DNA of 64,000 nt from an uncultured Pseudomonadales bacterium (lineage in GTDB: Bacteria; Patescibacteriota; Microgenomatia; UBA1400; PJMF01), in the NCBI GenBank assembly GCA_964393205.1, contig CAYMSV010000002.1:28078-92077 (forward strand), in the 5' to 3' direction. This document shows, in pieces, positions 1 through 64,000 of the stretch. Position numbers and translations under genes: made by a program. The notes under the pieces are model-generated. The model searched no databases and was not told the origin of the DNA. It saw only the letters and a list, made by a program, of their open reading frames with translations. How positions within the stretch are numbered: the stretch's first letter is position 1; the number at the start of each line of letters is the position of its first letter.

Positions 1-281
1 ACCACACTATGTTCTGCCAAATTATGACCTTCTCCTGGAATATAAGCTGTCACTTCAACCTTATTTGACAAACGCACCCTTGCTACTTTTCGCAAAGCTG
101 AGTTAGGCTTTTTTGGCGTCATGGTTTTAACAACAGTACACACACCTCGTTTTTGAGGATTAGTTGTTTTAGTTGGACGGTTAGTGTTTGAATTGAAACT
201 GCGACGCAGTGCTGTAGCTTTAACACGTTTAGTTCTCTTCTTTCTTCCGCCTTTTCTGATTAGTTGATTAATGGTTGGCAT
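1..281 (-). CDS. rpsL: 30S ribosomal protein S12, partial (C-terminus beyond window start)
   Basis: Minus-strand translation from ATG at 279-281 gives [25 protein letters not shown]...VCTVV...[18 protein letters not shown], the classic S12 N-terminus. Not in the ORF track because it is truncated by the window edge. Confidence 0.85.
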
Positions 282-350
282 AAATATTTTTATTTTCTAT
301 AACTTGAAGGGCAATTTTAACATAAGAGTTAAAGATTATCCAGATTGTTT

Positions 351-3300
351 CTAGTCTAATCGCGCCCTTTCTTCACTAGTAGGAATTAATCGTCCAATGA
401 TGACATTTTCTTTCAAACCCTTTAAGTAATCAATTGATCCCTCAGCAGCAGCATCGGTTAAAACATGCTTTGTATGTTGGAAAGAAGCCGCTGATAACCA
501 AGAGTCGGTAAACAAAGAAGAACGAGTGATGCCCAATAAAAGTACTCTTGCAGTGGCGGGGTCACCACCAGCTGCCATGGCATCTTCATTTGCATCAACA
601 AAACGACTGCGTTCCACTACTTCACCAACCAAGAAATCTGTGTCTCCTGGCATATCAATCTGCAATTTATCACCCATTTTTCTGGCTATAACCTCAAAAT
701 GCTTATCATTAATGGTAATACCTTGAGATTCATAAACTGCCTGAACTTGATCCACTATATATTGTTGGGTGGCCAATAATCCAGAAAGTTGCAATAATTC
801 TTGGATATTAATTCCACCAGCTGTCAAAGCTTGTCCTGTGGAAACCAATTCTTTATCTGATACTTTAAGAGTGACAGAATTGGAGAAGGTGTAACTTTCT
901 TCTTCCCCATTATCACCTTTGATGGTGACTTCTTGATCATTTTCTTTTTGCTTAATTCTAACTTTACCAGGAAAATGAGCAATAATTGCTTGAAGTTTTG
1001 GATTACGAGCTTCTAATAACTCTTCAACACGAGGTAAACCCTGAGTCACGTCTAAACCAACAATACCACCGGAGTGCTTAACCCGCATTGTCAATTGTGT
1101 ACCAGGCTCTCCAATTGATTGAGCTGCTAGTACTCCAACTGGAACACCAATTTTCACCACACTACGGTTAGAAAAATCCCAACCATAACATTTAGCACAT
1201 AAGCCATGTTTTGAACGACAAGTGAGGGCGGATTTTACCCAAACCGAATCAATAGCACTTTGATCTATTTTTTCAGCTAAATCTGGAGTGATTAATTCAC
1301 CGGCTTTCAATAAAATTTTATTTCCCTCTTTAACATCCTTGTTCACATATCGACCAATAATTCTAGCCATAAACACATCTTTTCTTGGCAACCTAACAAT
1401 CTCAATTCCCTCTTCGGTGCCACAATCTTCAGAACGAATAATGGCATCATGAGATACATCAACAAGTCGACGTGTCAAATAACCAGCATCAGCAGTTTTA
1501 ATAGCCGAGTCAGTTAAACCTTTTCTAGAACCACGAGCTGAAGTAACATATTCAAAAATACTTAAACCCTGCCTAAAATTAGACTTGGTAGGCATTTCTA
1601 CAATATTACCCAAAGGATCAACCACTAAACCACGCATTGCTGCTAATTGTTTTACTTGATCTTTAGAGGCACGAGTACCACCAGAATCAATAATGGTTTT
1701 AACACTATTGCTATCGTCATAAGTGGCCCAAGTTTTCTCTGCTAATTCTTCTGTAGTCTTAACCCAAACATCTAGTGATTGACGACGACGTTCTTCATCA
1801 GCAATTAGACCTTGCATATAATAGTCTTGAATTTTTTCTACTGCCTTGTTAGCCTTATCCACAATTTGATCTTTTTCTTCGATCATTCCACAATCACTTA
1901 CACCTACTGATAAACCAGATTTAGTAGCTGCTTTAAAACCCAGATCTTTGATATCATCAATCATGGTGGCTACAACAGATTCTGGTTCAGTTTCAATAGC
2001 TTTAGTCACAATTTTTTTGATTTTTTTAGAATCAACATTTTCATTGATAAAGCGTAAGCTCACAGGTAAGACGCTGTTAAATAATAGACGTCCAACAGTA
2101 GTTTCAACCAACTGAGTTTCGCCTTTAATCTTAAGTTTAACCTTGATCTTTTGACGAAGTGATAAACGACCTATTTGATAAAGATGATAAGCTTCATTCT
2201 TGCTACTTAAAATAGCAGGAAAATCTTCTAAATTATCATCAAAAGCAGTGTAATAATAAACACCCATGGCCATTTCTTTATTTGGTAAAGTAACTGGTTC
2301 ACCGTTTGCTGGTTTAAGCAAATTATGATCAGCCATCATTAACTCAATAGCTTCTTTTTGAGCTTCTTTGGTTAGGGGGACATGAACAGCCATTTGGTCG
2401 CCATCAAAGTCAGCATTGTAACCAGCACAGACACAAGGGTGAAGTGAAATTGCACTACCCTCAATCAAAACTGGGAAAAAGGCCTGAATACCAAGCTTAT
2501 GTAGCGTTGGAGCTCGGTTTAATAAAACCGGGTGATTTTCAATTACTTTTTCTAAAACTGCATAAACGTCTGCTTCTCGACGATCTACTAAGTGACGAGC
2601 ACTTTTTACATTTGGAGCAATACCTCGAACAATTAATTCTCGTAAAACGTAAGGTTTAAACATTTCTAATGCCATATCCTTAGGTAAACCACATTGATTA
2701 AGCTTTAATTCTGGACCAACAATAATTACACTACGTCCAGAGTAGTCAACTCTTTTGCCCAATAAATTTTGGCGGAAACGACCAGTTTTACCACGCAACA
2801 TCTCGGAGAGTGAGCGTAGTGGTCGACGGTTGGAACGACGGCGAGTTTGCTTGGCTTGAGAACTATCAATTAAAGAATCAACAGCCTCCTGCAACATACG
2901 TTTTTCATTACGTAAAATAATTTCTGGAGCACCCAAATTAATTAAGTGAGCCAAACGATTATTGCGGTTAATCACTCGACGATATAAGTCATTTAAATCA
3001 GAAGCAGCAAAACGGCCACCTGATAATTGAACCATTGGTCTTAGATCTGGAGGTAAAACAGGTAAAATAGATAAAAACATCCAGCTTGGACTAATTTCAG
3101 ATTTTTTTAAACCTTCAAAAACTCGTAAGCGTTTAATAATTTTAGTTTTTTTAGCCCCTTTGCTCTCAACCAAATCATCACGCAAAGAAACAATTTCTTT
3201 ATCAAGATCTATCTCTTTAACTAACTCTAAAATGGCTTCTGCTCCCATCCCCACTCTTAAGTGTGAGTTAGCATTATATTCATCGAGTTTTAAGTATTCA

Positions 3301-4070
3301 TCTTCTGTTAAAACTACTTTTTTCTTTATTTTTTTAACCATTTGTTTAATGGTTTTATAAATTTCTTCAGTTTGCTCAGTTTGTACCTCTAATTGTTGTT
3401 TAGCTGCCACAATTTTATTTTTAGTCTTCAAATCCAGCTCAGTTAATTTAAGTTGTAGAGTTTCCTTGCTTTTAACTTTATCTTTTAAAGCCTGAGTTTC
3501 ATTTTTAAAATCTTCCTTAATTTTTAAAATTGCTTGTTCAGTGCTATCTTTAAGCTCATCTATAGCTGCTACACTGTCAACTTCTAATTGTTGTAAAACA
3601 GCTTTCTTTTCCTCACTATCAACTCCCAAAACAATATACTGGGAAAAATACATAATAGAATTTAGATTACGAGGTGAAAGATTTAACAAAAGAGATAACT
3701 TTGAAGGAGCTCCCTTAAAGAACCAAATATGAGCAACAGGAGCGGCCAATTGAATGTGCCCCATTCTTTCACGACGCACTCTTGATTCAGTTACTTCTAC
3801 ACCACACTTGTCACAAATAATTCCTTTGTAACGGATGCGTTTGTATTTACCACAATGACACTCATAATCTTTAACTGGTCCAAAGATTTTCTCATCAAAT
3901 AAGCCATCTTTTTCTGGTTTAAGTGATCGATAATTAATGGTTTCTGGCTTTTTGACTTCACCATAAGACCAATCTTTAATTTCTTCAGAGGAAGCAATTT
4001 TAATTTGCAGAGCACTAAAATCAATAATGTCTTTAGTTTTTTTGACAGGCTGGTTAAAAAATTTTGGCAT
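351..4070 (-). CDS. rpoC: DNA-directed RNA polymerase subunit beta'
   Basis: 1239 aa with Zn-finger CHCGKY...[22 protein letters not shown] catalytic motif, and conserved C-terminal trigger loop/jaw segments. Lies immediately downstream of rpoB. Confidence 0.95.
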
Positions 4071-4107
4071 AAGTTTTTCTGATTATTCTTACTAAGAAAT
4101 TTAGTTT

Positions 4108-7100
4108 TTAATCTTCGTCCTTTCCTTCTTCTTCAATTGTTGCTTCATCCTCTTCTGCTAGATCATCTTCTTCATCTTCGTCTGCTTGATCTATGTTTTC
4201 TTCATCTGGTTCCTCATCACCAATCTCATCTTCTTCTTTATCAGCTGTTTTTTCAGAATCTAGGTCTTCTAAGATTAATAACTCTTCCTGATCTTTTTCA
4301 GCAGTTGGTTCTTCATCGCTAAGTACTACTTCTTCGAGTGGATCAATATTTAATGCTAAAGAATTTAATTCTTTACATAAAACCTTAAATGATTCTGGAA
4401 CTGTAGGAGCTGGAATTTCTTCACCTTTAACAATAGCTTCGAAAGCTTTAGCTCTCCCTCGTACATCATCTGACTTAATGGTCAACATTTCTTGCAAGAC
4501 ATAAGCAGCTCGATGTGCTTCTAGTGCCCAAACTTCCATTTCACCCATTCTTTGACCACCCATTTGAGCTTTACCTCCTAATGGCTGTTGCGTCACTAGT
4601 GAATAAGGACCAGTTGAACGAGCATGAGTTTTATCCTCAACCATGTGACTAAGTTTCAAAATGTAGTTAATTCCAACTACCGATTTTTCATGGTAAGGTT
4701 CACCAGTTAAACCGTCATAAAGCTGAGCTTTACCAGATACAGGTAAACCCGCTTTTTCTAATTCTTGCCAAATTTTATCTTCATCAAATACCTCAAAAGC
4801 TGGTGTAGCTACACTGTAACCCAATTTGTCTGCAGCCCAGCCTAAATGAGCTTCTAACAATTGACCAAGATTCATACGAGCCAAAACTGATAAAGGAGAA
4901 ACAATAATGTCTACTGGAGTTCCATCTTCTAAATGAGGCATATCAGCCTGTGGCACTATTTTAGAAATTACACCTTTATTACCATGACGACCAGCCAATT
5001 TATCTCCTACCACAATCTTTCGTAACTGAGCAACCTTCACTATCACTTCCTTAATTGTGCCTGGATCTAATTCATCACCTAAGTCACGATCTAAAATTTG
5101 CACATCAATTACCGTTCCTTCATCACCATGAGGCATACGTAGTGAAGTATCTCTAATTTCTTTAGATTTTTCACCAAAAATAGCTCTTAATAAACGCTCC
5201 TCAGGAGAAAGTTCTGTTTCACCTTTAGGAGCAACTTTACCAACCAAGATGTCTCCAGATTTAACGTGACTACCAACCTGGATAATTCCATCAATGTTTA
5301 AATTAGCCAAAAAGGTTTCGCTCACGTTTGGAATATCGTTGGTCAATTCTTCAGGACCCAAACGAGTATCCATAACTTTTGCTTTATGTTCACTAATTTG
5401 AATCGAACTCAAAGTATCTTCTTTTACTAATCGATCAGAAATGACAATAGCGTCCTCGTAACCCAAACCATTATATAAAGTATAAGCTATTAAAAGATTT
5501 GTACCCAAAGCCAGCTCTCCTTTATCAGTGGCTGGACCATCAATTAGTACATCACCTTTTTTCAGTTTATCTCCAACTTTAACCTCTGGAGTCTGATTGT
5601 AACAAGTGCTTTGAGCAGTACGAGCAAATTTATTTAAGGTATAAACAAGAGTACCTTGCTGATAACTAATGTGCTCATTTTTGTTTGTTTCTACCCAATT
5701 TTTTGCCTTATCATAGTGCTTGGGATCAATTTTTAAAATTATTTGACTAGCGTCAACACTCTGAACTTCCCCAGGAAATTCTGCTAATACTGTCCAACCC
5801 ATAGCTGAAGCTATTTCTTTTTCCATACCTGTGCCAATCACTGGGGCCTGAGTTTTAAGCAAAGGAACCGCCTGACACTGCATGTGAGAACCCATTAAAG
5901 CTCGATTAGCTTCATCATGAGCAATAAAAGGAATAAGTGAAGCACTGCTGCCCACCACTTGACGAGGTACCACATCAATATACTCAACTTTTTTCACCGA
6001 ACCTTCAATAAATTCATTGGCATGACGCATTGCTACCCAATCCTGAGTAATATATCCTTTGTCATCAATTTCCACGCCAGCATGAGTAATATGATAATCT
6101 TCTTCTTCATCAGCACTGAGATAAACAATTTCATCAGTAACTTTCATTTTTCCTCTAAAATCAATTACCTTGAGGTAAGGAGCTTCCAAAAATCCATATT
6201 TATTAACCCTGGTGTAAAGTGCTAAATAAGTAACCAAACCAATATTTGGTCCTTCTGGAGAACGAATTGGACAAATTCTAGAATATTGAGAAGCATTAAT
6301 ATCACGCATAGAAAATGATGCACGATCACGAGTAACTCCCCCTGTTCCCATCACTGATAAACGACGTAAATTGTCAATTTCTGATAGAGGATTTGTTTGA
6401 TCTAAAATAGTTGATAAACGATTACGACGGAAGAACTCAGCAATCGAAGCAATCAAAGGTCGAGCATTTACTAAAGCTGAAGGAGTTAAAACTTCATCGG
6501 TTTTAGTCAAAGACATTTTTTCACGAATTGAACGCTCTAAACGAATTAAGCCAATACGAAAAGCGCTAATTAAAACTAGCTCTCCAACTTGGCGCACTCG
6601 ACGATTTGATAAATGATCAATGCCGTCAACTTTTCCTTCTCCATTTTGTAACTTTATCAAATATTTGATGCTGGCTAAAACATCATCTTTGGCTAAAACT
6701 GTCAACTTCTCATCTAAGCTAATGCCTAAACGACGATTCATTTTATAACGACCAACCTCACCCAAGTCATAGCGACGTGGATTAAAAAACATATTTTTCA
6801 AAAATTCGCGAGCAGTTTCTAGCACTGCCGGTTCACCGGGTCGCATTTTTTCATAAAGTTCAATCAAAGCTTCCGCTTGATTGGTGGTTGAGTCTTTTCT
6901 TAAAGTATTATTAATGAGATCTAATTTGTCTTTTTCTAAGACCTCACCTAAAGCGTTGGCTATATCCTCATTAGTTTCCCAACCCAGAGCTCTCAATAGC
7001 ACGGTAGCTGGCATTTTGCGTCGACGGTCAATTTTAATTGTTAAAATATGGCGACGACTAACATTAATCTCTAGCCAAGAACCACGCATAGGTCGCAGTT

Positions 7101-7575
7101 CTGCTTTATAAAGTAATTCCTTAGAACTCTGATCTTCTTCTCCTGAAAAAAATACTCCTGGTGAACGCACTAATTGTGTAACAATGCCTCGCTCTATACC
7201 ATTAATAACAAAAGTTCCAGTATTGGTCATCGCTGGAATATCACCTAAAAATACTTCTTGAGTTCTTTCTTCACCAGTCTTTTTGTTTAAAAGTGTTGCT
7301 TCAACATAGAGTGGTTGATCATAAGAAACACTTTTGGTTTTAGCTTCAGTAGGAGTATATTTAGCTTGACCAAAACGATATTGACCAAATTTTAAAGACC
7401 AGTTTTTACCGGTAAAATCTTCAATGCCTTTGTCAGAATTAATTTCTTTCAATGATTCTTTAATACCATTATTCAAAAAATCTTGATAGCTATTGATTTG
7501 TAATTCAATTAAATCCAGTTTGGGTAAAACCTGATGATTTTGCCCCCAGTTCTGACGATTCATTGTTTGTGGCAT
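4108..7575 (-). CDS. rpoB: DNA-directed RNA polymerase subunit beta, with a very acidic C-terminal tail
   Basis: 1155 aa with rifampicin-cluster and catalytic regions recognisable (e.g. GGQRMGEMEVWALEAHRAAYVLQEMLT near the C-terminus). The last ~75 residues are almost entirely D/E. Confidence 0.95.
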   Translation of the reverse strand: MPQTMNRQNWGQNHQVLPKLDLIELQINSYQDFLNNGIKESLKEINSDKGIEDFTGKNWSLKFGQYRFGQAKYTPTEAKTKSVSYDQPLYVEATLLNKKTGEERTQEVFLGDIPAMTNTGTFVINGIERGIVTQLVRSPGVFFSGEEDQSSKELLYKAELRPMRGSWLEINVSRRHILTIKIDRRRKMPATVLLRALGWETNEDIANALGEVLEKDKLDLINNTLRKDSTTNQAEALIELYEKMRPGEPAVLETAREFLKNMFFNPRRYDLGEVGRYKMNRRLGISLDEKLTVLAKDDVLASIKYLIKLQNGEGKVDGIDHLSNRRVRQVGELVLISAFRIGLIRLERSIREKMSLTKTDEVLTPSALVNARPLIASIAEFFRRNRLSTILDQTNPLSEIDNLRRLSVMGTGGVTRDRASFSMRDINASQYSRICPIRSPEGPNIGLVTYLALYTRVNKYGFLEAPYLKVIDFRGKMKVTDEIVYLSADEEEDYHITHAGVEIDDKGYITQDWVAMRHANEFIEGSVKKVEYIDVVPRQVVGSSASLIPFIAHDEANRALMGSHMQCQAVPLLKTQAPVIGTGMEKEIASAMGWTVLAEFPGEVQSVDASQIILKIDPKHYDKAKNWVETNKNEHISYQQGTLVYTLNKFARTAQSTCYNQTPEVKVGDKLKKGDVLIDGPATDKGELALGTNLLIAYTLYNGLGYEDAIVISDRLVKEDTLSSIQISEHKAKVMDTRLGPEELTNDIPNVSETFLANLNIDGIIQVGSHVKSGDILVGKVAPKGETELSPEERLLRAIFGEKSKEIRDTSLRMPHGDEGTVIDVQILDRDLGDELDPGTIKEVIVKVAQLRKIVVGDKLAGRHGNKGVISKIVPQADMPHLEDGTPVDIIVSPLSVLARMNLGQLLEAHLGWAADKLGYSVATPAFEVFDEDKIWQELEKAGLPVSGKAQLYDGLTGEPYHEKSVVGINYILKLSHMVEDKTHARSTGPYSLVTQQPLGGKAQMGGQRMGEMEVWALEAHRAAYVLQEMLTIKSDDVRGRAKAFEAIVKGEEIPAPTVPESFKVLCKELNSLALNIDPLEEVVLSDEEPTAEKDQEELLILEDLDSEKTADKEEDEIGDEEPDEENIDQADEDEEDDLAEEDEATIEEEGKDED

Positions 7576-7807
7576 GAAGATCCTTGCTAATTTTTTTATT
7601 TATTTAATTAATTTTTATTCAGATGTGTTAATTTAAGAGCAATAGTAAAAAACACAGCCAAGATTCTGATTACTTGCTGTGGTGAATTTAATTAGTTTTT
7701 TTGTTGTGTTCTTAGAACAAAGTTCACAAATTAATTCTGCTACTTGCTATTGTTTCGGGCTAAAAGTCTCTTTTTAGACAATCGCACATTGTAACAGTAA
7801 ATCAAGA

Positions 7808-8803
7808 TCAACGCAAGTATTGATTTACATTAGCATTATGAACTTCAAGAGTGTTAGCTGTATGGATCTTCCCAGATAAGTCATGAATGTAATAAAAGGC
7901 GCTGGTTGACTGAGGATTAAGCACAGCTCTAATTGCACTTAGACCAGGGTTACAAATTGGCGAAGGAGGTAAACCAACTTCCTGATAAGTATTAAAAGGA
8001 GAATCTAGGTTTTTGTCCACTGCCAAAGGAGTTGGCCACCAAGTTTGTTCAGCCGCGCTATAGCCCCTTATATATTGCAGAGTTGCATCAACCTGCAAAG
8101 GCATGCCAATATCTAAACGATTGAATAAAATACCAGCTATTAAAGGCATTTCAGCCTCACTAGCACTTTCCCTTTGCACCAATGACGCGAGAGTTAGTAC
8201 TTGCTTTAAACTTAATTCTTCATCTTCTAAATCATCCTCCAAAGCTAAAACAATTTTACTTTCAAAGGTATTTTGTAAAAGATTAAGCAAGGCTTGAGTA
8301 TCAATACTCTTTGATACTAGATAAGTATCTGGAAACAGTTGTCCCTCTAAACCACTACTTAGCTCTAAAAAAACTTGCTCATCAAAAGCATTTAAATCTT
8401 GCTTAGAAAGACTAGCTGCTATTTCCTCGCGCCGCCAACCCTCTGGTAAAGTAATCCATAAATCATCAGTCCCTCTGGTTAAAGCTTGTGCTAATTCCCA
8501 AACTGATAAACTAGGTGATAGCTTGAATGAACCAGCCTGAATTTTGCTTTGTAAGCCTCTTTGATAAACTATTACCCTAAAAGCTAAACTAGAACGGATC
8601 AAACCTGCTTGACGAAGCCGCTGAGCAATTTGTTGGGTTGATTGTCCCTTAGGAATAACAAATGTAACAGTCATTTGATTACTAGTATCTACTGGCCTCA
8701 ATAAAGAAATAGCGATTATAACAATTGAAATAAAAGCGATTAAAACAGGCAATAGAACTAGACTGAGAACTTTGGTTTTTTTGGGAGATTGAGAACTTGG
8801 CAT
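7808..8803 (-). CDS. mltG: Endolytic murein transglycosylase MltG (YceG-like)
   Basis: N-terminal TM helix, then a YceG-like domain. Typical alaS-ruvX-mltG neighbourhood. Confidence 0.7.
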   Translation of the reverse strand: MPSSQSPKKTKVLSLVLLPVLIAFISIVIIAISLLRPVDTSNQMTVTFVIPKGQSTQQIAQRLRQAGLIRSSLAFRVIVYQRGLQSKIQAGSFKLSPSLSVWELAQALTRGTDDLWITLPEGWRREEIAASLSKQDLNAFDEQVFLELSSGLEGQLFPDTYLVSKSIDTQALLNLLQNTFESKIVLALEDDLEDEELSLKQVLTLASLVQRESASEAEMPLIAGILFNRLDIGMPLQVDATLQYIRGYSAAEQTWWPTPLAVDKNLDSPFNTYQEVGLPPSPICNPGLSAIRAVLNPQSTSAFYYIHDLSGKIHTANTLEVHNANVNQYLR

Positions 8804-8816
8804 GGAGAAACCTAGT

Positions 8817-9218
8817 CTAGCATAAATCTAAGTAGTTTTCGAGAATAAGTGCAGCAGCATAGTGATCAATAGCTTGACGTCTAATTTTCTTTGGTAATTC
8901 TCTAAGTCTCTGCTCAACTTCATAAGAAGAGAGTGTTTCGTCTATCATAATAATTTCCAAATCTAACAGAGATTTTAAATGATTAAAAAATTCAATTGTT
9001 TTTTTTGCCATTTTAGATTCAGAAACTCCAATGACAATTTTTTCTACTTTCTCTTCTTGAATAATTGCTTGAATTTCCTTTAAAGCTTGAGGTCCAATAG
9101 GCAAATCATTATCAATTAAATCATTTTTTACCACTTTTAGTGGTTCAGCTAAACCAACAAAAGAAATAGCTAGACCAATTCTTGCTAAACCATAATCAAT
9201 TGCTAAAACTATTGGCAT
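8817..9218 (-). CDS. ruvX: Putative pre-16S rRNA nuclease / Holliday-junction resolvase-like RuvX (YqgF)
   Basis: N-terminus MPIVLAIDYGLARIGLAIS matches the YqgF/RuvX RNase H-like motif. 133 aa. Confidence 0.8.
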   Translation of the reverse strand: MPIVLAIDYGLARIGLAISFVGLAEPLKVVKNDLIDNDLPIGPQALKEIQAIIQEEKVEKIVIGVSESKMAKKTIEFFNHLKSLLDLEIIMIDETLSSYEVEQRLRELPKKIRRQAIDHYAAALILENYLDLC

Positions 9219-9233
9219 TTCTAGTAGATTATA

Positions 9234-10190
9234 CTAGTCTTTTACTAATTGTGCTGTAATTATACCGCGGCGTAAAGTTGTACCCTCTGGGGTACAGGTA
9301 ACCAACTTTAACTGACGTACATCATATCGTTGAGCTAAAATAAAGGTATCGTCTGGTTTAACCTCTGTCTTGCTCTGCACAATATAAGTATATTTAACAT
9401 TGTCATGGGTTAAATATATTTTTTCCCCTCTTTCAAGCAACATTATCTTGCTAAAAATGGAAGCATAACGACGAGGATTATTTTCACTAGGATTATAAAA
9501 CTGGCGCAACACTGAGTGACCAAAAAGAACTGGTGCACCTAATTGCCCAGGTAAAGCAGTGCCGGGATAGTGAATTAAGCTTTGATTAAGATCTGTACCA
9601 CCCACTCTTACTTTAGCATTAATCACATTTAAACTAGGAATATCTAAAGTGTATTCAACGAATTGACTTTTATTTAACTCTGGTACTTCAAGATCACTGC
9701 TAAACCAATTACTTAAATCGGTGAAATCAAGTGCTTGATCTAAAATAACTGGGCCAAGATTAGCATTGTTATTTTCTTGCTCATCTTCAAAATCAACTCG
9801 TGCTTGAGCAGAAATAAGAGGTGTACTTAATAAGAGCTGGGAATGTGGAATTGGCGACAACAAAGCTAATTCTTCTTGTTTTTTCCAAGGCAAATAATAA
9901 TCTATTAATGGCCAAAGTGCAGATAAAGCCAAAATTAAACCAGTAACTATCAAGGCCAAAGGCAATAGAGTTGCTCCAACCCGAATTTTTTTTGGTAAGC
10001 GCTGCCAAAAACTTAATTTAATTTGTTTGTCTAAAACTTGCTCCTCTTTACGACTAACGGCATCCTGTCTTAAAAAATAATTAATTTTTTTATTTAAATC
10101 TTGGATCGCTACTCCATCTTTTAAAGCTTGGCGATAAAGCTTTAATAACTGTTTTTTTTGTAGAGTTGATTGAGAATTTTTCTTAGCCAT
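9234..10190 (-). CDS. Sortase-family transpeptidase (membrane-anchored)
   Basis: C-terminal catalytic triad signatures: GH in VLFGHSVL, Cys in KLVTCTP (TLxTC motif), then Arg (TLRRG). N-terminal TM segment LLPLALIVTGLILALSALW. Confidence 0.7.
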   Translation of the reverse strand: MAKKNSQSTLQKKQLLKLYRQALKDGVAIQDLNKKINYFLRQDAVSRKEEQVLDKQIKLSFWQRLPKKIRVGATLLPLALIVTGLILALSALWPLIDYYLPWKKQEELALLSPIPHSQLLLSTPLISAQARVDFEDEQENNNANLGPVILDQALDFTDLSNWFSSDLEVPELNKSQFVEYTLDIPSLNVINAKVRVGGTDLNQSLIHYPGTALPGQLGAPVLFGHSVLRQFYNPSENNPRRYASIFSKIMLLERGEKIYLTHDNVKYTYIVQSKTEVKPDDTFILAQRYDVRQLKLVTCTPEGTTLRRGIITAQLVKD

Positions 10191-10191
10191 A

Positions 10192-12432
10192 CTAATCTAT
10201 AATAAAGTTAAATCGAGAAGAATTTTTTGGTAAGCGCTGTATAAATTGAGTCAAAAAAGCTGGTTGATAGACTATTTTCACTTGGTTTATCAATTCTTTA
10301 TCTTCTAAATTATTCCTCGCTTCTTCTATATTTTTACCAAGCAATAAATCCAATAATGATTCTTCATCAATATTTGCTCTAGATCTAGCAGATAATTCTG
10401 TGCTCAAAATTAAACGATTACTATCATCTTCAGCTGGAACAGGCTGATCACTTAACAATGATGGTTCTTCGTCAACAAATTCATAATTTTCTGGTAAATC
10501 CATAAGTAAAACTGCCTGCGCTAACTGCTTCAAATCACTAGATAAATATTTAATAGCTTCAACCTCTAAGGTCATTTCTAAAGAAAGAGTTTCCACCTCA
10601 TCTCCCTCTTCATGATCATATTCAAAAGAGCTAATACGGCTGTTATTGCTTGGCACAAAATAAACCCCATCTCTAGATTCTTCAGTAAATTCATTGATAG
10701 CAATTTCGTTTAGACTCGTTCTCAACTGACTCAGTAAAGTTTCAAGATCCTCTTTGGAAACTACTCTCACTTCTCTACTAGAACCGCCAGAAAAATTATC
10801 AATAACTGTAGCTGAATAAGTATCTTCACTAAAATCACCTATTTTTAACTTACTATTTTTATCAATGTTCGCTTCTGCTCCAATATCTTTAGCAAGCAAT
10901 GTTGCCTCCCCACTTCCATAATCCATTCCACTACCACCTTCTTCTTCCTCAGCAGCTGCCACCGTTACCTCATCTTCCAATTCAAACGTTATGTCTTCAT
11001 ACTCAAAAATCGTACCAGCAGCAAAAGTCTTTTCACTAGAAGTTTTATTAAACAAATTAACATTCCCTCTAGCTTTATCTCCAACCAAACTAATACCAGT
11101 TGTACTTAATGTATCTTCACCACTAATTTCCTTTTTTACCAAAGATGCTTTTAGTAGATTTTGATCATAATTAGATTCAGTTACTTCTGGATCAAGAATA
11201 ATATCTAAATTCTTTTGTAAAACTTGTCTGTCTGCCTTAATTTCTATTCTCACCTTTGATAGAAAAAAACTAAAAACAATTAAAATAACTATCAAAGACA
11301 ATAATCCACTAATAATACCGATTATTAGAGATTTACGATTTTTTCTTAGGAAACGAGCTAAAGGAGTCATTTTCTTAAATTTTTCTGGTGTACTTATTGG
11401 TACTGGATTAGTTTTTTTGACAGGCTGCTCAGGCTTGAATTCTTTCAATTCTTCAGACTTAAAGTTGGTAAATTGAGATTTCTTATCTTCTTCTTTTTCC
11501 TTGATTTTATCTGAGGCTAAATCAATACCAAAACTACTAATCTTTTGCTTTTCGACTCCAATCTCTGTTTGATCTGACAAATTTTTTTCGAAATTAGTGC
11601 TTTGCTTGGCGTTTTCAAAAGCCGGCAAATCCTGATCAAGCTTAGATTCAAAGCTGCTTGATAACATATGGCCTGCTGCTAAACTTAAAGATTTAATTAA
11701 AAAATCTGTTTCCAAAACTATAAATTGTGGTGATTGTAAAAAGCCATCTACTTCTTTCCAATCAAAAGTTTGTAGCTGTGACTGTTCTTTTTTCAAAGAT
11801 TTTTGACTAAGATTTAGTGAAGTAAGAAAAAGTCTATTGGGAAAATATTTTCCTTGATCACCCAACTCTTGACTTACTCTAGCCAAACCTTCTCTTAAAT
11901 CATCGGTTAATTTGGCTGATCTGCCAATTTGTAAATTCAACAATAACTGACCGTGCTTAATTAAGATTAAATCAAAGTCTTTCTCTCTTAAATATACTGT
12001 CAAAGAAGAGTCACGAGGATCATTCATTGTTCTAGATTTATGAATACCTTCAACCACACTCATTTGCCCCAAAGCAGATAAACTCAAGCTTTCTGATAAT
12101 TCTTGAATTATCACTTTTTTACTATCTAACAACTCACCATCTTTTAACCAAGATTCGTCAAAAATAAAAACACAATCCGCTACATCATCGGCCAATAAAC
12201 CCAAATCCTGAAGTGATTGATCAAGTTGAACTAGTAGATCTTGGCGATCAAAATAAGTTTTTATAGAAGAATACTCTTTGATTTCTTGTTTTTTATTAAC
12301 CAAAGCGCTTTGTAGCTCTTGATCACTCAAAACTATGGAAATAAACAATTCTTCCTGATTTAAGTCCTCATCTAGACCTTGATTACGATTTTCTTTTGTT
12401 TTTTTGGTAAATTTTTTCAATAAGTTGGGCAT
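10192..12432 (-). CDS. Hypothetical bitopic membrane protein (cytoplasmic ~370 aa, one TM helix, acidic extracytoplasmic ~350 aa); stop/start-adjacent to the sortase
   Basis: 746-aa ORF with a single strong TM helix (LIIGIISGLLSLIVILIVFSFFL) in the middle. No recognisable catalytic motifs. Separated from the sortase gene by a 1-nt gap, suggesting translational coupling. Confidence 0.5.
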   Translation of the reverse strand: MPNLLKKFTKKTKENRNQGLDEDLNQEELFISIVLSDQELQSALVNKKQEIKEYSSIKTYFDRQDLLVQLDQSLQDLGLLADDVADCVFIFDESWLKDGELLDSKKVIIQELSESLSLSALGQMSVVEGIHKSRTMNDPRDSSLTVYLREKDFDLILIKHGQLLLNLQIGRSAKLTDDLREGLARVSQELGDQGKYFPNRLFLTSLNLSQKSLKKEQSQLQTFDWKEVDGFLQSPQFIVLETDFLIKSLSLAAGHMLSSSFESKLDQDLPAFENAKQSTNFEKNLSDQTEIGVEKQKISSFGIDLASDKIKEKEEDKKSQFTNFKSEELKEFKPEQPVKKTNPVPISTPEKFKKMTPLARFLRKNRKSLIIGIISGLLSLIVILIVFSFFLSKVRIEIKADRQVLQKNLDIILDPEVTESNYDQNLLKASLVKKEISGEDTLSTTGISLVGDKARGNVNLFNKTSSEKTFAAGTIFEYEDITFELEDEVTVAAAEEEEGGSGMDYGSGEATLLAKDIGAEANIDKNSKLKIGDFSEDTYSATVIDNFSGGSSREVRVVSKEDLETLLSQLRTSLNEIAINEFTEESRDGVYFVPSNNSRISSFEYDHEEGDEVETLSLEMTLEVEAIKYLSSDLKQLAQAVLLMDLPENYEFVDEEPSLLSDQPVPAEDDSNRLILSTELSARSRANIDEESLLDLLLGKNIEEARNNLEDKELINQVKIVYQPAFLTQFIQRLPKNSSRFNFIID

Positions 12433-12525
12433 ATTTTTTGAATAATAAAAAACTGGGTTTAGATTAACCCCTCAATTACATTAAAGCAGAGTTTTGCTTA
12501 ATTTTAAAGAACTGAGTATCTCTTT

Positions 12526-14430
12526 TTACCTAAAACGAATGTAAATTCTTCTGATTCCTTGTGCAACAGCTTTTTCTTTAAAAATCTCTAGTTCTCCAAA
12601 ACGCGCTATTTGCGAGGTTCTTTCCACATGAGGTCCACCACACAGTTCCTTAGATATCCAATCTTGTTCGTCACCTATAGTGTAAACTTTTACTCTCTCC
12701 GGATAGCGTTCAACAAAGAAAGCAATTGCTCCAGACTCCAGAGCTTTTTCTTTAGACATTGTTTCACTAGAAACCTCTAAATCAGCTTTAAGCCAATCAT
12801 TTAACAATTCTTCTATTGATTGAAGTTGCTCCTTCGTTAAGGCTTGATCATAGCTAAAATCGAAACGCAAACGATCCTTATTAATGTTTGAGCCCTTTTG
12901 CTCAAGCTCATCACCTAAAATTTTTCGCAGCGCAGCTTGCAACAAATGAGTGGCTGTATGAAATGCTGTATTTTTAACATCTTGATTTGCCAAACCTCCC
13001 TTAAATTTTTCCTGAGTAGTTTGACGAGATAGTTGCGCGTGTCGATTCTGAGCCTCAATAATTTTACTTTCAATTTCTTCTTCAATTGTTATGTTCCTAG
13101 ATTTTGCTTCCTCAATAGATAATTCAAAAGGAAAACCATAACTCTCATAAAGCTTAAAAGCTAGCTCAGCTGTCAGCTGATCTTTCTTAACTATTAAACG
13201 ATTAAATTCTTTTAAACCTCTCAACAAAGTCCTGTTAAATTTCTCTTCTTCAGTTTTTAAAACTCTATTGATTAAATCTTTTTTCTTTAACAAATCTGTA
13301 TAAAAATCCTGATAAAGCTTCAAAACTTCCGGCACAACTTCTATTAAAAAATTTTCTTTCAATTCTAAATACCTGGCTTGTCTTAATGATCGCCTAATTA
13401 AACGGCGTAATAAATACCCCTGCTCCTTGTTGCTGGGTAAAACCCCATCACTAATTAACATGACACTGGCTCGAATATGATCAGCAATAATACGAAAAGC
13501 TGGTTTAAATTTTGGATCTTGATAATCTTTAGCGCTCAATTCGACTAACTTATTAATAATACCCAAAAAAGCACTGCTTTGAAAAACATCCATTTGATTT
13601 TCTACTGCCGCTAATAATCGCCCCAACCCTCCACCAAAATCAATATTTTTTTGGTTTAATTCTTTAAAACCATTTTGAGTGAGTTGATATTGCATAAACA
13701 CACTGTTACCAATTTCCAAAAAACGCCCACAATCACAATTAATGTGACAAGCTTGTTTGGCAAAAACAGATTGTTGATGTATGTCAAAATCAGTTTCAGA
13801 AGCTGCAAAATCATAGAAAACCTCACTATCCGGACCACCCAATTCACCAACAGGCATTTTAGCCGGCACCCCAGACCTCGACCACCAATTTTTTTCTTCA
13901 CCATAAAAGAATATTCGACCCTCCTGCAAACCCAGTTGAGGATTATCAATGATTTTTGCTTTAACTCCTCTTTTTTCAAATAATTTTTGCCAAATATTAG
14001 CTGCTTCATTATCCTTAGGAATATTAAGCTTTTTATTACCTGCAAAAACTGATATGTAAAGACGTTCTGGTTTTAACTTTAAAACATCAACTAAGAATTC
14101 AAAACAAAAATTGATTTGTTCTTCTTTAAAATAGTCACCAAATGACCAATTTCCCAACATTTCAAAAAAAGTTGTATGGCGATTATCACCCACTTCTTCA
14201 ATATCTTCGCTACGAAAACATTTTTGTGAATTAACTATTCTTTTTCCATAAGGATGTTTCTGTCCAAAAAAATAAGGAATCATCGCCTGCATTCCGGCAC
14301 TAGTAAATAAAGTTGTAGGATCATTTTCAGGAACCAAACTTGCTGAAGGAACAACTGCATGATCTTTGGCAATAAAAAAATCCAAATATAAACGACGCAA
14401 ACTAGATAAGGTTAAAGAAGGTTTAGACAT
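12526..14430 (-). CDS. alaS: Alanine--tRNA ligase, short form lacking the C-terminal C-Ala domain
   Basis: Class II AlaRS N-terminal motifs (FTSAGMQ, KCFRSEDIE, FFEMLGNWSFGDYFK) and editing domain (HTATHLL...CGGPHV). Only 634 aa. Confidence 0.9.
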   Translation of the reverse strand: MSKPSLTLSSLRRLYLDFFIAKDHAVVPSASLVPENDPTTLFTSAGMQAMIPYFFGQKHPYGKRIVNSQKCFRSEDIEEVGDNRHTTFFEMLGNWSFGDYFKEEQINFCFEFLVDVLKLKPERLYISVFAGNKKLNIPKDNEAANIWQKLFEKRGVKAKIIDNPQLGLQEGRIFFYGEEKNWWSRSGVPAKMPVGELGGPDSEVFYDFAASETDFDIHQQSVFAKQACHINCDCGRFLEIGNSVFMQYQLTQNGFKELNQKNIDFGGGLGRLLAAVENQMDVFQSSAFLGIINKLVELSAKDYQDPKFKPAFRIIADHIRASVMLISDGVLPSNKEQGYLLRRLIRRSLRQARYLELKENFLIEVVPEVLKLYQDFYTDLLKKKDLINRVLKTEEEKFNRTLLRGLKEFNRLIVKKDQLTAELAFKLYESYGFPFELSIEEAKSRNITIEEEIESKIIEAQNRHAQLSRQTTQEKFKGGLANQDVKNTAFHTATHLLQAALRKILGDELEQKGSNINKDRLRFDFSYDQALTKEQLQSIEELLNDWLKADLEVSSETMSKEKALESGAIAFFVERYPERVKVYTIGDEQDWISKELCGGPHVERTSQIARFGELEIFKEKAVAQGIRRIYIRFR

Positions 14431-14452
14431 GAAATTATTATAACAGCCAAAA

Positions 14453-14809
14453 CTAAATACCTTTGAATTGATTCTTTTTTTTCTGTCTACGTAATCGCTT
14501 ACGAGTTTTTTCTTTATCTTTAGATCGCTCTAATTTTGCTAAGACCAGAGTTAAATTATCTTTAAATTCAAATAAGGAGTGTTTGAGCTGTAAAAAATAT
14601 TTATCTTTTATTTCTTCTAATGTTAGTTCTGGACTATCTATTAAATTTTTTTTGTATAAATCTGAGCGAGCAGACTCCCAATCCTTTGCCAACTTTTTCC
14701 AAGTTTGCTGACCCTGCTCACTGGAAAAATAAGTGATAGCAGTACCCAGAGAAAATCCTATAGCCAAACCCGATAAAAAGCCATTAGCTTGTTGCTTATC
14801 TTCAACCAT
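14453..14809 (-). CDS. Hypothetical protein, possibly YtxH-like (glycine-zipper N-terminus, lysine-rich C-terminus)
   Basis: 118 aa with GFLSGLAIGFSLGTAITY hydrophobic glycine-zipper segment followed by a charged coiled-coil-like region. Weak resemblance only. Confidence 0.35.
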   Translation of the reverse strand: MVEDKQQANGFLSGLAIGFSLGTAITYFSSEQGQQTWKKLAKDWESARSDLYKKNLIDSPELTLEEIKDKYFLQLKHSLFEFKDNLTLVLAKLERSKDKEKTRKRLRRQKKKNQFKGI

Positions 14810-14812
14810 TTT

Positions 14813-15148
14813 TTAAATTTTCTTTTTACTTGACTGATTTAAGTCTTTTGTCTTCAAATCATCCTCACGGTGACGATTTAACCAAGTCATAAAACCTTCT
14901 GTCACTTTTAAACCAGCAGTAAAATTAGTAATAAAAGCACTCAAGCTATGAAAGGGGTTGAGAATCCCTTCAATTTTATTTTGAGTTGTATCAACTACTT
15001 GATTGGCCTTATCAATAACTTGATTAAATTTTTGTAAAGATTGTTTGATTTGTCCCAACACCATAATTAATTTAATGGCTAGTGCAACCAGCACCAAGGT
15101 TAAACTAGCAACGGAAATGGTTAAAACTAAAGGTAAAAACTCTGACAT
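14813..15148 (-). CDS. Hypothetical small membrane protein (DUF948-like architecture: N-terminal TM plus coiled coil)
   Basis: 111 aa with N-terminal TM helix LPLVLTISVASLTLVLVALAI. Pairs with the downstream YtxH-like ORF as in Firmicutes ytxG/ytxH pairs. Weak. Confidence 0.35.
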   Translation of the reverse strand: MSEFLPLVLTISVASLTLVLVALAIKLIMVLGQIKQSLQKFNQVIDKANQVVDTTQNKIEGILNPFHSLSAFITNFTAGLKVTEGFMTWLNRHREDDLKTKDLNQSSKKKI

Positions 15149-15217
15149 AATTGGCTTTCTTGTTAATTACAATCATTTTACGACAGGGGCAAATAATTTA
15201 CCAGTTCCACTCGAAAA

Positions 15218-15901
15218 TCAGTAATTTACTTGAATAGTTCGCTGAACCACACTTGTCTTGCCTCGTTCATCTGTGGCTTTAATTGTAATCGTGGCTGGTC
15301 CTTCAATATCATAATAAAGTTCAGTGTTAAAAAAACCACCAGCTTGAAGAGCCACTGGTTGTGCATTGACTAGAACAGTGGCATTCATTATTGTCTGACC
15401 TTCAACTACTACCCTAGCTGCGGTAAGATCTCCATCACTTGGTTGAAAAACTTCTAAACGTGGAGGTCTGTTCAGAGAAAACCATTGCCAAGTAGCGTAA
15501 CTCAGAAAAATTAAAAACACACTTGCAATAAATAGAAGAGTTAAGCGTACTGGAGAAAATAAATTTGCTTTTCTAAAAGAATCTCGCAAAAATTCTCTAG
15601 GTAATAAACGTCCCTTAGCGCTTTCTTGGTAATCTCTTCGCAAAATTGCCAATAGGGGACGTGGATTAACTCCAAGTAATTTAGCGTAGTTGCTGATATA
15701 AGCTTTAGCGTAACTAGCATTGGGTAAAACAGCAAAATTATTTTTTTCAATTGCCTCAAGATAATTAAGTTTAATAAAAGTTTTCTCAGCAATATCTTTA
15801 AGTTCTAAACCGGCTGCTTTTCGATGTTTAATTAACAAGTCACCCACAGTTTGTGTTTTAATCGTTTGGTTCATTAGGGCAATTCTAGAAAGAATTCTCA
15901 A
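15218..15901 (-). CDS. RodZ-like HTH (XRE-type) membrane protein
   Basis: N-terminal HTH (VGDLLIKHRKAAGLELKDIAEKT), central TM helix, C-terminal beta-rich domain. RodZ-like architecture. Confidence 0.55.
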   Translation of the reverse strand: MRILSRIALMNQTIKTQTVGDLLIKHRKAAGLELKDIAEKTFIKLNYLEAIEKNNFAVLPNASYAKAYISNYAKLLGVNPRPLLAILRRDYQESAKGRLLPREFLRDSFRKANLFSPVRLTLLFIASVFLIFLSYATWQWFSLNRPPRLEVFQPSDGDLTAARVVVEGQTIMNATVLVNAQPVALQAGGFFNTELYYDIEGPATITIKATDERGKTSVVQRTIQVNY

Positions 15902-15920
15902 TCAAAGCAAGTTCTAAACC

Positions 15921-16355
15921 TTAATCACTCAGTGCTTTTTTGAGAGCACTAGCAATTCGAGCTCCATCAGCCCTAGAAGCTAGCTCTTTGGTAATCCGAC
16001 CCATTAAGGGGCCAAAATCCTTTAAATCACTCTGAGAAACAAATTTCTCAACAAATTTTTCTAAATCTTCATCGCTCATTTGTTCAGGTAGATAGCTTTT
16101 CAGAATCTTAATTTTACTTTCAGTCTCACTAACTAAATCTTGACGGTCGGCTTTCTTAAAGTCTTCAAGCGCATCTAATTGTTGATTAAGCATTTTTTTA
16201 ATTATTTTTTGCACAGCTGCATCATCAGCAAGCCCATGATCAATTTCAAAATTTTTAATTTCACTACGAATCAGGCGAATAGTACCTAAACGCTCCGTAT
16301 CTTTAGCCCTCATTGCAGTTTTCATTTCTTCCATTAGTTGTTCTTGCAGTGTCAT
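15921..16355 (-). CDS. GatB/YqeY domain protein
   Basis: MTLQEQLMEEMKTAMRAKD... matches the YqeY family N-terminus. The longer ORF (to 16409) runs into the tRNA-Val gene, so the internal ATG at 16353-16355 is taken as the start. Confidence 0.75.
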   Translation of the reverse strand: MTLQEQLMEEMKTAMRAKDTERLGTIRLIRSEIKNFEIDHGLADDAAVQKIIKKMLNQQLDALEDFKKADRQDLVSETESKIKILKSYLPEQMSDEDLEKFVEKFVSQSDLKDFGPLMGRITKELASRADGARIASALKKALSD

Positions 16356-16376
16356 AAATTCCTTTTTTTTAATTAG

Positions 16377-16450
16377 TGGACAATACTGGACTCGAACCAG
16401 TGACCTCACGAATGTGAATCGTGCGCTCTAACCAGCTGAGCTAATTGTCC
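16377..16450 (-). tRNA. tRNA-Val (anticodon CAC)
   Basis: Reverse complement GGACAAT-TA-GCTC-AGCTGGTTA-GAGC-G-CACGA-TTCACAT-TCGTG-AGGTC-ACTGG-TTCGAGT-CCAGT-ATTGTCC-A. All four stems are perfect, with U33, A37 and a TTCGAGT T-loop. CCA is not encoded. Confidence 0.85.
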
Positions 16451-16451
16451 G

Positions 16452-17219
16452 TTGACTGGTAGCCTGTATTATAAAACAAAGCCTGACTTTTTAAAAAAGC
16501 AAAGTCAGTTGGCTGTCAATTTAAAAAACTACAATGCTTTGGTGAACAACTTTTCATTTTTTCACTGTTGGCAAGCTTATTTACTACCAGATTTTTGTCA
16601 AAACTGTCAAAGATTGGGACCAATGCTTTGTGAAAGTTGCTATCAATTAGTTGAATTTTTTTGGCAAGAAGATCTAGCAGCGTTTTTTGCCAAAAATTTT
16701 GATAAAAATTATTTTGACCAAATAAGAGTGATGGCTCGTTTTAAATCTCCAATTAGCTCCTTAATTAAATCATTAAAATATCAACATCATAGCCGAGCAG
16801 CTAAGTTTCTAGCTCAAATGTTGTTTTTCCACCTAAATATTAGTTACGAAAAATTTGACTTAATAACCTTTGTTCCTATTCATAATCAAAAAATTAAAAA
16901 AAGAGGATACAATCAAAGTCAACTTATCGCTGAGGAACTAGCTGTTTGGACTAAAAAGCCTTGTTTAAATTTACTAAAAAAAACTGTCAACAATACTGCT
17001 CAAGCACAAATTAGTGACAAACAACAACGCTTGCAACGACTCAATAATACTTTTGAAATTTCTCATCCTTATTCTCAACACCGACCCTTAAAAAATAAAA
17101 ATATTTTAATAATTGATGATGTAATTACTACTGGCGCCACTATAAATAGCGCCAGTCGTGTATTAAAAAAATATGGGGTTGAGTGGGTTTCAGTTTTAAC
17201 TTTAGCAGCTAATCTATAA
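16452..17219 (+). CDS. ComF-family phosphoribosyltransferase-domain protein (ComFC-like)
   Basis: N-terminal Cys-rich Zn-finger (C..CxxC...CxxC) and C-terminal PRTase motif ILIIDDVITTGATI. The ORF begins 1 nt after the tRNA-Val gene on the opposite strand, so the true start is uncertain. Confidence 0.65.
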   Translation: MTGSLYYKTKPDFLKKQSQLAVNLKNYNALVNNFSFFHCWQAYLLPDFCQNCQRLGPMLCESCYQLVEFFWQEDLAAFFAKNFDKNYFDQIRVMARFKSPISSLIKSLKYQHHSRAAKFLAQMLFFHLNISYEKFDLITFVPIHNQKIKKRGYNQSQLIAEELAVWTKKPCLNLLKKTVNNTAQAQISDKQQRLQRLNNTFEISHPYSQHRPLKNKNILIIDDVITTGATINSASRVLKKYGVEWVSVLTLAANL

Positions 17220-17244
17220 ATTAAAAAAGATCAAACAAATATTA

Positions 17245-17273
17245 TTGATTTTCTCGAGTAAAAATGTTATAAT
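17245..17273 (+). promoter_or_regulatory. Candidate sigma70-type promoter for ssrA (-35 TTGATT, 17-nt spacer, -10 TATAAT)
   Basis: TTGATT at 17245-17250 and TATAAT at 17268-17273, about 17 nt upstream of the tmRNA 5' end. Confidence 0.4.
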
Positions 17274-17289
17274 AACTTGTTCTTTAACA

Positions 17290-17691
17290 GGGGATGTATT
17301 GTATTGACGTCAGTCAACTTTAATCATTGCAGATCATCTTTGGTGAAAAGATGTTAAACAACACTAAAAAATAACTGTCAAAAACAGTTTTAAAACAGCA
17401 GTTAATAAAGTCGCCAGTCTTTTTGACTTTGGCTTCGTAGCTGCTCCTGCTTTTGCTTAATTGTAAAAGTAGGCATCTAGTGTTGAACTCTTATCGACGG
17501 TTCACATTAGGTGAAAACCTAGTCGATTAGCAGAAATAAAGAATCAGGTCACTTTATTTCCAAGAATTAGGCCTGGATGAAGCAAAAAAAGTTTGTCTAT
17601 TTACTTCTTGCTTCAAATCGAAAATAAACTAAATCTGTAGATATCGTTAAAGTCAGATTAGCGGACGCGGGAGCAAAACCCGCCATCTCCA
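17290..17691 (+). ncRNA. ssrA: tmRNA (transfer-messenger RNA, SsrA)
   Basis: 5' GGGGATG... pairs with 3' ...CATCTCC-A, forming an acceptor stem with a G3.U70 wobble (the alanine identity element). T-arm GCGGG-AGCAAAA-CCCGC sits at the 3' end. An internal tag frame GUC|GCC AGU ... GCU UUU GCU UAA (17413-17460) is preceded by an in-frame TAA and encodes ASLFDFGFVAAPAFA. The AAGUCGCC context resembles E. coli UAGUCGCA. About 402 nt; CCA is not encoded. Confidence 0.75.
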
Positions 17692-17770
17692 CAACAGCAG
17701 ATCCTTATCTAAAAAATCAGCACTATATTAAAAATAGTGATTTTCTATATCAAAAAATCTATGAAGTTGC

Positions 17771-18268
17771 TTAATTCTTGGATTTAAGTGTCAAACCTAG
17801 ACCAAACACCAATATTCCAAAAGCAAAAATTATAATTGTGTTCTCTAAAGCGCCTGATTCTGGCAAAGTTTCTTCGGTGGCTGTCTCAGCAGAAGGCGTA
17901 CTAAGGCTGGCAACTTCCGCTACATTTATAACTAAGTCTAAAGTTTCTCCACCAGAACTAACTACCAAATCATTTTCACCATAAGAAACTTCCCTAAAAT
18001 TAACTCCCCAATTTCCCTCAACGTCAGCAACAGTATCATTGTTTAAATCAGCAAGTGCTATCTGCACTTCAGCTGAAGGAGAGGCAGTTCCTGTTACTGT
18101 GAAAGTCGTTAAGGTAGTTTCATAAACTTTAACTGTAGACCCCAAACCAACAATAGAATCATTACCTCCTATAGCATCAATCGTAAGAGCACTGGCCAAT
18201 GCTGGCTTAATTAAAAAAATAAGTAAAAATAAAAAAAGTAATTGAAAAGTTTTTATCATTTTTTTCAT
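17771..18268 (-). CDS. Small secreted protein with C-terminal LPESG sorting signal (putative sortase substrate)
   Basis: Signal peptide (MKKMIKTFQLLFLFLLIFLIKPALA). C-terminal LPESG, then hydrophobic helix ALENTIIIFAFGILVFGLGLTL, then basic tail KSKN. Paralog of 24028..24537. Confidence 0.6.
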   Translation of the reverse strand: MKKMIKTFQLLFLFLLIFLIKPALASALTIDAIGGNDSIVGLGSTVKVYETTLTTFTVTGTASPSAEVQIALADLNNDTVADVEGNWGVNFREVSYGENDLVVSSGGETLDLVINVAEVASLSTPSAETATEETLPESGALENTIIIFAFGILVFGLGLTLKSKN

Positions 18269-18331
18269 ACAAGATTTAGCTTAACATTTTTTTAAACATA
18301 AAATCAACTAATTTTAAAAATCTAAAATTAT

Positions 18332-20521
18332 TTATGAAAAACTTTTACTAGCTAAATATTCTTGAATCTTAACTCTAAAAACTTCTCTAGCCTTGCTACC
18401 CTGAGCAGGTCCGACAAAACCAGCCTCTTCTAGTTGGTCCAAAATACGAGCTGCCCGAGCATAACCCACAGACAAGTGACGCTGAATAGCACTAGAAGAA
18501 GCACTATCACTAGTACTAAATAACTGTGCTGCTTCATCAAATCTCTCATCTCGATCAGCCTCTCCCTCTACACTAACGCTAACGGAGCCTCCTACCCTGC
18601 TAACCTGATATTTATTAGTAATTTCTTCCTCATAATTTGGTTTTTTACCTCTAGATTTAAGAAAATCAATCAGTTGATCAATTTCTCTAGCATCAACGTA
18701 AGTGCCTTGAATACGTTGTGGTTTAGCTCTATTTGGAGATAAATAAAGCATATCTCCCTTACCTAAAAGTTTCTCTGCGCCAGGAGTATCTAAAATTACT
18801 CGACTATCAGTCACGCTCGAAACATTGAAGGCAATTCTGGTGGGCATGTTAGCCTTAATTAAGCCAGTGATTACATCAACAGATGGTCGCTGGGTAGCTA
18901 AAACCAAATGAATTCCTACCGCTCTAGCCATTTGAGCAATCCTAGTAACATTGTCTTCCACCTCTTTGGGAGCGAAAAGCATAATGTCTGCCATTTCATC
19001 AATAACAATCACAATATTTGGCATAGTGGCCAAACCAGCTAGCTCATTATAATCTCGAATACTTCTCACTCCAACATCTTCAAGCATTTTATAGCGCTTA
19101 GACATTAGCTCCGAAGCCCATTTAAGAGCCGACACCACTTTATCTGGATCAACAATGACTGGCGTTAACAAATGAGGAATATCTTTATATTTGGTCAACT
19201 CTACTCGTTTAGGATCAACCAAAATTAATTTAACCTCCTCTGGAGTGGCACGAAACAAAATGGAACACAAAAATGAATTAACACAAACAGATTTACCCGA
19301 ACCTGTGGCTCCAGCAATTAATAAATGGGGCATTTCGGCAATGTCTGCCACAATTGGTTTACCAGCTACATCAACTCCTAAACTAACTGCCAATTTTGAA
19401 GGATGTTTTTTTACCACTGGTGAAGATAGCATTGTCTTTAAGGGCACTATTTCAGCACTATGATTTGGTACCTCTACTCCTACCAAATTACGACCAGGAA
19501 TTGGTGCTTCAATTCTTACTTGTCCAGTCGGTGCTGCTAAAGCTAGAGCTAAATCAGTTGACAGCGCTGTAATTTTTGATAAACGAGTTCCTTTACTGAT
19601 ATCTAAAGCATACTGAGTAACTGCCGGACCAGGATTATATTCTGCAACCTTGGCGTTAATGCCAAAAGAATCTAGAGTATTTTCAATAACCTGAGCATTG
19701 GCTTTGACATCACCACGATCAGCTTTTGCTCCTCTCTCTACAGATAATAAAGACAGGGGAGGATAATCCCAAACCATTGGCATAGAAGAAGCATTGAGAG
19801 CTTCTTCTCCTTCTAAACCACCTGAAGATTTGGCAGCTTGAGTTTCTGCCTTGGTCAAAACAGCAGTACTACTAGTTTCATCAAGTTCGATTTCTTCATT
19901 AAAATCGGCTCCTCTCTTGAGAGTTTTCTTAGTAAAAGCTAATTTAGGAATTGAAAAGTGACGAGATTTTTTTATTTCTTTATCAGTTACATCTTCATCA
20001 ACAGATTTCAAACCTTTTTTAGCTAATTTCGCCTTACGACGATTGGCAATTATTTTGCTTAAACCATTAACTAAATCAGTCAAAGAACTCTGGGAAAGAA
20101 TTAAAAAACCAATTAAAGATAAGGAAGCAAACACTATATAAGCACCTATTGTGCTGATTAGTCTTGATAAATTATTGAAAATATTAATCCCAATTTCACC
20201 AGATCGAGATACTCCCATCACCCCAATCATCATTAAAATCACTCCGAGCAAAATTGTTGGCTTAGACCAAGCATGCTTGCTACGAATCATTACTAAACCT
20301 GAAGCAATAAAAACAAATGGTAAAAATAACATGGATAAGCCAAGTTTATCTGCTAAAAAATTGTTAAGAGCAATCAACCATTGTCCTTGTCCACTGAAAG
20401 AGACCAGCACCAAGCTACCAAACATAATTAGCAACACTGCTATTATTGAATAAGTGGTATCGGCTCGCATTTTTAAACGAATTGCTTTACGTTTTTTGCG
20501 ACGAGACTTTCTTTTTGCCAT
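18332..20521 (-). CDS. ftsK: DNA translocase FtsK
   Basis: N-terminal multi-TM region, Walker A GATGSGKSV, Walker B IVIVIDEMAD, and a C-terminal gamma (winged-helix) domain IQRHLSVGYARAARILDQLEEAGFVGP. Confidence 0.9.
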   Translation of the reverse strand: MAKRKSRRKKRKAIRLKMRADTTYSIIAVLLIMFGSLVLVSFSGQGQWLIALNNFLADKLGLSMLFLPFVFIASGLVMIRSKHAWSKPTILLGVILMMIGVMGVSRSGEIGINIFNNLSRLISTIGAYIVFASLSLIGFLILSQSSLTDLVNGLSKIIANRRKAKLAKKGLKSVDEDVTDKEIKKSRHFSIPKLAFTKKTLKRGADFNEEIELDETSSTAVLTKAETQAAKSSGGLEGEEALNASSMPMVWDYPPLSLLSVERGAKADRGDVKANAQVIENTLDSFGINAKVAEYNPGPAVTQYALDISKGTRLSKITALSTDLALALAAPTGQVRIEAPIPGRNLVGVEVPNHSAEIVPLKTMLSSPVVKKHPSKLAVSLGVDVAGKPIVADIAEMPHLLIAGATGSGKSVCVNSFLCSILFRATPEEVKLILVDPKRVELTKYKDIPHLLTPVIVDPDKVVSALKWASELMSKRYKMLEDVGVRSIRDYNELAGLATMPNIVIVIDEMADIMLFAPKEVEDNVTRIAQMARAVGIHLVLATQRPSVDVITGLIKANMPTRIAFNVSSVTDSRVILDTPGAEKLLGKGDMLYLSPNRAKPQRIQGTYVDAREIDQLIDFLKSRGKKPNYEEEITNKYQVSRVGGSVSVSVEGEADRDERFDEAAQLFSTSDSASSSAIQRHLSVGYARAARILDQLEEAGFVGPAQGSKAREVFRVKIQEYLASKSFS

Positions 20522-20609
20522 ATTTTGATCAGATTAGTTAACTCTATTTAAAAGCAAAACTCTTAAAACTGCAAGCAGCAAGGCTAAAAGAACAGTAATT
20601 TAGATAAAA

Positions 20610-22274
20610 CTAAAAATCCCAAATTACCGGTAAAATCATAGGTTCACGACGAATAATTTTGAATAAACGACGCGCTAAACGCTTTTCTAAGCGACGTTTT
20701 AATTCTTCATCTTTGACTTTTCTTCCCAAATCCTGAATGATAGCTACTGTTTCTTTTTCAATATATTTGACTACCTCATCAGCTTCTTTCATGAAAACAA
20801 AACCTCGTGAAATAACTTGCATTTTATTAAAATCGAACTGATTTTTAAATCTAGGTAACAATAAAACAATAATCCCAGCTTTAGATAAATTTAAACGATC
20901 AGATAAAACAACTGGACCAACATCACCTATACCTAAACCATCAATGGTTTTTGCAGACAGAGGAATTTCTTTAGCCACCGACACTCCTTGTTGATCAATT
21001 TGTAAGAGCTCTCCACTCTTAGGTATTAAAATTTGCCAATCTTTATAATCCAAAGGCTTGGCTACCGTTTTCTTAAATAGAGTTCGATGACGATCAGCAC
21101 CTCCAATAGGCATAATAAACTTAGGTTTGAGCAGTTTTAGCATTAATTCCTGCTCACTACGACTAGCATGACCAGAACGATGAATATCAGGACGAATGTC
21201 TGGATAAACAACCTCCACATCATCAGCTGCTAATTGATCAATAGCTGTGTAATAAGGAATTTCGTTACCTGGAATTACATCGGCTGAAAAAATCACTTTA
21301 TCACGATTACTAATCTGGACTATTTGGTGGTCGCCGTAAACAGCTCTGACTAAAGAAGAGCCTTCTTGACCCTGACTACCAGCTATAATTACACAGAGCT
21401 TATTATCTGGCAATTGATTAATTTTCTTCTTGTCTAAAAGTAAACCTTTTGGAATATTCAAACTTTTAGATTGAGCAGCACTTTTTACATTTTGTTCTAC
21501 GCTGCGACCAACAAAAACCACTTTTCTACCCAATTTACTACAGGCATCAACCGTTTGTTGAATACGATGTAAGTGAGAACTCATTAAAGTTACTAAAATC
21601 TTACCTTCAACACCTTGCATTTCTCTAAATAAAGCAGGACCAACTGTAGATTCAGAGGGAGTCCAATCATCTCTTTCAACTCGTAAACAATCTAAAGAGG
21701 CCATTAATAAGTCACCATCTTGACCAATTTTCTCAACAAAATCCATATCACTAAGCCGCCCATCAACAGGTTGTTTATCTAATTTAAAATCACTACCGTG
21801 GTAAATTTTACCCACAGGTGTCTCTAATAAAATATGTTTTGAATCGGGTACGGAATGAGTAACAGCAATCAATTGAAATTTAAAAGATTGACTTAAATTT
21901 AATTGTTGTCGATCATTTAAAACCTGAATTTTCCGATCAAGCTTCTTATCCCGTAAGCGATCATGAGCAAATTGAGCTGTCAATAGAGAAGCATAAATTG
22001 GAAAATCTGGCAAATTCGGCAATAGATAGGGTAAGGCTCCAATATGGTCGTCATGACCATGACTCAAGATCATACCAACTATCTTTGCTCCTGACTCTAA
22101 TTGATTTAATAAATAACTAATATCTGGAATAAGGGCATCTACCCCAGGCATATACATATCAGGGAAACCGATACCACAATCAATCAGCAATATTTCTTGT
22201 TGATATTGATATAAATAAAGGTTTTGGGTAACCCTACCCATACCTCCTAAAGCTAAAAAGTTAAGTTTTGACAT
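20610..22274 (-). CDS. rnj: Ribonuclease J (metallo-beta-lactamase/beta-CASP family)
   Basis: HxHxDH motif (ILSHGHDDHIGALP), beta-CASP region, and C-terminal RNase J domain. Start taken at ATG 22272-22274 (MSKLNFLALGG), which abuts the stop of the upstream UDG gene. Confidence 0.85.
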   Translation of the reverse strand: MSKLNFLALGGMGRVTQNLYLYQYQQEILLIDCGIGFPDMYMPGVDALIPDISYLLNQLESGAKIVGMILSHGHDDHIGALPYLLPNLPDFPIYASLLTAQFAHDRLRDKKLDRKIQVLNDRQQLNLSQSFKFQLIAVTHSVPDSKHILLETPVGKIYHGSDFKLDKQPVDGRLSDMDFVEKIGQDGDLLMASLDCLRVERDDWTPSESTVGPALFREMQGVEGKILVTLMSSHLHRIQQTVDACSKLGRKVVFVGRSVEQNVKSAAQSKSLNIPKGLLLDKKKINQLPDNKLCVIIAGSQGQEGSSLVRAVYGDHQIVQISNRDKVIFSADVIPGNEIPYYTAIDQLAADDVEVVYPDIRPDIHRSGHASRSEQELMLKLLKPKFIMPIGGADRHRTLFKKTVAKPLDYKDWQILIPKSGELLQIDQQGVSVAKEIPLSAKTIDGLGIGDVGPVVLSDRLNLSKAGIIVLLLPRFKNQFDFNKMQVISRGFVFMKEADEVVKYIEKETVAIIQDLGRKVKDEELKRRLEKRLARRLFKIIRREPMILPVIWDF

Positions 22275-22276
22275 AT

Positions 22277-22936
22277 TTAAAATAATTCCTCTCTCAATTG
22301 TTCTTTTAATTTCAAAGTTTCTTGTTGTGAATCTATCCACTTTATAATTTTTTTAATTTTTTTGAAGTCTTCAATAAATGATTTTTTAACCCGACCAGAC
22401 CTCAGAGCTGCTGCTGGATGATACATTGGTAAAACAAATAAATCTTGATTTTGCCACCTCAACTTATGTAATCGACCGTGTATTTGTGAAATTTTAACAT
22501 CTTCTAAAAATTTGGCCATACTAAAACGTCCTAAGGTAACAATTAATTTAGGTTGAATTAGTTCAATCTCTTTATCTAAAAAAGGTTTAAAAGCTAAAAT
22601 TTCTTTAGGTGAAGGGTCTCGATTATTTGGTGGACGCACCTTTACAATGTTGCTAATAAAAACTGTTTCGGCTGGTAAATCAATTTCTAAAAGAGTTTTA
22701 CGCAATAATTGTCCTGAACGACCAACAAAAGGACGTCTTTCCAAAGCCTCATGATAACCAGGAGCCTCACCAATCAGCATAATTTCAGCATCTTGTTTGC
22801 CTTCACCATGAACTATATCCTCAGCTCGATTAGCTAAAGGAAGTATATTTACATTTTTTTCAAGTAAAGATTCTAATTTAGATAAATTTTTAAGTTCAAT
22901 TAATAGTTTCTCCACTGATAAATCAGTCTTTGACAT
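22277..22936 (-). CDS. Uracil-DNA glycosylase, family 4
   Basis: GEAPG...E...PFVGRSGQLL motif typical of family-4 UDG. HPAA near the C-terminus. Confidence 0.8.
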   Translation of the reverse strand: MSKTDLSVEKLLIELKNLSKLESLLEKNVNILPLANRAEDIVHGEGKQDAEIMLIGEAPGYHEALERRPFVGRSGQLLRKTLLEIDLPAETVFISNIVKVRPPNNRDPSPKEILAFKPFLDKEIELIQPKLIVTLGRFSMAKFLEDVKISQIHGRLHKLRWQNQDLFVLPMYHPAAALRSGRVKKSFIEDFKKIKKIIKWIDSQQETLKLKEQLREELF

Positions 22937-22955
22937 ATCCCAATTCTAACACAAA

Positions 22956-24020
22956 CTAATAGCTAGGTAGAAAAATCTTAACATTATCCGGACCTATAAT
23001 CACTTCTTTAAAACCTCTTTCTACAATAATTCGCGCGGCTTTACGCACCGCACCTTTAAGAGTGCGCTGCAATGTTCTCACTCCGGCATCAAAACCTAAA
23101 GGACGTACTAGCGTTGGCCAAATAGCCTCATCAATCTTAAACTGATTTTCTTTTAAGCCAGCTTCTTTCATAACACCTGGCAAAATATACTTTTTTGCAA
23201 TCACAATTTTCTCTTCGTCACTATAAGAAGGCATATCAATTCGCTCCATACGATCAATTACTGCTGTTGCAATACGTCTAGTATTATTACAAGTAGCAAT
23301 AAAAATAGCCTGACTTAAATTAACTGGATAATTAATATAGTTGTCTACAAAGGCATGGTTCTGAGCAGGATCTAATAGTTCTACTAAAACCCCCATAATG
23401 TCATTGTTAGCTTCATCAGCAGCTCGATCAATTTCATCTAGTAAAATTACGGGATTCATTGTCTTAGCTTCACACAAACCCTGAATAATTGCCCCTGGTT
23501 GAGCTTCTAAAATTAATCTTGATTCTCCACGTAATTCTTTAGCAGATACCATACCACCAATAGGAATACGCAATATCTGTCGTCCCAATGCTTCTGCTAA
23601 AGAATAAGCAAAAGTGGTTTTTCCAGTTCCCACTAAACCAACTAAAAGTAATATTGGAGCAGAAAATTCTTGATTGGTAAAATTTTGTTTTTGTAAATTA
23701 AGAATTGCTAAATATTCTAAAAAACGATCTTTAACCTCTTTTAAACCATAATGATGTTTATCAAAAATCGCTTTAGCCGCCTGAATATCCAGTGTATCTT
23801 CACTCTTTTGAGCAAAAGGGATTTTGATCACCCAATCTAAATAACGAGAAACTTTGTCATATTTTTCATCATAATTTCCCAACTTAACGCTACGTTCTAG
23901 AGAAACTAATTCTTTTTTTAGTTTTAATAACAGTTCTTCTGGTAATTGAATCTGTTCAATTTTAGCTCTTAACTCGTCAAGTTCCTGATTTAAAATTTCT
24001 TCAGAATTAATTTGAGACAT
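22956..24020 (-). CDS. Lon-like AAA+ ATPase module lacking the N-terminal (LAN) and C-terminal protease domains
   Basis: Collinear with LonA residues ~230-590: coiled-coil, then HYGLKEVKDRFLEYLAI, Walker A GLVGTGKTT, Walker B ILLDEIDR, sensor-2 region DAGVRTLQRTLKGAVRKAARIIV. The ORF ends where the S16 protease domain would begin. Start taken at the internal ATG (MSQINSEE) to avoid overlap with the upstream gene. Confidence 0.7.
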   Translation of the reverse strand: MSQINSEEILNQELDELRAKIEQIQLPEELLLKLKKELVSLERSVKLGNYDEKYDKVSRYLDWVIKIPFAQKSEDTLDIQAAKAIFDKHHYGLKEVKDRFLEYLAILNLQKQNFTNQEFSAPILLLVGLVGTGKTTFAYSLAEALGRQILRIPIGGMVSAKELRGESRLILEAQPGAIIQGLCEAKTMNPVILLDEIDRAADEANNDIMGVLVELLDPAQNHAFVDNYINYPVNLSQAIFIATCNNTRRIATAVIDRMERIDMPSYSDEEKIVIAKKYILPGVMKEAGLKENQFKIDEAIWPTLVRPLGFDAGVRTLQRTLKGAVRKAARIIVERGFKEVIIGPDNVKIFLPSY

Positions 24021-24027
24021 AAAAAGA

Positions 24028-24537
24028 TTAAAATTGCTTTGCTTGAAGTGTAAATCCCAGTCCAATGCTTAACATTGCTAAGGCCAAAAACAAAATAGTA
24101 GTAGTAGTTGAACCAGCTTCCGGCAAAGTATCTTCAGTACTACTAATCGTAGCTTCTTCAGATTCTGTTGCTTCAGCAACCTCACCAATAGTTAAAACGA
24201 AATCTAATGTTTCATCTCCAGATTCTAAATTAAATTGATGATCACCTTCAGCCAAAGATGAAACCAAGTTTGTCCAACCCCCTTCTGCATCAGCTGTCGC
24301 TGTTTGAGTTGAATCGTTAATCAAGATAGATATGGTAGCAGAGGGAGAAGCTAAACCAGTTAATTCGAAAGTTCCACCAGAATAAGTATAACTTTTCAAG
24401 CTTCCTCCCAGATCTAAATCAGACACATCCATAGCTCCTAAACCAGTGATTTGCAAAGAAGAAGCTAAAACCTTTTGAAAAAAAAGCAAGGGAAAAGCGA
24501 GTAATAACAATGTAGTAACAATTAAAATTTTTCTCAT
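24028..24537 (-). CDS. Small secreted protein with C-terminal LPEAG sorting signal (paralog of 17771..18268)
   Basis: Signal peptide. Shares SGG..L.G.ASPSA...I...D...AD.EG.W and G.ETLD.V..I.EVA blocks with the LPESG protein. C-terminal LPEAG, then hydrophobic segment STTTTILFLALAMLSIGLGFTL, then QAKQF. Confidence 0.6.
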   Translation of the reverse strand: MRKILIVTTLLLLAFPLLFFQKVLASSLQITGLGAMDVSDLDLGGSLKSYTYSGGTFELTGLASPSATISILINDSTQTATADAEGGWTNLVSSLAEGDHQFNLESGDETLDFVLTIGEVAEATESEEATISSTEDTLPEAGSTTTTILFLALAMLSIGLGFTLQAKQF

Positions 24538-24560
24538 ATATCCTATTCAGTCTAGCATTT

Positions 24561-25499
24561 TTATTTTTTTTGCACAGCTAGTAATTCCAACATTTGATTA
24601 CGACGTAATAAACCAGTTTTACCTCCGTAAAACCTCACAACACTGCTTGCATTACGAACTCCCCAAACAATTGCCTCCTCCACCTTTCGATTATCCAATA
24701 GAGCAGCAATATAGGCAGCAGCAAAAGAGTCGCCAGCACCTGTATTGTCTACAGCACTACCAGATTGCCCCTCATAAATAAATTTCTTTTTACCATACAA
24801 GTAGACTTCTCCACCTTTCTTACCCATAGTCACAATTACTTGTGGAAAATGAGCTAGAATTTCTTCCTGAACTTCAGCTAACAACAACCATTCCTGTTGA
24901 TTAACAAAAAATACTTCACAGGGAATTTTATCTAAATCAAAAGTTCTATTTACCAATAGCTCTATTTCACTTTTACCAGGATTCCATGATAACTTAGTGT
25001 CTTGGTCTTTGATTAAACTATTAAAAATTTTCAACAAAGTATTTTTTTGACCAGCAATACTAGATAAGTGAACCCAACTGGCTTGAGTTAACCAAAAAGA
25101 GGGAATGTCATAAGGGTCAAGCATTGAAGCTGCACCTCGATGAGTCATGGCTACTCGATCTCCACCTTTAGTTACTAATAGCACACTTCCTCCAGTTCTT
25201 TCTAATTTTTCTCTAATCAGTAACTGTGTACTGACACCCTCTCGTTCAAAATCTCTCACTATTAAATCAGAAAATTCGTCATGACCAGTTTCAGAAATAA
25301 CTGCCGTTTTATAACCCAAACGAGCTAAAGCTACTGAAGTATTACTGGCTCCACCACCAGTGAAAATGTGGAAATCATTTAAATCTAATTTGTCTCCATA
25401 AGTCAAAACATGTTGTTGTTTGTTACGATCAGTCTCTAGATCTTTAGAGCTAATAAAAATGTCAACTAGTGAAGATCCAATGCTAATACAATCGTACAT
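24561..25499 (-). CDS. PfkB-family carbohydrate kinase (ribokinase-like)
   Basis: GGGASNTSVALARLG and C-terminal DNTGAGDSFAAAYIAAL (anion-hole/GAGD) motifs. Confidence 0.8.
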   Translation of the reverse strand: MYDCISIGSSLVDIFISSKDLETDRNKQQHVLTYGDKLDLNDFHIFTGGGASNTSVALARLGYKTAVISETGHDEFSDLIVRDFEREGVSTQLLIREKLERTGGSVLLVTKGGDRVAMTHRGAASMLDPYDIPSFWLTQASWVHLSSIAGQKNTLLKIFNSLIKDQDTKLSWNPGKSEIELLVNRTFDLDKIPCEVFFVNQQEWLLLAEVQEEILAHFPQVIVTMGKKGGEVYLYGKKKFIYEGQSGSAVDNTGAGDSFAAAYIAALLDNRKVEEAIVWGVRNASSVVRFYGGKTGLLRRNQMLELLAVQKK

Positions 25500-25563
25500 A
25501 GGCAGTTAAAACATTGTACAAGATAAAGAAGTCAGTTTGCAAGACTTGAGATTATTTTTGATC

Positions 25564-26184
25564 TTATTCTAAACGTTTTTCCATTTCTTCTTCAAATAAA
25601 TGAAGAGCTATTTTAAACTCTTCTAAATTATCAACAATTCGATATACTTTTGATTCTTTATAACCAATTAAAAAATGTTTGTGAATGACATCCATCACTT
25701 CATGCCAAAAATGACCATATAAAATCATTGGCTTATGATTACCATAATAAAGATGAGCCAAAAGCCAAGCAGTAGCCCATTCACTTAAAGTACCAGTTCC
25801 ACCTTGAAAACAAACAAAAAGATCAGAATTGTCCATTAAACCAAACATCCGTTCTATATAATTACTGGTTTTAATTTCCCGGTCAACTATATTATCTCCA
25901 TCACGACCCTCAAACTCTGGCATATTAACTGGATTAAAAGTAACTGCCATTGTCTTGCCATTTGTGGATTGAGCTCCTTTGGTAGCAGCTCCCATGACTC
26001 CTGGACCCCCACCGTTAACTACAATTTTCTTTTGACTGGCCACATAGGCAGCTATTTCAAAAGCAGCTTGACAAACTGGATGGTCATCATCTAGATCTGC
26101 GCCTCCATAAAAAGCAATTTTTTCTACCTTACACAAGCGATTCGCTCCCGGAACCACTATTTTTTTTCGTTCTTCTTTGGTCAT
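25564..26184 (-). CDS. LOG-family protein (TIGR00730; cytokinin riboside 5'-monophosphate phosphoribohydrolase-like)
   Basis: NGGGPGVMGA and FQGGTGTLSE motifs characteristic of the LOG/lysine-decarboxylase-like family. Confidence 0.75.
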   Translation of the reverse strand: MTKEERKKIVVPGANRLCKVEKIAFYGGADLDDDHPVCQAAFEIAAYVASQKKIVVNGGGPGVMGAATKGAQSTNGKTMAVTFNPVNMPEFEGRDGDNIVDREIKTSNYIERMFGLMDNSDLFVCFQGGTGTLSEWATAWLLAHLYYGNHKPMILYGHFWHEVMDVIHKHFLIGYKESKVYRIVDNLEEFKIALHLFEEEMEKRLE

Positions 26185-26852
26185 AAAAGCTCCTTTTTCA
26201 AATTATTAAAAGCCAAATCAAAATTTTGAGCATTAAATAGTGCTGATCCAATAGCTACCTGATCAACCCCAGATTTTTCTAAAATTTTGAGATATTCAGC
26301 TTTAACTCCGCCATCCACACTAATTCTTAAGCGCTTGTCTATTTTCCCTGACAGAGTTTTTAGTTCTTTAATTTTATCAAGCACCAACTTATTAAAAAAT
26401 TGACCCTGTTGACCAGCTTCAACTGCCATCAACAATACCTGGTCCAAATTTTCCCAAGAAGAATCCTCTATATTCTCAAGAGGAGTAAAAAGGTCTAGTG
26501 CTAAACCTGTTTGCCAACCGGATTTTTTAACTTCTTCTAAAAAATCTGATTGTTGAGACATCTTTTCAATCTGACCTATCACCGACCTAGTTGGCAATCG
26601 CTTACCACATTCAATTAACTCCCAAACATAATCCATTGGCTCTTCCGTCATTAAATGAAAGTCAATTGATAATTGAGCAAAATCAAAATCTATTAAGTCA
26701 CTTGGACTGACAGTAACATTATCGGCAAACAAAGCATCAATAATATCTATTTGCACAACTTTAATGTCCGATTGTTGTTTTACTAAATCCAACTGCTGGG
26801 CAAAAGTAGCAAGACTGTCAGTTAAAATAGCTGGGTTAATTTGCATTAGCAA
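26181..26852 (-). CDS. Ribulose-phosphate 3-epimerase-like (divergent)
   Basis: TIM-barrel-like pattern with IDFHLM (His-x-Met), MAVEAGQQGQ(F), and ISVDGGV (DGG) matching Rpe landmarks. Divergent. Confidence 0.55.
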   Translation of the reverse strand: MLMQINPAILTDSLATFAQQLDLVKQQSDIKVVQIDIIDALFADNVTVSPSDLIDFDFAQLSIDFHLMTEEPMDYVWELIECGKRLPTRSVIGQIEKMSQQSDFLEEVKKSGWQTGLALDLFTPLENIEDSSWENLDQVLLMAVEAGQQGQFFNKLVLDKIKELKTLSGKIDKRLRISVDGGVKAEYLKILEKSGVDQVAIGSALFNAQNFDLAFNNLKKELL

Positions 26853-27297
26853 TCCTTACTTGTTCTTCATAATCAGTAATTTGCTTAATTCTTCTTAGGT
26901 GTCTTGTTTCTTTACTGGGATTTGTTTTCATAATTGTTAACAAACAATCTAAAACTTTCTGCTTAGTCAAAAAATCAGCTCCAAAAGCAAAAACATTGGC
27001 ATGATTATCTTCAACAGCATGTTTTGCAATTTTTTCATCATAAACATCCACTGCTCGAATACCCTTGACCTTGTTAGCCGCTATCACCATCCCCGATCCA
27101 GAACGACAAAACAACAGACCAATACTGTCATCATTGTCTTGAGTAATTCTTTCTGCTAATTTGAAAGCAAATTGTGGATAATCGTCATCTGGATCAAGTT
27201 CACTGGGACCCAAGTCAATAACTTGGTCTTTTAAAAAAAGTTTAATTTCTTCTTTGAGTTTAAATCCTCCATGATCACTAGCAATATAAATTTTCAT
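26836..27297 (-). CDS. rpiB: Ribose-5-phosphate isomerase B
   Basis: MKIYIASDHGGFKLKEEI... matches the RpiB/LacAB N-terminus. Start taken at the internal ATG (27295-27297); the longer ORF adds a hydrophobic leader. Confidence 0.8.
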   Translation of the reverse strand: MKIYIASDHGGFKLKEEIKLFLKDQVIDLGPSELDPDDDYPQFAFKLAERITQDNDDSIGLLFCRSGSGMVIAANKVKGIRAVDVYDEKIAKHAVEDNHANVFAFGADFLTKQKVLDCLLTIMKTNPSKETRHLRRIKQITDYEEQVRIANAN

Positions 27298-27335
27298 AAA
27301 CTTATCATAACAAATAAATAACAAAACCAATAAAG

Positions 27336-27369
27336 AAAAACCCCGCATTAATAAAAAGGCGGGGTTTTA
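27336..27369. terminator. Bidirectional rho-independent terminator hairpin
   Basis: aaaaaCCCCGC-attaataaaaag-GCGGGGtttt: GC-rich stem flanked by an A-run and a T-run. Downstream of the minus-strand 66-aa ORF. Confidence 0.6.
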
Positions 27370-27387
27370 ATTGACAAATGAGAAAAA

Positions 27388-27588
27388 TTATTTTTTCTTC
27401 AAAACTGGCATGCCAGTGCGAGATGTCTCAACAACCATATAACCGGCTGGGACTTCGCTCAGGGAACCATCACGAATGTCACGTGCAAAAAAGTAAATGG
27501 TTTGCACACGACCATTTTTTAAGGTCACATCACGAGTGTGAAGATAATAAGTTTGACCCTTTTTATTGGTGTAGCTAAAAGCTGCCAT
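27388..27588 (-). CDS. Hypothetical small protein (66 aa)
   Basis: Intact ORF followed by a strong terminator. No recognisable motif. Confidence 0.4.
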   Translation of the reverse strand: MAAFSYTNKKGQTYYLHTRDVTLKNGRVQTIYFFARDIRDGSLSEVPAGYMVVETSRTGMPVLKKK

Positions 27589-27716
27589 ACTATTCTCCTT
27601 CTTCCTGACTCCTGGCCAGGATAATTGTTAATTACTAATTCCTAGAGTAGCATACTTGACTAGTATATCAAGAAGCAATTTTAATTTTTAACTATCAAAA
27701 TATATCAATGTATATC

Positions 27717-28229
27717 TTAATTTTCGATAATTCCTCGCAAGAGAGCATCCTCAAGGAGTAAATCCGACTCTGTGCTGACTATTACTTCTATAGGTAAAAC
27801 TTCAGCAGGCACTGAAGCTGAGCCAATAAAGCCAGCCTTAGAATAACTAAGCGTGAAAACTTTTTTCTTAGCATCGCCATCGATTTCTTTAAGCCAAACT
27901 GCAAATGCTTCATTACTGTCTGGTAAATTAGCAGTTACTGTAAAATTGAGTTTATCTTCTACTAGTTGGTAACGAATTTCACCACTAGCTTCTCCTACAG
28001 CCATCATTTCAGCCGTGGAAAAATCAGTTGTTCCTCTAATAATACTTTCTTCTTCTTCTTGAGTAAGAGTTGTAATTTCTAGGTCATTACTTAACAAACT
28101 AGCTCCTTCTTCCGCCACCCTAGTGGAGTACCAGCGAACAAACATAAAAACGACAAAAGCAAAAGCTAATAGTGGGAAGATATAAGGGGAAACTTTTTTA
28201 AATTTTTCTTGCATGAGACCTTCGGCCAA
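27717..28229 (-). CDS. Hypothetical membrane-anchored protein
   Basis: N-terminal TM helix (YIFPLLAFAFVVFMFV), then a soluble ~130-aa domain. Confidence 0.45.
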   Translation of the reverse strand: MAEGLMQEKFKKVSPYIFPLLAFAFVVFMFVRWYSTRVAEEGASLLSNDLEITTLTQEEEESIIRGTTDFSTAEMMAVGEASGEIRYQLVEDKLNFTVTANLPDSNEAFAVWLKEIDGDAKKKVFTLSYSKAGFIGSASVPAEVLPIEVIVSTESDLLLEDALLRGIIEN

Positions 28230-28330
28230 AGCCAGTAACTGCTATATTGTGATACTATTTTGAAGTATAAATAACAAGCTGTCAAGATCAGTTAATTTTA
28301 ATATTATGGGATTAAATTTTACTCAAAGTT

Positions 28331-28897
28331 TTAGCTTTTTTGCCAATCCCTACCATACCATAAACCAATTGCTAATTTAGCAATGGCCACGTATTCCTCA
28401 GTGCGATCAATAAAACCCTTAGTTAGAATTCCAATTGCTCCACTTTTACGTTTAAGGTCAAGATCGTTAAATAAATCACCAATTACATGTCCTAATTCTT
28501 GACCAGCTAAAATTCCATCAGCCAAAACCTGTGGCAAACGAAATCTAGCACCACTGGCAGAATAAATATCTCCTTTTTGATCTAGAACACTGATCCAAAC
28601 CGTAGACCACAGTTCTTGATCATTTTTAGCAAATTTTGGACAATAAACTCCACCTTCCGCACCAACAAACAAAACTTCTTCGTCTGGTAGACATAAAGAT
28701 TTTGCCAAAACTATTTTTTTTAAGGCTTTGGCTCGATTAATTGAGCCTTCTAGGGTTTCTTGATCGGTCATTGGTTGCTCCGACACTCCACTAGAAACCG
28801 CTAGTCCGTGCACTTCGATATCAGGATAACTTTCACTAGATGCAATAGTAACAGCATTAATTTTAACTGGATTTTTTGAAGCTACAAAAATTCTCAT
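28331..28897 (-). CDS. Inosine/xanthosine triphosphatase-like, YjjX family (DUF84)
   Basis: MRIFVASKNPVKINAV...SGVSEQP matches the YjjX/non-canonical NTPase family N-terminus. Confidence 0.65.
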   Translation of the reverse strand: MRIFVASKNPVKINAVTIASSESYPDIEVHGLAVSSGVSEQPMTDQETLEGSINRAKALKKIVLAKSLCLPDEEVLFVGAEGGVYCPKFAKNDQELWSTVWISVLDQKGDIYSASGARFRLPQVLADGILAGQELGHVIGDLFNDLDLKRKSGAIGILTKGFIDRTEEYVAIAKLAIGLWYGRDWQKS

Positions 28898-28958
28898 TAT
28901 TTGTCTCCATTGATCACAATTATTTTAAATAAGTTGTTTAATGCTTGTTTCTTTGACA

Positions 28959-29894
28959 TTATTCACTTAAAAAACCTCGCAAAATTAAATCTTCAGCTTC
29001 TCCGGCACTTAAACCTCGACTTCGCAGGTAAAGAATTTGCTCTGCCGACAATTTACCAATTGAAGCCTCATGAGTCAATTGAGCATTAGGGTTTTCCACC
29101 AGTAGTTCAGGAATCAATTCTAACTTAGCACTTTTATCCAACATCAAACCACCACAATCAAGATGACCCTTAGCAGCAGCTTTAGCTATAATTCTGGAGC
29201 GCGCTTTAACTTCAGCACCTTTTCGACCAACTAAACGTAAAGTGGAAATAGCATTGGCGCCCGCCCCATTTAAATAGGCAATATCTGTTAAATTCATTTT
29301 GGTATCTTGACAATTAGCTAATATTTTTAAATCAGAGCGGGCGCCCTTTGCTAAATGAATTTGCGCTTTCAATTGCATTGCCCTGGCTGCTGATTCAATT
29401 TTATAGGTATATTCTAGACTAGCTCCTTGTTCTAAAAAGAATTCATAATTAGTACTAACCTGGTCGTTTTTATCCCAATCATGAACATGCTGATAATATA
29501 AACTAGCTCCCTGGCGCAATAATAATTTGCCTTTAGCCTGATGAGAACGACTTTTTCCTATCACCTTTTCACTAAGCAAGCTGGCCGACTCACAAGTACC
29601 AGTTAAGTCAACATACAATCCAGCTTCTATGACAATAAGATTGTTTAGTTGTTGTTTAGTGCCTGGTTTATCTAGAGAAACGCAACCTAAAAAAGAACAA
29701 TTGGGTTGTTCTTTAATCCAAACAAAATATCCTTCTTTGGGCTTATCAACAAAATACTCTCTAGTCCAAGGGAACTTATCCCAAGCTTCTACCGAACTCA
29801 ACACCTCTGACCCAGACATACTAAGAATCTCTTCAATATGGTGGTCTAGTTGTTTATAAGCAGTTTTTACAGCTTTCGCATTTTTGGTAGCCAT
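28959..29894 (-). CDS. sufD: Fe-S cluster assembly protein, SufB/SufD family
   Basis: C-terminal LSAEQILYLRSRGLSAGEAEDLILRGF is the SufBD signature. The N-terminus overlaps the sufC 3' end by 41 nt; an internal start is possible. Confidence 0.7.
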   Translation of the reverse strand: MATKNAKAVKTAYKQLDHHIEEILSMSGSEVLSSVEAWDKFPWTREYFVDKPKEGYFVWIKEQPNCSFLGCVSLDKPGTKQQLNNLIVIEAGLYVDLTGTCESASLLSEKVIGKSRSHQAKGKLLLRQGASLYYQHVHDWDKNDQVSTNYEFFLEQGASLEYTYKIESAARAMQLKAQIHLAKGARSDLKILANCQDTKMNLTDIAYLNGAGANAISTLRLVGRKGAEVKARSRIIAKAAAKGHLDCGGLMLDKSAKLELIPELLVENPNAQLTHEASIGKLSAEQILYLRSRGLSAGEAEDLILRGFLSE

Positions 29895-30570
29895 ATTTTT
29901 TAATGGTGTTTAATACTTTCTTAACATCTCGACTTTGACAAACTAATTCTCCTTGGCGCAAAATAGCAATGCGATCCGGCTTAATTTCATCTAAAACTGC
30001 TCCAGAGTGAGTAATGATTAATAAAGCTATTTTTCTCTTTTTTAATTCTTTCTTGAGGGCAGTTAGAACTTTTCCTAAATTCTCAATGTCCAAACCGGAA
30101 TCCAACTCATCAATAACTAACAACTTAGGGTTTTGATTCAAGACTTGAACTAATTCGGCAATTTTCTTTTCCCCACCAGAGAAATTACTATTAATTTCTC
30201 TAAATAAAAGAGAATCTGCTAGCTCATAATCATAGTCACCGTCGTGAATTTCTTGGATTAAATTTAGTAGAGTAAATAGTTCAACTCCCTTAATTGCTGG
30301 AGCTTGTTGCCAAACAAAAGCTAAACCTGATTTGGCACGTTCTTCTGGTTTAAGAGCAATTAAATCTTGATCAGCAAATTTAATTGAACCAGCACTCACT
30401 TGATAATTGTCATCACCTAGCAAAACCCTAACCAAAGTTGATTTGCCAGCTCCATTAGCACCCATTAAAGCAACTAGTTCTCCACTATTAATAGACAAAG
30501 AAATATTTTTGAGAATTAATTTCTTATCAGCCTCTACATTTAGATTATTAATTTTAAGTAAATTTTTCAT
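29854..30570 (-). CDS. sufC: Fe-S cluster assembly ATPase SufC
   Basis: ABC ATPase with Walker A GANGAGKST, signature FSGGEKK, Walker B LLVIDELDSG. Unusual Cys-rich C-terminal tail QKCESCKNCL. Confidence 0.85.
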   Translation of the reverse strand: MKNLLKINNLNVEADKKLILKNISLSINSGELVALMGANGAGKSTLVRVLLGDDNYQVSAGSIKFADQDLIALKPEERAKSGLAFVWQQAPAIKGVELFTLLNLIQEIHDGDYDYELADSLLFREINSNFSGGEKKIAELVQVLNQNPKLLVIDELDSGLDIENLGKVLTALKKELKKRKIALLIITHSGAVLDEIKPDRIAILRQGELVCQSRDVKKVLNTIKKYGYQKCESCKNCL

Positions 30571-31058
30571 TATTTATTAAAAGCTTTATTTAAAATATTT
30601 TTAACAAACTGACCTCTTTCACCACCAAAATCATAACTGTTTAGATCATTTAAATTGACCCATGCAAAATCCTGATGTTCTGTTGAAGTTTTGATTTCTG
30701 CCCGATCGCTTTCTGAAAAATCTAAATACCAACCACAATTAATGCTATAAAGATCTCGATCAGCTTCAAAGTAACTAGCAAAATAAATAAGATGCTCAAA
30801 ATCAAAAAGACCTGGTTCAACTAATAAGTTACTCTCTTCTTTGACTTCTCTAGCAATATCTAATTGATGTAGATTAGCAACACTGTCTTGTTCTAGACTG
30901 GGCCACTCGGCGTTGCCTCCTGGTAAATCCCAGGCATTGGGACGAGAAATTGAATCACTACTGCGTTTTAAAATTAAAGCCTCTTTTTGATCCTGATTAA
31001 CTCTTACTATTGCTACCTTGTGCAAAAATTTAACCTTCTGAGTTAGTTGTTGCTTCAT
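30570..31058 (-). CDS. NUDIX hydrolase
   Basis: Nudix box LPGGNAEWPS...REVKEESNL. Confidence 0.65.
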   Translation of the reverse strand: MKQQLTQKVKFLHKVAIVRVNQDQKEALILKRSSDSISRPNAWDLPGGNAEWPSLEQDSVANLHQLDIAREVKEESNLLVEPGLFDFEHLIYFASYFEADRDLYSINCGWYLDFSESDRAEIKTSTEHQDFAWVNLNDLNSYDFGGERGQFVKNILNKAFNK

Positions 31059-31086
31059 AAAAACTTTCTGTCACTGATTATAACAG

Positions 31087-31626
31087 TTAAATGTTCAGTA
31101 ATTTAAAAGCCAAAATTAATTCACATCTAACTTGTTCAAAGATTTCTTTTTGCGACATTTTTTTAATTTGACCTAAAGTAAACCAAGCAATCTCTTCTGA
31201 TTCGTCATTCTGCTGTAAGGTAGATAAATCAACTTCACTAGCTAATAAATATTGAAAATCTAGGTGTTGTTCACAACCTTTTAACCAATCCTTTTCTCTT
31301 TTCTTTTGACCAGCTAAGCGATATTGATAGTTTTTTTTTGAAATCCAATGCAAGTTAATACTAATCGGCACAGGATGGAAAGAAATATTTTTATCTTGTT
31401 GATCAAAATTTAAATCAAAATTAGGTGGACTAATAGCTTTCACTTTTAATCCGGTCTCTTCAAAAAATTCTCTTTCAGCTGCTTGATGTAAAAATTCTCC
31501 TTCTTCTAAATGACCGCCCGGAGTTAACCATGTTTTTAATTTTTTATGTTTTAACAACAAAACTCGCTGATCAATAATTAACACTCCAGAGGCAGTGTAA
31601 CAAAATTGAGGTTTAGCTTTATTCAT
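31087..31626 (-). CDS. NUDIX hydrolase
   Basis: Nudix box TPGGHLEEGEFLHQAAEREFFEETGL. Confidence 0.75.
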   Translation of the reverse strand: MNKAKPQFCYTASGVLIIDQRVLLLKHKKLKTWLTPGGHLEEGEFLHQAAEREFFEETGLKVKAISPPNFDLNFDQQDKNISFHPVPISINLHWISKKNYQYRLAGQKKREKDWLKGCEQHLDFQYLLASEVDLSTLQQNDESEEIAWFTLGQIKKMSQKEIFEQVRCELILAFKLLNI

Positions 31627-31633
31627 AATTTTT

Positions 31634-32218
31634 TTAAATTAAACTCATTTGTGTACCACTAGCCTTTTTCGCTACAAAAGAGAAATCAACAGGGGCTTTG
31701 ATTAATCGATTCCATTTATTGCGAAATTTGACCTCGCCATTCCTTAATCCATAATCATAAACATCTCTAGTCACTTTGACATCCTCTAAACAATATTTTT
31801 CAAGAGCTTTTAGATCACCAATTTGGTAATAACGAATAGCGTCAAGTCCATCTCCAATTTTACCGGAGCCCAAAGTTTCTTGAGCAACAGCGTCTAAGGC
31901 AATGCGATGACCAACGCTGTCTTTAATACGTGTTAATAAATCAAGAGTGGGAATTTTTTTAATATCTGCTTGATAATAAGGAATTAGAGTGGGCATGTCA
32001 AAATTATCTAAATTAAAACCAATCACTACGTCTGCCCTTTCTAACAAAGGAAAGAGTTTTTTTAAATCTTTTTCAAAAAAAGAAAGAAATTGACCTTTTT
32101 TATCGCCATTTTCTCTTAAACACAAACCAACAAAAGAAATACCTAATTTTTCTGGAAAGTAACCTCCAACATCATCGAAACTTTGCTTAGTTTCTACATC
32201 CAAAATCACTTCTAACAT
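31634..32218 (-). CDS. Predicted 3'-5' exonuclease, RNase H-like (PolB-exonuclease-related, DEDDy)
   Basis: ILDVET (Exo I), GFNLDNFDMP (Exo II), HRIALDAVAQET and YCLEDVKVTRDVY (Exo III YxxxD). Confidence 0.6.
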   Translation of the reverse strand: MLEVILDVETKQSFDDVGGYFPEKLGISFVGLCLRENGDKKGQFLSFFEKDLKKLFPLLERADVVIGFNLDNFDMPTLIPYYQADIKKIPTLDLLTRIKDSVGHRIALDAVAQETLGSGKIGDGLDAIRYYQIGDLKALEKYCLEDVKVTRDVYDYGLRNGEVKFRNKWNRLIKAPVDFSFVAKKASGTQMSLI

Positions 32219-32265
32219 AGGAAACTATCCTAAAACAAGTTTCTGTTGACTGCAAGCTCAAACTC

Positions 32266-32898
32266 TTAAGAATGGTTTTTTGTTAAAGCAGTTTGATAAC
32301 GCTTTTCTGCAGCAGCAAAATCAACTACTTGCCACCAAGCGTCCACATAGTCAGCGCGACGGTTTTGGTATTTTAAATAGTAAGCATGTTCCCACACATC
32401 AACACCTAGTAGTGGTTGATGATGTAAGGTTAGAGGCGAATCTTGATTGGGCAAATTATACATTTCAAGTTTTTTATCTTGATTAAGCACTAACCAAGCC
32501 CAGCCAGAACCAAACTGACTCATTGCTAAATCACTAAATTGCTGCCTAAACTTGTCAAAACCACCGAGATCTTCAATTAAATTTTTAAGATCTCCGACTG
32601 GCTCTCTTGCTCCTTTAGGAGACATGATTTCCCAAAAAATATTATGATGAGCAAAACCTCCACCATGATTTTTTAAAACCATCCAAGTTTTGGAGTCAAG
32701 CTTCTCTTTTAAATCTGCTAAACGCCACAGAACTTCGTCAACTGGCAAATCTTTTAAATCTGGCAAATCTTGAAGTGCTAATTTAAATTTATCTAAATAA
32801 GCTTGATGATGTTTATCGTGATGAATCCTCATTGTTTCTTCATCAATATGGGGTTCAAGAGCATCATAAGCATAGGCTAATGGTTTGAGTTCTAACAT
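32266..32898 (-). CDS. sodA: Superoxide dismutase (Fe/Mn family)
   Basis: HHDKHHQAYL...metal ligands...DVWEHAYYLKYQNRRADY. Textbook Fe/Mn-SOD. Confidence 0.9.
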   Translation of the reverse strand: MLELKPLAYAYDALEPHIDEETMRIHHDKHHQAYLDKFKLALQDLPDLKDLPVDEVLWRLADLKEKLDSKTWMVLKNHGGGFAHHNIFWEIMSPKGAREPVGDLKNLIEDLGGFDKFRQQFSDLAMSQFGSGWAWLVLNQDKKLEMYNLPNQDSPLTLHHQPLLGVDVWEHAYYLKYQNRRADYVDAWWQVVDFAAAEKRYQTALTKNHS

Positions 32899-33031
32899 AG
32901 GTCTCCTTTTTTAATTATCAATTAAATACTGTACTGATATTATAGCAGAAAAGTCACTAATAATCAATTATAAAAAAGATTGATATATAAATAAAAAATA
33001 TTTATAGCAAACAATAATTTTACCCAAATAT

Positions 33032-33859
33032 TTAAAGAGTTAATTCCTCAGCTATACGATTAAGTTCAATTAAACGATCTCGCAAAGTAGTGCGTACAAA
33101 ATTTTGCATGGCTGACCAATTAAACTCTTGATCATTTTGACGGTATTGAGCCAATTCTCGCCACAAAAAATTTCCTAAATAAAAACCTTTTGCTCCATTT
33201 TCCATCGCTATTCTGAAATTATCCTTAAACTTTTCATAACTTAAATTTTTTTGATTATCAGCACTTAACAACCAAGGAATATCTAATTCGCTACTAATAG
33301 TAGCTGCCAATAGGGGTTGAGCAACTCCCTCCAAAACTAAAACATCAACAAAAGGATGAAGCTCTTGAATGCTATTTAATAAAATTTCTTCATTGTCAAA
33401 ATTGGTTTGGAGTTTAAGTAAAAAGTCAATTTTTAAACTTTGACTATAATCTCTAATTTCAGCTAACAATTGTTTTTTAACCATGGCTTGCTCTTCGTGA
33501 GACTGATAATTAAGGCTTAATTTCGCCAAAGCATAATTGTTTTGAATTTCTAAAAGTGAAAAATTAGGAAAAAGTTGAGGGATATCTTGAGCCTCTATTA
33601 ATTGGTGTTGTTCTAAGCGAATAAGCGCCCCTACATTCTTGGGTTTGGAACTTAATAAAGCTAAGCTATAAATTGGATCTACAACTATTCCAGTTACTTC
33701 TTTGGACAATTCCATTAATAAAAGGAGAACCTGTTCCAAAAAAGATAGGTTATCAGTTAAACTTAAATCTAAAGATAAAACTTCACTTAAAGATAGAGCA
33801 TCGTCTAAGGCCAGGATGCCAAATAATTGGCGTTGATTGCTAATTGCGGGCAGTTGCAT
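33032..33859 (-). CDS. Class I aldolase, LacD/DeoC-like (tagatose-bisphosphate aldolase family)
   Basis: Collinear blocks resembling LacD: ALDD-type N-terminal, GIVVDPIYSL, VDVLVLEGV, ENGAKGFYLGNFLW. Moderate. Confidence 0.5.
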   Translation of the reverse strand: MQLPAISNQRQLFGILALDDALSLSEVLSLDLSLTDNLSFLEQVLLLLMELSKEVTGIVVDPIYSLALLSSKPKNVGALIRLEQHQLIEAQDIPQLFPNFSLLEIQNNYALAKLSLNYQSHEEQAMVKKQLLAEIRDYSQSLKIDFLLKLQTNFDNEEILLNSIQELHPFVDVLVLEGVAQPLLAATISSELDIPWLLSADNQKNLSYEKFKDNFRIAMENGAKGFYLGNFLWRELAQYRQNDQEFNWSAMQNFVRTTLRDRLIELNRIAEELTL

Positions 33860-33901
33860 CTTTTTAGTATAGCAAAAAAACCCTGGTTACGCTCAATTTA
33901 A

Positions 33902-36181
33902 TTAAGAACGGCGTCTGTTGTTTTGATTATTATTCGAACGATAGTTACGATTACTACTTCGACCCTGATCAAAACGTCTTTGACCTCCGCCACGTGTTGA
34001 ATTAGAACGAGCTTCTTTTTGAGCAGCTTCTTCCTCTGGAGTAAGAGCTGTTAAAGCTATTTTACCATCTGGACCTATTTCTTTAATACGTATCTTTAAA
34101 TGATCGCCCAGTTTAACTTTTTCATGAGCGTCCCTCACATAATCAGTATACATATTAGATACATGAAGCAGACCATCTCGTCCCGGCAAATATTCAACAA
34201 AAGCACCATAGTTTTCAACTCTAGTAACTTCGCCTTCAAATTCATCACCAACTTCTACTTCTCTAACTAAGCCATCTATCATTTCCAAAGCTTGATCTAT
34301 TGCTTCTTGATCCGGAGAAGAAATATTAATAACGCCCTGTTTCTTTTCTTTATCTTCAACTACGTTGACCTCTGCTCCAGTTTTTTCAATAATATCCTTA
34401 ATAACACTACCGCCACTACCAATCACTGTACCAATCTTTTCTGCAGGGATAACTAATTGAGATACTTTTGGCGCATATTGGCTTAATTCTTCTCGTGAAC
34501 TAGTAATATTTTTAAGCATTTCTTGCATAATATGCATGCGACCCTTATGAGCTTGAGAAAGAGCTTTGACTAAGATGTCTTTGTCTATACCTTTTAGTTT
34601 AATATCCATCTGAATAGCTGTAATTCCTTTTTCACTACCAGCTACTTTAAAATCCATGTCACCGACGTGGTCTTCTAAGCCCTGAATATCCGAAAGAATT
34701 ATAAACTTGTCTTTACCGTCACTCATCAATCCCATGGCAATACCTGAAACAGGTCGCTTAAGAGCCACACCAGCTGCCATTAAAGACAGAGTGGAACCAC
34801 AAACAGCAGCTTGAGAGGTTGAGCCATTAGAACTCATGATCTCAGTTACCACTCGAATCGCATAAGGAAATTCTTCTTGTGAAGGTAACATTGGCCTCAG
34901 CGCTCTTTCAGCAAGAGCTCCATGACCAATTTCTCGTCTCTTAGGATAAGCAATGCGTCCAGCTTCTCCAGAAGCATAGGGAGGCATGTTGTAATGATGC
35001 ATGTAATGTCTCACTCTCTCACCAGTAATATCTTCAACTGTTTGACCCAAAGAAGGATCGGCTAAAGTTACTACAGTCAAAGCTTGAGTTGCACCTCTTT
35101 TAAACATAGCGCTGCCGTGAGCCCTAGGTAAAACATCAATTTCTGTCCAAATTTGTCTAATTTCATCAGTTTTTCGACCATCCGGACGAACTCCATCTTC
35201 AAGAATCATTCTTCGAGCTTCATCTTTTTCTAATTGATAAATGATATCTGCTACCATAGCAACACTAACTTCTTTATCACTCTCTTTGGCCTGATCAGTT
35301 TTTTCAGCAACAATCTTTTCAATTAATTCGCTGATGCCAGAATCTTCCAGTTGTGCTTTCTTAAGCACAGCCTGATTAATTTCTGGACCATACTTTTGAT
35401 CAATTTCTGACTTCAATTCGCTGATAAATGATTGCTCATCTTCGCTGATTTCCTCAGTCAAAACTGCTTTTTCTTTGCCAATTTCTTTGGCAATCTTTTC
35501 AATTTCTCCACAAACTCCAGATAAAACTTCTTGAGCTTTAACTAAAGCATCGACAATAATTGACTCTTTAACCTCGTTTGCTCCAGCTTCTACCATCACA
35601 ATTGAAGTTTTAGAAGCTGACACAATTAGATCAAGATCGTTTTCTTCGATTTCACTTTTTAGAGGGTTAAAGATAAATTGCTCTTTTGAACCATCTTTGG
35701 CTAAAGCTAATCTAGCTCCGGCAATAGGCCCATCAAAAGGAATTTCACTAATTTGTAGCGCTAAACCAGCAGACAATAGAGCCATCATATCTGGCTCATT
35801 TTCACCATCATAAGATAGAACTGTGCTGATTATTTGTACTTCATGTTTAATTCCATCTGGAAATAAAGGACGCATGGTGCGATCTATCACTCTAGCTCGC
35901 AAAATTGCATCATCCGTAGGACGACCCTCTCTTTTTACCCAACGAGAACCTTTAATCATACCGCTTGAATAGAGTTTTTCCTCGAATTCAACTGATAAAG
36001 GAAAGTAACCGAGATTAACTTTACGACCAAGTGCTACTGTAGTGTGTACAACAGTGTCACCACATTGTGCTAATACTGCAGCACTAACTTGTTCACTAAA
36101 TTTACCAACTGTAAATTTAATGGTTTTATCACCAATGACCACATCACGATGATATTGCTTTTCATAACTTGGATAAGACAT
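33902..36181 (-). CDS. pnp: Polyribonucleotide nucleotidyltransferase (PNPase) with an Arg/Asn-rich C-terminal tail
   Basis: Two RNase PH domains, KH, and S1 (GEVTRVENYGAFVEY). The extra ~40-aa tail is RSNSTRGGGQRRFDQGRSSNRNYRSNNNQNNRRRS. Confidence 0.95.
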   Translation of the reverse strand: MSYPSYEKQYHRDVVIGDKTIKFTVGKFSEQVSAAVLAQCGDTVVHTTVALGRKVNLGYFPLSVEFEEKLYSSGMIKGSRWVKREGRPTDDAILRARVIDRTMRPLFPDGIKHEVQIISTVLSYDGENEPDMMALLSAGLALQISEIPFDGPIAGARLALAKDGSKEQFIFNPLKSEIEENDLDLIVSASKTSIVMVEAGANEVKESIIVDALVKAQEVLSGVCGEIEKIAKEIGKEKAVLTEEISEDEQSFISELKSEIDQKYGPEINQAVLKKAQLEDSGISELIEKIVAEKTDQAKESDKEVSVAMVADIIYQLEKDEARRMILEDGVRPDGRKTDEIRQIWTEIDVLPRAHGSAMFKRGATQALTVVTLADPSLGQTVEDITGERVRHYMHHYNMPPYASGEAGRIAYPKRREIGHGALAERALRPMLPSQEEFPYAIRVVTEIMSSNGSTSQAAVCGSTLSLMAAGVALKRPVSGIAMGLMSDGKDKFIILSDIQGLEDHVGDMDFKVAGSEKGITAIQMDIKLKGIDKDILVKALSQAHKGRMHIMQEMLKNITSSREELSQYAPKVSQLVIPAEKIGTVIGSGGSVIKDIIEKTGAEVNVVEDKEKKQGVINISSPDQEAIDQALEMIDGLVREVEVGDEFEGEVTRVENYGAFVEYLPGRDGLLHVSNMYTDYVRDAHEKVKLGDHLKIRIKEIGPDGKIALTALTPEEEAAQKEARSNSTRGGGQRRFDQGRSSNRNYRSNNNQNNRRRS

Positions 36182-36358
36182 ATTATCCTTCTTTCTTTTA
36201 GCTCAATAGAGCCTTCAACAAAATTTGGGGAAATGAGTATTCTGAAAAATCGATAAAATTTATCAACTTTTTGGAATCCTCACCTAACATTCCCAAACCC
36301 TGTTTATATTAATAACAGACTAGTATTATAACAAATTTAAGAGAATTTATCACTAGGC

Positions 36359-36628
36359 TTACTTGCTTAGACCTAATTTATCGATCAGCTTACGATAACG
36401 TTCTTCGCTACGACCTAAAAGAAAATTAAGTAAACGACGACGTTTAGAAACTTGTTTCAATAAACCTTTGCGGGAATGATTATCTTTTTTATGAGTTTTG
36501 AGGTGCTCACTTAACTCTTGAATTGAAGCAGTTAAAAGGGCAATTTGTACCTCTGGCGATCCGGTATCACCTTCGAATAAAGCAAAATCTTTAATAATTT
36601 GAGATTTTTGTTTACTAGTTAATGCCAT
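36359..36628 (-). CDS. rpsO: 30S ribosomal protein S15
   Basis: 89 aa. [26 protein letters not shown]...RRRLLNFL is the S15 signature. Confidence 0.9.
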
Positions 36629-36740
36629 AGATCCTTTCGATTGTTACCTTTAACCAACAAGCCTTAGCCTGTTTAGCAAAGTAAGCATTATTATTTTTTA
36701 ACCTGGATATTATATCACAGCTTTTTATTTTAATTTAAAA

Positions 36741-38231
36741 TTAATCTTCTTGAGTATAAGCAATTACTAAATCGCCCACCCCAAAATCTAATTTTTTGTT
36801 TTTAAAAGTCAAGCCAGCCTCGTTTTTAGTTTTAACCACTTTAATCTCTTCTTTACCATGCATCATTTTTTTAATCACTGGATTAGCGATGATCTCTTCA
36901 GCGCGTTTAAGATGTAGCAAATCATTTTGTTTGATTTCACCAGTCTTAACCCTCACTCCAGCAATTCGCTCACCCTTCATCTCGAAAACTTCTAAAATCT
37001 CTGCCTCTCCAGTCACTACTTCATCTATAGTTGAATCCATTAGTTTTAACATTTGTTTCTGTAAGTCTTCAATTAAATGATGAATTACATCATATTCTTT
37101 GATTTTTGCTCCCAATGTTTTTGCAATTTTTTTAGTTTTATTAGATACCTTAATATTGAAAGCAATTAACAACACTTTTTCACCAGTAGCTAATTCCAAA
37201 TCTTCTTCAGTAATCTGACCCACTCCACAACGCAAAACTTCAACGCTGTCTTTGTCTAAACTCTGTAAAATGGCTTCAAGGGTACCCTTAACATCTGCCT
37301 TTACAATTAATTTAATTTTTTCTTTTTGGCCCAAAATATAATCTAAATCTAATTTATCCCAATCGACGTTTTCTTCAGCACTAGTAAAACTTTTTTCTAA
37401 GTCTCCAGTTTGGCTAAAATCACTCTCGGCAACTGCACTATAATCAATGCCTGCTTCTCTCACAATTTCACCCACTTCTGGAACTTCTTTTAAACCAATA
37501 ATTTCTGTAGGTGAACCAGGTAAAACTTCTTCTAAAAGCTCTCCCTTTTCATTGATTAAACCACGCACTTTACCAGCAATATCTCCAACCAATAAATCTT
37601 GACGGATTTTTAAACTTCCTTGTTTAACGACAACTCTTGCTACTGGACCCTTATTTTTATCCTTAGTTGACTCAATAACTACTGCTTCAAGAGGTGCACT
37701 GAGATCAGCTTTGAGTTCCAATAAATCAGTTAAAAGAATAATAGTTTCCAAAAGCTTATCAACTCCCTTGCCTGTCTTGGCAGAAATTTCTACCACCTCC
37801 ACATCGCCACCATATTCCTGAACTAAAAGTTCATGCTCAGCTAATTGACTCTTAACATTGTCTGGACGGACATCTGGTAAATCAATTTTGTTAATAGCTA
37901 CTAATACTGGCACTTTTGCTTCTTTAATGTGACGAATAGACTCTATAGTTTGAGGCTTAACACCATCATTAGCTGCCACCACCAAAACCACCAAGTCAGT
38001 TACTTGAGCTCCTCGTTGGCGCATTTTATTGAAAGCTGCATGACCAGGAGTATCAATAAAAGTAATTTTCTGATCTTTAAAATCAATTTGATAAGCCCCA
38101 ATGTGCTGAGTCATTCCTCCAGCCTCACCAGCCTGAATTCTACTTTGACGAATATAATCCAACAATGTAGTTTTACCGTGGTCAACATGACCCATGATTG
38201 TGATAACTGGACAGCGTTTAATTAAAGCCAT
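36741..38231 (-). CDS. infB: Translation initiation factor IF-2, short form (G domain at the extreme N-terminus)
   Basis: PVITIMGHVDHGKTTLLD (G1), DTPGH (G3), NKID (G4), then IF2 domains C1/C2. Only 496 aa; no N-terminal region. Confidence 0.9.
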   Translation of the reverse strand: MALIKRCPVITIMGHVDHGKTTLLDYIRQSRIQAGEAGGMTQHIGAYQIDFKDQKITFIDTPGHAAFNKMRQRGAQVTDLVVLVVAANDGVKPQTIESIRHIKEAKVPVLVAINKIDLPDVRPDNVKSQLAEHELLVQEYGGDVEVVEISAKTGKGVDKLLETIILLTDLLELKADLSAPLEAVVIESTKDKNKGPVARVVVKQGSLKIRQDLLVGDIAGKVRGLINEKGELLEEVLPGSPTEIIGLKEVPEVGEIVREAGIDYSAVAESDFSQTGDLEKSFTSAEENVDWDKLDLDYILGQKEKIKLIVKADVKGTLEAILQSLDKDSVEVLRCGVGQITEEDLELATGEKVLLIAFNIKVSNKTKKIAKTLGAKIKEYDVIHHLIEDLQKQMLKLMDSTIDEVVTGEAEILEVFEMKGERIAGVRVKTGEIKQNDLLHLKRAEEIIANPVIKKMMHGKEEIKVVKTKNEAGLTFKNKKLDFGVGDLVIAYTQED

Positions 38232-38235
38232 GGTT

Positions 38236-39468
38236 TTATTCTATTTCCTTTAAATACTCTGCTACTCTATCTAATAGAATTTGTCGATCATTATCGGCAA
38301 TTTCTTCCATATCAACCCACTTGTCACGAAAACGCACAAGATCATTGAGTGTGGTTAATTTATACTGAATTAAAATTTCTCTAGTATCATCACTAATACC
38401 AAAAGTATCAATTTCATGTTCTTCTTCACCCGTCACTGCTGACTCAACTTTACCAGTGGCTGATTTAACAGTAATCTGATAACCAGTTAATTTAGCTGCT
38501 AGGCGAACATTTTGACCACCACGACCAATAACCAAAGATAATTGATCATCGGGAGCAGTGACAGTCACCATTTTTTTCTTTTCATCAATATCTATAACCA
38601 GACTTTCTGCTGGAGCCAAAGTGGCTTTTAGTAATTGCACTTTATCTTCGGCAAAAGGAATAATGTCAATTTTTTCATTATTTAATTCTTCGATCACCTT
38701 TTGGACTCTCACTCCTCGCTGGCCAACACAAGATCCAACCGGATCAACACCACTCTGAGCAGAACGAACAATGAGTTTGGTACGCACGCCTGCTTCACGG
38801 GCTATTGAAACAATTTCTACCGCTTCTGTTGCTATCTCAGGCACTTCTCTTTCAAATAGTTGTTCCACTAGACGAGAATCTGATCTAGATACAATAATTT
38901 GTTGACCTCTGGCACTTTCTTGAATATCCTTAACTAAAACTGCCATACGCTGATTAAGTCTATAAAACTCTCCACGCATTTGTTCTTCCGGAGGCATAAA
39001 TCCTTGACCACGACCGATATCAACAATGACATTAGGACCCTGCATACGCAACACCTGACCAGTGATCACCTCGCCAAGTCTTTCACGATAGGCGGCAATA
39101 ACTGTATCTCTTTCAGTAACTCTAATTTTTTGTAAAATTACCTGCTTAGCAGTTTGTGCCGCAATTCGGCCAAAACCAGCTGGTGTCACCTCTTCTGCCT
39201 TACTCTCATCCCACTCTAAAACTTCTTCAGTTTCTTCATCTACTTTTGTAACTGGAGCTTGGAAAATTTTGGCAGCGCCACTTTCTTTATTTAACTCAAC
39301 AAAGTAATGAAAAGATTCATCTAATTCTCCCATTTGTTTACGATAAGCAGATACTAGAGCCTGACGAATTGCTTCGTAGATATCTTCTGCTTCAATTTTT
39401 CGTTCTTCAGCGATTTGTACTACTGCTGCCGCAAAATCTGTGCGAACAATTGATTGGGTACTTGGCAT
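38236..39468 (-). CDS. nusA: Transcription termination/antitermination factor NusA
   Basis: N-terminal RNAP-binding domain, S1, and two KH domains (GRGGQNVRLAAKLTG). Confidence 0.9.
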   Translation of the reverse strand: MPSTQSIVRTDFAAAVVQIAEERKIEAEDIYEAIRQALVSAYRKQMGELDESFHYFVELNKESGAAKIFQAPVTKVDEETEEVLEWDESKAEEVTPAGFGRIAAQTAKQVILQKIRVTERDTVIAAYRERLGEVITGQVLRMQGPNVIVDIGRGQGFMPPEEQMRGEFYRLNQRMAVLVKDIQESARGQQIIVSRSDSRLVEQLFEREVPEIATEAVEIVSIAREAGVRTKLIVRSAQSGVDPVGSCVGQRGVRVQKVIEELNNEKIDIIPFAEDKVQLLKATLAPAESLVIDIDEKKKMVTVTAPDDQLSLVIGRGGQNVRLAAKLTGYQITVKSATGKVESAVTGEEEHEIDTFGISDDTREILIQYKLTTLNDLVRFRDKWVDMEEIADNDRQILLDRVAEYLKEIE

Positions 39469-39517
39469 AATATTCTTTCTTTATAAATGTTTGCAATTAA
39501 GAAATTAAGCTAATTAA

Positions 39518-39549
39518 CAAAAAAGGACTTATCGTCAAGATCAGTCCTT
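39518..39549 (-). terminator. Rho-independent terminator downstream of dnaJ
   Basis: Minus-strand hairpin AGGACT-gatcttgacgata-AGTCCT followed by TTTTTTT. Confidence 0.55.
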
Positions 39550-39617
39550 CAAAAAAACCACCTTAATCTCAAGTTTGGATTATAACAGCAATCTATTTAT
39601 TTGTAAATTCACTAAGA

Positions 39618-40511
39618 CTATTCTTGATCCAATTTTTTCCACTCTTCCAATAAGCGTTTTTGCTCACGACTTAGTTTTTCTGGTATTTTAACAATTAAAC
39701 GAACATATAGGTCCCCAACTCCTCGACCTCTTAAGTGTTTAATTCCTTCTCCTCTGAGACGAATTAAAGTATGTGACTGAGTACCAGGACGAATTTTTAT
39801 TTTCAATTCATCGTTGAGAGTTTCTACTTTTAATTCCCCACCCAAGGCTGCCAAGGTAAATGGAATGTATTCATCAACAAAAACATCAGAATTATCTCGT
39901 TTAAATCGAGGGTGAACACCAACATCAATACTCACATCAAAATCATCAAAACGGATTCTGGTGCCATTACTAACACCCGCCGGAATTTTAATTTTCTTTT
40001 TCTTACCATCTTGAAGCGTAATTTCTTTTTCGCTGCCACGAACTGCCTCCATAAAACTAATATTTACTCCGTAACGAGGACGGCGAGCGCGAGCGAAGCC
40101 GCCACCAAAGAACTGTTCAAAAATTTCAAAAGGATCAGAAAAGTCAAAACCTCCGCCAGCATCACTACCCCTAGTAGAAGACCAAGTAAATGGACCTTGC
40201 TGACCAGCTCCACCAAAACCAGAAAAATCAAAACCAGAGAAAGGTCCAGCTCCTCCACCCATACCACTAGAAGGATCAAAAGCTGCGTGACCAAATTGAT
40301 CATAAGTTTGACGCTTTTGCTTGTCTGAAAGCACCTGATAAGCTTCGTTAATTTCCTTAAACTTAGCTTCTGCATCTTTTTCTTTATTGCGATCTGGATG
40401 ATATTTTAGAGCCGCTTTACGATAAGCAGACTTAATATCCGCTTGAGTAGCATTTTTATCTAAACCTAAAACTTCGTAATAATCTCGTTTTGCTGACATA
40501 AGACTGATCAA
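39618..40511 (-). CDS. dnaJ: DnaJ-family co-chaperone lacking the Cys-rich zinc-finger domain
   Basis: J-domain with HPD (YHPDRNKE), G/F-rich region, C-terminal substrate-binding domains. No CxxCxGxG repeats. Confidence 0.8.
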
Positions 40512-40575
40512 TTGTACAATAAATAACCCACTCTGTTTAGCAAAACAAGTGGGCTATTTATATCTAAACCATTTT

Positions 40576-42510
40576 TTAATTAACTACTTCACCTTCTTCC
40601 GCATCCTTTTTTTCATCTTTTTTATTTTTTGCCGTAGTTTTTTTTGCTTTTCCAGCATCTTTTTTCTCATCAGTTGGAGTCTTTTTTGCGGCCTCCTCTG
40701 CTTGAGCTTTTTGCATGACTTCTCCCATTTTTTGAGCACTGCTAAAAGTAGCTTCAATAGCTTTCTCAAGTTCTTCTTTACTTGATTCTTCTTTAGCAGC
40801 TAAGTCTTTGAGTGCCTTGACATCGGCTTCAATTTTTTCTTTATCAGCTTTGTCTAATTTATCACCATAATCTTTTAGCTGTTTTTCAATTTCAAAAGCA
40901 ACGCTATTAGCCTTGTTTTTAGCTTCAATTAGTTCACGCTTGGCCTTATCAGCCTCAGCAAATTTTTCAGCTTCATTTTTCATTCTTTCAACTTCATCAT
41001 CAGCTAAATTAGTACTATTTTGAATGGTAATTTTTTGTTCCTTACCCGAATTCTTGTCTTTAGCACTAACGTTTAAAATTCCATTGCTATCAATGTCAAA
41101 AGTCACTTCAATTTGAGGCATGCCTCTAGGAGCTGGTGGAATCCCATCCAAGATAAAACGACCAAGACTTTTATTGTCAGCTGCCATTTCACGTTCTCCT
41201 TGAAGAACATTAATTTCAACTTGCGTTTGATTATCAGCCGCCGTTGAAAAAATTTGACTCTTACTAGTTGGAATAGTGGTATTACGATCGATCAAGGGCG
41301 TACGAATTCCGCCCAAAGTCTCTAATCCTAGAGTTAAAGGTGTAACGTCCAGTAAAACAACATCACTTACATCACCGGCAATCACTCCGGCTTGAACAGC
41401 TGCTCCAACTGCCACTACTTCATCTGGATTAACTCCTTTATGAGGTTCCTTGCCAAAAAAGTCTTTAACGACTTCTTGAACTTTTGGCATACGAGTCATA
41501 CCACCAACCAAAATCACTTCGTCAATATCTTTGACATCAATTTTGGCATCTTTCATGGCTTTTTTAACTGGATCAATTGATCTTTGAATCAAATCATCAA
41601 CCAATTCCTCCATTTTAGCTCTACTTAAATTCAAACTTAGATGTAAAGGTTGACCTTCATCACCCTGAGTAATAAAGGGTTGATTGATCTCAGTTTGTTG
41701 AGAACTAGATAGTTCAATTTTAGCTTTTTCCGCAGCATCTTTAATTCGCTGCATAGCTTGTGAATCTTTACTCAAATCTTTGCCAGTTTCTTTTTTAAAC
41801 TCAGCCACGATCCACTCAATAATGGCATTATCAAAATCATCTCCACCCAAAAAGGTGTCACCATTAGTTGACTTAACCTCAAAAACACCATCACCAATTT
41901 CTAGAATAGAAATATCAAAAGTACCACCACCCAAATCATAAACAGCAATAGTTTCTCCAGCTTTTTTGTTTAAACCATAGGCTAGAGCTGCTGCTGTTGG
42001 CTCATTAACAATACGCTCAACTTTTAAACCAGCAATTTCACCAGCTTGTTTGGTAGCTTGACGTTGTGAATCATCAAAATAAGCGGGAACAGTAATTACT
42101 GCTGATTCCACTTTTTCTCCCAAATAACTTTCAGCATCTGCCTTAGCTTTAGCTAAAATTTTGGCTGAAATTTCTTGAGGAGTATATTCTCTGTTGCCAA
42201 TCTTAACTACTGTCATGCCGTCTTTACCTTCGGCAATATCGTAAGCAACATGTTTAACTGCTTTTTGCACTGCGCTATCCTTGAATTTACGACCCATAAA
42301 GCGCTTAACCGAATAAACTGTAGTTTTAGGATTAAGCACCATTTGTCGCTTAGCGGGATCACCCACCACAACATCTTTGTTCTTTAAAGCAACAATTGAA
42401 GGAAAAGTATTACGACCTTCCGCACTGGGAATAATAGTTGGCTGACCACCTTGCATCACAGCAATAGCACTGTTAGTTGTTCCCAAATCAATTCCAATAG
42501 TTTTTGACAT
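40576..42510 (-). CDS. dnaK: Chaperone DnaK (Hsp70)
   Basis: [18 protein letters not shown], and full Hsp70 architecture. Lysine-rich C-terminal tail. Confidence 0.95.
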
Positions 42511-42587
42511 AATTAATAACCTTTCTTTATATTTTTTATTTAATTTCTCTTTATTTAATCTTTAGTTGTCTGTAACTATCATAGATT

Positions 42588-42614
42588 TTAGCAGACAAAC
42601 GCTTCGACTGCTAG
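42588..42614. promoter_or_regulatory. CIRCE-like inverted repeat (HrcA operator) upstream of dnaK
   Basis: TTAGCAGAC-N9-GACTGCTAG in the grpE-dnaK intergenic region. 9-nt spacer as in the CIRCE consensus TTAGCACTC-N9-GAGTGCTAA. Confidence 0.5.
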
Positions 42615-42621
42615 TAGCAAT

Positions 42622-43086
42622 TTAAGCTAAAACAACCTGTGCGTATTGAATTATTTCACCATTAAGTCGGTAACCTTTACGCAAAACTTTGACAACTTTT
42701 TCTCCATCTCCCTTTTTCTCTACCACCTCCATTGTTTCAACATTAAATTTTTTGTTTAATACTTCAATTTCTTCTAAACCCATATCGCTTAAGCGCTTCC
42801 AAATTTGCTTCACTATCATATTTAAAGCCTCATCCTGTAATTGTTCATTAGCTACAGATAAGTGTTCTAGTGGTTCTAAAATCGCCAACAACAAGTCTGC
42901 ATTAGCTAATTTAATTAAGTTAGCTCGCTGATTTTGACTTTGTCTGAGTAGATTTTGATAATCGGCTAGAGCCCTGCGTTCACGTTCTTGACATTGAGAT
43001 AGAGCTAGTTCTAAAGCCTGTACTTTAGCTGTTAAAGTTTTTAAATCTGAAGATAAACCAAGCTTTGATTTTTGCTTTTTTACCAT
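42622..43086 (-). CDS. grpE: Nucleotide exchange factor GrpE
   Basis: Coiled-coil N-terminal half, C-terminal beta domain, within the hrcA-grpE-dnaK context. Confidence 0.8.
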   Translation of the reverse strand: MVKKQKSKLGLSSDLKTLTAKVQALELALSQCQERERRALADYQNLLRQSQNQRANLIKLANADLLLAILEPLEHLSVANEQLQDEALNMIVKQIWKRLSDMGLEEIEVLNKKFNVETMEVVEKKGDGEKVVKVLRKGYRLNGEIIQYAQVVLA

Positions 43087-43094
43087 GATGTCTC

Positions 43095-43817
43095 CTAATC
43101 AACCATACTTTCAATCAAGCCTTTAAAATATTTCATCATCGGTAAAATATAAGGATAGTCAAAACGTTTGGAACCAAGTACCGCGAAACGACAAGGATGC
43201 TCTGGTAAATCTAACTCAACAAACATAATTCCAATAGGATCAAGCTCACTGTTGCCTAATTCTTGGCCAAAAACAACTTTAACCGCATTTTCACTTTGAG
43301 ATTTTTGAAAGATTTCATCCATAACCGCTCGCTCTTCAATCATCTGCAAAACTCGACGAGTCAAGTTGATGTCGTAAAATTCTGGCATTTGCAACAAATT
43401 CGCATAACCAGAATGGACTAGGTGTCCCTCAGGAGTGATGGCTAAGCCCAAAGCTTGAGATTTTTCTGCTAAAACCTTAGCTGTTTCCTGAAGCAAATCT
43501 TCCATTTGATTGCGATAGCGCCAAATTTTTTCTTTAACTCCAACCTCATCAGCCACAGATAATTCTTTTTCTTTAACTAGCTCATTAATATAAAGCTTCA
43601 TGGCTAAAGCCGTAGGTACACGGCCAGCACTAATATGAGACTTGATCAAATAACCTTGTTTGGTTAAATAAGCCATTTCATTACGAATAGTAGCTGGAGA
43701 AACACCAATATTGTATTTTTTATCGACAGTTTCTGAACCAACCGGTTCACCTGTTTCAATAAACTCTTCAATAATGGCTCTTAAGATTTGGATTTGTCTG
43801 GCAACTAAATCAATCAT
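43095..43817 (-). CDS. hrcA: Heat-inducible transcription repressor HrcA (short form)
   Basis: N-terminal winged-helix LTARQ/ILRAII..GEPVGS motif, first gene of the hrcA-grpE-dnaK-dnaJ operon. 240 aa. Confidence 0.75.
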   Translation of the reverse strand: MIDLVARQIQILRAIIEEFIETGEPVGSETVDKKYNIGVSPATIRNEMAYLTKQGYLIKSHISAGRVPTALAMKLYINELVKEKELSVADEVGVKEKIWRYRNQMEDLLQETAKVLAEKSQALGLAITPEGHLVHSGYANLLQMPEFYDINLTRRVLQMIEERAVMDEIFQKSQSENAVKVVFGQELGNSELDPIGIMFVELDLPEHPCRFAVLGSKRFDYPYILPMMKYFKGLIESMVD

Positions 43818-43820
43818 ATA

Positions 43821-43847
43821 TTAGCAATCATAGAAACTTATTGCTAA
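43821..43847. promoter_or_regulatory. CIRCE-like operator immediately upstream of hrcA
   Basis: Perfect inverted repeat TTAGCAATC-ATAGAAACT-TATTGCTAA (9-nt spacer), 3 nt upstream of the hrcA start codon. Confidence 0.65.
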
Positions 43848-43851
43848 TTTG

Positions 43852-44964
43852 TCAAGCTAGAACCAACTCTTTAATCTTTTTGCGAAAAACCGAGGGTGCA
43901 TATTTTAGGCTAGAGCGATGAATTTCTTGAAGATTAAAATCCATTTTTTCAAAATCAAATATAGCTTGCTTGAGCGCTTCAACACTTAAATCATTAAAAA
44001 ACACTCCGGTTTTTCCAATTTCAAGGGTTTCTTTAGGACCTCCAGAATAATGCGCTAAAACTGGTGTACCCCAAGCCATAGCCTCAATTGGCACTATGCC
44101 AAAATCCTCATCTTCAACTGGATAAATTAAAGCCTTAGCTCCTCGATATAGTTCAGCTAACAATTGATCATTAACTGTACCTAAAAATTCTACTGATTCG
44201 CCCGCTATTTTCTTCAGCTTAGGCAACATTCCTCCCTCACCAACTACTTTAAGCGCCAAATTAAGATCGCTAGCTGCTTGAACGGCTATCTCTGGATGCT
44301 TAGCTAAAGCTAGACGATTAACATATAGATAATATCCCTGTTTTTTGAATTTTTTTTCTTTTGTTAAATACTCAATGGCTTGATCAACCATTGTTACCGG
44401 AGGATGAATTACCACTGATTGTCGATGATAAAATTTTTTTATTCTCGCTTGAGTTTCTAGCGAATTAGCAATAAAAACCCCTACTTTCTGAGCTGTTTTA
44501 AAATCAACAAGACGCATATAGTGATTAATTATTTCACCAAAAAAACGAGTTATGAATCGCTCTCGCCAATGACTTTTAGCACTATATCCATATAAAACTC
44601 GTGGAGGGGTGTGGCAGTAACAAAAATGCTTGGCATTTGTTTTTGTGGCGCGCGCCGCCTTAGCCATATAGGCATTAGAGGAAGAAATAATAATATCGAA
44701 ATCACTCAGGTCCAATTGAGCAAAGGCGCGCGCCGCCAATACTCTCAGTGGAGAAAAGGTTTTTTTAATTAAGGGTATTTTTCCTAAAAAAGTTTGACGA
44801 ATTTCCCAATCAGAAAAACGCTGCCAATTACTGCCCAAAGATTTTTTATCTACAAAAGCTGTATAAACAGGCGCTTCCGGAAACATCTCATGCAACTCCT
44901 CCAAAACTCTCTCCGCTCCACCATATTCTCTTAAATAATCGTGAATTAAAGCAATTTTTGGCAT
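43852..44964 (-). CDS. Glycosyltransferase, family 1 (GT4-type)
   Basis: GT-B fold. C-terminal E-x7-E-like region with GTPV..HYSGGPKE..G.TGVF typical of GT1. Confidence 0.75.
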   Translation of the reverse strand: MPKIALIHDYLREYGGAERVLEELHEMFPEAPVYTAFVDKKSLGSNWQRFSDWEIRQTFLGKIPLIKKTFSPLRVLAARAFAQLDLSDFDIIISSSNAYMAKAARATKTNAKHFCYCHTPPRVLYGYSAKSHWRERFITRFFGEIINHYMRLVDFKTAQKVGVFIANSLETQARIKKFYHRQSVVIHPPVTMVDQAIEYLTKEKKFKKQGYYLYVNRLALAKHPEIAVQAASDLNLALKVVGEGGMLPKLKKIAGESVEFLGTVNDQLLAELYRGAKALIYPVEDEDFGIVPIEAMAWGTPVLAHYSGGPKETLEIGKTGVFFNDLSVEALKQAIFDFEKMDFNLQEIHRSSLKYAPSVFRKKIKELVLA

Positions 44965-44979
44965 AATTTATTTTAAACC

Positions 44980-45909
44980 TTAAAATAAAGCTTCTTGCAC
45001 AGAACTTTCAAAAGCATCTGTGGGTAATAATTTAATTAAAGATTTGAATCCTAATTTATTCAATAATTCAATAGTTTTCGTTTTGTCATAAGCTGTCACC
45101 CGACAAGCTTCAAGTTCAAAATCTACAGCTACCTGAGTATCAATAGTAGCCAATCCTTGACTTAAAAAGGCAGACTCTTTGCCTTCTTTGAGCCTTTTTA
45201 ATAAAGCTCCTTTAATCAAATCATCACCATCTGGATTCTTTTCTAAAAATTGATAGATTGCCTCTAAATTATTAAAACGCTTAATTAATTTAGTAGCAGT
45301 TTTTTTACCAATACCTTTAATTCCGGGAATATTGTCAGAAGCATCTCCACTCAAAGCCTTTAGATCAATAATTTGATCAGGCGTAATATCCATTTTCTTT
45401 TCCACCAAAACTCTGTCATATTCCATATCCCCTTGTTGACGACCACGAGCTGGCATCCAAACATGGGTATCATTATCAACCAACTGAAACATATCTTGAT
45501 CACCTGTCACAATGACTGTTAGTAAACTATTATCTAAATGCTCAACTTTTCGATTGACCGTACCAATCAAATCATCAGCTTCAAAACCTTCTATTTCAAA
45601 ACGTGGCACACTTAATACATCTACTAAGTCTTTAACTATTTCTATTTGGGGAATTAAATCGTCAGGCATTTTTGCTCGTTGAGCCTTGTACTCTTTATAC
45701 TTCTTTTTTCTCAAAGTTTCACCTTTGTGATCAAAACAAACCGCACTATATTCTGGCTCAAAATGATTTAGAGCAGTTAAAAACATCTTGGTAAAACCAT
45801 AAACAGCATTAACTAAACGTCCTTGAGGATCAGTTAGATTGGGAAGTGCATAGTAAGCTCGATAAATTAAAGCATGGGCATCGACTAAGAGAAAAGTATG
45901 ACGAGACAT
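44980..45909 (-). CDS. 5'-3' exonuclease (FEN-like, Pol I N-terminal-domain homolog)
   Basis: LLVDAHALIYRAYYA, FDHKGETLRKK, SGDASDNIPGIKGIGKKTA (H3TH). Stand-alone at 309 aa. Confidence 0.85.
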   Translation of the reverse strand: MSRHTFLLVDAHALIYRAYYALPNLTDPQGRLVNAVYGFTKMFLTALNHFEPEYSAVCFDHKGETLRKKKYKEYKAQRAKMPDDLIPQIEIVKDLVDVLSVPRFEIEGFEADDLIGTVNRKVEHLDNSLLTVIVTGDQDMFQLVDNDTHVWMPARGRQQGDMEYDRVLVEKKMDITPDQIIDLKALSGDASDNIPGIKGIGKKTATKLIKRFNNLEAIYQFLEKNPDGDDLIKGALLKRLKEGKESAFLSQGLATIDTQVAVDFELEACRVTAYDKTKTIELLNKLGFKSLIKLLPTDAFESSVQEALF

Positions 45910-45937
45910 GAGCCTATTGTAACAAAGGCTTTAATTT

Positions 45938-47962
45938 TTATCTTCTGGCTTTTTTCATTCCCATGACTTTTGTGAACTCATCTGCGTCTAAAGTTTCTTT
46001 ATCTAAAAGAGCTTCTGCCACTTTATCAAGTTGGGGTCGATATTGTTTTAGTAGTTCATTAGCTCTTTTTTCAGCTTCAGATATAAAAGCTAAGATTTCT
46101 TCATCAACTGTCTCAGATATTTTATCTGAAGGTCTCTCTGGCTCTCCCCAAACTCGATTGTAATCATTATCTGCATATTCTGGTCCAAAATACATCGGCC
46201 CCAATTTACTCATACCATAACGAACGACCATCGCTCTAGCAATTCTGGTTGCTTGAGCAATATCATTGGAGGCTCCTGCTGTTTGTTCATCAAAAACCAA
46301 CATTTCTGCTGCTCGACCACCAAACATCACTATCATGTTTTCTAATAATTCAGATTTGAGAATCTGTAATTTGTCTTTTTCTGGCGGGGTAAAAGTGTAA
46401 CCTAAAGCCTGTCCACGAGACACAATTGAAATTCGGTGCACTGGATCGGTATAAGGTAAAACATGAGTCAAAACTGCATGTCCAGCTTCATGATAAGCAG
46501 TCATTTTTTTCTCTAATTCATCTTGAAGACGTTTTTTACTTGGTCCATATTTGACCTTCATCGATGCTTCTTCGATGTCTTCCATATTAATTTTTTGACG
46601 ATTTTCTCTAGCTGAAGAAATGGCTGCTTCATTTAACATGTTCTCTAAATCAGCTCCAGAAAATCCCACTGTTCTTTTAGCCACTTTTTCCCAAGAAACA
46701 TCGCTATTAAAAGTTTTATTTCGAGCGTGAATTTTTAAAATAAACTTTCTCTCTTTAAGATCTGGTAAATTCACCTGTACGCGACGATCAAAACGTCCTG
46801 GTCGAACTAAAGCTGGATCTAACATGTCGCCGCGGTTAGTAGCAGCCATGACGATCACATTATCATTTTTGGTAAAACCATCCATTTCCACTAAAATTTG
46901 ATTAAGTGTTTGCTCTCTTTCATCGTGTGAACTCATGCTATTTCGACCACGTGCCCTACCTATAGCATCAATCTCATCAATAAAAATAATTGCAGGAGCC
47001 AAGCGTTTAGCAGTTTCAAATAAATCTCTAACTCGAGAAGCACCCACTCCCACTAACATTTCCATAAATTCACTACCCGCGATTGAGAGAAACTGTACAT
47101 TAGCTTCTCCAGCTACGGCTCTAGCTAAAAGAGTTTTACCTGTTCCAGCTGGACCAATTAACAATACTCCCTTTGGAGTTCTGGCTCCAACTTTTTGATA
47201 TTTTTTTGGATGTTTTAAGAAATCGACAATTTCTTCCAACTCTTGTTTCGCCTCATCCATGCCACCCACATCTTTAAAACTAATGTCTTGCTTACCTTTG
47301 ATAAAAACTTTGGCTTTGCTTTTACCAATACCTAAAATTCCATCTTGACCGCCTTTTGCCTGTTTAAATATAAACATGAAAAAGACGAACATTAAAATAA
47401 TTGGTAAAAAGTTAATAACCAATTCCCAAAAAAGTTGACCAAAGCTGGCATCTCGCACTTCTAAATCTAATTCTGCTAAATCAATGTCGCTAGCAAAAAG
47501 AATTTCTAATGCTTGCTGTCCCTCTTCTTTTTTAGTAACTTTTTGACTACCATCTTCATAATCCAATCTTAGTTCTTGACCAAGAACTTCAATCTCAGAA
47601 ACTTCTCCTTCCCGCACGTCTCTAACCATTTGACTAACAGAAATTTGCTCCCTAGCTTGTCCCAAACCAAATAAGCTTAAAATTGAAGGTAAAAATAAGA
47701 ATAAAATTACCAAGTAGATGATTGATCGAGAAATTAGACGATTTAGATTAATTTTAATAACCTTTTTTTTACGACTTTTAATCATCGGCATACGCAATTG
47801 TACCTGCTTAACTCTATCGGCCAATTCCCGAGCAGCTTTTTCTTTAGCTTTCTGTTCTTCGGTCTTTTTACTATTTTGACCCTCAACAGCAGTCTTTTGT
47901 TTTTTAACATTTACTGTATCTGAGAGAGATTCTTGTTTCTTTTCTTTATTTTTCTTAAACAT
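45938..47962 (-). CDS. ftsH: ATP-dependent zinc metalloprotease FtsH
   Basis: Two TM helices, AAA+ ([27 protein letters not shown]), HEAGHAV zinc-binding motif. ~70-aa basic N-terminal extension. Confidence 0.95.
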
Positions 47963-48015
47963 GAGTCCTTATTTAATTGTATTAAACTGATTTATATAGG
48001 AGCATTATTGTATCA

Positions 48016-49074
48016 TTAAGCAACAGTACTTAAACCAAATTTGTCTTTAACTTCGGTGACTGTTTCCTGAGCCACATTTCTGGCTTTTTGATTACCATCT
48101 TCAATAATAGTTTTTACATAATCTGATTTTTTAGCCAATTTTGCTCTTTTTTCTTGAATTGGTAACAATTCTTTATAAATCAACTTTGCCAAATTTTTCT
48201 TAATTTCTGCATAACGCAGACCCTGTTTTTGATAACTAGCCTCGTACTCTTTTCTTAACGAGGAACCAGCAAACAACTCAACTAAAATCATCAAAGTTTT
48301 CACTCCCTTAGATTCTTGATCATTATCATCAAAATAAACCATGTCTTGATGACTATCACTTTCCGCTTCTAACTCCCTCACCTCACCCTTGCCGGAATCG
48401 GTAGGAATTTTAGCAATCTTTTTTTCAATAGTTGCTAAATCATCACTTAGATTGATATAACTACCCTCAACTGATTTGCTCATCTTACCTTCACCAGTTA
48501 AAGAAGGTATGTATTCACCACTAATATTAAAAAACTTTGGTAAAGGAAATTGGGTGCCATAAAGATTATTGCACTTGCGAGCAATTTCTCTTGCTACCTC
48601 AACATGAGGTTTTTGATCAAGGCCTACTGGCACCTGATTGGCTTGATAAAGCAGAATGTCTGCCGCCATTAAAACTGGATAACTTAATAAAGCCATCGTT
48701 ACATTTTCTGGATGTTGTTTAACTTTATCTTTAAAAGTAGGCATATGTTGCATTTTAGCTACAGATATTAAGCTAGAAAAATAAAAAGCTAGTTCAACAT
48801 GTTGTGGCACTGCAGACTGTAAAAATAAAACGCTTTTTTCAGGATCTAAGCCAACTGCCAAATAGTCTAAAATCACTTCCAAGCGACTAGAGCGTAGGTT
48901 TTCTACTTGATAAGGAGTAGTTATTGAATGAGTATCTGCCACCATATAAAAAGTTTCAAATTTAGAATCATCTTGCAGAGCCAACATGCCCTTGATAGCA
49001 CCAAAATAATTGCCTAAATGTAATTGGCCGGTGGCACGAATACCAGATAAAACTCTTTGTTTATTTTTTGACAT
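48016..49074 (-). CDS. trpS: Tryptophan--tRNA ligase
   Basis: Class I HIGH-like motif (TGQLHLGNY) and KMSKS. Start taken at ATG 49072-49074 (MSKNKQRVLSGIRATG). Confidence 0.9.
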   Translation of the reverse strand: MSKNKQRVLSGIRATGQLHLGNYFGAIKGMLALQDDSKFETFYMVADTHSITTPYQVENLRSSRLEVILDYLAVGLDPEKSVLFLQSAVPQHVELAFYFSSLISVAKMQHMPTFKDKVKQHPENVTMALLSYPVLMAADILLYQANQVPVGLDQKPHVEVAREIARKCNNLYGTQFPLPKFFNISGEYIPSLTGEGKMSKSVEGSYINLSDDLATIEKKIAKIPTDSGKGEVRELEAESDSHQDMVYFDDNDQESKGVKTLMILVELFAGSSLRKEYEASYQKQGLRYAEIKKNLAKLIYKELLPIQEKRAKLAKKSDYVKTIIEDGNQKARNVAQETVTEVKDKFGLSTVA

Positions 49075-49127
49075 AGCACCTCTAATCTTAACACAAGCCA
49101 AGAACTAATTGGAATTAATTATTAAAA

Positions 49128-49994
49128 TTAAAGCTCTTCAATTTTAACATTGGGTTGCATGTCTGGAGCTTCAATCAATTTGAGATACTTTTCAGTAGTA
49201 GTAATGCGCTTATGACCCACTAATTGTGAAACATAAACTAATGGTGTGCCTGCCTTCAACTGTTCTACTATAAATGTATGTCGTAGATCATTTACCTTCG
49301 CATCTTTAATGCCAGCTAAACGAAAAAATCGATCGATAGCTGTTCTAATATTGCGCACTAAAAAAGGGCGACAAGTTTTAGTTAAAAATAAGGTTTTTTC
49401 TTTGGCTCTAGGACGAACTTTTAAATAATCTAAGATGGCACTTTTGGCGGCACTATTCATTGGTACACGTCTGGCATCACGAGAATTCTGTGCTTGAATA
49501 TGTATCAGCTCTCGATCCATATCTAAATCAGTAACTGTTAAAGCAGCTAGCTCACTAATGCGCATTCCTGTCTGCAATAAAAGCTCGACAATAGCATACA
49601 TACGTGCATCACTGCGACAAGCATCCCTAAGAGCTCTATACTCTAAACGAGATAAAACCCGAGGCGGATTGTGTTCAATTTTTGGATGACTAATTTCGAC
49701 AGTGGGATTTTTTTCTATTAAATTTTCACTAATTAGAAAACGAAAAAAAGCTTTAATTGAGTTAATTTTTCTAGAAATGGATTTACTCGTGTAACGTTGT
49801 CTGTTTAATAAGTCTTTAAACTCATTAATGTCTTCAGCTAAAATTTCATTAATGGTAGTCTTACCTTTTTTAGAAATAAAATCTAATAACTGCTCTACAT
49901 CTTTGCTATAGGCAATTACAGTTGCTTCCGCTTTACCACTAGAACTTAAATGCTCTGTAAATTTAACTTGCGCATCACTTAGGTTTATGGGCAT
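49128..49994 (-). CDS. Tyrosine site-specific recombinase, XerD/XerC-like
   Basis: N-terminal core-binding (SAM-like) domain. Catalytic R...HxxR...Y (RHTFIV...GHKRITTTEKY) near the C-terminus. Confidence 0.8.
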   Translation of the reverse strand: MPINLSDAQVKFTEHLSSSGKAEATVIAYSKDVEQLLDFISKKGKTTINEILAEDINEFKDLLNRQRYTSKSISRKINSIKAFFRFLISENLIEKNPTVEISHPKIEHNPPRVLSRLEYRALRDACRSDARMYAIVELLLQTGMRISELAALTVTDLDMDRELIHIQAQNSRDARRVPMNSAAKSAILDYLKVRPRAKEKTLFLTKTCRPFLVRNIRTAIDRFFRLAGIKDAKVNDLRHTFIVEQLKAGTPLVYVSQLVGHKRITTTEKYLKLIEAPDMQPNVKIEEL

Positions 49995-50106
49995 AATATC
50001 TCTGATCTAGGACAGTTCAATATAATTTAATAATTAAAAACAATTTATATTAGAGTCTTATAATAACATAAATCAGGATTTTTTTCAATCAAGCTTAAAA
50101 CATAAA

Positions 50107-50496
50107 ATGACAAAAAATATTCAGAAAATTTTTGAACTACCATTAGTGATAGTACTCATTAGTTTTTTAGCTATTCTTTTAATTTTATCTCTACAAGAAA
50201 ATAAAAAAAAATCACTAATTGATACTAAAAATCTTGAACAAAACCAAAAAAGCGTTGAACTTTTTGAGAAGAAAGTCGAAGAAAAAGAAGAATTTCTACA
50301 ACAAGCTCAAGATGACCTATATAAAGAAAAACTAATCAGAGATGAACTCGTAAAAAGCAAAGATGAAGAAATTGTTGTACAAATACCAGTAAATGACTCT
50401 GACCATGCAAAAGAAAATAATCAAGAAACACTAGACAAAAGTGACTATAGAGTGCAGAATTGGAGGGCTTGGTGGAAGTTACTTACCAAACGGTAA
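50107..50496 (+). CDS. Hypothetical membrane-anchored coiled-coil protein (FtsB/DivIC-like architecture)
   Basis: N-terminal TM helix, then charged coiled-coil. No specific motif. Confidence 0.35.
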   Translation: MTKNIQKIFELPLVIVLISFLAILLILSLQENKKKSLIDTKNLEQNQKSVELFEKKVEEKEEFLQQAQDDLYKEKLIRDELVKSKDEEIVVQIPVNDSDHAKENNQETLDKSDYRVQNWRAWWKLLTKR

Positions 50497-50512
50497 GAGA
50501 AAGGTCCAAGTC

Positions 50513-51277
50513 ATGCAATATTTCAATTTTCAAGGTAAAAAAGCTCTCGTAACTGGTGCATCTAGTGGTCTCGGCAGACGTTTTGCCCTTGTTTTGGCTA
50601 AAGCTGGCGCCGATGTGGCACTAGCTGCTCGCCGAGAAGACAAACTCAAAGAGGTAGCAAAAGAGATTGAAGATCTGGGCCAAAAAGCTTTGGTTTTAAA
50701 AATGGATGTAACTAAAGAAGAAGAAATCAAAAATGGCGTAGCAAAAATTAAAAAGGAGTGGCAAACTCTGGACATTTTAGTTAATAACGCTGGCACCTCA
50801 ACCATGGCTCCAGCAGAAGAAATGCCTCTTGAAGATTGGCAAAAGGTAGTTGACGTCAATTTAACTGGCGTTTTCTTGGTAGCTAAACATGCCGGCGCTT
50901 TAATGAAAGAGAAACAATTTGGTAGAGTAATTAATATTGCCTCTATGTACGGTTTGGTGGCTAATAGCGCTTTTAATGTCGCTAATTATCATGCTAGCAA
51001 AGGTGCAGTAGTAAATCTAACGCGTGCTCTAGCAGCTGAATGGGCAAAATATAATATTACGGTCAACGCTATTGGGCCAGGATTTTTTGAATCTGAAATG
51101 ACTGGTGATTTCATTAATACTGATGATTTTAAACAATATGTAACAATTAGCTGTCCCATGAAAAGAGTAGGCAAAAAGGAAGAATTAGATACCACTCTAC
51201 TTTTTTTAGCAGCTGAAGCCAGTAGCTACGTTACCGGTCAAACAATCGCAGTTGACGGAGGCTGGACGGCTATCTGA
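50513..51277 (+). CDS. Short-chain dehydrogenase/reductase (SDR) family oxidoreductase
   Basis: TGASSGLG cofactor motif, NNAG, catalytic YHASKGAV (YxxxK). Start taken at the internal ATG (MQYFNFQGKKALVTGA). Confidence 0.8.
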   Translation: MQYFNFQGKKALVTGASSGLGRRFALVLAKAGADVALAARREDKLKEVAKEIEDLGQKALVLKMDVTKEEEIKNGVAKIKKEWQTLDILVNNAGTSTMAPAEEMPLEDWQKVVDVNLTGVFLVAKHAGALMKEKQFGRVINIASMYGLVANSAFNVANYHASKGAVVNLTRALAAEWAKYNITVNAIGPGFFESEMTGDFINTDDFKQYVTISCPMKRVGKKEELDTTLLFLAAEASSYVTGQTIAVDGGWTAI

Positions 51278-51300
51278 TAAATGCGCTAGAATAGCGCTAT

Positions 51301-51786
51301 ATGAAAAAAATTAATTGGAAAAGGCTAATAATTGCCTTAGTTTTACCTCAATTGGCCGGCCTCATTGGTTCATTATTTACCACTCAAGCAATTCCAACCT
51401 GGTACGCCACTCTTAATAGACCTAGTTTTGCACCACCAAACTGGTTGTTTGCTCCAGCCTGGACGCTGTTATTCATCTTAATGGGGATTGCCTTCTATTT
51501 AGTTTGGCAAAGTCCGGTTAAAGGATCACAAGAAAAAATAAAGCGTCAAGCCATCAAATTTTTTCTTATTCAACTGGTATTTAATACCTTATGGAGCATC
51601 ATTTTCTTTGGTCAGCAATTACTCTATTTAGCTTTTGTAGAAATTGTCATTTTGTGGATCTTGATTTTATTAACTATTTTACGCTTCAACAAAATTAAAC
51701 CATTAGCTGCCTATTTAATGATTCCTTATTTACTGTGGGTAACTTTTGCCAGTGTTTTAAACCTGGGCTTCGCGCTACTTAATTAA
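51301..51786 (+). CDS. tspO: TspO/MBR family protein (tryptophan-rich sensory protein)
   Basis: Five TM helices. WYATLNRPSFAPPNWLFAPAWTLLF matches the TspO signature. Confidence 0.8.
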   Translation: MKKINWKRLIIALVLPQLAGLIGSLFTTQAIPTWYATLNRPSFAPPNWLFAPAWTLLFILMGIAFYLVWQSPVKGSQEKIKRQAIKFFLIQLVFNTLWSIIFFGQQLLYLAFVEIVILWILILLTILRFNKIKPLAAYLMIPYLLWVTFASVLNLGFALLN

Positions 51787-51825
51787 AAATCTGATTTAAA
51801 AGTTAAAAAGTTTGTTAAAGGAACT

Positions 51826-52221
51826 ATGCTCTATTATTTCAAGCTATATTTATTAAGCTTCATCGCTTTTTTGGCCATTGATGCAGTCTGGCTAGGCTTA
51901 GTTGCCAAAAATTTTTATGCCAAACACTTAGGATATCTAATGGCTGAACAGCCTAATTTAGTTGCTGCTTTAATTTTTTATTTAATTTTTGTAGTAGCCA
52001 TTTTGGTTTTAATTGTGATTCCTACACTCCAATCTCCACTTTGGAAAACTCTACTAATGGCAGCTCTTTTTGGTTTTGCCAGTTACGCTACCTATGATTT
52101 AACTAATTTAGCTACCGTTAAAGACTGGCCTCTGATAGTTACTATTGTTGATTTAATCTGGGGAACTAGCATTGCCACCATTACAGCCTTTATTGCTCGA
52201 TTAATTGCTGAGCGCCTATGA
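51826..52221 (+). CDS. DUF2177-like integral membrane protein
   Basis: 131 aa, four predicted TM helices. Overlaps the next ORF by 4 nt. Confidence 0.5.
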   Translation: MLYYFKLYLLSFIAFLAIDAVWLGLVAKNFYAKHLGYLMAEQPNLVAALIFYLIFVVAILVLIVIPTLQSPLWKTLLMAALFGFASYATYDLTNLATVKDWPLIVTIVDLIWGTSIATITAFIARLIAERL

Positions 52222-52733
52222 AAAAAAAGCCAGTAGTAGTCAAAGTTAATGATAAGTTTCAAAAAAATTACCATTATTTATTGATCGAAGAAGAAGGTAA
52301 AAACTTCGACGAAGAATTCCAGCCAGAATTAACTCCAGCAGAAATGCTAAAGCTTGGAGTCTTTGGTGGTCGTTACTTAAATGACTGTCAAGACGAATTT
52401 CCTCAGTCTTGGTTTAAAAAAGCTAAATTATCTCCTGATAAAAAAATGGCTAAATTAAATTTTTTTAATGTCAATGCTAGTCAATCTCTAGCTACTTGGC
52501 AGAAGAAGGGATGGATTTATCATGAAGACCCACGCGGTTGGTTTCAGTGGTATTGTCGCTATTTTATGGGTCGACGCTTGCCTGAGGACGACCAGCGACA
52601 AATTAAGCGCTGGAAGGCAATGAAGCGCCACCTCGCTCAAATTAAAAACAATTGTCTTAAGGGTGATTTAAATTGTCGAACCAAACAACGTCAGGCCCTG
52701 CTGCATTGGGCTTACGACTCAAGAAAGATTTAA
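52218..52733 (+). CDS. Conserved hypothetical protein (Trp/Arg-rich; WFQWYCRYFMGRR motif)
   Basis: 171-aa soluble protein. No family recognised with confidence. Confidence 0.45.
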   Translation: MKKKPVVVKVNDKFQKNYHYLLIEEEGKNFDEEFQPELTPAEMLKLGVFGGRYLNDCQDEFPQSWFKKAKLSPDKKMAKLNFFNVNASQSLATWQKKGWIYHEDPRGWFQWYCRYFMGRRLPEDDQRQIKRWKAMKRHLAQIKNNCLKGDLNCRTKQRQALLHWAYDSRKI

Positions 52734-52734
52734 A

Positions 52735-52932
52735 TCAAAAATAAACATCCTCTAATTCTTTTGCAAGAACTTGTCTTGGTTGAGAATGATCATGTCTTTC
52801 AAGCATATAAAATAATTTGTCGTCTTGAGGAGAGTAGCCAATCGAAAAAATCTTCCAAGTTAGACCTTCGAAATAAACTGAATCACCTTTTTTAAACCTC
52901 GCTCGCGACCGAATTATTTGATCAGTATTCAT
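52735..52932 (-). CDS. Hypothetical small protein
   Basis: 65-aa ORF, no motif. Confidence 0.3.
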   Translation of the reverse strand: MNTDQIIRSRARFKKGDSVYFEGLTWKIFSIGYSPQDDKLFYMLERHDHSQPRQVLAKELEDVYF

Positions 52933-52989
52933 ATTGATAGTTACATTCTATCAAAACAATTTTTAACTACAAAACTACTTCTAAAATTA

Positions 52990-53250
52990 TTATTTAGAAC
53001 GAGAATTCTGTATGATTCTTAGACCAGATATACGATATGATTCTATTTGGGTTTCTTGTAAAATTTCAATCAATGCTGAACTAACTTCTTTAGCTTTCTC
53101 GGAATCAATTGTAGCTAATAAATTAATTAAATATGGAAGCCTTCTGGACAAAGACTCAAGCTCACTCACAATATCTTTTTCTTCTTCCAGCGGATCTTTT
53201 CCATCACAACCTTCTTTTATACAATCACCTAAAAATTGTTCTTTAGGCAT
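52990..53250 (-). CDS. Hypothetical small acidic protein
   Basis: 86-aa ORF, no motif. Confidence 0.3.
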   Translation of the reverse strand: MPKEQFLGDCIKEGCDGKDPLEEEKDIVSELESLSRRLPYLINLLATIDSEKAKEVSSALIEILQETQIESYRISGLRIIQNSRSK

Positions 53251-53302
53251 AAAAACCTTTCAAAAAACCACCAATCAAGGTGGCAGTTAATAATCACTAA
53301 TT

Positions 53303-53320
53303 TATTGTTGCGGGACTAGG
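53303..53320. repeat. Direct repeat copy of the tRNA-fMet 3' end (TATTGTTGCGGGACTAGG); second copy at 53447-53464
   Basis: 18-nt near-identical direct repeat (one mismatch) 144 bp apart. Between the copies lies a tRNA T-arm-like remnant (CCAG-TTCGAAT-CTGAC on the minus strand, ~53360-53385) with no matching 5' half. Confidence 0.5.
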
Positions 53321-53413
53321 TCCTCCGCCCATGCTCCGGACATTCCCTCGCTAGAAGCTCGGTCAGATTCGAACTGGCTTTGCCAAACAACTCAAAGTTA
53401 ATCACAGAATAAA

Positions 53414-53446
53414 TAAAAAAAGACGACCTACGTCGTCCTTTTTTAT
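53414..53446. terminator. Bidirectional hairpin terminator just 3' of the tRNA-fMet gene
   Basis: aaaaaaa-GACGAC-ctac-GTCGTC-cttttttattt. Confidence 0.5.
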
Positions 53447-53451
53447 TTATG

Positions 53452-53520
53452 TTGCGGGACTAGGAGTCGAACCTAGCCTGTGGGATTATGAGCCCCACGT
53501 GCACCGTACACTATCCCGCG
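53452..53520 (-). tRNA. Initiator tRNA-fMet (anticodon CAT), compact 69-nt form
   Basis: Reverse complement CGCGGGA-TA-GTGT-ACGGT-GCAC-G-TGGGG-CTCATAA-TCCCA-CAGG-CTAGG-TTCGACT-CCTAG-TCCCGCA-A. C1.A72 mismatch and three consecutive G-C pairs in the anticodon stem are initiator hallmarks (cf. E. coli CGCGGGG...CCCCGCAACCA). 5-nt D-loop. Confidence 0.7.
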
Positions 53521-53602
53521 TTTTGATAAGCGCTATTATAGCTTAAGCTCTGCTTGTTTTTCAAGAGAAAAAATCTTAAAATATGCCTTGATCAACATAA
53601 TC

Positions 53603-53676
53603 GGCGAGGTAGCTCAGTTGGTTAGAGCATCGGATTCATAAACCGAAGGTCGTGAGTTCAAGTCTCACCCTCGCTA
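53603..53676 (+). tRNA. tRNA with CAT anticodon (elongator Met or Ile2-lysidine type)
   Basis: GGCGAGG-TA-GCTC-AGTTGGTTA-GAGC-A-TCGGA-TTCATAA-ACCGA-AGGTC-GTGAG-TTCAAGT-CTCAC-CCTCGCT-A. Good cloverleaf with G1.U72 wobble and A31.A39. Confidence 0.8.
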
Positions 53677-53680
53677 CAAC

Positions 53681-53716
53681 AAAAAAAGGAGGTCACTACA
53701 ACCTCCTTTTTATTTT
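53681..53716. terminator. Bidirectional rho-independent terminator (tRNA on plus, groEL on minus)
   Basis: aaaaaaa-GGAGGT-cactaca-ACCTCC-ttttt. Confidence 0.6.
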
Positions 53717-53734
53717 CAGCGGTAACAAAATGCT

Positions 53735-55384
<1,650 letters not shown>

Positions 55385-55404
55385 TTAATTAATTTATCTT
55401 TTAA

Positions 55405-55710
55405 CTATTTTATAATTGCTAAAATATCTTCAAATTTTAAAAATTGATATTCTATTTCATCAATGGTGACATCATTGCCGCCCCATTTTTTATAGACGAC
55501 TTTATCAGCAATTTTAACAGGCGCCTTAATTTCCTTAACTCCACTTTCCCAAACCGAATCTCCAACTGCCAAAACCGTACCATATTGTGGTTTCTCGCTG
55601 TCATCGACAGCCAAAATAATCCCCGACGCTGTTTGTTTTTCTTTTTCAGCGGGTTCAACTAATACATAACCGGCGGTGGGTTTGAGTTTTTTAACATCCA
55701 ACTTTGACAT
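55405..55710 (-). CDS. groES: Co-chaperonin GroES
   Basis: MSKLDVKKLKPTAGYVLVEP... Start taken at the internal ATG (55708-55710); the longer ORF adds a non-homologous leader. Confidence 0.9.
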   Translation of the reverse strand: MSKLDVKKLKPTAGYVLVEPAEKEKQTASGIILAVDDSEKPQYGTVLAVGDSVWESGVKEIKAPVKIADKVVYKKWGGNDVTIDEIEYQFLKFEDILAIIK

Positions 55711-55803
55711 AAAAAACCTTTCTGTTTTATTTATTCTTAAATTTAAGAACTTAATAAGTAAATGCTCATTGGAGCTTTTAAAAAATATCACAAAATTAAA
55801 TTT

Positions 55804-55830
55804 TTAGCAACTGCCGAATTTGACTGCTAA
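55804..55830. promoter_or_regulatory. CIRCE-like inverted repeat upstream of groES
   Basis: TTAGCAACT-GCCGAATTT-GACTGCTAA. 9-nt spacer. Shares the GACTGCTA half-site with the dnaK element. Confidence 0.5.
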
Positions 55831-56256
55831 TTAACCATCTATGACTTGTTTATCATAAAAAATCGTATTCATCAATGAAATTGCCTTTTTCAACTCTTCA
55901 GCTAAATCCAAAGAAAGCTTAGAATTATCATTGCCACCTCTAAGAGCAATTAGAGACAAGTTGGAATCATGAATAATTAATTGAGTTAATTGAGTAAAAA
56001 GCTGTTGGTTGCTACTTAACCACCTATTTCTCTCTTTTTCCGTTTTCAGTGAAACGTTTTCTAAAAAATCCGTTAATCTTTTCAGTTCAAAAATTTTAAG
56101 TTGTAGAGTAAATTCTAGCTGATTGTGGTCGATAATATCTTCAAATTGATGACTAATTGATAAAGGGCTCAGTTCATCATCAAAATCTTCTTCGTCTAAT
56201 TGATAACGTAATTTAATTTCATTTAATAAATCTTGTAAATTATCGTTTTTTGCCAT
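55831..56256 (-). CDS. Hypothetical protein
   Basis: 141-aa acidic, coiled-coil-like ORF. No motif. Confidence 0.4.
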   Translation of the reverse strand: MAKNDNLQDLLNEIKLRYQLDEEDFDDELSPLSISHQFEDIIDHNQLEFTLQLKIFELKRLTDFLENVSLKTEKERNRWLSSNQQLFTQLTQLIIHDSNLSLIALRGGNDNSKLSLDLAEELKKAISLMNTIFYDKQVIDG

Positions 56257-56305
56257 ATTTCAGGTTATAATATCCACCTTAAGAAGCATTATCATACAAG
56301 AGAGC

Positions 56306-57397
56306 ATGAAAATTTTAAAGCTTAATTTAACACAAAATAGTGAGAAAAAAATCAAGGATTGTATTGGTCTAGTTATTAGTACTATCAAAGCCGGTGGTTT
56401 AGTGATTTACCCAACTGAAACCACTTATGGTATTGGTGCTGATCCTGAAAACAAACAGGCCATAGATAAATTATTAAAATATAAAAGTCGCCGAGAAGGT
56501 AAGCCTCTATCTGTCGCTGTTAGCGATCAAAAAATGGCTGAGCGCTATGTCTTGATTAACCAACAAGCACAAAATTTTTATCAACGTTTTTTGCCAGGAC
56601 CATATACCGTCATCTCTAATTTAAAAAGCAATAGTCAAATTGATCAACGAGTAGCCAGTGAGTTTAATACTCTAGGAATTCGCATCCCCGACTACCCATT
56701 AATTTTAAAAATCCTCAATCAATTAGATCGAGGGATAACAGCCACTAGTGCCAACGCTTCAGATAAAAAACGCCCTTATCAAATCAGTGACATTTTAGAT
56801 AATCTCAGTGAAAAACAAAAAAGCTTAATTGACTTAATTGTTGATGTTGGTGAGCTACCCAGAAATGAACCGTCTGTGGTGATTGATACAACTCTTTCAA
56901 CACCAATTGCTTTGCGTGGCCAATTAAAAAAAACAGATAATTTCATTGAGTTTAAATCTAAAAGCGAAACTGAAACTCAAGAATTAGCCAAGCGTTTAAT
57001 GCTAAAAAATTGGAAAAGCTTAAAAAAACGGGGGCTAATTTTTGGCTTAAATGGCGAACTAGGCATGGGAAAAACTATTTTTGCTAAAGGGGTAGCTCAA
57101 TTCTTACAAATAGAAGAAGAAATTACTTCCCCAACCTACAGCTATCTTAATGAGTACAGTTACGAACGACAAGCTTGTACGGGATTTTTTTACCATCTAG
57201 ATGCTTGGAAAATTGATCAAAAAGAAGAGTTTCTATTATTAGAAGTTGAAAAGTTGTTATCAGCCCACAACGTCTTAGTGATCGAATGGTGGGATAAAAT
57301 AGCTGGTTTTTTGACAGAAGATTTTAAACAACAAGCAATCATCTTAGAATTGAGTGGACAAGATAATTGGCGAACGATTAAATTATGGGAAAAGTAA
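56306..57397 (+). CDS. Fused t6A-synthesis protein: TsaC/YrdC domain (N) + TsaE/YjeE P-loop domain (C)
   Basis: N-terminal YPTETTYGIGAD (YrdC/Sua5 signature) and SANASDK. C-terminal FGLNGELGMGKTIFAKGVA (TsaE Walker A) and SPTYSYLNEY (SPTF-type motif). Confidence 0.75.
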   Translation: MKILKLNLTQNSEKKIKDCIGLVISTIKAGGLVIYPTETTYGIGADPENKQAIDKLLKYKSRREGKPLSVAVSDQKMAERYVLINQQAQNFYQRFLPGPYTVISNLKSNSQIDQRVASEFNTLGIRIPDYPLILKILNQLDRGITATSANASDKKRPYQISDILDNLSEKQKSLIDLIVDVGELPRNEPSVVIDTTLSTPIALRGQLKKTDNFIEFKSKSETETQELAKRLMLKNWKSLKKRGLIFGLNGELGMGKTIFAKGVAQFLQIEEEITSPTYSYLNEYSYERQACTGFFYHLDAWKIDQKEEFLLLEVEKLLSAHNVLVIEWWDKIAGFLTEDFKQQAIILELSGQDNWRTIKLWEK

Positions 57398-58563
57398 AAA
57401 AAATAATTCTAGCTATCGATACCAGTTGTGATGATACTAGTGTAGCTGTAGTTCAAGGAACTCAAGTTTTAGCTAATATAGTTGCTTCACAAGCAATAAT
57501 TCACCAACAATATGGGGGTGTTTTTCCTACTCTGGCTAAACAAGCTCATCAAGAAAATATTGAAGCTTGTGTCAATTTAGCACTAAAAAGAGCTGGTCTG
57601 ATTAAAAACAAAAAGATTAATTATCAAAAACTATCAGCTTTAGCTGTTACTATTGGCCCCGGTTTAGCTCCAGCGCTAGAAGTTGGCATCCAACATGCTA
57701 AAAAATTAGCAAAATTATGGAATTTACCAATCATTACTGTCAATCATATAGAGGCACATGCTCTATCCCCCTTACTTGTTCCAAAAAACAATGATCAAAG
57801 AAGAAAAATTAATTTTCCAGTTTTAGCTATAGTCATTTCTGGAGGTCATAGTGAATTTATTTTAATTGAAGACATTGGTCAGTATCAGCGCTTGGGTTGG
57901 ACCGTTGACGATAGTGCTGGAGAATGCTTGGATAAGATTGGTCGCATGATCGATTTAGGCTATCCAGCTGGTCCAATTTTGGAAAAATTAGCTAAACAAG
58001 GAAATGCTGAGCGCTGGCAATTACCATTAGCCATGACAGCTGTTAGTAATTTTAATTTAAGTTTTTCTGGATTAAAAACAGCTGCCGGTCAACTCGTCAA
58101 TCAACTAAATAAAAATCAGGAATTAAATGCTCAGGCAGTTTGTGATTTGGCCGCCTGTGTTCAAAAACAAGTTTTTGCTCAAATTAATTATAAATTGGAG
58201 AAAATTCTACTAAGTTCAAATTTAGCAGAAAAAAAATATCCAAATGCTCAATTTTGCAAAAAAATTAAAAAAGGTGTAATAAAAGCACCCGTGACTAAAA
58301 TTAATGAAGTTTGGTTAGGAGGTGGAGTGAGTGCCAATATTGCTTTGCGTAGTAGCATTAGAAAAACTCTAAAAAACTATCAAAAATTATCTGGTAAAAA
58401 AATTAAACTTTACCTGCCCTATCACAAAAAATTTTGCGCTGATAATGCAGCCATGATTGGTCTAAGCGCGGGATTTTTAATTGATCGAAAAAAATCTAGT
58501 AATCCACAATCGCTAGATCGCCAACCAAATCTAAAAATCAATGACTTTTGTCAAGCGTGTTAA
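57385..58563 (+). CDS. tsaD: tRNA N6-adenosine threonylcarbamoyltransferase TsaD (Kae1/Gcp family)
   Basis: ILAIDTSCDDTSVAVV, HIEAHAL, GGVSAN. Overlaps the tsaC-tsaE fusion by 13 nt. Confidence 0.9.
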   Translation: MGKVKKIILAIDTSCDDTSVAVVQGTQVLANIVASQAIIHQQYGGVFPTLAKQAHQENIEACVNLALKRAGLIKNKKINYQKLSALAVTIGPGLAPALEVGIQHAKKLAKLWNLPIITVNHIEAHALSPLLVPKNNDQRRKINFPVLAIVISGGHSEFILIEDIGQYQRLGWTVDDSAGECLDKIGRMIDLGYPAGPILEKLAKQGNAERWQLPLAMTAVSNFNLSFSGLKTAAGQLVNQLNKNQELNAQAVCDLAACVQKQVFAQINYKLEKILLSSNLAEKKYPNAQFCKKIKKGVIKAPVTKINEVWLGGGVSANIALRSSIRKTLKNYQKLSGKKIKLYLPYHKKFCADNAAMIGLSAGFLIDRKKSSNPQSLDRQPNLKINDFCQAC

Positions 58564-58572
58564 AATAAGACA

Positions 58573-60333
58573 GTGCAAGAACTTGTCTTGTCACCTCTAC
58601 TTTCAAAATCTCAAGCCCACCATTTTGTGGCTTTTCTCAACAATCGCCAAGAAAACTTAATCATTGCCTTTAGTCTTGAGGGGCCAGACGCTCATTTTTT
58701 TGGTAAAGACCTACAACTAAAAATGGCTAATTGGCAGTTTAAAAAAGCCCAAGAGCTTCATCTAGCTCTACTAGATCTTAATAAAGAATGTCGTCTAAGA
58801 AAATTACAATTAAGTTTTGCCATTACTCTAAAAATCGATCAGCAATTAATTTTAAGCTGTCAGGGTGGTAGCATCCTGCTCAAACGTCAAAATCAAGTTA
58901 AAGAATTACTTGCTAGTCAAGCTGAAATTCTCATGTTAGTGGGGCAATATTTTGAAGGTGATCAGTTGCTACTAATAGCCGGAAATTTAGAACTAGGTCA
59001 AGTAATTGTCGAAAAAAGTCGTAGTCAAACTCTAAAAACAATTCTTGAACAAAAGCTAGATGATTATTTAAATAAAAATTCAAATACAGCTCTTGTTTTG
59101 TGGCATTTTCAAAAAAAAGAAAAAATTATTTGGAGAAAAAAATTAATTAATATTAAAAATTATTTAAGAAAAATTAAAAAATTCTTTAAAAAAATTCCTT
59201 TGTGGTGGAAAAAAATTAAAAATCTTAGACAAGAGCAAAAAAAATATTATCAAAAATTATTTATCACTATTTTTTTCATTATTTTTTTAACAATTGGTTT
59301 TTTAGTACTCGGACAACGACAACAAGAAAAAACACTAGATAGAGTTAATAAAGAAGTTTCGGCACTGGTTCTCAATGAACAAGAATTGGAAACACTTAGC
59401 ACTACTCAACCAGTCTTAGCCAGAGAAAAAATCGATCAGAGTCAACAAGATTTAAACGAACTTTTGAATAATACTAACTCTCTTGCTGCTAAAAAATATA
59501 TTGAACAAGAGATAAATAGATTGAATTTACAGTCAGAAAAATTAGCTAGTGAAAATAGCCTTGATCGTTTGCTTATCTATAGCAATTGGTATGATGATTA
59601 TCCAGATTTTTTAGGAACTAAGCTAATTGCTAGCGAACATGGTATTTTGATAGCCAATGACCAACAAAACCAACTCTTATTAATAAAAGAAAAAAATATT
59701 TTTGATATTTGGGACATCAATTATCAAGATTTTACACTTGATCAAAGTCGCTCTGAACAATTAGGAGTCTTCATAAAAGACCAAGGTGTCAAATACCTAG
59801 ATTGGCAAAATAAAACAGTTACAGAGCTTAAATCTGAAGGTGACTCAGATAGAGATGGACAATTACTAGAAAGTTACCAAAATTACCTTTATTTATTAAA
59901 CCCAGAAAAACGCAATATTTATCGCTATACCTTGAGAAATGAGGAACTCAGTGAAGCAATCGGCTGGTTAGTCGAAAAACAAGGTATAAGTTTTAATAAT
60001 GTCAGTGATATGAGTGTTGATGGCAACTTATGGTTAAGTTTTAAAGATGGAAACGTCCTGAAATTTGATCGAGGCTATCAAGAAGAATTTAGCTTAACTG
60101 GGCTTAATCAAGTTCCAGATGACACCTTACTTATGGCAAGTAGAGAAAATTCAGAAAAATTAGTCTTCTTAGACAAGAGCAATAGACGTTTAATCCTTAC
60201 TACCAGAGACGGTCAATTAATTAATGAAATAAAAAGCAATGAGCTGGCTGGAGTCAGCGATATCACTTTAGCAATTGATGGAGAAAGTTGTTTTGCCTTA
60301 AGTGGATCAGTCATTTATCAAATCCAGCTTTAA
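58573..60333 (+). CDS. Hypothetical membrane protein (N-terminal cytoplasmic domain, Lys-rich linker, one TM, large C-terminal extracytoplasmic domain)
   Basis: 586 aa. TM helix LFITIFFIIFLTIGFLVLG near the middle. No catalytic motif. Confidence 0.45.
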   Translation: MQELVLSPLLSKSQAHHFVAFLNNRQENLIIAFSLEGPDAHFFGKDLQLKMANWQFKKAQELHLALLDLNKECRLRKLQLSFAITLKIDQQLILSCQGGSILLKRQNQVKELLASQAEILMLVGQYFEGDQLLLIAGNLELGQVIVEKSRSQTLKTILEQKLDDYLNKNSNTALVLWHFQKKEKIIWRKKLINIKNYLRKIKKFFKKIPLWWKKIKNLRQEQKKYYQKLFITIFFIIFLTIGFLVLGQRQQEKTLDRVNKEVSALVLNEQELETLSTTQPVLAREKIDQSQQDLNELLNNTNSLAAKKYIEQEINRLNLQSEKLASENSLDRLLIYSNWYDDYPDFLGTKLIASEHGILIANDQQNQLLLIKEKNIFDIWDINYQDFTLDQSRSEQLGVFIKDQGVKYLDWQNKTVTELKSEGDSDRDGQLLESYQNYLYLLNPEKRNIYRYTLRNEELSEAIGWLVEKQGISFNNVSDMSVDGNLWLSFKDGNVLKFDRGYQEEFSLTGLNQVPDDTLLMASRENSEKLVFLDKSNRRLILTTRDGQLINEIKSNELAGVSDITLAIDGESCFALSGSVIYQIQL

Positions 60334-60351
60334 AACTGTTACAATAACGGC

Positions 60352-60822
60352 ATGCTGTTATTGAAGAATAAAAAAGCTTATTACGATTACCAACTAGACC
60401 AAAAATACAAAGCGGGTATTGTTTTAAGTGGAGCTGAAGTAAAAAGTCTAAGGTTAAAACATGGAAGTTTGGCTGGAAGCTACATCAAAGCCATGTCTGG
60501 AAAAAGTGGAAAAACAGAATTGTTTTTAATTAATGCTCAAGTTAATGCTTATCGCTTTGCTGCACAAAATAAAGATTATGATCCAAAAAGAAGTCGTAAA
60601 CTACTACTTAAACGTAAAGAAATTGAACAATTAGTAATAGCCAGTGAACAAAAATCTTATAGCATTGTGCCTTTAGCTTTTTTATTAGAACATAATAAAA
60701 TCAAGCTTGAACTGGCCTTAGGTAGAGGTAAAAAAAGTTTTGAAAAAAGAGAAGACATTAAAAAAAGAGATTTAAAAAGAGAATTAAATAAAAAACTTAA
60801 ACAAAGTCAAATTAAAATCTAA
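60352..60822 (+). CDS. smpB: SsrA-binding protein SmpB
   Basis: NKKAYYDYQL...AGIVLSGAEVKSLR signature with a basic C-terminal tail. Partner of the tmRNA at 17290-17691. Confidence 0.9.
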   Translation: MLLLKNKKAYYDYQLDQKYKAGIVLSGAEVKSLRLKHGSLAGSYIKAMSGKSGKTELFLINAQVNAYRFAAQNKDYDPKRSRKLLLKRKEIEQLVIASEQKSYSIVPLAFLLEHNKIKLELALGRGKKSFEKREDIKKRDLKRELNKKLKQSQIKI

Positions 60823-60892
60823 ATCCACTCTTGCTTAGAGAGCAAATTTGCTTTTTAATGGAATATAACAATTTAATTTAAAAAAGGAATTT

Positions 60893-61120
60893 ATGCCTAA
60901 AAAAGTTTTTTGGCCAGCCACCTTAGTCGTTATGGGTTTAATTTTTATGGCCTCAAATATGGGTCTTTTACCTCTAGCCTTTTGGAATCTTTGGCCCTTA
61001 ATTTTGGTCATTGTTGGTTTAGGGGGTTTAATCACCGCAGATCAAGATGAGTGGATAGTTAATAGTAAAAATAAAAAAACGACAAAGAAAAAGAAAAAGA
61101 GAACTGCCCGTAAAAAATAA
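60893..61120 (+). CDS. Hypothetical small membrane protein with a poly-Lys C-terminus
   Basis: Two TM helices, then KKTTKKKKKRTARKK. Confidence 0.35.
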   Translation: MPKKVFWPATLVVMGLIFMASNMGLLPLAFWNLWPLILVIVGLGGLITADQDEWIVNSKNKKTTKKKKKRTARKK

Positions 61121-61152
61121 GGTTTAATATTGTTTATTTTAGAAAGCTCTTT

Positions 61153-61869
61153 ATGAGTCAATCTTCTGATTTTTTTCAAATTGCTATTGATGGTCCAGTT
61201 GCAGCTGGTAAAGGCACTGCTTCTCGCTTATTAGCCGAAAAATTAAACTTTTTATACGTCGATACTGGAGCAATGTATCGAGCAGCTGCATTACTAGCTA
61301 TACAAAACCAACTAGACTTTGATCAAGAAGATGCAATTGTTTCTCTAATAGCTGAAAGCGAATTAAAGATGCGCAATCCAGAGGGAGATAAAGAAGCCGA
61401 CGGTCGACTAACCACTCTTATTCTCAACGGTAAAGATGTGTCTTGGGCCATTCGTACTGCCAAATGTAGTGACGGTTCTTCAAAAGTAGCTGTTTTACCA
61501 AAAGTTAGAAAAGTTTTAGTTGAAAAACAAAAGAAAATCGCTCAAACACAAAACGTAGTAATGGAAGGTCGTGATATCACCTTCAAGGTTTTACCAGAAG
61601 CAGATTTAAAAATATTTTTGACTGCAGACCTAGCAGTTCGTGCAAAAAGACGTCATTTACAGTATTTAACTAAAGGTGTTAATAAAAGTTTAAAGGAAGT
61701 TGCAGCTGAGGTCAAAGAAAGGGATGACAGAGACATGAGTCGTCAAATTGACCCACTACATCCAACTTCCGATTCTTGGGTTCTAGATTCTACTAATCTT
61801 AGTATTAGAGAAGTAGTCTCTCTAATTGCAGATAAGGTTCAATTGATGATGAAAGAAAAAACTAAGTAA
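61153..61869 (+). CDS. cmk: Cytidylate kinase
   Basis: IAIDGPVAAGKGTASRLLAEKL P-loop and YVDTGAMYRA. Confidence 0.9.
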   Translation: MSQSSDFFQIAIDGPVAAGKGTASRLLAEKLNFLYVDTGAMYRAAALLAIQNQLDFDQEDAIVSLIAESELKMRNPEGDKEADGRLTTLILNGKDVSWAIRTAKCSDGSSKVAVLPKVRKVLVEKQKKIAQTQNVVMEGRDITFKVLPEADLKIFLTADLAVRAKRRHLQYLTKGVNKSLKEVAAEVKERDDRDMSRQIDPLHPTSDSWVLDSTNLSIREVVSLIADKVQLMMKEKTK

Positions 61870-61872
61870 TTT

Positions 61873-62073
61873 ATGAGAAAACATCAAGCTGATGAACAAC
61901 TAGTACTTGATTTAAAAAAAGATACACAAAAAATCGAAAAAGCTTATCGCAAAAAACAAAGCAATCGAAAAAAGGCCAAAAAAGCTCAAGAAGATTTGTC
62001 TCAACAATGGCTAGCTCCATTACTATTAATGATTACTCTAGTTATTGGCTATTTACTATATTTATTTTATTAA
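61873..62073 (+). CDS. Hypothetical small protein with C-terminal TM helix
   Basis: 66 aa. Charged N-terminus, C-terminal hydrophobic segment. Confidence 0.3.
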   Translation: MRKHQADEQLVLDLKKDTQKIEKAYRKKQSNRKKAKKAQEDLSQQWLAPLLLMITLVIGYLLYLFY

Positions 62074-62075
62074 TT

Positions 62076-64000
62076 TTATAAAACCTGACCCCCTTGATGA
62101 GAAGCTTGCTCTAAAGCTTGCCGTTCCTGTTCTTTTGCCAAATCAATAAAATATTGATTACTACAATAAGTAGTTGGTTCTGTGCCAGAAACAAAGATTT
62201 CTTCCACTACTTTTGGACAAGCACTACAAGGTAAAGTGCCAGTCGCAGCACAAATCTTAAGCTTAATCAAATTACTAGGAATTACAAAACGATGGGGGTT
62301 GAAATTGTCTAGAAGTAATAAGAAGATCTTATTCCAGATTGGCGAAGCTCCTGTAATACCAGAGGCAACATAGCTCATTGGTGTATTATCATTATTGCCA
62401 ACCCAAGTAGCAACAAGCCGGTCTGTTGTATAGCCGATAGTCCAATTGTCTTTCATACTATTAGTGGTTCCGGTCTTAACTGCCACCTGCTGATTGGGAA
62501 TATTTAGCACTGAGTACCAACCGAAAGTCCCTGCCCTAGCCTGGTTATCAGACAAAATATCGGAGATAGTATAAGCAACTTTCGGACTTAATTTAAGCGA
62601 TGTATAACAGTTATCTTCTTCTATAGCACAATGGTTACGATATAAAAGTTGACCTTTAGAGTTTCTTATTTCTAAAAAAGCATTAGCTTGAACTGGATAA
62701 CCTAAATTAGCAAAAGCACTAAAAAGCTCAGCCATATCTAGCATCAAAACCTCACCAGCACCCAAAGTTAAAGATAAACCAAAACGATTACGATCAGTCC
62801 AGGTACTAATTCCTAATTCTTGACCCTTATCAATTAAATTATGTACACCAAGTTCTGCCAATAATTTAACTGCTGGTATGTTGTAAGACGAAGCTAATGC
62901 TTCTCGCAAAGTAACACTTCCACGAAAACGACCATCATAATTACGAGGAGTGTAAGGGCGACTACCAATTATTTGATAAGTAATGCTACTGTCTTCAATA
63001 ACATCACTAGGTCTTCTACCTTGTTCAAAAGCTAAAGCATAAGTTAGGGGTTTTATGGAAGAACCTGGCTGACGCGGTCTAAGCACCACATTGACTTGAC
63101 CATCGTGAGCAAAATCAAAATAGTTGGCACCACCCACCATTGCCAAAATCTCCCCGGTTTTAGGATTAGTAACTAATGCCGCACCATTAGTTATTTTTAG
63201 ATTTCTCAAACGGCTAATTTCTTCACTAATAATTTCTTGAGCCTCGTCCTGTAAATTTAAATCTAGAGTAGTTCTAACTTCCAATCCCCCCTTGGCCACC
63301 AAGTCTTCACCATACATATCTGCTAACAATTTCTTAACGTACATTACAAAATGAGGAGCTTTAATATCAACCACATCTTCCCTAAAAATTAATTTTTCCG
63401 CCTGAGCCTCATCAGCCTGTATTTGAGTAATATAGCCGTCTTCCACCATTCTCCTGAGGACATCAGCTTGACGTGATCTAGCTATTTCTGGATTTCCTCC
63501 AAAGGGTGAATATAAACTTGGAGCTTGAGGTAAACCAGCCAACAACGCACTTTCAGCTAACGTTAGGTTTATGGCTTTTTTATTAAAATATCGCCAAGCA
63601 GCTTCTTCAATTCCATAAGTAGAACCACCATAAGGCACAGTGTTTAAATACATTTCTAAAATTTCATTTTTTTCATAGGCTCCTTCAACAACTAAAGCTA
63701 ACAATATCTCTCTTAACTTTCTTTGTAAGGTGCGTTCGCTACTTAACAAACGACTTTTAACTAACTGCTGAGTGATAGTAGAACCACCCTGTGTTTTCTC
63801 ACTAACCATATTGCTTGCAAAAGCTCTTAAAATACCTGTAGGAGAAAAACCAAAATGTTGGTAAAAATTTTTATCTTCAATAGCAATAGTGGCATTAATT
63901 AGGTGCTCAGAAACACGATCAAGCGGCACTAAGGTTCTATTTTCATCTTCATATATACGATACAAGAGTTGACCATTTCGATCTAAAATACGAGTGGTTA
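62076..64000 (-). CDS. Class A penicillin-binding protein (PBP1A-type), 5'-truncated by window end
   Basis: GT51 motifs (EDKNFYQHFG, GGSTITQQL) and transpeptidase motifs (SSIKP, SYN, KTGT). The reading frame stays open upstream to position 64000 (…TTRILDRNGQLLYRIYED). The 'M' in the ORF track is a TTG. Confidence 0.85.
   Translation of the reverse strand, partial: TTRILDRNGQLLYRIYEDENRTLVPLDRVSEHLINATIAIEDKNFYQHFGFSPTGILRAFASNMVSEKTQGGSTITQQLVKSRLLSSERTLQRKLREILLALVVEGAYEKNEILEMYLNTVPYGGSTYGIEEAAWRYFNKKAINLTLAESALLAGLPQAPSLYSPFGGNPEIARSRQADVLRRMVEDGYITQIQADEAQAEKLIFREDVVDIKAPHFVMYVKKLLADMYGEDLVAKGGLEVRTTLDLNLQDEAQEIISEEISRLRNLKITNGAALVTNPKTGEILAMVGGANYFDFAHDGQVNVVLRPRQPGSSIKPLTYALAFEQGRRPSDVIEDSSITYQIIGSRPYTPRNYDGRFRGSVTLREALASSYNIPAVKLLAELGVHNLIDKGQELGISTWTDRNRFGLSLTLGAGEVLMLDMAELFSAFANLGYPVQANAFLEIRNSKGQLLYRNHCAIEEDNCYTSLKLSPKVAYTISDILSDNQARAGTFGWYSVLNIPNQQVAVKTGTTNSMKDNWTIGYTTDRLVATWVGNNDNTPMSYVASGITGASPIWNKIFLLLLDNFNPHRFVIPSNLIKLKICAATGTLPCSACPKVVEEIFVSGTEPTTYCSNQYFIDLAKEQERQALEQASHQGGQVL

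Follow-up and report, generated by a model that had tools for sequence, protein, structure and literature searches.

The sortase gene analyzed here lies directly downstream of a gene for a 746-aa membrane protein (p746). On the predicted model, p746 combines a minimal FtsA/PilM-like actin fold in the cytoplasm with a phage-type Baseplate-J/wedge fold outside the membrane. We tentatively propose that p746 acts as a transmembrane scaffold for wall assembly, has no enzymatic role and probably has the sortase as its client, a reading to which we give somewhat less than even credence. The genes concerned, all on the minus strand, have the following positions in the window (the whole stretch of 64,000 nt analyzed).

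12526 to 14430, minus strand: alaS, short form, 634 aa (Pfam tRNA-synt_2c and tRNA_SAD), the invariant upstream neighbor by synteny
12455 to 12470, minus strand: terminator-like hairpin with a T-run (consensus scan only, and sequence)
10192 to 12432, minus strand: p746 gene, 746 aa, stop codon inside the coordinates (ORF, full-length homologues, AF2 model)
9234 to 10190, minus strand: sortase gene (srt), 318 aa (Pfam PF04203, E = 2.3e-19; PDB sortase matches)
8817 to 9218, minus strand: ruvX (YqgF), beginning 15 nt past the sortase stop (Pfam RuvX, E = 1.5e-25)
7808 to 8803, minus strand: mltG/YceG-family endolytic transglycosylase gene, downstream in the conserved block (Pfam YceG, E = 2.8e-74)

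The ORF list and Pfam bore out the preliminary description of this locus with respect to both ORFs, their sizes, the 1-nt gap between them, alaS upstream, and ruvX and mltG downstream. At the p746/sortase junction (...GAT TAG t ATG GCT...) a single nucleotide separates stop and ATG, and p746, srt and ruvX form a tightly packed unit placed within the alaS–ruvX–mltG cluster. The 93-nt spacer between alaS and p746 contains one terminator-like hairpin noted in the scan, which may be a transcription-unit boundary or a 5'-UTR structure. Promoter-like sites were no more frequent than in shuffled sequences and carry no information. Envelope and division genes surround the pair, encoding FtsK, a RodZ-like HTH_25 protein, DUF948, YtxH and MltG; MltG, the RodZ-like protein and FtsK each act on the envelope or septum. 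The two ORFs are not due to chance, since full-length homologues with 96% to about 20% identity are found in hundreds of metagenomes.

Judged by its sequence, the sortase is genuine, with intact catalytic residues and a membrane anchor, and is of a CPR/Microgenomates-specific lineage. Residues 182–316 covered the full PF04203 profile with 69.8 bits (cut-off 26.6). It had been called a sortase from a GH motif, the Cys of KLVTCTP, an Arg and an N-terminal anchor, and the call was to be given up if the catalytic Cys, His or Arg were missing. The Pfam match supports the call, and all three residues were found: H225 (GH motif G224–H225), C299 (LVTCTP) and R308 align with the catalytic region of solved sortases in the PDB matches and are kept in 67/67, 66/67 and 66/67 non-redundant orthologues, respectively. 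The protein is laid out as a cytoplasmic N-terminal extension (residues 1–70), a hydrophobic TM anchor (about 71–96) preceded by a basic N-terminus, a linker and the catalytic domain (182–316). In distant clades the sortase is 214–250 aa long and has no cytoplasmic extension; the extension is therefore not a universal docking element.

The NCBIfam sortase class models that matched (C, D, E, F and GN) gave scores of 17–38 bits against cut-offs of 140–166. Class E gave 36.6 bits (cut-off 160), class C 35.9 (160), class D 34.2 (165) and class F 17.5 (166); the generic sortase model TIGR01076 gave 38.5 (39.35). Neither class A nor class B was among the NCBIfam matches. Since its scores lie far below the class cut-offs, the sortase falls outside every matched NCBIfam class model.

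Two genes in the window encode candidate substrates of the sortase.

17771 to 18268, minus strand: candidate substrate 1 (165 aa): signal peptide, small beta domain, LPESG, TM segment, KSKN tail
24028 to 24537, minus strand: candidate substrate 2 (169 aa), paralogous to substrate 1: LPEAG, TM segment, QAKQF tail

In both proteins the LPESG or LPEAG pentapeptide, together with the TM segment and basic tail behind it, forms a candidate sorting signal. An orthologue of substrate 1 with the same signal is present in one relative (L002), and substrate 2 has a weak match to the Ig-like Big_13 family. The genes lie 7.6 and 13.8 kb from the sortase gene, in agreement with the 8 and 14 kb given before. 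This distance had been presented as anomalous on the premise that sortases normally cluster with their substrates. The premise is true of pilus-type sortases but not of housekeeping (class A/E) sortases, and the anomaly is accordingly smaller than supposed. With the housekeeping sortases (PF04203; classes A and E) the enzyme shares the fold, the His-Cys-Arg residues, the N-terminal anchor and substrates that carry a pentapeptide, TM segment and basic tail and are scattered in the genome. It differs from them in the motif (LPE[S/A]G instead of LPxTG or LAxTG), in the 70-aa cytoplasmic N-terminal extension of this clade and in the position of its gene between that of a novel membrane protein and ruvX.

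p746 is named 'hypothetical protein' in the database and belongs to no Pfam or NCBIfam family. Searches of Pfam, NCBIfam and PHROGs for a family assignment gave nothing meaningful, only a DUF874 match below threshold and an unknown PHROG, located in the low-complexity linker. Its own family is very large: at E ≤ 1e-3 it has 11,058 representatives (clusters at 50% identity), and every named member comes from a Microgenomates-type CPR bacterium. The 150 top representatives (150/150) were near full length (614–825 aa) with conserved architecture. This family size matches the near-universality in Microgenomates that Meheust et al. 2019 (PMC6744442) reported for a sortase family; their CPR sortase family fam000526 is, beside the housekeeping sortases, the closest known counterpart of the enzyme. 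The AF2 model of p746 (pLDDT 78) was divided as follows.

11659 to 12351, minus strand: actin-like (ASKHA) domain, residues 28–258, cytoplasmic and minimal, closest in fold to FtsA/PilM
11371 to 11655, minus strand: linker, residues 260–354, disordered, variable and cytoplasmic (pLDDT <50)
11260 to 11331, minus strand: TM helix, residues about 368–391 (helix 357–390 in the model, and sequence)
10762 to 11256, minus strand: Baseplate-J/baseplate-wedge-like beta domain, residues about 393–557, extracytoplasmic

A basic stretch (RFLRKNRK) just before the single TM helix implies an N-in/C-out topology. The ectodomain, which is the best-conserved part of the protein, contains 73 Asp and Glu residues against 34 Lys and Arg. 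Both the model and this charge distribution agree with the cytoplasmic N-half, single TM helix and acidic outer half that had been read from the letters. The linker carries the motif [ST]SFG[IV] (SSFGI at 299–303), found by the strict pattern in 64/152 representatives; its G302 is invariant. A further motif, LPNLF, lies at the N-terminus. As had also been stated, p746 has no sorting signal: its C-terminus lacks the pentapeptide, TM segment and basic tail. We rejected p746 as a sortase substrate for want of such a C-terminal signal; a conserved C-terminal 'LPK' (P735) lies within a predicted folded strand region.

The N-terminal domain has the two-lobe ASKHA fold in the model, and its best fold matches were FtsA, PilM and PilM:PilN complexes. 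With about 230 aa it corresponds to the minimal 1A+2A core, in which the beta-beta-beta-alpha-beta-alpha-beta-alpha motif occurs twice without an insert; subdomain 1C is missing. At the nucleotide-binding loops FtsA and PilM carry DxGxx, DxGGG and GG, the ASKHA motifs reportedly described by Bork, Sander and Valencia in 1992. The phosphate-1, phosphate-2 and adenosine loops of p746 (residues 33–40, 146–153 and 200–207) read IVLSDQEL, YLREKDFD and LFLTSLNL and lack DxG, DxGGG and GG, as judged from the sequence against the strands of the predicted model and family alignments. Nor does the family consensus have Gly at these positions. Among 24 family members there was no Pfam match to FtsA, SHS2_FtsA or PilM_2, nor to PilN or GspL. 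A sequence link to FtsA was also sought by hhalign of the family profile against an approximate E. coli FtsA sequence and was rejected (probability 0.2); the relation to FtsA exists at the fold level only. The model accordingly describes the domain as a minimal FtsA/PilM-like actin fold without recognizable nucleotide-binding loops.

The acidic outer half is predicted to consist of a phage-type Baseplate-J/wedge fold followed by alpha/beta domains. The core of the Baseplate-J/wedge fold is present in the modeled ectodomain, and the most conserved motif of the family, FSGGSSREVR (547–556), lies inside it. The conserved ectodomain residues are generic motifs of the Baseplate J fold and form no obvious binding or catalytic site. 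While the p746 of the window did not match Pfam Baseplate_J (PF04865) at E ≤ 0.1, 15/24 diverse family members did (best 1e-6). Two members (P0028 and P0029) matched phrog_6, and the family profile aligned with diffocin TRI-2 at E = 0.077. Neither the 64-kb window nor the flanks of 96 related loci contained tail, sheath, tube, spike or other wedge genes.

Conservation of the gene pair, which had been set beforehand as the test of its relevance, was complete. The next gene after p746 was the sortase gene, followed by ruvX, in 68/68 non-redundant related loci, across which p746 identity falls from 96% to 24%. The gap between p746 and srt had a median of 2 nt and a maximum of 146 nt in the non-redundant loci. 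Insertions of >300 nt were seen at the p746|srt junction in 0/69 cases, at alaS|p746 in 4/61, at ruvX|mltG in 15/52 and at mltG|rpoB in 5/41. The genes inserted into the block in relatives included a murD-like gene, a Pro-rich membrane protein and two enzymes (anecdotal only). In one relative the murD-like insert adjoins the sortase gene. The position of p746 was unchanged in 73 non-redundant loci over deep divergence, and among the related loci examined there was no case of the pair being relocated together or split apart. The srt|ruvX gap also had a median of 2 nt (≤30 nt in 57/64), and the order alaS–p746–srt–ruvX–mltG–rpoB, and with it the whole 10-gene order, is frozen throughout the clade. 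Because ruvX, which has no plausible sorting role, is equally coupled, close packing in genomes this small cannot be taken as evidence that genes work together. Given this, and given that the whole order is frozen, adjacency cannot separate a sorting scaffold from an unrelated division-type protein.

A precedent for a membrane partner of a housekeeping sortase comes from Actinobacteria, in which SafA is genetically linked to the sortase and controls it; SafA is a small TM protein with an FPW motif that shields SrtA from signal peptidase (PMC9282373). The p746 gene likewise adjoins a housekeeping sortase gene, but p746 has 746 aa and large folded domains both inside and outside the membrane. 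Homology to SafA was not detectable, and the p746 sequence contains no FPW motif (FPN is at 197–199). In architecture p746 resembles GspL and PilM–PilN: it is bitopic, and a single TM helix joins an actin-like domain in the cytoplasm, devoid of ATPase motifs, to an outer domain; its outer domain, however, is Baseplate-J-like in the model, whereas that of PilN, PilO and GspL is ferredoxin-like. From FtsA and PilM it differs by the missing 1C subdomain and the lack of sequence-level similarity. Unlike wedge proteins of the Baseplate J, gp6, gp47 or TssF type, the p746 domain would belong to a bitopic protein of the cell and be exposed on the outer side of the cytoplasmic membrane. Its gene occupies a frozen housekeeping locus instead of a contractile-tail, CIS or T6SS gene cluster. 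No pilus, secretion or ftsZ genes were found in the p746 neighborhood. Searches of the literature for the partner protein, covering sortases of CPR, Patescibacteria or Microgenomates and baseplate J together with sortase, turned up only brief mentions of the sortase. We found no report in the searchable literature of an FtsA/PilM-like actin fold and a phage baseplate wedge fold in one protein.

In the scaffold model p746 would be comparable in logic to GspL or PilM–PilN. Its pseudo-ATPase actin-fold domain would dock to a cytoplasmic partner, probably the division or elongation machinery, and the baseplate-like ectodomain, whose fold makes up the oligomeric wedges of phage tails, would form an extracytoplasmic platform. 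The co-translated sortase would be the most probable client of this platform, possibly with MltG, and would attach LPE[S/A]G proteins to lipid II or nascent peptidoglycan at sites of wall making. The scaffold reading is a proposal, as ruvX is coupled as tightly and adjacency alone shows no function. In a stronger version, which we consider unlikely, a degenerate FtsA/PilM-like fold fused to a domesticated phage baseplate wedge forms an oligomeric envelope-spanning platform that positions the sortase, and perhaps MltG, at wall synthesis. If true, this would be a sortase-organizing machine of a previously unknown kind, and the Baseplate-J fold would for the first time be seen facing outward in the service of a cell.

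A serious alternative, though one we are inclined to doubt, is that p746 descends from FtsA/PilM and serves division or morphogenesis independently of the sortase, the adjacency being inherited operon structure in a streamlined genome. FtsA and PilM are the top fold matches of the N-domain, the conserved neighbors include FtsK, the RodZ-like HTH_25 protein, DUF948, YtxH and MltG, and ruvX is packed equally tightly; moreover, since the whole block is syntenic, the linkage carries no specific information. Against this, the p746|srt junction is free of insertions, which the other block junctions accept. There is also no sequence-level relation to FtsA or PilM, and the nucleotide-binding loops and subdomain 1C that both use are absent. 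To our knowledge, a baseplate-type ectodomain has no precedent among divisome proteins, which also counts against a role in division. GspL/PilM–PilN-type alignment of a type IV pilus or secretion machine would account for the arrangement of actin-like domain without ATPase motifs, one TM helix and outer domain, and for PilM:PilN complexes being among the best fold matches. Such a role is nevertheless very improbable: neither the 64-kb window nor the flanks of 96 related loci contain pilB, pilC, pilin or pilD genes, PilM_2, PilN and GspL matched none of 24 members, and the ectodomain is Baseplate-J-like, not of the ferredoxin-like fold of PilN, PilO and GspL. In addition, a complete Microgenomates genome is reported to have a separate PilM in its pilus locus (PMC7143001).

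The baseplate-like domain itself invites two further explanations. There is good support for its fold and sequence motifs, the ectodomain is both large and highly acidic, and CPR bacteria are known to invest in surface appendages (PMC6744442; 10.64898/2026.03.03.709456). p746 could thus be a surface structural or adhesive module, a phage/CIS baseplate wedge domesticated for host or cell contact in episymbiotic CPR, with the sortase serving only the LPE[S/A]G proteins. However, rapid variation and a place in variable loci are usual for adhesins and receptor-binding proteins, whereas the p746 block is frozen and the ectodomain is the best-conserved part of the protein. No sheath, tube, spike or other tail genes accompany p746 within the window, and the conserved cytoplasmic actin-fold domain would be left without explanation; we regard a contact module as distinctly unlikely. 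The baseplate matches of family members in Pfam and PHROG might also point to a remnant of a prophage or contractile injection system, paired with the sortase by accident. The probability of this is practically negligible. The gene has kept the same position in 73 non-redundant loci over deep divergence, its base composition equals that of the surrounding DNA, the domain shares one polypeptide with a TM helix and an actin-fold domain, and no other phage genes are present, with full-length architecture in 150/150 top representatives. Frozen synteny, native composition and the missing tail genes led us to rule it out.

Sortases are textbook surface enzymes of Gram-positive bacteria, and their positioning and control in the membrane are known in few species only. 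A large part of bacterial diversity belongs to the CPR bacteria, whose envelope biology has hardly been explored. The analysis identifies a very large unannotated family, strictly linked to the sortase of its lineage, in which two folds are combined. Should p746 be an independent division protein, it would still be a lineage-defining component that deserves a name. If p746 is a scaffold of sorting or wall assembly, it would offer a concrete handle on surface organization in ultra-small bacteria and an example of a phage structural module recruited to a core cellular job.

Both reading frames of the preliminary description, a sortase and a 746-aa bitopic membrane protein (p746), were confirmed, and the surrounding genes were annotated as follows.

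9234-10190 (-), sortase, 318 aa
10192-12432 (-), p746, 746 aa
12526-14430 (-), alanyl-tRNA synthetase (alaS), 634 aa; catalytic domain plus tRNA_SAD, nothing past residue ~630
14453-14809 (-), YtxH-like protein
14813-15148 (-), DUF948-like protein
15218-15901 (-), RodZ-like protein (HTH_25, TM segment, Glucodextran_B-type Ig domain)
17175-17694 (+), tmRNA gene (Rfam 17290-17694, 98.6 bits; ARAGORN start 17175)

The junction sequence GAT-TAG-t-ATG places the sortase start 1 nt past the p746 stop, as had been claimed. In the window, 15 nt separate the sortase stop from the ruvX start, and a 93-nt spacer, in which a consensus scan found a terminator-like hairpin, lies between p746 and the end of the upstream alaS. 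The housekeeping setting also held: all other genes examined were core housekeeping genes (rpoB/C, alaS, ftsK, RNase J, PNPase, IF-2, nusA, dnaK/J/grpE, ftsH, suf). The three small membrane proteins upstream of alaS (14453-15901(-)) recur in almost every related locus and, with FtsK, give this neighbourhood an envelope or division-type character. GC content is low (~35%). Between 0.3 and 50 kb (351-49994) almost all genes are on the minus strand, and GC skew is steadily negative over ~50 kb, the cumulative skew falling monotonically; orientation flips only beyond ~50 kb. This pattern resembles the strong strand compositional disparity that has been reported in a complete Microgenomates genome (PMC7143001).

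Several neighbouring features were recorded in passing. Short AlaRS (606-634 aa) occurs in all related loci; typical bacterial AlaRS is considerably longer and has a C-terminal domain. RpoB (4108-7575(-)) ends in an extremely acidic, low-complexity tail of ~90 residues (EEPTAEKDQEELL...EEEGKDED). The ARAGORN tmRNA call, with tag peptide VKNSFKTAVNKVASLFDFGFVAAPAFA, overlaps the 3' end of a ComF-like phosphoribosyltransferase ORF (16452-17219). Two divergent tRNA-Met (CAT) genes lie 83 nt apart at 53451-53677, the minus-strand copy being short (69-70 nt) and weakly scored (45.5 bits); the pair could represent an initiator and an elongator tRNA, or include a tRNA-Ile2 precursor.

The sortase assignment stood, catalytic residues included. 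The 318-aa ORF scored 69.8 bits against Pfam Sortase (cut-off 26.6), and its catalytic region aligned with solved sortases (best matches E ~1e-5). When 67 non-redundant orthologues drawn from the related loci were aligned, H225 was conserved in 67/67, and C299, within [VI]TC[VT]P, and R308 in 66/67 each. Against NCBIfam, scores were far under the cut-offs of classes C, D, E and F, and the generic TIGR01076 cut-off was narrowly missed, which makes this a lineage-specific sortase. The enzyme is new, but of a known kind, and falls into none of the matching NCBIfam class models. Sortases fall into two length groups, 214-250 aa in distant clades and 313-328 aa in this one, so the 70-aa cytoplasmic extension is clade-specific.

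Distant candidate substrates had been proposed, and a scan of all window ORFs for the combination of pentapeptide, TM segment and basic tail, in that order, returned exactly two proteins, 7.6 and 13.8 kb from the sortase.

17771-18268 (-), ends LPESG...
24028-24537 (-), ends LPEAG...

Both are small paralogues with signal peptides, one with a weak Ig-like Big_13 match. The sortase thus has plausible clients, with LPE[S/A]G as the putative sorting motif. The mechanically called TTG start of an AAA/Lon-lid ATPase ORF (22956-24065(-)) overlaps the end of the LPEAG gene by 38 nt; its true start is probably further downstream.

Gene order was determined by phmmer against the ORFs of each related locus in three sets: twelve reference-genome loci (96-40% identity), four with three distant homologues (21-25%) and eighty metagenome loci (63-24%). 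Of 73 non-redundant loci, 68 had 400 bp or more of sequence past the p746 gene on its downstream side, and in all 68 the next gene was the sortase; the pair is conserved in relatives, clearly contrary to the refuting outcome named in the preliminary description.

Intergenic gaps in the related loci (junction; median gap; gaps >300 nt)
alaS-p746; 62 nt; 4/61
p746-sortase; 2 nt; 0/69 (maximum 146 nt; <=30 nt in 62/69)
sortase-ruvX; 2 nt; 1/64
ruvX-mltG; 101 nt; 15/52
mltG-rpoB; 247 nt; 5/41

These gaps show that p746 and the sortase are never split, whereas the other junctions take insertions. The only opened sortase-ruvX junction found among the related loci is in L040, where a Mur-ligase gene (murD-like, GxxGKS/TT motif; 6936-8429(-)) is inserted on the opposite strand. 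The order (ftsK)-RodZ-like-DUF948-YtxH-alaS-p746-sortase-ruvX-mltG-rpoB is frozen clade-wide. The public MAG records behind five related loci (L001, L002, L005, L006, L010) and one related protein (P0031) bear the title 'uncultured Pseudomonadales bacterium' or 'Spirochaetia bacterium'. By gene content and nearest relatives they group with Woesebacteria, Pacebacteria and Collierbacteria, so the titles of these CPR-locus records look placeholder or wrong.

Pfam and NCBIfam hold no family for p746. Database sources label it 'hypothetical protein', and one UniRef name starts 'Baseplate p...'. A family profile searched against 1.84 billion cluster representatives retrieved 11,058 at E<=1e-3, of which 2,945 also passed E<=1e-30; the 150 strongest of the 11,058 were all near full length (614-825 aa). 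Named members, by record title, are Woesebacteria, Collierbacteria and Pacebacteria, all Microgenomates-type CPR. An AlphaFold2 model from a 30-sequence alignment (pLDDT 78) agreed with the bitopic layout described earlier.

28-258, predicted folded domain
260-354, disordered linker
357-390, helix; TM segment is the hydrophobic core ~368-391
393-746, second folded region

The inner fold is FtsA/PilM-like and the outer fold baseplate-wedge. Pfam Baseplate_J matched 15 of 24 diverse family members (best 1e-6), PHROG 'baseplate wedge subunit' matched two distant ones, and the family profile matched the diffocin protein TRI-2 weakly (E=0.077). The most conserved motif family-wide, F[ST]GGSSRE[VI]R, aligns with the Baseplate-J 'GGxxxE' signature. 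In active proteins of the actin-like ASKHA class, the phosphate-1, phosphate-2 and adenosine motifs are glycine-rich. Read from the sequence against the predicted model, the corresponding p746 hairpins (IVLSDQEL, YLREKDFD, LFLTSLNL) lack this character, as does the family consensus, which suggests that the modelled N-domain is a pseudo-ATPase. Two short conserved motifs sit in otherwise variable or disordered parts (residues 1-12 and 299-303): an N-terminal M-x-LPNLF peptide (MPNLLKK in p746; ~30% of 152 representatives by strict pattern) and a linker motif, [ST]SFG[IV], with invariant Gly. They resemble peptide ligands, possibly for an actin-fold groove, by analogy with PilN for PilM.

Our best explanation, tentative as a whole, is that p746 would be a transmembrane scaffold without enzymatic activity which, on the same logic as GspL or PilM-PilN, links a partner in the cytoplasm to a platform on the extracytoplasmic side. 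The sortase would be this platform's most likely client; MltG, acting on lipid II or nascent glycan at the outer leaflet, may be a second. SafA of Actinobacteria is a precedent for a housekeeping sortase's reliance on a membrane factor linked to it genetically (PMC9282373), though SafA is unrelated to p746 and much smaller. The chief competing reading, a protein of division or morphogenesis with no tie to sorting, is possible though somewhat doubtful: the sortase-ruvX junction is nearly as tight and the entire gene order is frozen, but p746-sortase alone was never opened. What is conserved is the block in its entirety, and close packing alone is not readable as joint function; the link to sorting is plausible and unproven.

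That p746 is a domesticated surface or adhesion module we consider unlikely, and a pilus or secretion alignment protein very unlikely; a phage remnant is effectively excluded. As a functional baseplate protein its gene context is wrong, and as GspL both context and outer fold are. Compared with FtsA/PilM, it lacks the nucleotide-binding motifs, the 1C subdomain and sequence similarity that define membership. Fold-level ancestry is common to p746 and two of FtsA/PilM, GspL and baseplates.

The novelty of p746 lies in an arrangement of known folds for which we found no description in the literature searched. It represents a real, very widespread and uncharacterised family, held in an invariant, closely spaced gene arrangement within an envelope and division neighbourhood.

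Follow-up and report, generated by a model that had tools for sequence, protein, structure and literature searches.

A small Ig-like protein with an LPESG sorting signal, a probable sortase substrate of Pacebacteria

Results

The locus and the anatomy of the protein

The window analyzed here is a 64,000-nt stretch of DNA with 35% G+C (contig CAYMSV010000002.1 of assembly GCA_964393205.1, positions 28,078 to 92,077). On its reverse strand, between ftsK and the tmRNA gene, lies the gene of interest, and some kilobases away on either side are a sortase gene and a paralog of the protein (Table 1). The open reading frame confirms the preliminary description of a 165-residue product with a signal peptide, the pentapeptide LPESG, a hydrophobic helix of 22 residues and the tail KSKN. 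The signal peptide, MKKMIKTFQLLFLFLLIFLIKPALASA, was read by eye; it has the n-, h- and c-regions of a Sec-type leader – a basic start, a hydrophobic core and an AxA-type site – and is followed by LT, so that the predicted cleavage would be ASA|LT. In the homolog alignment A1, the Ala at -1 (A27), L28 and I30 hardly vary, if at all. Toward the other end the sequence runs ...TEETLPESG. The L, P and G of a sortase pentapeptide are all present, as are the hydrophobic segment and the positively charged tail that should follow them; the Thr that the canonical LPXTG signal has at position 4 is found neither here nor in the paralog.

Table 1. Features of the locus (positions are those of the window unless another locus is named).
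Feature	Position	Strand	Description and basis
Sortase gene	9234..10190	-	318 aa: N-terminal cytoplasmic region, hydrophobic anchor (~72-95), catalytic domain (182-316); PF04203, 69.8 bits
Membrane protein gene	10192..12432	-	746 aa, directly upstream of the sortase gene; no significant Pfam match
tmRNA gene	17290..17694	+	Rfam; 3' end 76 nt from the stop codon of the LPESG protein gene, the two convergent
LPESG protein gene	17771..18268	-	Secreted Ig-like protein, 165 aa, ATG start, C-terminal LPESG sorting signal; ORF list, homologs, AF2 model
Basic tail	17771..17785	-	KSKN + stop codon; ORF and homolog alignments
Hydrophobic membrane-retention segment	17786..17851	-	ALENTIIIFAFGILVFGLGLTL, 22 residues (140-161); AF2 helix 140-164; kept in all full-length homologs
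Pentapeptide LPESG	17852..17866	-	Residues 135-139, reverse complement TTG CCA GAA TCA GGC; putative sortase cleavage Ser138/Gly139
Linker (stalk)	17867..17914	-	Residues 119-134, Ser/Thr/Ala/Glu-rich; pLDDT 33-60; length and sequence differ among homologs
Passenger	17915..18187	-	Residues 28-118, Ig-like beta-sandwich; AF2 model
Predicted signal peptide	18188..18268	-	Residues 1-27: MKKMIK / hydrophobic core / PALASA; inspection, AF2 helix 2-19
ftsK	18332..20521	-	Ends 63 nt upstream of the LPESG protein gene, same strand
pfkB / Lon-lid AAA+ locus of the family	22956..25499	-	Synteny; also at 9023..11590 of L001, and in L085 and L086
Paralog gene	24028..24537	-	169 aa: signal peptide, Ig-like domain, LPEAG (24112..24126), hydrophobic segment, QAKQF; 40% identity to the LPESG protein, E 4e-29

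The gene was said to lie directly beside that of tmRNA, and with the Rfam placement of the latter it does. Nothing supports a functional link between the two, which converge. The programs differ over the 5' end of the tmRNA: Rfam places it at 17290 and ARAGORN at 17175, where the call overlaps the 3' end of a comF-like ORF (16452..17219), and for this reason the tag peptide given by ARAGORN (…FGFVAAPAFA) needs to be treated with caution.

The suggestion that this gene closes the transcription unit of ftsK is compatible with the sequence. The shared strand, the short gap and the lack of any terminator-like site between the two genes agree with it, and co-transcription with ftsK is plausible on such grounds, but the linkage does not extend beyond close relatives. 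Our scan for promoters and terminators found 6 promoter-like sites where shuffled sequences had 4.2±2.1, and 0 terminators, numbers that cannot decide the matter. The order ftsK, LPESG protein gene, (tmRNA), comF is retained in four close relatives (loci L002, L003, L004 and L006), and, more distantly, no family member follows ftsK in at least eight loci that include its 3' end. Distant members of the family (P0013, P0071 and P0128) sit instead between pfkB and the Lon-lid AAA+ gene, which is the position of the paralog. The gene next to ftsK is therefore a recent, lineage-specific duplicate of a deeply conserved one. At the pfkB locus, the Lon-lid AAA+ ATPase appears to be without a protease domain, and the 3' end of the paralog runs 38 nt (24028..24065) into the AAA+ ORF as counted from its listed TTG start.

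The protein family and its sorting signal

The paralog ends in ...TEDTLPEAG STTTTILFLALAMLSIGLGFTL QAKQF and has weak Pfam matches to Gram_pos_anchor and Big_13. The preliminary description had allowed that no other protein of the genome might share an LPE[S/A]G C-terminus; the paralog does share it, complete with the transmembrane segment and the basic tail. These two are the only ORFs that a six-frame scan of the whole window found with the motif, a run of hydrophobic residues and a short tail. When 1.36 Mb of related DNA was scanned more permissively, LPxxG-type matches were likewise confined to this same family, and the related genome L002 has one LPESG copy, one LPQAG copy and a sortase.

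Of 14 close homologs (55-100% identity), every one but a single truncated entry finishes with LP[E/S][S/A]G, then a hydrophobic segment and then K-x-[K/R]-N. One homolog, P0014 (127 residues, 70% identity, Pacebacteria MAG GX943), ends ...VAEVASMSTVDD and lacks the end of the linker and the sorting signal; truncation of the gene, decay into a pseudogene or a form that is released rather than anchored could each account for it.

When 1.84 billion representative sequences were searched with a profile, there were 879 matches, of two kinds. The first comprises about 40 small proteins of 154-200 residues that match end to end and all have the same plan; public records label this family "hypothetical protein". 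The second consists of giant multi-repeat adhesins that share just the Ig-like module (residues ~52-108). In an alignment of 43 sequences (A2), with 21-89% identity to the LPESG protein, only four columns are invariant and there is no conserved stretch of 7-10 columns. One of the four is the Gly of the pentapeptide (G139), and P136 is more than 90% conserved.

Among 40 non-redundant relatives, reaching down to ~21% identity, the first position of the signal is L in 34 and the second P in 37; the third is variable (V/E/Q), the fourth is S in 16, T in 13 and A in 11, and the fifth is G in all 40. After this Gly there follows a median of 28 residues, among them basic ones and a hydrophobic stretch. 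The linker upstream cannot be aligned, its length and sequence drifting freely across the family, so that what is conserved is specifically the motif.

The pentapeptide had been called non-canonical. This is right with respect to LPXTG, and Firmicutes offer precedents for a Ser or Ala at position 4; here, given the nearly even division of the family among S, T and A, the Ser is better viewed as one expression of a lineage-wide relaxation to small residues. Moreover, Ser and Ala replace each other between close relatives (LPESG in P0008, LPEAG in P0009) and between paralogs of one genome (LPESG and LPEAG in the window, LPESG and LPQAG in L002). If each genome has one sortase, as does the 64 kb of sequence covered here, that enzyme would have to accept both. 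With a lineage motif of [L/M/V]-P-x-[S/A/T]-G, it follows that the enzyme would accept any small residue at P1, the acyl donor position.

The constraint extends somewhat past the pentapeptide: among the same 40 relatives the Gly is followed by x-x-E-x-T (E in 18, T in 32) and then by the hydrophobic segment. This G-[S/A/G]-x-E-x-T pattern reaches into the start of the hydrophobic segment and may belong to what the enzyme recognizes.

Such a sequence could also end an ordinary type I membrane protein with a C-terminal anchor, the helix being permanent and LPESG an unprocessed structural hinge. The architecture by itself fits this equally well, position 4 is not Thr, and the models for sorting signals all score below threshold: Pfam Gram_pos_anchor (PF00746) has no match to the LPESG protein at E<=10 and reaches 15.5 bits with the paralog (cutoff 20), while the sole sortase-related match of the LPESG protein in the NCBIfam scan is to the EF0750_LPXTG family, at 12.8 bits against a cutoff of 47. 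However, a hinge would hardly keep a Gly invariant and a Pro nearly so, at constant spacing to the helix, among proteins of ~21-30% identity, while the linker next to it drifts. The residues that are kept, L, P and G, are precisely those common to all sortase signals, and a sortase is encoded nearby. We consider the membrane-anchor interpretation unlikely. The tripartite architecture of a sortase substrate, as the preliminary description had it, is supported by both the sortase gene in the window and the family-wide conservation of the pentapeptide.

The passenger domain

With the 43-sequence alignment, AF2 gave a model of the protein with a pLDDT of 88 overall and 90-97 across residues 30-118; it replaced an earlier model, made with a shallow alignment of 16 sequences, whose pLDDT was 60. 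The model has an eight-strand Ig-like beta-sandwich, then a disordered linker and then the C-terminal helix, so that the "small beta-rich domain" first described, for which an Ig-like or a pilin-like fold had been considered, turns out to be Ig-like by both the model and its fold matches. The latter are generic Ig-like modules, including those of carbohydrate esterases, domain B of glucodextranase and S-layer proteins; no pilin structure is among the matches listed. A profile search of PDB sequences matched the repeats of Bap and MpAFP (E 1.5e-5 and 4e-4), and the family profile matches multi-repeat adhesins at E values down to 1e-55. In the Pfam and NCBIfam scans the Big_6, Big_13 and Ca_tandemer (NF033510) models all scored below their cutoffs.

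The giant adhesins, which come from other phyla (P0015-P0162), are up to 7336 residues long with up to 41 Ig-like repeats. Their termini are phylum-specific: LAFTG followed by a transmembrane segment and RRRR, LPQTG, Cys-containing CTERM-like tails, or a T1SS-like "...DDDITNVVI". Since these giant homologs carry the signals of their own phyla, the passenger module is portable, with the C-terminus following the anchoring machinery of the host. An Ig-like domain also occurs elsewhere in the window: a RodZ-like protein (15218..15901, reverse strand), with HTH_25 and a transmembrane segment, has a C-terminal Glucodextran_B domain (E 5e-8).

The sortase and its genomic context

The sortase gene is on the same strand as that of the LPESG protein, 7.6 kb away, and there are no other sortase-like sequences in the window. 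Its product matches the Pfam sortase domain end to end over residues 182-316 (PF04203, cutoff 26.6 bits, E 2.3e-19). The catalytic triad of H225 (in FGHSV), C299 (in LVTCTPEG) and R308 is invariant in 20 homologs of 51-87% identity (alignment A3), and solved sortases of classes A, C and D match at E ~1e-5 in a PDB search. The enzyme nevertheless falls short of every NCBIfam class cutoff from A to F and GN – for example E 36.6/160, C 35.9/160, D 34.2/165, F 17.5/166 and GN 14.4/158 (bits/cutoff) – and scores 38.5 with the general sortase_fam model, whose cutoff is 39.35. In public records its close homologs are named "sortase [Candidatus Pacebacteria bacterium]". The N-terminal part is unusually long, with a cytoplasmic region of ~65 residues, in which Y19, R20, A22 and E50 are invariant, and a linker of ~85 residues before the catalytic domain.

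Searching with the sortase alignment, we found 80 related loci (20 kb each) in MAGs of Pacebacteria, Paceibacterota, Woesebacteria and Patescibacteria. The gene order alaS, 746-residue protein, sortase, ruvX, yceG/mltG (7808..14529 in the window, reverse strand) is retained across Pacebacteria: the 746-residue membrane protein is beside the sortase in all 80 loci (L005-L084), at identities down to ~25%, with ruvX in 78 and yceG in 75. The stop codon of the membrane protein gene abuts the sortase start, and from this association the protein may be a partner of the sortase. Within 10 kb of these 80 Pacebacteria sortase genes we found no substrate families other than the one described here, so the motif preference ascribed to the enzyme is drawn from one protein family. 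As to the records themselves, a large number of the Patescibacteria-type contigs bear the title "uncultured Pseudomonadales bacterium", others being labeled Limisphaerales, Methylococcaceae, Vitreimonas or "candidate division TM6" (CP011212); such titles look like taxonomic mislabels.

A sortase and a small Ig-like substrate also bring to mind a pilus, in which the enzyme would polymerize the subunits head-to-tail into a covalent fiber, as with class C. The protein is small, has one Ig-like domain and a sortase signal, and occurs as two paralogs per genome, and one account describes Ig-like pilins as hard to recognize by sequence (10.64898/2026.03.03.709456). Yet the sole Lys of the mature domain (K47) is outside the conserved columns of the 43-sequence alignment, so there is no conserved pilin-motif nucleophile. 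The fold matches listed name generic Ig-like modules and no pilin, the class C model is missed by far, and the genes are not clustered with that of the sortase. For lack of a conserved Lys and of a pilin fold we have rejected a sortase-polymerized pilin, which seems to us very improbable.

Another enzyme, encoded elsewhere in the genome, might process the signal: an exosortase, an archaeosortase, a rhombosortase or some protease of another kind. The VPDSG-CTERM signal, for one, bears a superficial resemblance to LPESG. Although several systems do combine a C-terminal motif with a transmembrane segment and a basic tail (10.1101/2023.06.07.544157), and although our inventory of enzymes covers 64 kb of the genome, we regard such a processing route as extremely improbable, given that none of the corresponding signal families (PEP-CTERM, PGF-CTERM, GlyGly-CTERM) appeared in the NCBIfam scan at E<=10, that the conserved L-P-x-x-G is the sortase pattern, and that a sortase is not only present but deeply conserved in the lineage.

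Discussion

A proposed pathway to the cell wall

From the predicted export signal, the conserved C-terminal motif and the accompanying sortase, we think it quite probable that the LPESG protein is a Sec-exported, sortase-dependent cell-wall surface protein of an ultra-small Pacebacteria (CPR) bacterium. The protein would be exported by Sec, with removal of the signal peptide, and would then be held in the membrane by its C-terminal hydrophobic segment and KSKN tail. There Cys299 of the membrane-anchored sortase (9234..10190) would attack the Ser138-Gly139 bond of LPESG, giving a thioacyl intermediate, and an amine of a peptidoglycan precursor would resolve it, leaving the protein covalently attached to the wall. 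A peptidoglycan acceptor is to be expected, since the window encodes both a class A PBP (Transgly + Transpeptidase) and YceG/MltG. What would be displayed is a single Ig-like module of ~90 residues on a Ser/Thr-rich stalk of ~20 residues, the module acting either in adhesion or, perhaps, as a spacer.

Relation to known sortase systems

The LPXTG proteins of Firmicutes and Actinobacteria, the substrates of class A sortases, are similar in having a signal peptide, a passenger, a pentapeptide in which L, P and G are present, a hydrophobic segment with a basic tail in the last ~30 residues, and a His-Cys-Arg sortase in the genome. They differ at position 4, where Thr is near-invariant in them, whereas the protein described here has Ser, its paralog Ala, and its family S, T and A in roughly equal shares. 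Different too are the anchor models, which score below cutoff, the host, which belongs to the CPR (Pacebacteria), and the enzyme, which fits no class A-F model.

Signals with Ser or Ala at this position occur sporadically in Firmicutes, for example the LPxSG of Enterococcus faecium PrpA (PMC4682149) and the LPXSG and LPXAG surface proteins of S. haemolyticus, which were detected at the cell surface (PMC7137321). These are isolated exceptions in LPXTG repertoires; in the Pacebacteria proteins S and A together make up the majority across a whole conserved family, and a single genome has both. A closer parallel to the specificity is a laboratory product, the evolved S. aureus sortase eSrtA(4S-9), whose specificity is for LPEXG with A, C or S as X (PMC9126251, PMC8248031). 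The two signals of the window both match its LPE[S/A]G exactly, but that enzyme was engineered with nine mutations, whereas the Pacebacteria one is no more than a distant relative (class A structures match at E ~1e-5) with a specificity predicted from sequence.

With respect to the passenger, the resemblance in sequence profile and fold is to the BIg repeats of giant adhesins such as Bap, SiiE, MpAFP/MpIBP region II and Lap. These have tens of modules and are retained by T1SS, in contrast to one module and a sortase signal in the protein described here.

A sortase family has been found in over half of CPR genomes and in nearly all of those of Microgenomates (PMC6744442); CPR sortases are also mentioned for a Microgenomates genome (PMC7143001) and for Peribacteria (PMC4736985). 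In the searchable literature we found no description of the substrates or the recognition motif of CPR or Pacebacteria sortases.

Significance

Mechanistically this is textbook material, and there are precedents for the motif variant; what is described here is, more modestly, an unannotated and widely conserved Pacebacteria variation on a known sortase mechanism. One could go further, although we put this forward as a tentative and rather doubtful proposal. The Pacebacteria/Microgenomates sortase might constitute a distinct class with a natural LPx[S/A/T]G specificity, the counterpart of the laboratory-evolved LPE[A/C/S]G enzyme, and the small Ig-like family, retained at its fixed pfkB / Lon-like AAA+ locus in genomes of less than 1 Mb, might be the principal, possibly dedicated, substrate of that enzyme. 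The protein would then be a core component of the envelope, perhaps a wall-anchored adhesin with which the ultra-small cells make contact with their hosts.

A natural sortase that accepts both LPESG and LPEAG, if this is what the enzyme is, could serve as an orthogonal ligase with a specificity that had earlier been evolved in the laboratory (PMC9126251). For the organisms themselves, the rule [L/M/V]Px[S/A/T]G plus transmembrane segment plus basic tail lets the cell-wall proteins of uncultivated Pacebacteria be annotated, and such a lineage-specific sorting signal provides a testable handle on the poorly understood CPR envelope.

Follow-up and report, generated by a model that had tools for sequence, protein, structure and literature searches.

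Lon has been described as a single polypeptide chain in which the ATPase is always ahead of the protease domain (PMC9569914), and substrate degradation by the LonA form requires a tyrosine in pore-loop 1 together with a tryptophan in pore-loop 2 (PMC8503904). LonB, LonBA and LonC, relatives in which the long N-terminal region of LonA is missing, retain the protease domain, and in LonB the AAA+ module carries an inserted membrane anchor (PMC9569914). LonC is reported to be a protein without ATP-powered unfolding activity (PMC3391209). A full-text search of the literature returned no account of a LonA devoid of its protease, and nothing combining 'Patescibacteria' with 'Lon protease'.

The gene analyzed here lies in a stretch of 64,000 nucleotides, hereafter called the window, and encodes a protein hereafter abbreviated as Lon-AAA. 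It is collinear with the LonA proteins (E. coli Lon, B. subtilis LonA, M. taiwanensis LonA and human LONP1) along the helical bundle, the alpha/beta subdomain and the lid, with about 35-43 % identity, but has neither the LAN N-domain nor the Ser-Lys peptidase domain that defines MEROPS family S16, and without the latter it is by definition no protease. While sharing with LonB, LonBA and LonC the absence of the long N-terminal region, Lon-AAA is the opposite of LonC, because here it is the ATPase that is intact and the protease that is missing; its structural model, moreover, shows no insertion or transmembrane segment in the AAA+ module. As a stand-alone AAA+ chain of the broad HslU/ClpX/Lon/RuvB clade without a covalent peptidase, Lon-AAA also resembles ClpX, HslU and ClpB/Hsp104, yet it has no zinc-binding domain, I-domain or IGF-type docking loop, and its subfamily lacks both an aromatic pore-1 residue and an adjacent peptidase gene. 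Chaperone-like, non-degradative action is established for unfoldases of the ClpX, HslU and ClpB type, as well as for proteolytically inactive Lon. Another likeness is to the FtsHi proteins of plants, which belong to an AAA+ protease lineage that has abandoned proteolysis and is still conserved, being essential in plants; these pseudo-proteases reportedly keep an inactivated protease domain, whereas in Lon-AAA, a bacterial protein of the Lon and not the FtsH lineage, the domain has been deleted outright.

In this part of the window nearly every gene lies on one strand, and the genes that matter here are the following:

18332-20521, minus strand: FtsK (Pfam), belonging to the same conserved backbone as Lon-AAA
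20610-22274, minus strand: RNase J (Pfam), with a probable ATG at 22274, 2 nt past the UDG stop
22277-22936, minus strand: UDG, a family-4-like uracil-DNA glycosylase without cysteines (Pfam UDG, E=3e-32)
22956-24020, minus strand: Lon-AAA, 354 aa, with ATG at 24020 and stop TAG at 22956-22958 (open reading frame list and sequence)
24028-24537, minus strand: LPEAG protein, small and secreted or surface-located, with a signal peptide and a C-terminal LPEAG followed by a hydrophobic tail; no Pfam match

The coding sequence of Lon-AAA is placed at 22956-24020 because its homologues, of 352-354 aa, all begin at the position of ATG 24020, which is 7 nt past the stop of the upstream LPEAG gene; the N-terminus is then MSQINSEE... 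and the C-terminus ...KIFLPSY. An earlier reading of this DNA, hereafter the first-pass annotation, had placed the start at TTG 24065, 45 nt further out, from where the gene would overlap its upstream neighbour by 38 nt, and this start has to be abandoned; the same annotation rightly put Lon-AAA directly downstream of the LPEAG gene. The latter is a conserved upstream neighbour in the Pacebacteria-type subfamily only, and related loci have at its position a small gene without Pfam match.

Within Lon-AAA we distinguish the features listed below, in which counts of 249 refer to the protease-less clade described later:

23823-24020, minus strand: N-terminal three-helix bundle, residues ~1-66 (helices 3-23, 28-47 and 51-66 in the model)
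23703-23756, minus strand: HHYGLKEVKDRFLEYLAI motif, residues 89-106, a LonA signature N-terminal to Walker A
23238-23651, minus strand: AAA+ alpha/beta (large) subdomain, residues ~124-261 (PF00004 and secondary structure of the model)
23613-23639, minus strand: Walker A GLVGTGKTT, residues 128-136 (Lys134 and Thr135 in 249/249)
23493-23531, minus strand: pore-loop 1 RGESRLILEAQPG, residues 164-176, in which LonA RGHRRTY[IV]G is replaced
23427-23447, minus strand: Walker B ILLDEID, residues 192-198 (D195 and E196 in 249/249)
23391-23426, minus strand: pore-loop 2 region RAADEANNDIMG, residues 199-210, where D[IV]M[GA] of the clade replaces LonA [FWYM]RGDP[AS]S
23283-23297, minus strand: sensor-1 ATCNN, residues 242-246 (N245 in 249/249)
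23238-23258, minus strand: arginine-finger motif IDRMERI, residues 255-261 (R257 in 249/249)
23013-23168, minus strand: Lon-type lid or alpha subdomain, residues ~285-336 (PF22667), which includes sensor-2
23070-23090, minus strand: sensor-2 DAGVRTL, residues 311-317 (R315 in 249/249)

Lon-AAA is a LonA homologue made of a three-helix bundle, an alpha/beta subdomain and a Lon lid, as several comparisons confirm. Its Pfam matches are AAA (PF00004, E=7e-19) and Lon_lid (PF22667, E=5e-9) and nothing else, with no match to either Lon_C, the S16 Ser-Lys peptidase domain, or LON_substr_bdg, the LAN domain. The NCBIfam model for endopeptidase La, TIGR00763, matches with E=2e-92 but only along its positions 252-568 of 795, so that the score of 310.8 bits is about half the equivalog cut-off of 608.05; against NF008053 the score is 220.3 for a cut-off of 891. 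Models for ClpX, ClpA, ClpB and other AAA+ proteins give generic matches with E values of at least 1e-7 (0.031 for the ClpX model NF003745), Lon leading ClpX and ClpA by over 80 orders of magnitude, which upholds the assignment to LonA made in the first-pass annotation. The Lon chains of the PDB align at E=1e-62 to 1e-69 from Lon residue 238 onward, and the N-terminal bundle is equivalent to the one found ahead of the AAA+ module in LonA (E. coli Lon ~240-305); several of its columns are more constrained in the protease-less clade than in LonA. At the other end, the match stops around Lon residue 574-580 even in PDB chains that include the protease domain, in agreement with the earlier claim that the protein ends precisely at the boundary between the AAA+ and protease domains and is cut down to the AAA+ module. 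The predicted fold superposes on that of LonA (TM ~0.8), the AlphaFold model giving TMq values of 0.72-0.81 along ~345 columns when compared with LonA and LONP1 chains by Foldseek.

The residues for ATP binding and hydrolysis, as judged from the aligned sequences, are wholly retained, the trans-acting arginine finger included, and Lon-AAA is predicted to be a catalytically competent AAA+ ATPase. All the LonA motifs named in the first-pass annotation, namely HHYGLKEVKDRFLEYLAI (HYGL-x-VK-R-LEYLAV in its general form), Walker A and B, sensor-2 and the C-terminus, are present in the translation, together with sensor-1 and the arginine finger. Walker A differs from that of LonA, GPPGVGKTS, in having GL[VQA]G.GKT throughout the clade, with 'GL[VQA]G' in place of 'GPPG'.

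It is in the pore loops that the clade shows its greatest relaxation with respect to LonA, at the H, T and Y positions of pore-loop 1 (from 2.7-2.9 to 0-0.1 bits) and at G-D-P of pore-loop 2. On alignment, the motifs with which Lon grips its substrates are swapped for others that are specific to subfamilies: RRTY[IV]G of pore-loop 1 has become SRL[LIV]L in the subfamily of Lon-AAA, and [FWY]RGDP[AS]S of pore-loop 2 has become D[IV]M[GA]. Ile170 occupies the position of Lon's tyrosine, which is Tyr in 72 and Trp in 2 of 74 LonA representatives, whereas the clade has L, I, V or F among close relatives and S, N, V, Y, A, F, E or L among distant ones. Since an aromatic residue is absent at this position in the subfamily and the position is variable in the clade, Lon-AAA may not thread polypeptides; pore-loop 1 is nevertheless still under selection, because S167, R168, L169 and L171 are invariant in 119 of 119 close relatives. 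Residues 166-171 of the loop are modelled with low pLDDT.

Could Lon-AAA be merely what is left of a full-length lon, namely a pseudogene, a recent truncation or an artefact of assembly? The sole reason to think so is the prior expectation of Lon as a three-part single chain (PMC9569914), and we consider the chance of it negligible. A search of the window by tblastn with the N-domain and S16 domain of E. coli Lon gave no match outside the AAA core, and profile HMMs of S16 and LAN, the latter derived from 49 LonAs, found no signal in six-frame translations of ~556 kb in total, of which ~490 kb are 26 related loci and the remainder is the window, although the positive controls from E. coli and Bacillus were detected at 1e-37 to 1e-90. 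These results bear out the earlier statement that the protease domain is not encoded nearby and show the same for LAN, and the frameshifted protease remnant that the first-pass annotation proposed to look for downstream is absent across the 64-kb window, so the frameshift reading has been rejected. An intact UDG gene begins 19 nt beyond the stop of Lon-AAA, and the same synteny is repeated in independent assemblies from NCBI, JGI, ENA and Logan. Furthermore, 249 relatives with a median length of 353 aa have an identical architecture and end at the same points, S16 or LAN being found in none of them, and more than 120 clusters of 66-93 % identity are all of ~352 aa. Lon-AAA is under strong purifying selection, with a dN/dS of 0.045 when measured against the related locus L014. 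Some members of the clade are longer (P0131, P0138, P0139, P0140, P0180, P0162 and P0151), and we considered their N- and C-terminal extensions as possible relics of lost domains; they are low-complexity sequences rich in Q, P, S and T, without S16 or LAN signal.

The clade just mentioned is defined by a core of ~342-400 aa that ends at most 6 residues past the Lon lid, by the absence of LAN and S16, by Walker A of the form GL.G.GKT and by D[IV]M in pore-loop 2, and Lon-AAA of the window has all of these properties. A neighbor-joining tree built on the AAA+ core recovers its 17 protease-less representatives as monophyletic (bootstrap 142/200), and Lon-AAA groups inside them, with the GL.G.GKT and D[IV]M motifs as shared derived characters. 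The lineages of the clade carry the labels Pacebacteria, Woesebacteria, Levybacteria, Shapirobacteria, Dojkabacteria and Nomurabacteria. The clade is an old group of Patescibacteria proteins with a single origin, which have lost both the LAN and the S16 peptidase domain, and the short form is conserved across hundreds of these ultra-small bacteria. Many members have long disordered N-terminal tails rich in Q and P. The C-terminal ...KIF[LM]P[SK][YF] is kept within the close subfamily only, and hence does not represent a universal docking motif.

We consider that Lon-AAA is a functional, vertically inherited, stand-alone ATPase derived from LonA, which would work as a non-degradative housekeeping motor for remodelling or chaperoning and not as a protease, a proposal to which we give about equal measures of belief and doubt; of the functions contemplated, an ATP-driven remodelling motor that does not degrade is the most likely. 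Subunits of Lon-AAA would form a ring via their AAA+ interfaces, since the invariant arginine finger, Arg257, makes sense only between subunits, and the ring would hydrolyse ATP while the aliphatic pore-1 loop, S-R-L-[LIV]-L, and the conserved N-terminal helical bundle engage client proteins. Clients would leave remodelled or unfolded rather than degraded, because there is no proteolytic chamber. The structural model is of a monomer, and because the protease ring supplies much of the stability of the LonA hexamer, ring formation by Lon-AAA alone is an assumption. In favour of the remodelling motor are the proteostasis genes that accompany Lon-AAA in part of the clade, groES-groEL being divergent and adjacent in three loci (L013, L018 and L020) and GroES, GroEL and ClpB lying 4-8 kb away in L009. 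Against a chaperone, the steadiest neighbours are enzymes of nucleic acids (PNPase, UDG, RNase J and FtsK), and Lon-AAA is outside the HrcA/CIRCE regulon of this genome. CIRCE-like operators in the window are found upstream of hrcA (43821) and groES (55804) only; the genes for Lon-AAA, LPEAG protein and PfkB are not preceded by one, nor is one present between groES and Lon-AAA in L013, L018 or L020; heat-shock control by HrcA was discarded on these grounds. Membership in anti-phage defence was also considered and rejected, since the best PADLOC match, DolB (E=4.5e-9), covers the generic AAA core only and the context is that of housekeeping genes.

The constancy of those neighbours raises the alternative of a motor linked to nucleic acids, in which Lon-AAA would act with UDG, RNase J, PNPase and FtsK on nucleic acid or its complexes with proteins, and might for example remodel or recycle enzymes of repair or RNA decay; we judge this unlikely, though it is the most credible of the rivals. 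UDG follows Lon-AAA directly in the window, and orthologues of 50-77 % identity have the same place in 8 non-redundant loci, among them lineages where Lon-AAA is only ~40 % identical; in L096 the final base of Lon-AAA is also the first of the UDG gene. The first-pass annotation had called UDG unrelated; it is, however, a recurrent neighbour. In 12 of the 22 clade loci RNase J is encoded downstream and in the same direction, and in 7 PNPase directly precedes Lon-AAA or is one gene removed from it (L034). The loss of the tyrosine that grips peptides would also be compatible with a non-peptide substrate, Lon and the DNA motor RuvB form one AAA+ clade, and LonA binds DNA. However, 13 of the 22 loci have no adjacent UDG, and the surroundings look less like a dedicated operon than like an inherited backbone (nusA, infB, rpsO, pnp ... 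rnj, ftsK), the segment rpsO, pnp, Lon-AAA, UDG, rnj and ftsK being conserved across divergent lineages; co-orientation with Lon-AAA is hardly informative where nearly all genes share one strand. No nucleic-acid-binding domain has been added, and a shift towards basic pI, sought as a sign of nucleic-acid binding, is absent, the cores of the clade having a mean pI of 6.6 against 7.4 for those of LonA.

There are two other proposals, each of which we find improbable and to the same degree. A split Lon, with Lon-AAA feeding a stand-alone S16 or other peptidase encoded elsewhere in the genome, would be analogous to the two-component AAA+ proteases ClpXP and HslUV, and the C-terminal tail of the subfamily could serve for docking, but this tail is not conserved clade-wide, S16 signal is absent from all ~556 kb searched, and the extensions of longer members are not relics of a peptidase. 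Nor does any peptidase family recur beside Lon-AAA in 22 loci, and E. coli ClpP as tblastn query finds no match in the 64-kb window. Partnership with a separate peptidase is the least supported of the functions that the first-pass annotation had offered, for besides the lack of a conserved peptidase neighbour, the pore-loop residues that Lon requires to translocate substrates for degradation are replaced. A tyrosine position that varies among clade members, being L/I/V, S, N, Y, F, A, E or others, would suit instead an ATP switch or assembly factor, for instance of the cell-division or pilus machinery, that takes no substrate into its central pore. Genes for FtsA/PilM-like, FtsK and RodZ-like proteins recur nearby, and the disordered tails of many members are typical of interaction hubs. 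Yet the association with FtsA/PilM and FtsK is partial and may reflect the synteny of the backbone, and the strong conservation of pore-loop 1 within each subfamily, with its four invariant residues here, indicates that the loop still contacts something.

The existence of a widespread and strongly selected Lon-AAA lineage shows that the Lon motor by itself does something on which selection can act. Lon's 'chaperone-like' activity, long a matter of debate, thereby becomes testable in a natural protein, without the confounding effect of proteolysis. There is also a consequence for annotation: proteins of the clade are labelled 'ATP-dependent Lon protease' by JGI, which would falsely ascribe Lon proteolysis to hundreds of Patescibacteria genomes, and 'AAA family ATPase' by NCBI, which is uninformative. 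That minimal genomes retain this motor in the backbone formed by nusA, infB, rpsO, pnp ... rnj and ftsK suggests that it is probably important to their biology. Tentatively, and with rather more doubt than confidence, we propose that in much of the Patescibacteria a descendant without protease domain has taken the place of the classical Lon protease and has become a core AAA+ motor, which does not degrade, has a re-engineered substrate pore of aliphatic character and is possibly coupled to the flanking PNPase, UDG and RNase J. If this were true, Lon-AAA would be the first natural case of the Lon motor at work on its own, and would add a new element to the minimal network for proteostasis or nucleic-acid maintenance in ultra-small bacteria.

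The gene for Lon-AAA, the 354-aa LonA-type ATPase under study, lies on the minus strand, which carries nearly all genes between positions 351 and 49994 of the AT-rich window (~35 % GC). The ORF reported by the first-pass annotation is real but not its start at TTG 24065: since all homologues start at the position of ATG 24020, 7 nt past the upstream stop, and the TTG overlaps the upstream gene, we place the coding sequence at 22956-24020.

Features of the window
22956-24020, minus strand: Lon-AAA coding sequence, 354 aa, ATG at 24020
22277-22936, minus strand: uracil-DNA glycosylase (UDG), family-4-like, without cysteine; recurrent partner gene of Lon-AAA in distant Patescibacteria
24028-24537, minus strand: small protein, 169 aa, no Pfam match, signal peptide, C-terminal LPEAG and hydrophobic tail
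17771-18268, minus strand: small protein, 165 aa, paralogue of the 24028-24537 product, no Pfam match, signal-peptide-like N-terminus
43821-43847: CIRCE-like HrcA operator directly upstream of hrcA (43095-43817, minus strand)
55804-55830: CIRCE-like HrcA operator directly upstream of groES (55405-55791, minus strand)
17290-17694 (ARAGORN: 17175-17692), plus strand: tmRNA gene, Rfam RF00023, 98.6 bits
60352-60822, plus strand: putative SmpB-like ORF, 156 aa, by the look of its N-terminal sequence
45938-47962: FtsH, intact, AAA and M41 domains

Pfam matches in Lon-AAA are limited to AAA (PF00004) and the Lon-specific lid (PF22667). The NCBIfam model of endopeptidase La recognizes the protein with E=2e-92, restricted to profile positions 252-568 of 795 and at half of the curated cut-off, whereas the next AAA+ families in the profile search (MadB, ClpA, RFC and ClpX) have E>=1e-7, which disposes of a better match to another AAA+ family. 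Solved Lon structures align with it at E=1e-62 to 1e-69; the match starts near Lon residue 238, where the N-terminal coiled coil ends, and stops at 574-580, the boundary of ATPase and protease. The AlphaFold model of Lon-AAA (pLDDT 77, pTM 0.69), consisting of a three-helix bundle, an alpha/beta subdomain and the lid, compares with LonA and LONP1 chains at TM 0.72-0.81 across ~345 columns. All these lines agree with the initial reading of a LonA AAA+ module ending at the protease boundary. The motor is unmistakably LonA-derived, but Lon-AAA fails four of the five defining features of LonA (the S16 peptidase domain, the N-terminal LAN domain, the curated score cut-off and the pore-loop motifs) and is therefore not a Lon protease.

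The earlier claim that no protease domain is encoded nearby also holds. An intact UDG gene (Pfam E=3e-32) begins 19 nt after the Lon-AAA stop, followed by RNase J and FtsK, and no frameshifted protease remnant was found downstream. In tblastn, neither the N-domain nor the S16 domain of E. coli Lon gave another match in the 64-kb window, and profile HMMs of the S16 domain (101 sequences) and the LAN domain (49), all taken from full-length Lons (positive controls E. coli lon, Bacillus lonA and lonB, 1e-37 to 1e-90) gave no match in six-frame translations of the window and 26 related loci (~556 kb in total). More than 120 protein clusters at 66-93 % identity, coming from independent NCBI, JGI, ENA and Logan assemblies, are all ~352 aa long with AAA and Lon_lid only, and the gene is under selection, with dN/dS = 0.045 against its closest genomic relative (89 % amino-acid identity). 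A pseudogene or artefact is thus excluded by the intact downstream gene, the lack of remnants, the conserved clusters and the dN/dS value.

In an exhaustive search covering 1.84 billion representatives, all complete proteins more than ~42 % identical to the query, and also P0149 at 39 %, have no protease; these representatives span 351-669 aa, and neither Pfam nor phmmer found Lon_C or LAN domains in them. The extra length of some is low-complexity, Q/P/S/T-rich and probably disordered sequence with no domain relics, forming extensions of 100-350 aa at the N-termini of P0140/P0272 (in P0140 a 313-aa Gln/Pro-rich repeat region), P0131, P0138, P0139 and P0180 and at the C-termini of P0162 and P0151; P0273 differs in having an insertion that separates the helical bundle from the AAA+ core. 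When 133 AAA+ core sequences were placed in a neighbour-joining tree, the 17 protease-less proteins fell into one clade (142/200 bootstraps). With P0149, the most divergent member, as seed, 941 further relatives were found at E<=1e-40, the best 120 of which are all 342-507 aa with AAA and Lon_lid only. Top summed scores in the representative search belong to Lon-like proteins of 1000-1700 aa, one of 3865 aa (P0121-P0129, P0135-P0137 and others), with two to three matched stretches, a C-terminal S16 and no LAN detected; these may come from eukaryotes or be Lons rich in insertions.

By source name and genome title, the clade falls in Pacebacteria, Woesebacteria, Levybacteria, Shapirobacteria, Dojkabacteria, Nomurabacteria and 'Patescibacteria group'. 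Records of loci L014 and L016-L019 are titled 'uncultured Pseudomonadales/Gammaproteobacteria bacterium', which look like taxonomic mislabels of MAGs. The context is of Patescibacteria type in four of the five: the gene order of L016 and L019 is that of the Levybacteria locus L021 (rpsO, pnp, Lon-AAA, rnj, ftsK), L014 agrees with the window, and L018 shows the groES-groEL arrangement; L017, from which no complete Lon-AAA ORF was recovered, was left out.

Across 22 non-redundant loci the conserved backbone reads (dnaK-dnaJ) ... nusA, infB ... rpsO, pnp, Lon-AAA, UDG, rnj, ftsK, rodZ-like, and no recurrent peptidase gene lies beside Lon-AAA. PNPase is directly upstream, or one gene off (L034), in seven loci; the window and eight loci carry a UDG orthologue (50-77 % identity) as the next gene after Lon-AAA, and in L096 the UDG gene starts on the final base of Lon-AAA; RNase J follows downstream in 12. 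A [4Fe-4S] cluster is typical of family-4 UDGs, and the window's enzyme, having no cysteine, cannot carry one. The backbone is visible in the window, with an insert of ~10 kb separating pnp (33902-36181) from Lon-AAA, and in Pacebacteria-type relatives the gene directly upstream always encodes the LPEAG protein, which resembles a sortase substrate. Type-IV-secretion or conjugation-like genes (VirB4/TraG-like DUF87 ATPase, TraC-like, PrgI-like, T4SS pilins), as well as FtsA/PilM-like genes, occur within 10 kb of Lon-AAA in L009, L011 and L094-L097, from several distant lineages.

In three loci (L013, L018, L020) groES-groEL lies next to Lon-AAA on the upstream side, in divergent orientation, and another locus has GroES/GroEL/ClpB 4-8 kb away. 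The three share a promoter-like motif (TTGTCAAG, ~17 nt, TGCTAA):

L013, ~1735-1765: promoter-like motif
L018, ~9945-9975: promoter-like motif
L020, ~9955-9995: promoter-like motif

Because the motif precedes the ATG by only a few bases in L013 and L018 (~24 nt in L020), its position suggests leaderless or very-short-leader transcripts in at least two of them. In the window, CIRCE-like operators (TTAGCA-N15-TGCTAA) stand at hrcA and groES only, none being near Lon-AAA; a third match at 48410, inside a 361-aa ORF (48016-49101), is probably due to chance. The only Lon-derived gene seen in the window has no protease domain. Intact FtsH provides the organism with at least one AAA+ protease, a candidate for clearing proteins tagged by the tmRNA, whose ARAGORN-predicted tag peptide is unusually long, ending ...VAAPAFA.

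The ATPase site is intact: Walker A Lys/Thr, Walker B Asp-Glu, sensor-1 Asn, arginine finger and sensor-2 Arg are 100 % conserved in 249 clade sequences. Relaxation relative to LonA is strongest at pore-loop-1 His/Thr/Tyr (2.7-2.9 bits against 0-0.1), at Gly-Asp-Pro of pore-loop 2 and at the second proline of Walker A. Several positions of the N-terminal helical bundle are under tighter constraint than in LonA. The pore-1 Tyr and pore-2 Trp of LonA touch the translocating polypeptide, and degradation needs both (PMC8503904). All 119 sequences of the window's subfamily share S167, R168, L169 and L171, with L/I/V/F at the Tyr position, and other subfamilies have their own motifs, e.g. [RK]-Y-S-P-D or R-F-F-P-D; given the four invariant residues, the pore-1 loop has not decayed but has been re-specified.

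The invariant trans-acting arginine finger needs a neighbouring subunit, and we infer that Lon-AAA still assembles as an AAA+ ring. At the expense of ATP it would act on clients by means of the helical bundle and an aliphatic pore-1 loop, and would release them undegraded. Such a non-proteolytic remodelling or chaperone motor is the reading we favour, at about even odds. The persistent PNPase, UDG and RNase J neighbours speak for a motor tied to nucleic-acid enzymes, but backbone synteny may explain them and the pI has no basic shift, which leaves this a rather doubtful alternative. A split Lon, in which the motor supplies a peptidase encoded elsewhere in the genome, is improbable in view of the pore-loop changes and the lack of a peptidase neighbour in the loci compared, and we give as little credence to a non-threading switch.

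Precedents exist for domain loss in AAA+ protease lineages. In all described Lon subfamilies (A, B, C and BA) a protease domain follows the ATPase domain (PMC9569914), and a full-text search of the literature found no description of such protease-less Lon proteins. At NCBI their label is 'AAA family ATPase'; the one used at JGI, 'ATP-dependent Lon protease', is misleading. The architecture of Lon-AAA is real, widespread and unexpected, and opens the protease-independent function of Lon to direct test.

What the first reader, a model, noticed from the sequence alone, without database searches (positions are those of the whole stretch)
24028..24537. Paralogous LPEAG-anchored protein 6 kb from the LPESG protein; two dispersed copies of the same small surface module
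The 169-aa protein shares several collinear sequence blocks with the 17771..18268 protein (SGG..L.G.ASPSA, AD.EG.W, G.ETLD.V..I.EVA). It has the same architecture: signal peptide, one domain, LPE[A/S]G, hydrophobic helix, short polar tail. Both are embedded in housekeeping operons (ftsK; pfkB kinase and Lon-like ATPase), not next to the sortase. Their shared sorting-signal architecture suggests a small family of surface-anchored proteins. I cannot tell whether they are adhesins, pilin subunits or envelope structural proteins.
Basis: seen in the sequence. Interest (0 to 1): 0.5.

Follow-up and report, generated by a model that had tools for sequence, protein, structure and literature searches.

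The report
Two small sortase-anchored Ig-domain surface proteins
Two related small genes in this ultra-small (CPR/Microgenomates-type) bacterial genome each encode a single immunoglobulin-like domain with a signal for covalent attachment to the cell wall by sortase, which is a real but fairly ordinary kind of surface protein whose exact role is unknown.

Summary
Both ORFs exist, on the minus strand: A at 24028..24537 (169 aa, LPEAG) and B at 17771..18268 (165 aa, LPESG). They are true paralogs (40% identity, E=1e-25).

Each has four parts:
- a Sec signal peptide ending in AxA;
- one bacterial Ig-like (Big_13/Bap-type) beta-sandwich;
- a disordered acidic or Ser/Thr-rich stalk;
- a cell-wall sorting signal of LPx[A/S]G, a hydrophobic helix and a Lys/Arg tail.

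In 48 family members (down to about 26% identity), 46 keep LPx[AS]G. Position 4 is never Thr. Only six columns are invariant across the divergent family, and three of them are the L, P and G of the motif.

A catalytically intact sortase lies at 9234..10190. A class A PBP and YceG show that a wall exists.

The slot between pfkB and the Lon-like AAA+ gene holds a family member in 15 related loci. The slot after ftsK is filled only in close relatives. The small protein is always the fastest-evolving gene of its block.

The most likely reading is a wall-anchored single-domain surface protein. It is not a pilin. One ortholog is already annotated by NCBI as an LPXTG-anchor protein. This is a new member of a known kind, of modest interest.

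The parts
24028..24537 (-). Paralog A: 169-aa precursor. It has a signal peptide, one Big_13-type Ig-like domain, an acidic stalk, LPEAG, a hydrophobic helix and the tail AKQF.
   Evidence: The ORF is. It is 40% identical to B with E=1e-25. There are 23 orthologs at 59-96% identity. The AF2 core has pLDDT 72-89 and is a beta-sandwich. AGGA lies 6 nt upstream of the ATG.
24463..24537 (-). Signal peptide of A (aa 1-25, MRKILIVTTLLLLAFPLLFFQKVLA), with predicted cleavage after Ala25.
   Evidence: This is read from the sequence: a basic n-region, a hydrophobic core, and V-L-A at positions -3 to -1. Ala25 is at least 90% conserved. AF2 models residues 2-19 as a helix. No dedicated signal-peptide predictor was available.
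24184..24462 (-). Ig-like (Big_13/Bap-type) domain of A, aa 26-118.
   Evidence: Pfam Big_13 scores 18.8 bits, below the cutoff of 27. Profile positions ~54-108 match 5-52 tandem repeats in giant adhesin-like proteins, with summed E-values down to 1e-97. The top PDB sequence hit is the Bap repeat 7dm0, E=8e-7. Foldseek finds Ig-like accessory domains.
24127..24183 (-). Acidic/Ser-Thr stalk of A (aa 119-137), predicted to be disordered.
   Evidence: pLDDT is below 50 for residues 121-142. The region varies strongly in length and sequence among relatives.
24112..24126 (-). Sorting motif LPEAG of A (aa 138-142).
   Evidence: The codons ttg ccg gaa gct ggt are read. L138, P139 and G142 are invariant in alignments A1 and A2. 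Position 4 is Ala or Ser in 46 of 46 motif-bearing members.
24028..24111 (-). C-terminal hydrophobic helix and tail of A (STTTTILFLALAMLSIGLGFTLQAKQF), plus the stop codon.
   Evidence: AF2 models residues 144-168 as a helix. 44 of the 46 motif-bearing members have 1-3 Lys/Arg in the last 8 residues.
17771..18268 (-). Paralog B: 165-aa precursor with the same architecture. Its signal peptide is aa 1-25, nt 18194..18268. Its tail is KSKN.
17852..17866 (-). Sorting motif LPESG of B (aa 135-139).
   Evidence: The codons ttg cca gaa tca ggc are read. The motif lies in the low-confidence linker 123-139, just before helix 140-164.
9234..10190 (-). Sortase (318 aa), the presumed processing enzyme. 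It has an N-terminal membrane anchor and a catalytic domain at aa 182-316.
   Evidence: PF04203 scores E=2.3e-19. His225 (FGHS), Cys299 (LVTC) and Arg307/308 are at least 97% conserved in 120 homologs. The nearest solved relatives are class A sortases, E~1e-5. It reaches no NCBIfam class A-F cutoff.

Best explanation
A and B are paralogous substrates of the genome's housekeeping-type sortase.

Proposed pathway:
1. Each precursor is exported through Sec.
2. Its signal peptide is cut after Ala25.
3. The C-terminal hydrophobic helix and Lys-containing tail hold it in the membrane.
4. The sortase (Cys299) cleaves between Ala/Ser and Gly of LPE[A/S]G.
5. The new C-terminus is transferred to the peptidoglycan precursor.

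The mature product is about 115 residues: one bacterial Ig-like (Big_13/Bap-type) domain on a flexible acidic stalk of about 20 residues, covalently fixed to the thin wall of a CPR (Pacebacteria/Microgenomates-type) cell.

Because the stalk is short, the domain probably sits at or just above the wall surface. Its most likely job is contact or recognition, meaning adhesion to a partner cell, to matrix, or to another envelope layer.

What is shown and what is inferred:
- Shown: the paralogy, the fold, the conserved motif, and the presence of sortase and wall-synthesis genes.
- Inferred: export, cleavage, wall linkage and the adhesive role.
For: - Paralogy is 40% identity, E=1e-25.
- 46 of 48 family members carry LPx[AS]G 25-32 residues from the C-terminus, and 44 of those 46 have 1-3 K/R in the tail.
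- L, P and G of the motif are three of only six invariant columns in a 20-sequence alignment reaching 28% identity, while the preceding stalk is hypervariable.
- The motif lies in a predicted disordered segment, directly before a helix.
- The sortase is in the same window and has a conserved His/Cys/Arg triad.
- A class A PBP (62076..63965) and YceG (7808..8803) show that peptidoglycan is made.
- The exact A, B and sortase sequences each list a longest contig of 311,230 bp. Several ortholog sets also share longest-contig lengths.
- The Ig-like fold and homology to adhesin repeats are supported.
- The small protein is the fastest-evolving gene of its block. In L017, for example, PfkB is 51%, the Lon-like protein 66% and the small protein 26% identical. 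That is typical of exposed surface proteins.
- LPX(A/S)G is a recognised occasional sortase motif in Firmicutes (PMC2657157, PMC3436756).
- Sortase is near-ubiquitous in Microgenomates (PMC6744442).
- NCBI names ortholog P0010 'LPXTG cell wall anchor domain-containing protein'.
Against: - There is no experimental evidence of cleavage or anchoring.
- The curated anchor HMMs are below threshold. PF00746 scores 15.5 against a cutoff of 20, and TIGR01167 scores 9.2 against 15.9.
- Position 4 is never the canonical Thr.
- A's tail has only one basic residue.
- Distant relatives P0146 and P0175 have acidic tails, and P0159 lacks a clean LPxxG.
- The sortase fits no defined class, so its specificity is unknown.
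- The stalk of about 20 residues is much shorter than the wall-spanning regions of typical Gram-positive LPXTG proteins, so surface exposure is uncertain.
- The adhesive function is inferred only from the domain type.
Confidence: 0.72

Rival explanations
1. These are plain type I membrane proteins. The C-terminal helix is a permanent transmembrane anchor, and LPx[AS]G is a conserved juxtamembrane hinge that no sortase processes.
For: The anchor HMMs are sub-threshold. Some distant relatives have acidic or atypical tails, and one lacks the motif. The stalk is short. No sortase gene is adjacent.
Against: Strict L-P-x-[AS]-G conservation next to a hypervariable stalk is hard to explain as a hinge. 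The motif-to-end distance of 25-32 residues and the basic tails fit the classical sorting signal. A conserved, catalytically intact sortase is also present in the window.
Confidence: 0.17
2. These are subunits of a sortase-assembled pilus. A and B would be pilins, such as a shaft and a base, polymerised by the sortase.
For: Both are small Ig-fold proteins with LPxxG-type signals, as basal pilins are (own knowledge: FctB, SpaB). Lys48 is at least 90% conserved in the A and B clades.
Against: Lys48 is not conserved in the wider family, and no YPKN-type pilin motif or E-box was seen. The sortase scores no better for class C than for classes D or E, and its best PDB matches are class A. Many related loci show only one copy within the DNA held. 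The genes are not clustered with the sortase.
Confidence: 0.04
3. The proteins are wall-anchored in the same way but have a structural role. They would be a core envelope component, for example a tether between peptidoglycan and an outer protein (S-) layer, rather than an adhesin.
Against: Fast sequence divergence is more typical of exposed or interacting surfaces. No S-layer gene or partner was identified here. The fold matches are generic Ig-like.
Confidence: 0.3

Closest known systems
Sortase A substrates with LPXTG / LPX(A/S)G cell-wall sorting signals in Firmicutes (e.g. the two S. aureus LPxAG proteins; S. uberis SUB0207/SUB0241)
   Same: They share the tripartite C-terminal signal: a pentapeptide, about 20 hydrophobic residues and a basic tail. 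They share an N-terminal Sec signal. The A/S variant at position 4 is documented (PMC3436756, PMC2657157). A sortase with the His/Cys/Arg triad is present.
   Different: In this family position 4 is Ala or Ser in all 46 motif-bearing members and never Thr. The host is a CPR/Microgenomates-type genome. The sortase fits no class A-F model. The protein is minimal, with one domain and a stalk of about 20 residues.
Big_13 (PF19077) / Bap / 'Ca_tandemer' bacterial Ig-like repeats of giant adhesins (Bap, MpIBP, SiiE, Lap)
   Different: Those proteins carry long tandem arrays of 600-7000 aa and are often secreted by T1SS or anchored by other signals. Here a single copy forms the whole ectodomain. A and B themselves are below the Pfam and NCBIfam cutoffs.
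EF2685/EF0750 family of small sortase-dependent surface proteins (NF053819)
   Same: These are also small sortase-dependent proteins. A weak match covers the C-terminal stalk and anchor (E=0.028 for A and 0.13 for B).
   Different: The scores of 13-15 bits are far below the cutoff of 47. The match covers only the low-complexity stalk and anchor, not the domain. A and B are not members.
Basal/minor pilins of sortase-assembled pili (e.g. FctB, SpaB; own knowledge)
   Same: These are small Ig-fold proteins carrying a sorting signal, sometimes a non-canonical one.
   Different: There is no pilin motif, no lysine conserved across the family, no class C sortase and no pilus gene cluster.

Membership tests
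Sortase-dependent cell-wall-anchored surface proteins (LPXTG-type) | N-terminal Sec signal peptide | tested here: met
   This is read from the sequence. Both have a basic n-region, a hydrophobic core and AxA-type sites (VLA|SS, ALA|SA). Ala25 is at least 90% conserved. AF2 models the N-terminus as a helix. No dedicated predictor was available.
Sortase-dependent cell-wall-anchored surface proteins (LPXTG-type) | C-terminal sorting signal: an LPXTG-like pentapeptide, a hydrophobic stretch and a positively charged tail | tested here: met
   LPEAG and LPESG are each followed by about 20 hydrophobic residues and the tail AKQF or KSKN. 46 of 48 relatives keep LPx[AS]G 25-32 aa from the end. This is the variant LPX(A/S)G, not the canonical Thr.
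Sortase-dependent cell-wall-anchored surface proteins (LPXTG-type) | Passes the curated anchor HMMs (PF00746 Gram_pos_anchor, TIGR01167) | tested here: not met
   For A, PF00746 scores 15.5 bits against a cutoff of 20, and TIGR01167 scores 9.2 against 15.9. B has no hit. 4 of 33 relatives hit PF00746 at E<=0.01.
Sortase-dependent cell-wall-anchored surface proteins (LPXTG-type) | A sortase and peptidoglycan synthesis are encoded in the same genome | tested here: met
   The sortase at 9234..10190 scores PF04203 E=2e-19 and has a conserved H225/C299/R307. A class A PBP lies at 62076..63965 and YceG at 7808..8803.
Sortase-dependent cell-wall-anchored surface proteins (LPXTG-type) | Cleavage within the motif and amide linkage to peptidoglycan | not testable with these tools
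   This needs biochemistry or proteomics.
Big_13 (PF19077) bacterial Ig-like domain | Scores above the Pfam gathering threshold | tested here: not met
   A scores 18.8 bits against a cutoff of 27, and B has no Big_13 hit. However, 13 of 33 family members hit at E<=0.01, the best at 4.6e-8. A precomputed Big_13 hit is on record for P0165, and a weak one for P0183.
Big_13 (PF19077) bacterial Ig-like domain | Ig-like beta-sandwich fold and profile-level homology to the tandem adhesin repeats | tested here: met
Ca2+-stabilised tandem-repeat adhesins (NF033510 Ca_tandemer) | Tandem arrays of the repeat that score above the cutoff | tested here: not met
   There is a single domain. Scores are 21.1 and 14.6 bits against a cutoff of 50.
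Sortase-assembled pilins | A pilin-motif lysine, an E-box, and a class C sortase in a pilus gene cluster | tested here: not met
   No lysine is invariant in the wider family. The sortase scores 35.9 bits against the class C cutoff of 160. It lies 7.6-13.8 kb away, among housekeeping genes.
Sortase classes A-F (for the enzyme at 9234..10190) | Scores above an NCBIfam class-specific cutoff | tested here: not met
   Class E scores 36.6, class C 35.9, class D 34.2 and class F 17.5 bits, against cutoffs of 160-166. The best PDB sequence matches are class A SrtA, at only E~1e-5.

The most novel reading that the evidence does not exclude
This small Big_13 protein family may be the conserved core-genome substrate that explains why Pacebacteria/Microgenomates-type CPR bacteria, with genomes under 1 Mb, almost universally keep a sortase. 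Their unclassified sortase lineage may be specific for LPx[A/S]G rather than LPxTG. That would make it a distinct specificity class with a dedicated minimal surface module involved in the episymbiotic cell surface.
Probability: 0.2. Interest if true: 0.5.

Novelty: new member of a known kind. Interest (0 to 1): 0.3.

Why it matters
CPR/Patescibacteria are thought to live attached to other cells, and their surface molecules are mostly unknown. Sortase is reported as near-ubiquitous in Microgenomates (PMC6744442). My literature searches found no paper that names its substrates in CPR.

This is a small, syntenically fixed, fast-evolving protein family with an invariant LPx[AS]G signal. It gives a concrete candidate substrate, and a peptide sequence for testing the enzyme. 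The tiny single-domain ectodomain is also easy to express for binding studies.

On the other hand, the architecture is a textbook sortase substrate built from a very common adhesin domain. At least one ortholog is already annotated as an LPXTG-anchor protein. The conceptual gain is therefore modest.

Tried and rejected
- **Compositional similarity only.** Rejected, because BLASTP with compositional adjustment gives E=1e-25, and both paralogs have separate ortholog sets.
- **Lipoprotein anchor.** Rejected, because there is no lipobox Cys in either signal peptide.
- **Other C-terminal sorting systems (PEP-CTERM, GlyGly-CTERM, MYXO-CTERM, LAXTG).** These occur in some giant Big_13-repeat proteins found by the profile. 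The small family always has LPx[AS]G.
- **More substrates nearby.** A scan of the window and of 18 related loci for any LPxxG/xPx[TAS]G motif plus a hydrophobic tail found only family members and antisense artefacts.
- **The 746-aa protein fused to the sortase gene as a substrate.** It has no C-terminal motif and no family hit.
- **Promoter and terminator scan around both genes.** The counts do not differ from shuffled sequence, so it says nothing about operon structure.
- **The search for related loci with the broad alignments A2 and A1.** Both failed for lack of a conserved stretch. The A-type-only alignment gave 7 genome loci.
- **afdb50 fold library.** It was unavailable.
- **Literature searches for LPXTG or sortase substrates in CPR.** They found only general statements that sortase is present.

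Full report
**1. The observation**

Both ORFs exist at the coordinates given, but on the minus strand. A is 24028..24537 (169 aa) and B is 17771..18268 (165 aa).

BLASTP gives 40% identity over 149 residues, E=1e-25, with compositional adjustment. The similarity is therefore homology, not composition.

A script scan of all ORFs of at least 40 aa found these two as the only ORFs in the 64-kb window with an LPxxG-type motif followed by a hydrophobic stretch near the C-terminus.

**2. Anatomy**

Each precursor has the following parts.
- A signal peptide covers aa 1-25. It ends VLA|SS in A and ALA|SA in B. There is no lipobox Cys, and Ala25 is at least 90% conserved.
- A beta-rich domain covers about aa 26-118.
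- A stalk of 18-20 residues follows. It is acidic in A (EVAEATESEEATISSTEDT) and is Ser/Thr-rich with variable length in relatives.
- The motif is LPEAG (nt 24112..24126) in A and LPESG (nt 17852..17866) in B.
- About 20 hydrophobic residues follow.
- The tail is AKQF in A and KSKN in B.

The AlphaFold2 model of B is confident. Its pLDDT is 92-96 over residues 31-110 and 90 over residues 111-120, and it has eight strands. The model of A is weaker (core pLDDT 72-89) but has the same strand order. In both models the stalk and motif are low-confidence or disordered and are followed by a helix.

**3. What the domain is**

Direct Pfam and NCBIfam hits are sub-threshold. Big_13 scores 18.8 against a cutoff of 27, and Ca_tandemer scores 21 against 50.

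A profile of 36 family members was searched against 1.8 billion representative proteins and found 1633 hits. Its core (positions ~54-108) matches 5-52 tandem repeats per protein in proteins of 600-7000 aa. These carry assorted C-terminal signals: LAxTG, LPxTG, Cys-rich CTERM types, or none.

Further evidence points the same way:
- The family profile hits the Bap repeats 7dm0 and 6m3a in the PDB, E=8e-7.
- 13 of 33 members hit Big_13 at E<=0.01.

The ectodomain is therefore a single copy of the bacterial Ig-like repeat that giant adhesins use in long arrays.

**4. The sorting signal**

I tabulated the two window proteins, 37 close homologs and 9 distant small relatives (160-185 aa, down to about 26% identity). 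Of these 48, 46 have LPx[AS]G at 25-32 residues from the C-terminus.
- Position 3 takes eight different residues.
- Position 4 is Ala in 33 and Ser in 13, and is never Thr.
- 44 of the 46 tails contain 1-3 Lys/Arg.
- One exception is a protein without the C-terminal part (127 aa, no motif in its last 60 residues). The other, P0159, reads LPEELLQSG.

In a 20-sequence alignment reaching 28% identity, only six columns are invariant. These are G61, G86 and W88 in the domain core, and L, P and G of the motif, set next to a hypervariable stalk. This is the strongest evidence that the motif is functional and not just the start of a membrane anchor.

LPX(A/S)G is a documented occasional variant of sortase signals in Firmicutes (PMC2657157, PMC3436756).

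**5. The enzyme and the wall**

The ORF at 9234..10190 is a sortase (PF04203, E=2e-19).
- His225, Cys299 and Arg307/308 are at least 97% conserved in 120 homologs.
- 892 homologs were found.
- It reaches no NCBIfam class cutoff.
- Its closest solved relatives are class A sortases, at only E~1e-5.

A class A PBP (62076..63965) and YceG (7808..8803) show that the organism makes peptidoglycan.

The exact A, B and sortase sequences are all recorded with a longest contig of 311,230 bp. Several ortholog sets also share longest-contig lengths (68,206; 41,890; 122,925; 78,495; 25,485; 19,036). This suggests co-occurrence, but that is inferred from the matching lengths and was not read from the contigs.

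**6. Organism and context**

The window has 35% GC, and almost all genes from 351 to 49994 are on one strand. Source names for homologs are Candidatus Pacebacteria, Paceibacterota and Woesebacteria, that is CPR/Microgenomates-type.

The slot pfkB | small protein | Lon-like AAA+ (no protease domain) | UDG | RNase J | FtsK holds a family member in every locus examined that covers it:
- L001-L011;
- L014, L015 and L017;
- L018.

In L017 the small protein is only 26% identical to A. One distant member, P0165, sits elsewhere, next to yqeY.

The second slot, directly after ftsK, is filled only in the window and in L006 and L007. In other relatives it is empty or holds a PMT_2 glycosyltransferase gene.

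The small protein is always the most diverged gene of its block:

| Locus | PfkB | Lon-like AAA+ | FtsK | Small protein |
|---|---|---|---|---|
| L006 | 88% | 95% | 96% | A 78%, B 74% |
| L017 | 51% | 66% | not in locus | 26% |

Short gaps are compatible with co-transcription. There are 23 nt between pfkB and A. Seven nt separate A's stop codon from the likely true ATG of the Lon-like gene at 24020. The promoter and terminator scan is uninformative, and the uniform strand orientation means an operon is not demonstrated.

**7. Interpretation**

The best explanation is the classical sortase pathway. The protein is exported by Sec and retained by the C-terminal helix and tail. Sortase cleaves after Ala/Ser of LPE[A/S]G, and the product is linked to the wall. 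This displays one Ig-like domain on a short stalk.

I put about 0.72 on 'sortase substrate'. The biological role is less certain. Domain type and fast evolution favour a contact or adhesion function. The core-genome position, the short stalk and the S-layer-like fold matches keep a structural tether role alive.

A pilin role is unlikely, for three reasons:
- No lysine or pilin motif is conserved across the family.
- The sortase does not score as class C.
- In many related loci only one copy lies within the DNA held.

A plain membrane anchor without processing remains the main mechanistic rival (about 0.17).

**8. Novelty**

The exact proteins are in public databases as 'hypothetical protein'. 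Ortholog P0010 is already named 'LPXTG cell wall anchor domain-containing protein' by NCBI and 'LPXTG-motif cell wall-anchored protein' in another source.

Sortase in CPR is known (PMC6744442, PMC7143001). I found no paper that names its substrates. The finding is therefore a correct identification of a new member or small family of a well-known kind. It has a mildly unusual, strictly Thr-free motif and notable synteny. Interest is modest.

Noticed in passing
window 10192..12432 (-), with 9234..10190 (-); also L012 7776..10942 and L013 7586..10975: The sortase gene follows, with a 1-nt gap, a 746-aa ORF that has no Pfam or NCBIfam family and appears to have one central membrane segment. The block [~740-770-aa protein | sortase | RuvX | YceG | rpoB | rpoC] is conserved in contigs whose sortase is only 52-57% identical, where the large protein is 33-42% identical. 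This may be a sortase partner. It has no C-terminal LPxxG.
   Followed up: partly
window 22956..24020 (-) (ORF called to 24065): This is a Lon-like protein of about 354 aa with the Lon AAA+ module and lid (TIGR00763 positions 252-568 of 795) but no protease domain. It is conserved at 66-95% identity directly downstream of the small surface-protein gene in all related loci that cover it. The listed TTG start at 24065 overlaps gene A. The ATG at 24020, 7 nt after A's stop codon, matches the 351-354-aa homologs better.
   Followed up: partly
L004 10001..10519 and L018 735..1247, compared with window 17771..18268: In two more distant genomes, the protein in the pfkB/Lon slot (P0036, P0033) groups with the window's B paralog, which sits in the ftsK slot. 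Bootstrap support for that grouping is 100/100, and the proteins are 55-58% identical to B against 37-39% to A. Either the copy left in the original slot diverged quickly after duplication, or one paralog replaced the other at that slot.
   Followed up: partly
L001/L002/L009 16289..17671: In relatives that lack a B-type gene after ftsK, that position holds a 460-aa PMT_2-family (protein O-mannosyl/ArnT-like) glycosyltransferase gene. This could be relevant to glycosylation of Ser/Thr-rich stalks, but it was not examined.
   Followed up: no
window 17175..17694 (+): A tmRNA gene (Rfam RF00023, 98.6 bits, 17290..17694) lies convergent to gene B, about 75 nt from its stop codon. ARAGORN starts the gene 115 nt earlier and proposes an unusually long 27-residue tag (VKNSFKTAVNKVASLFDFGFVAAPAFA). 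The tag call may be unreliable.
   Followed up: no
window 351..49994: Almost every gene over about 50 kb is on the minus strand with very short intergenic gaps. For that reason gene adjacency here is weak evidence for functional operons.
   Followed up: no
window 15218..15901 (-): This HTH_25 (RodZ-like) protein has a C-terminal Glucodextran_B Ig-like domain (PF09136, E=5e-8). It is another small envelope-associated Ig-domain protein in the same conserved block, and it is present in the related loci.
   Followed up: no
L005, L006, L008, L010 (record titles): Several GTDB representative MAGs that carry this clearly CPR-type gene block are titled 'uncultured Pseudomonadales bacterium'. This looks like a mislabel in the deposited records.
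   Followed up: no
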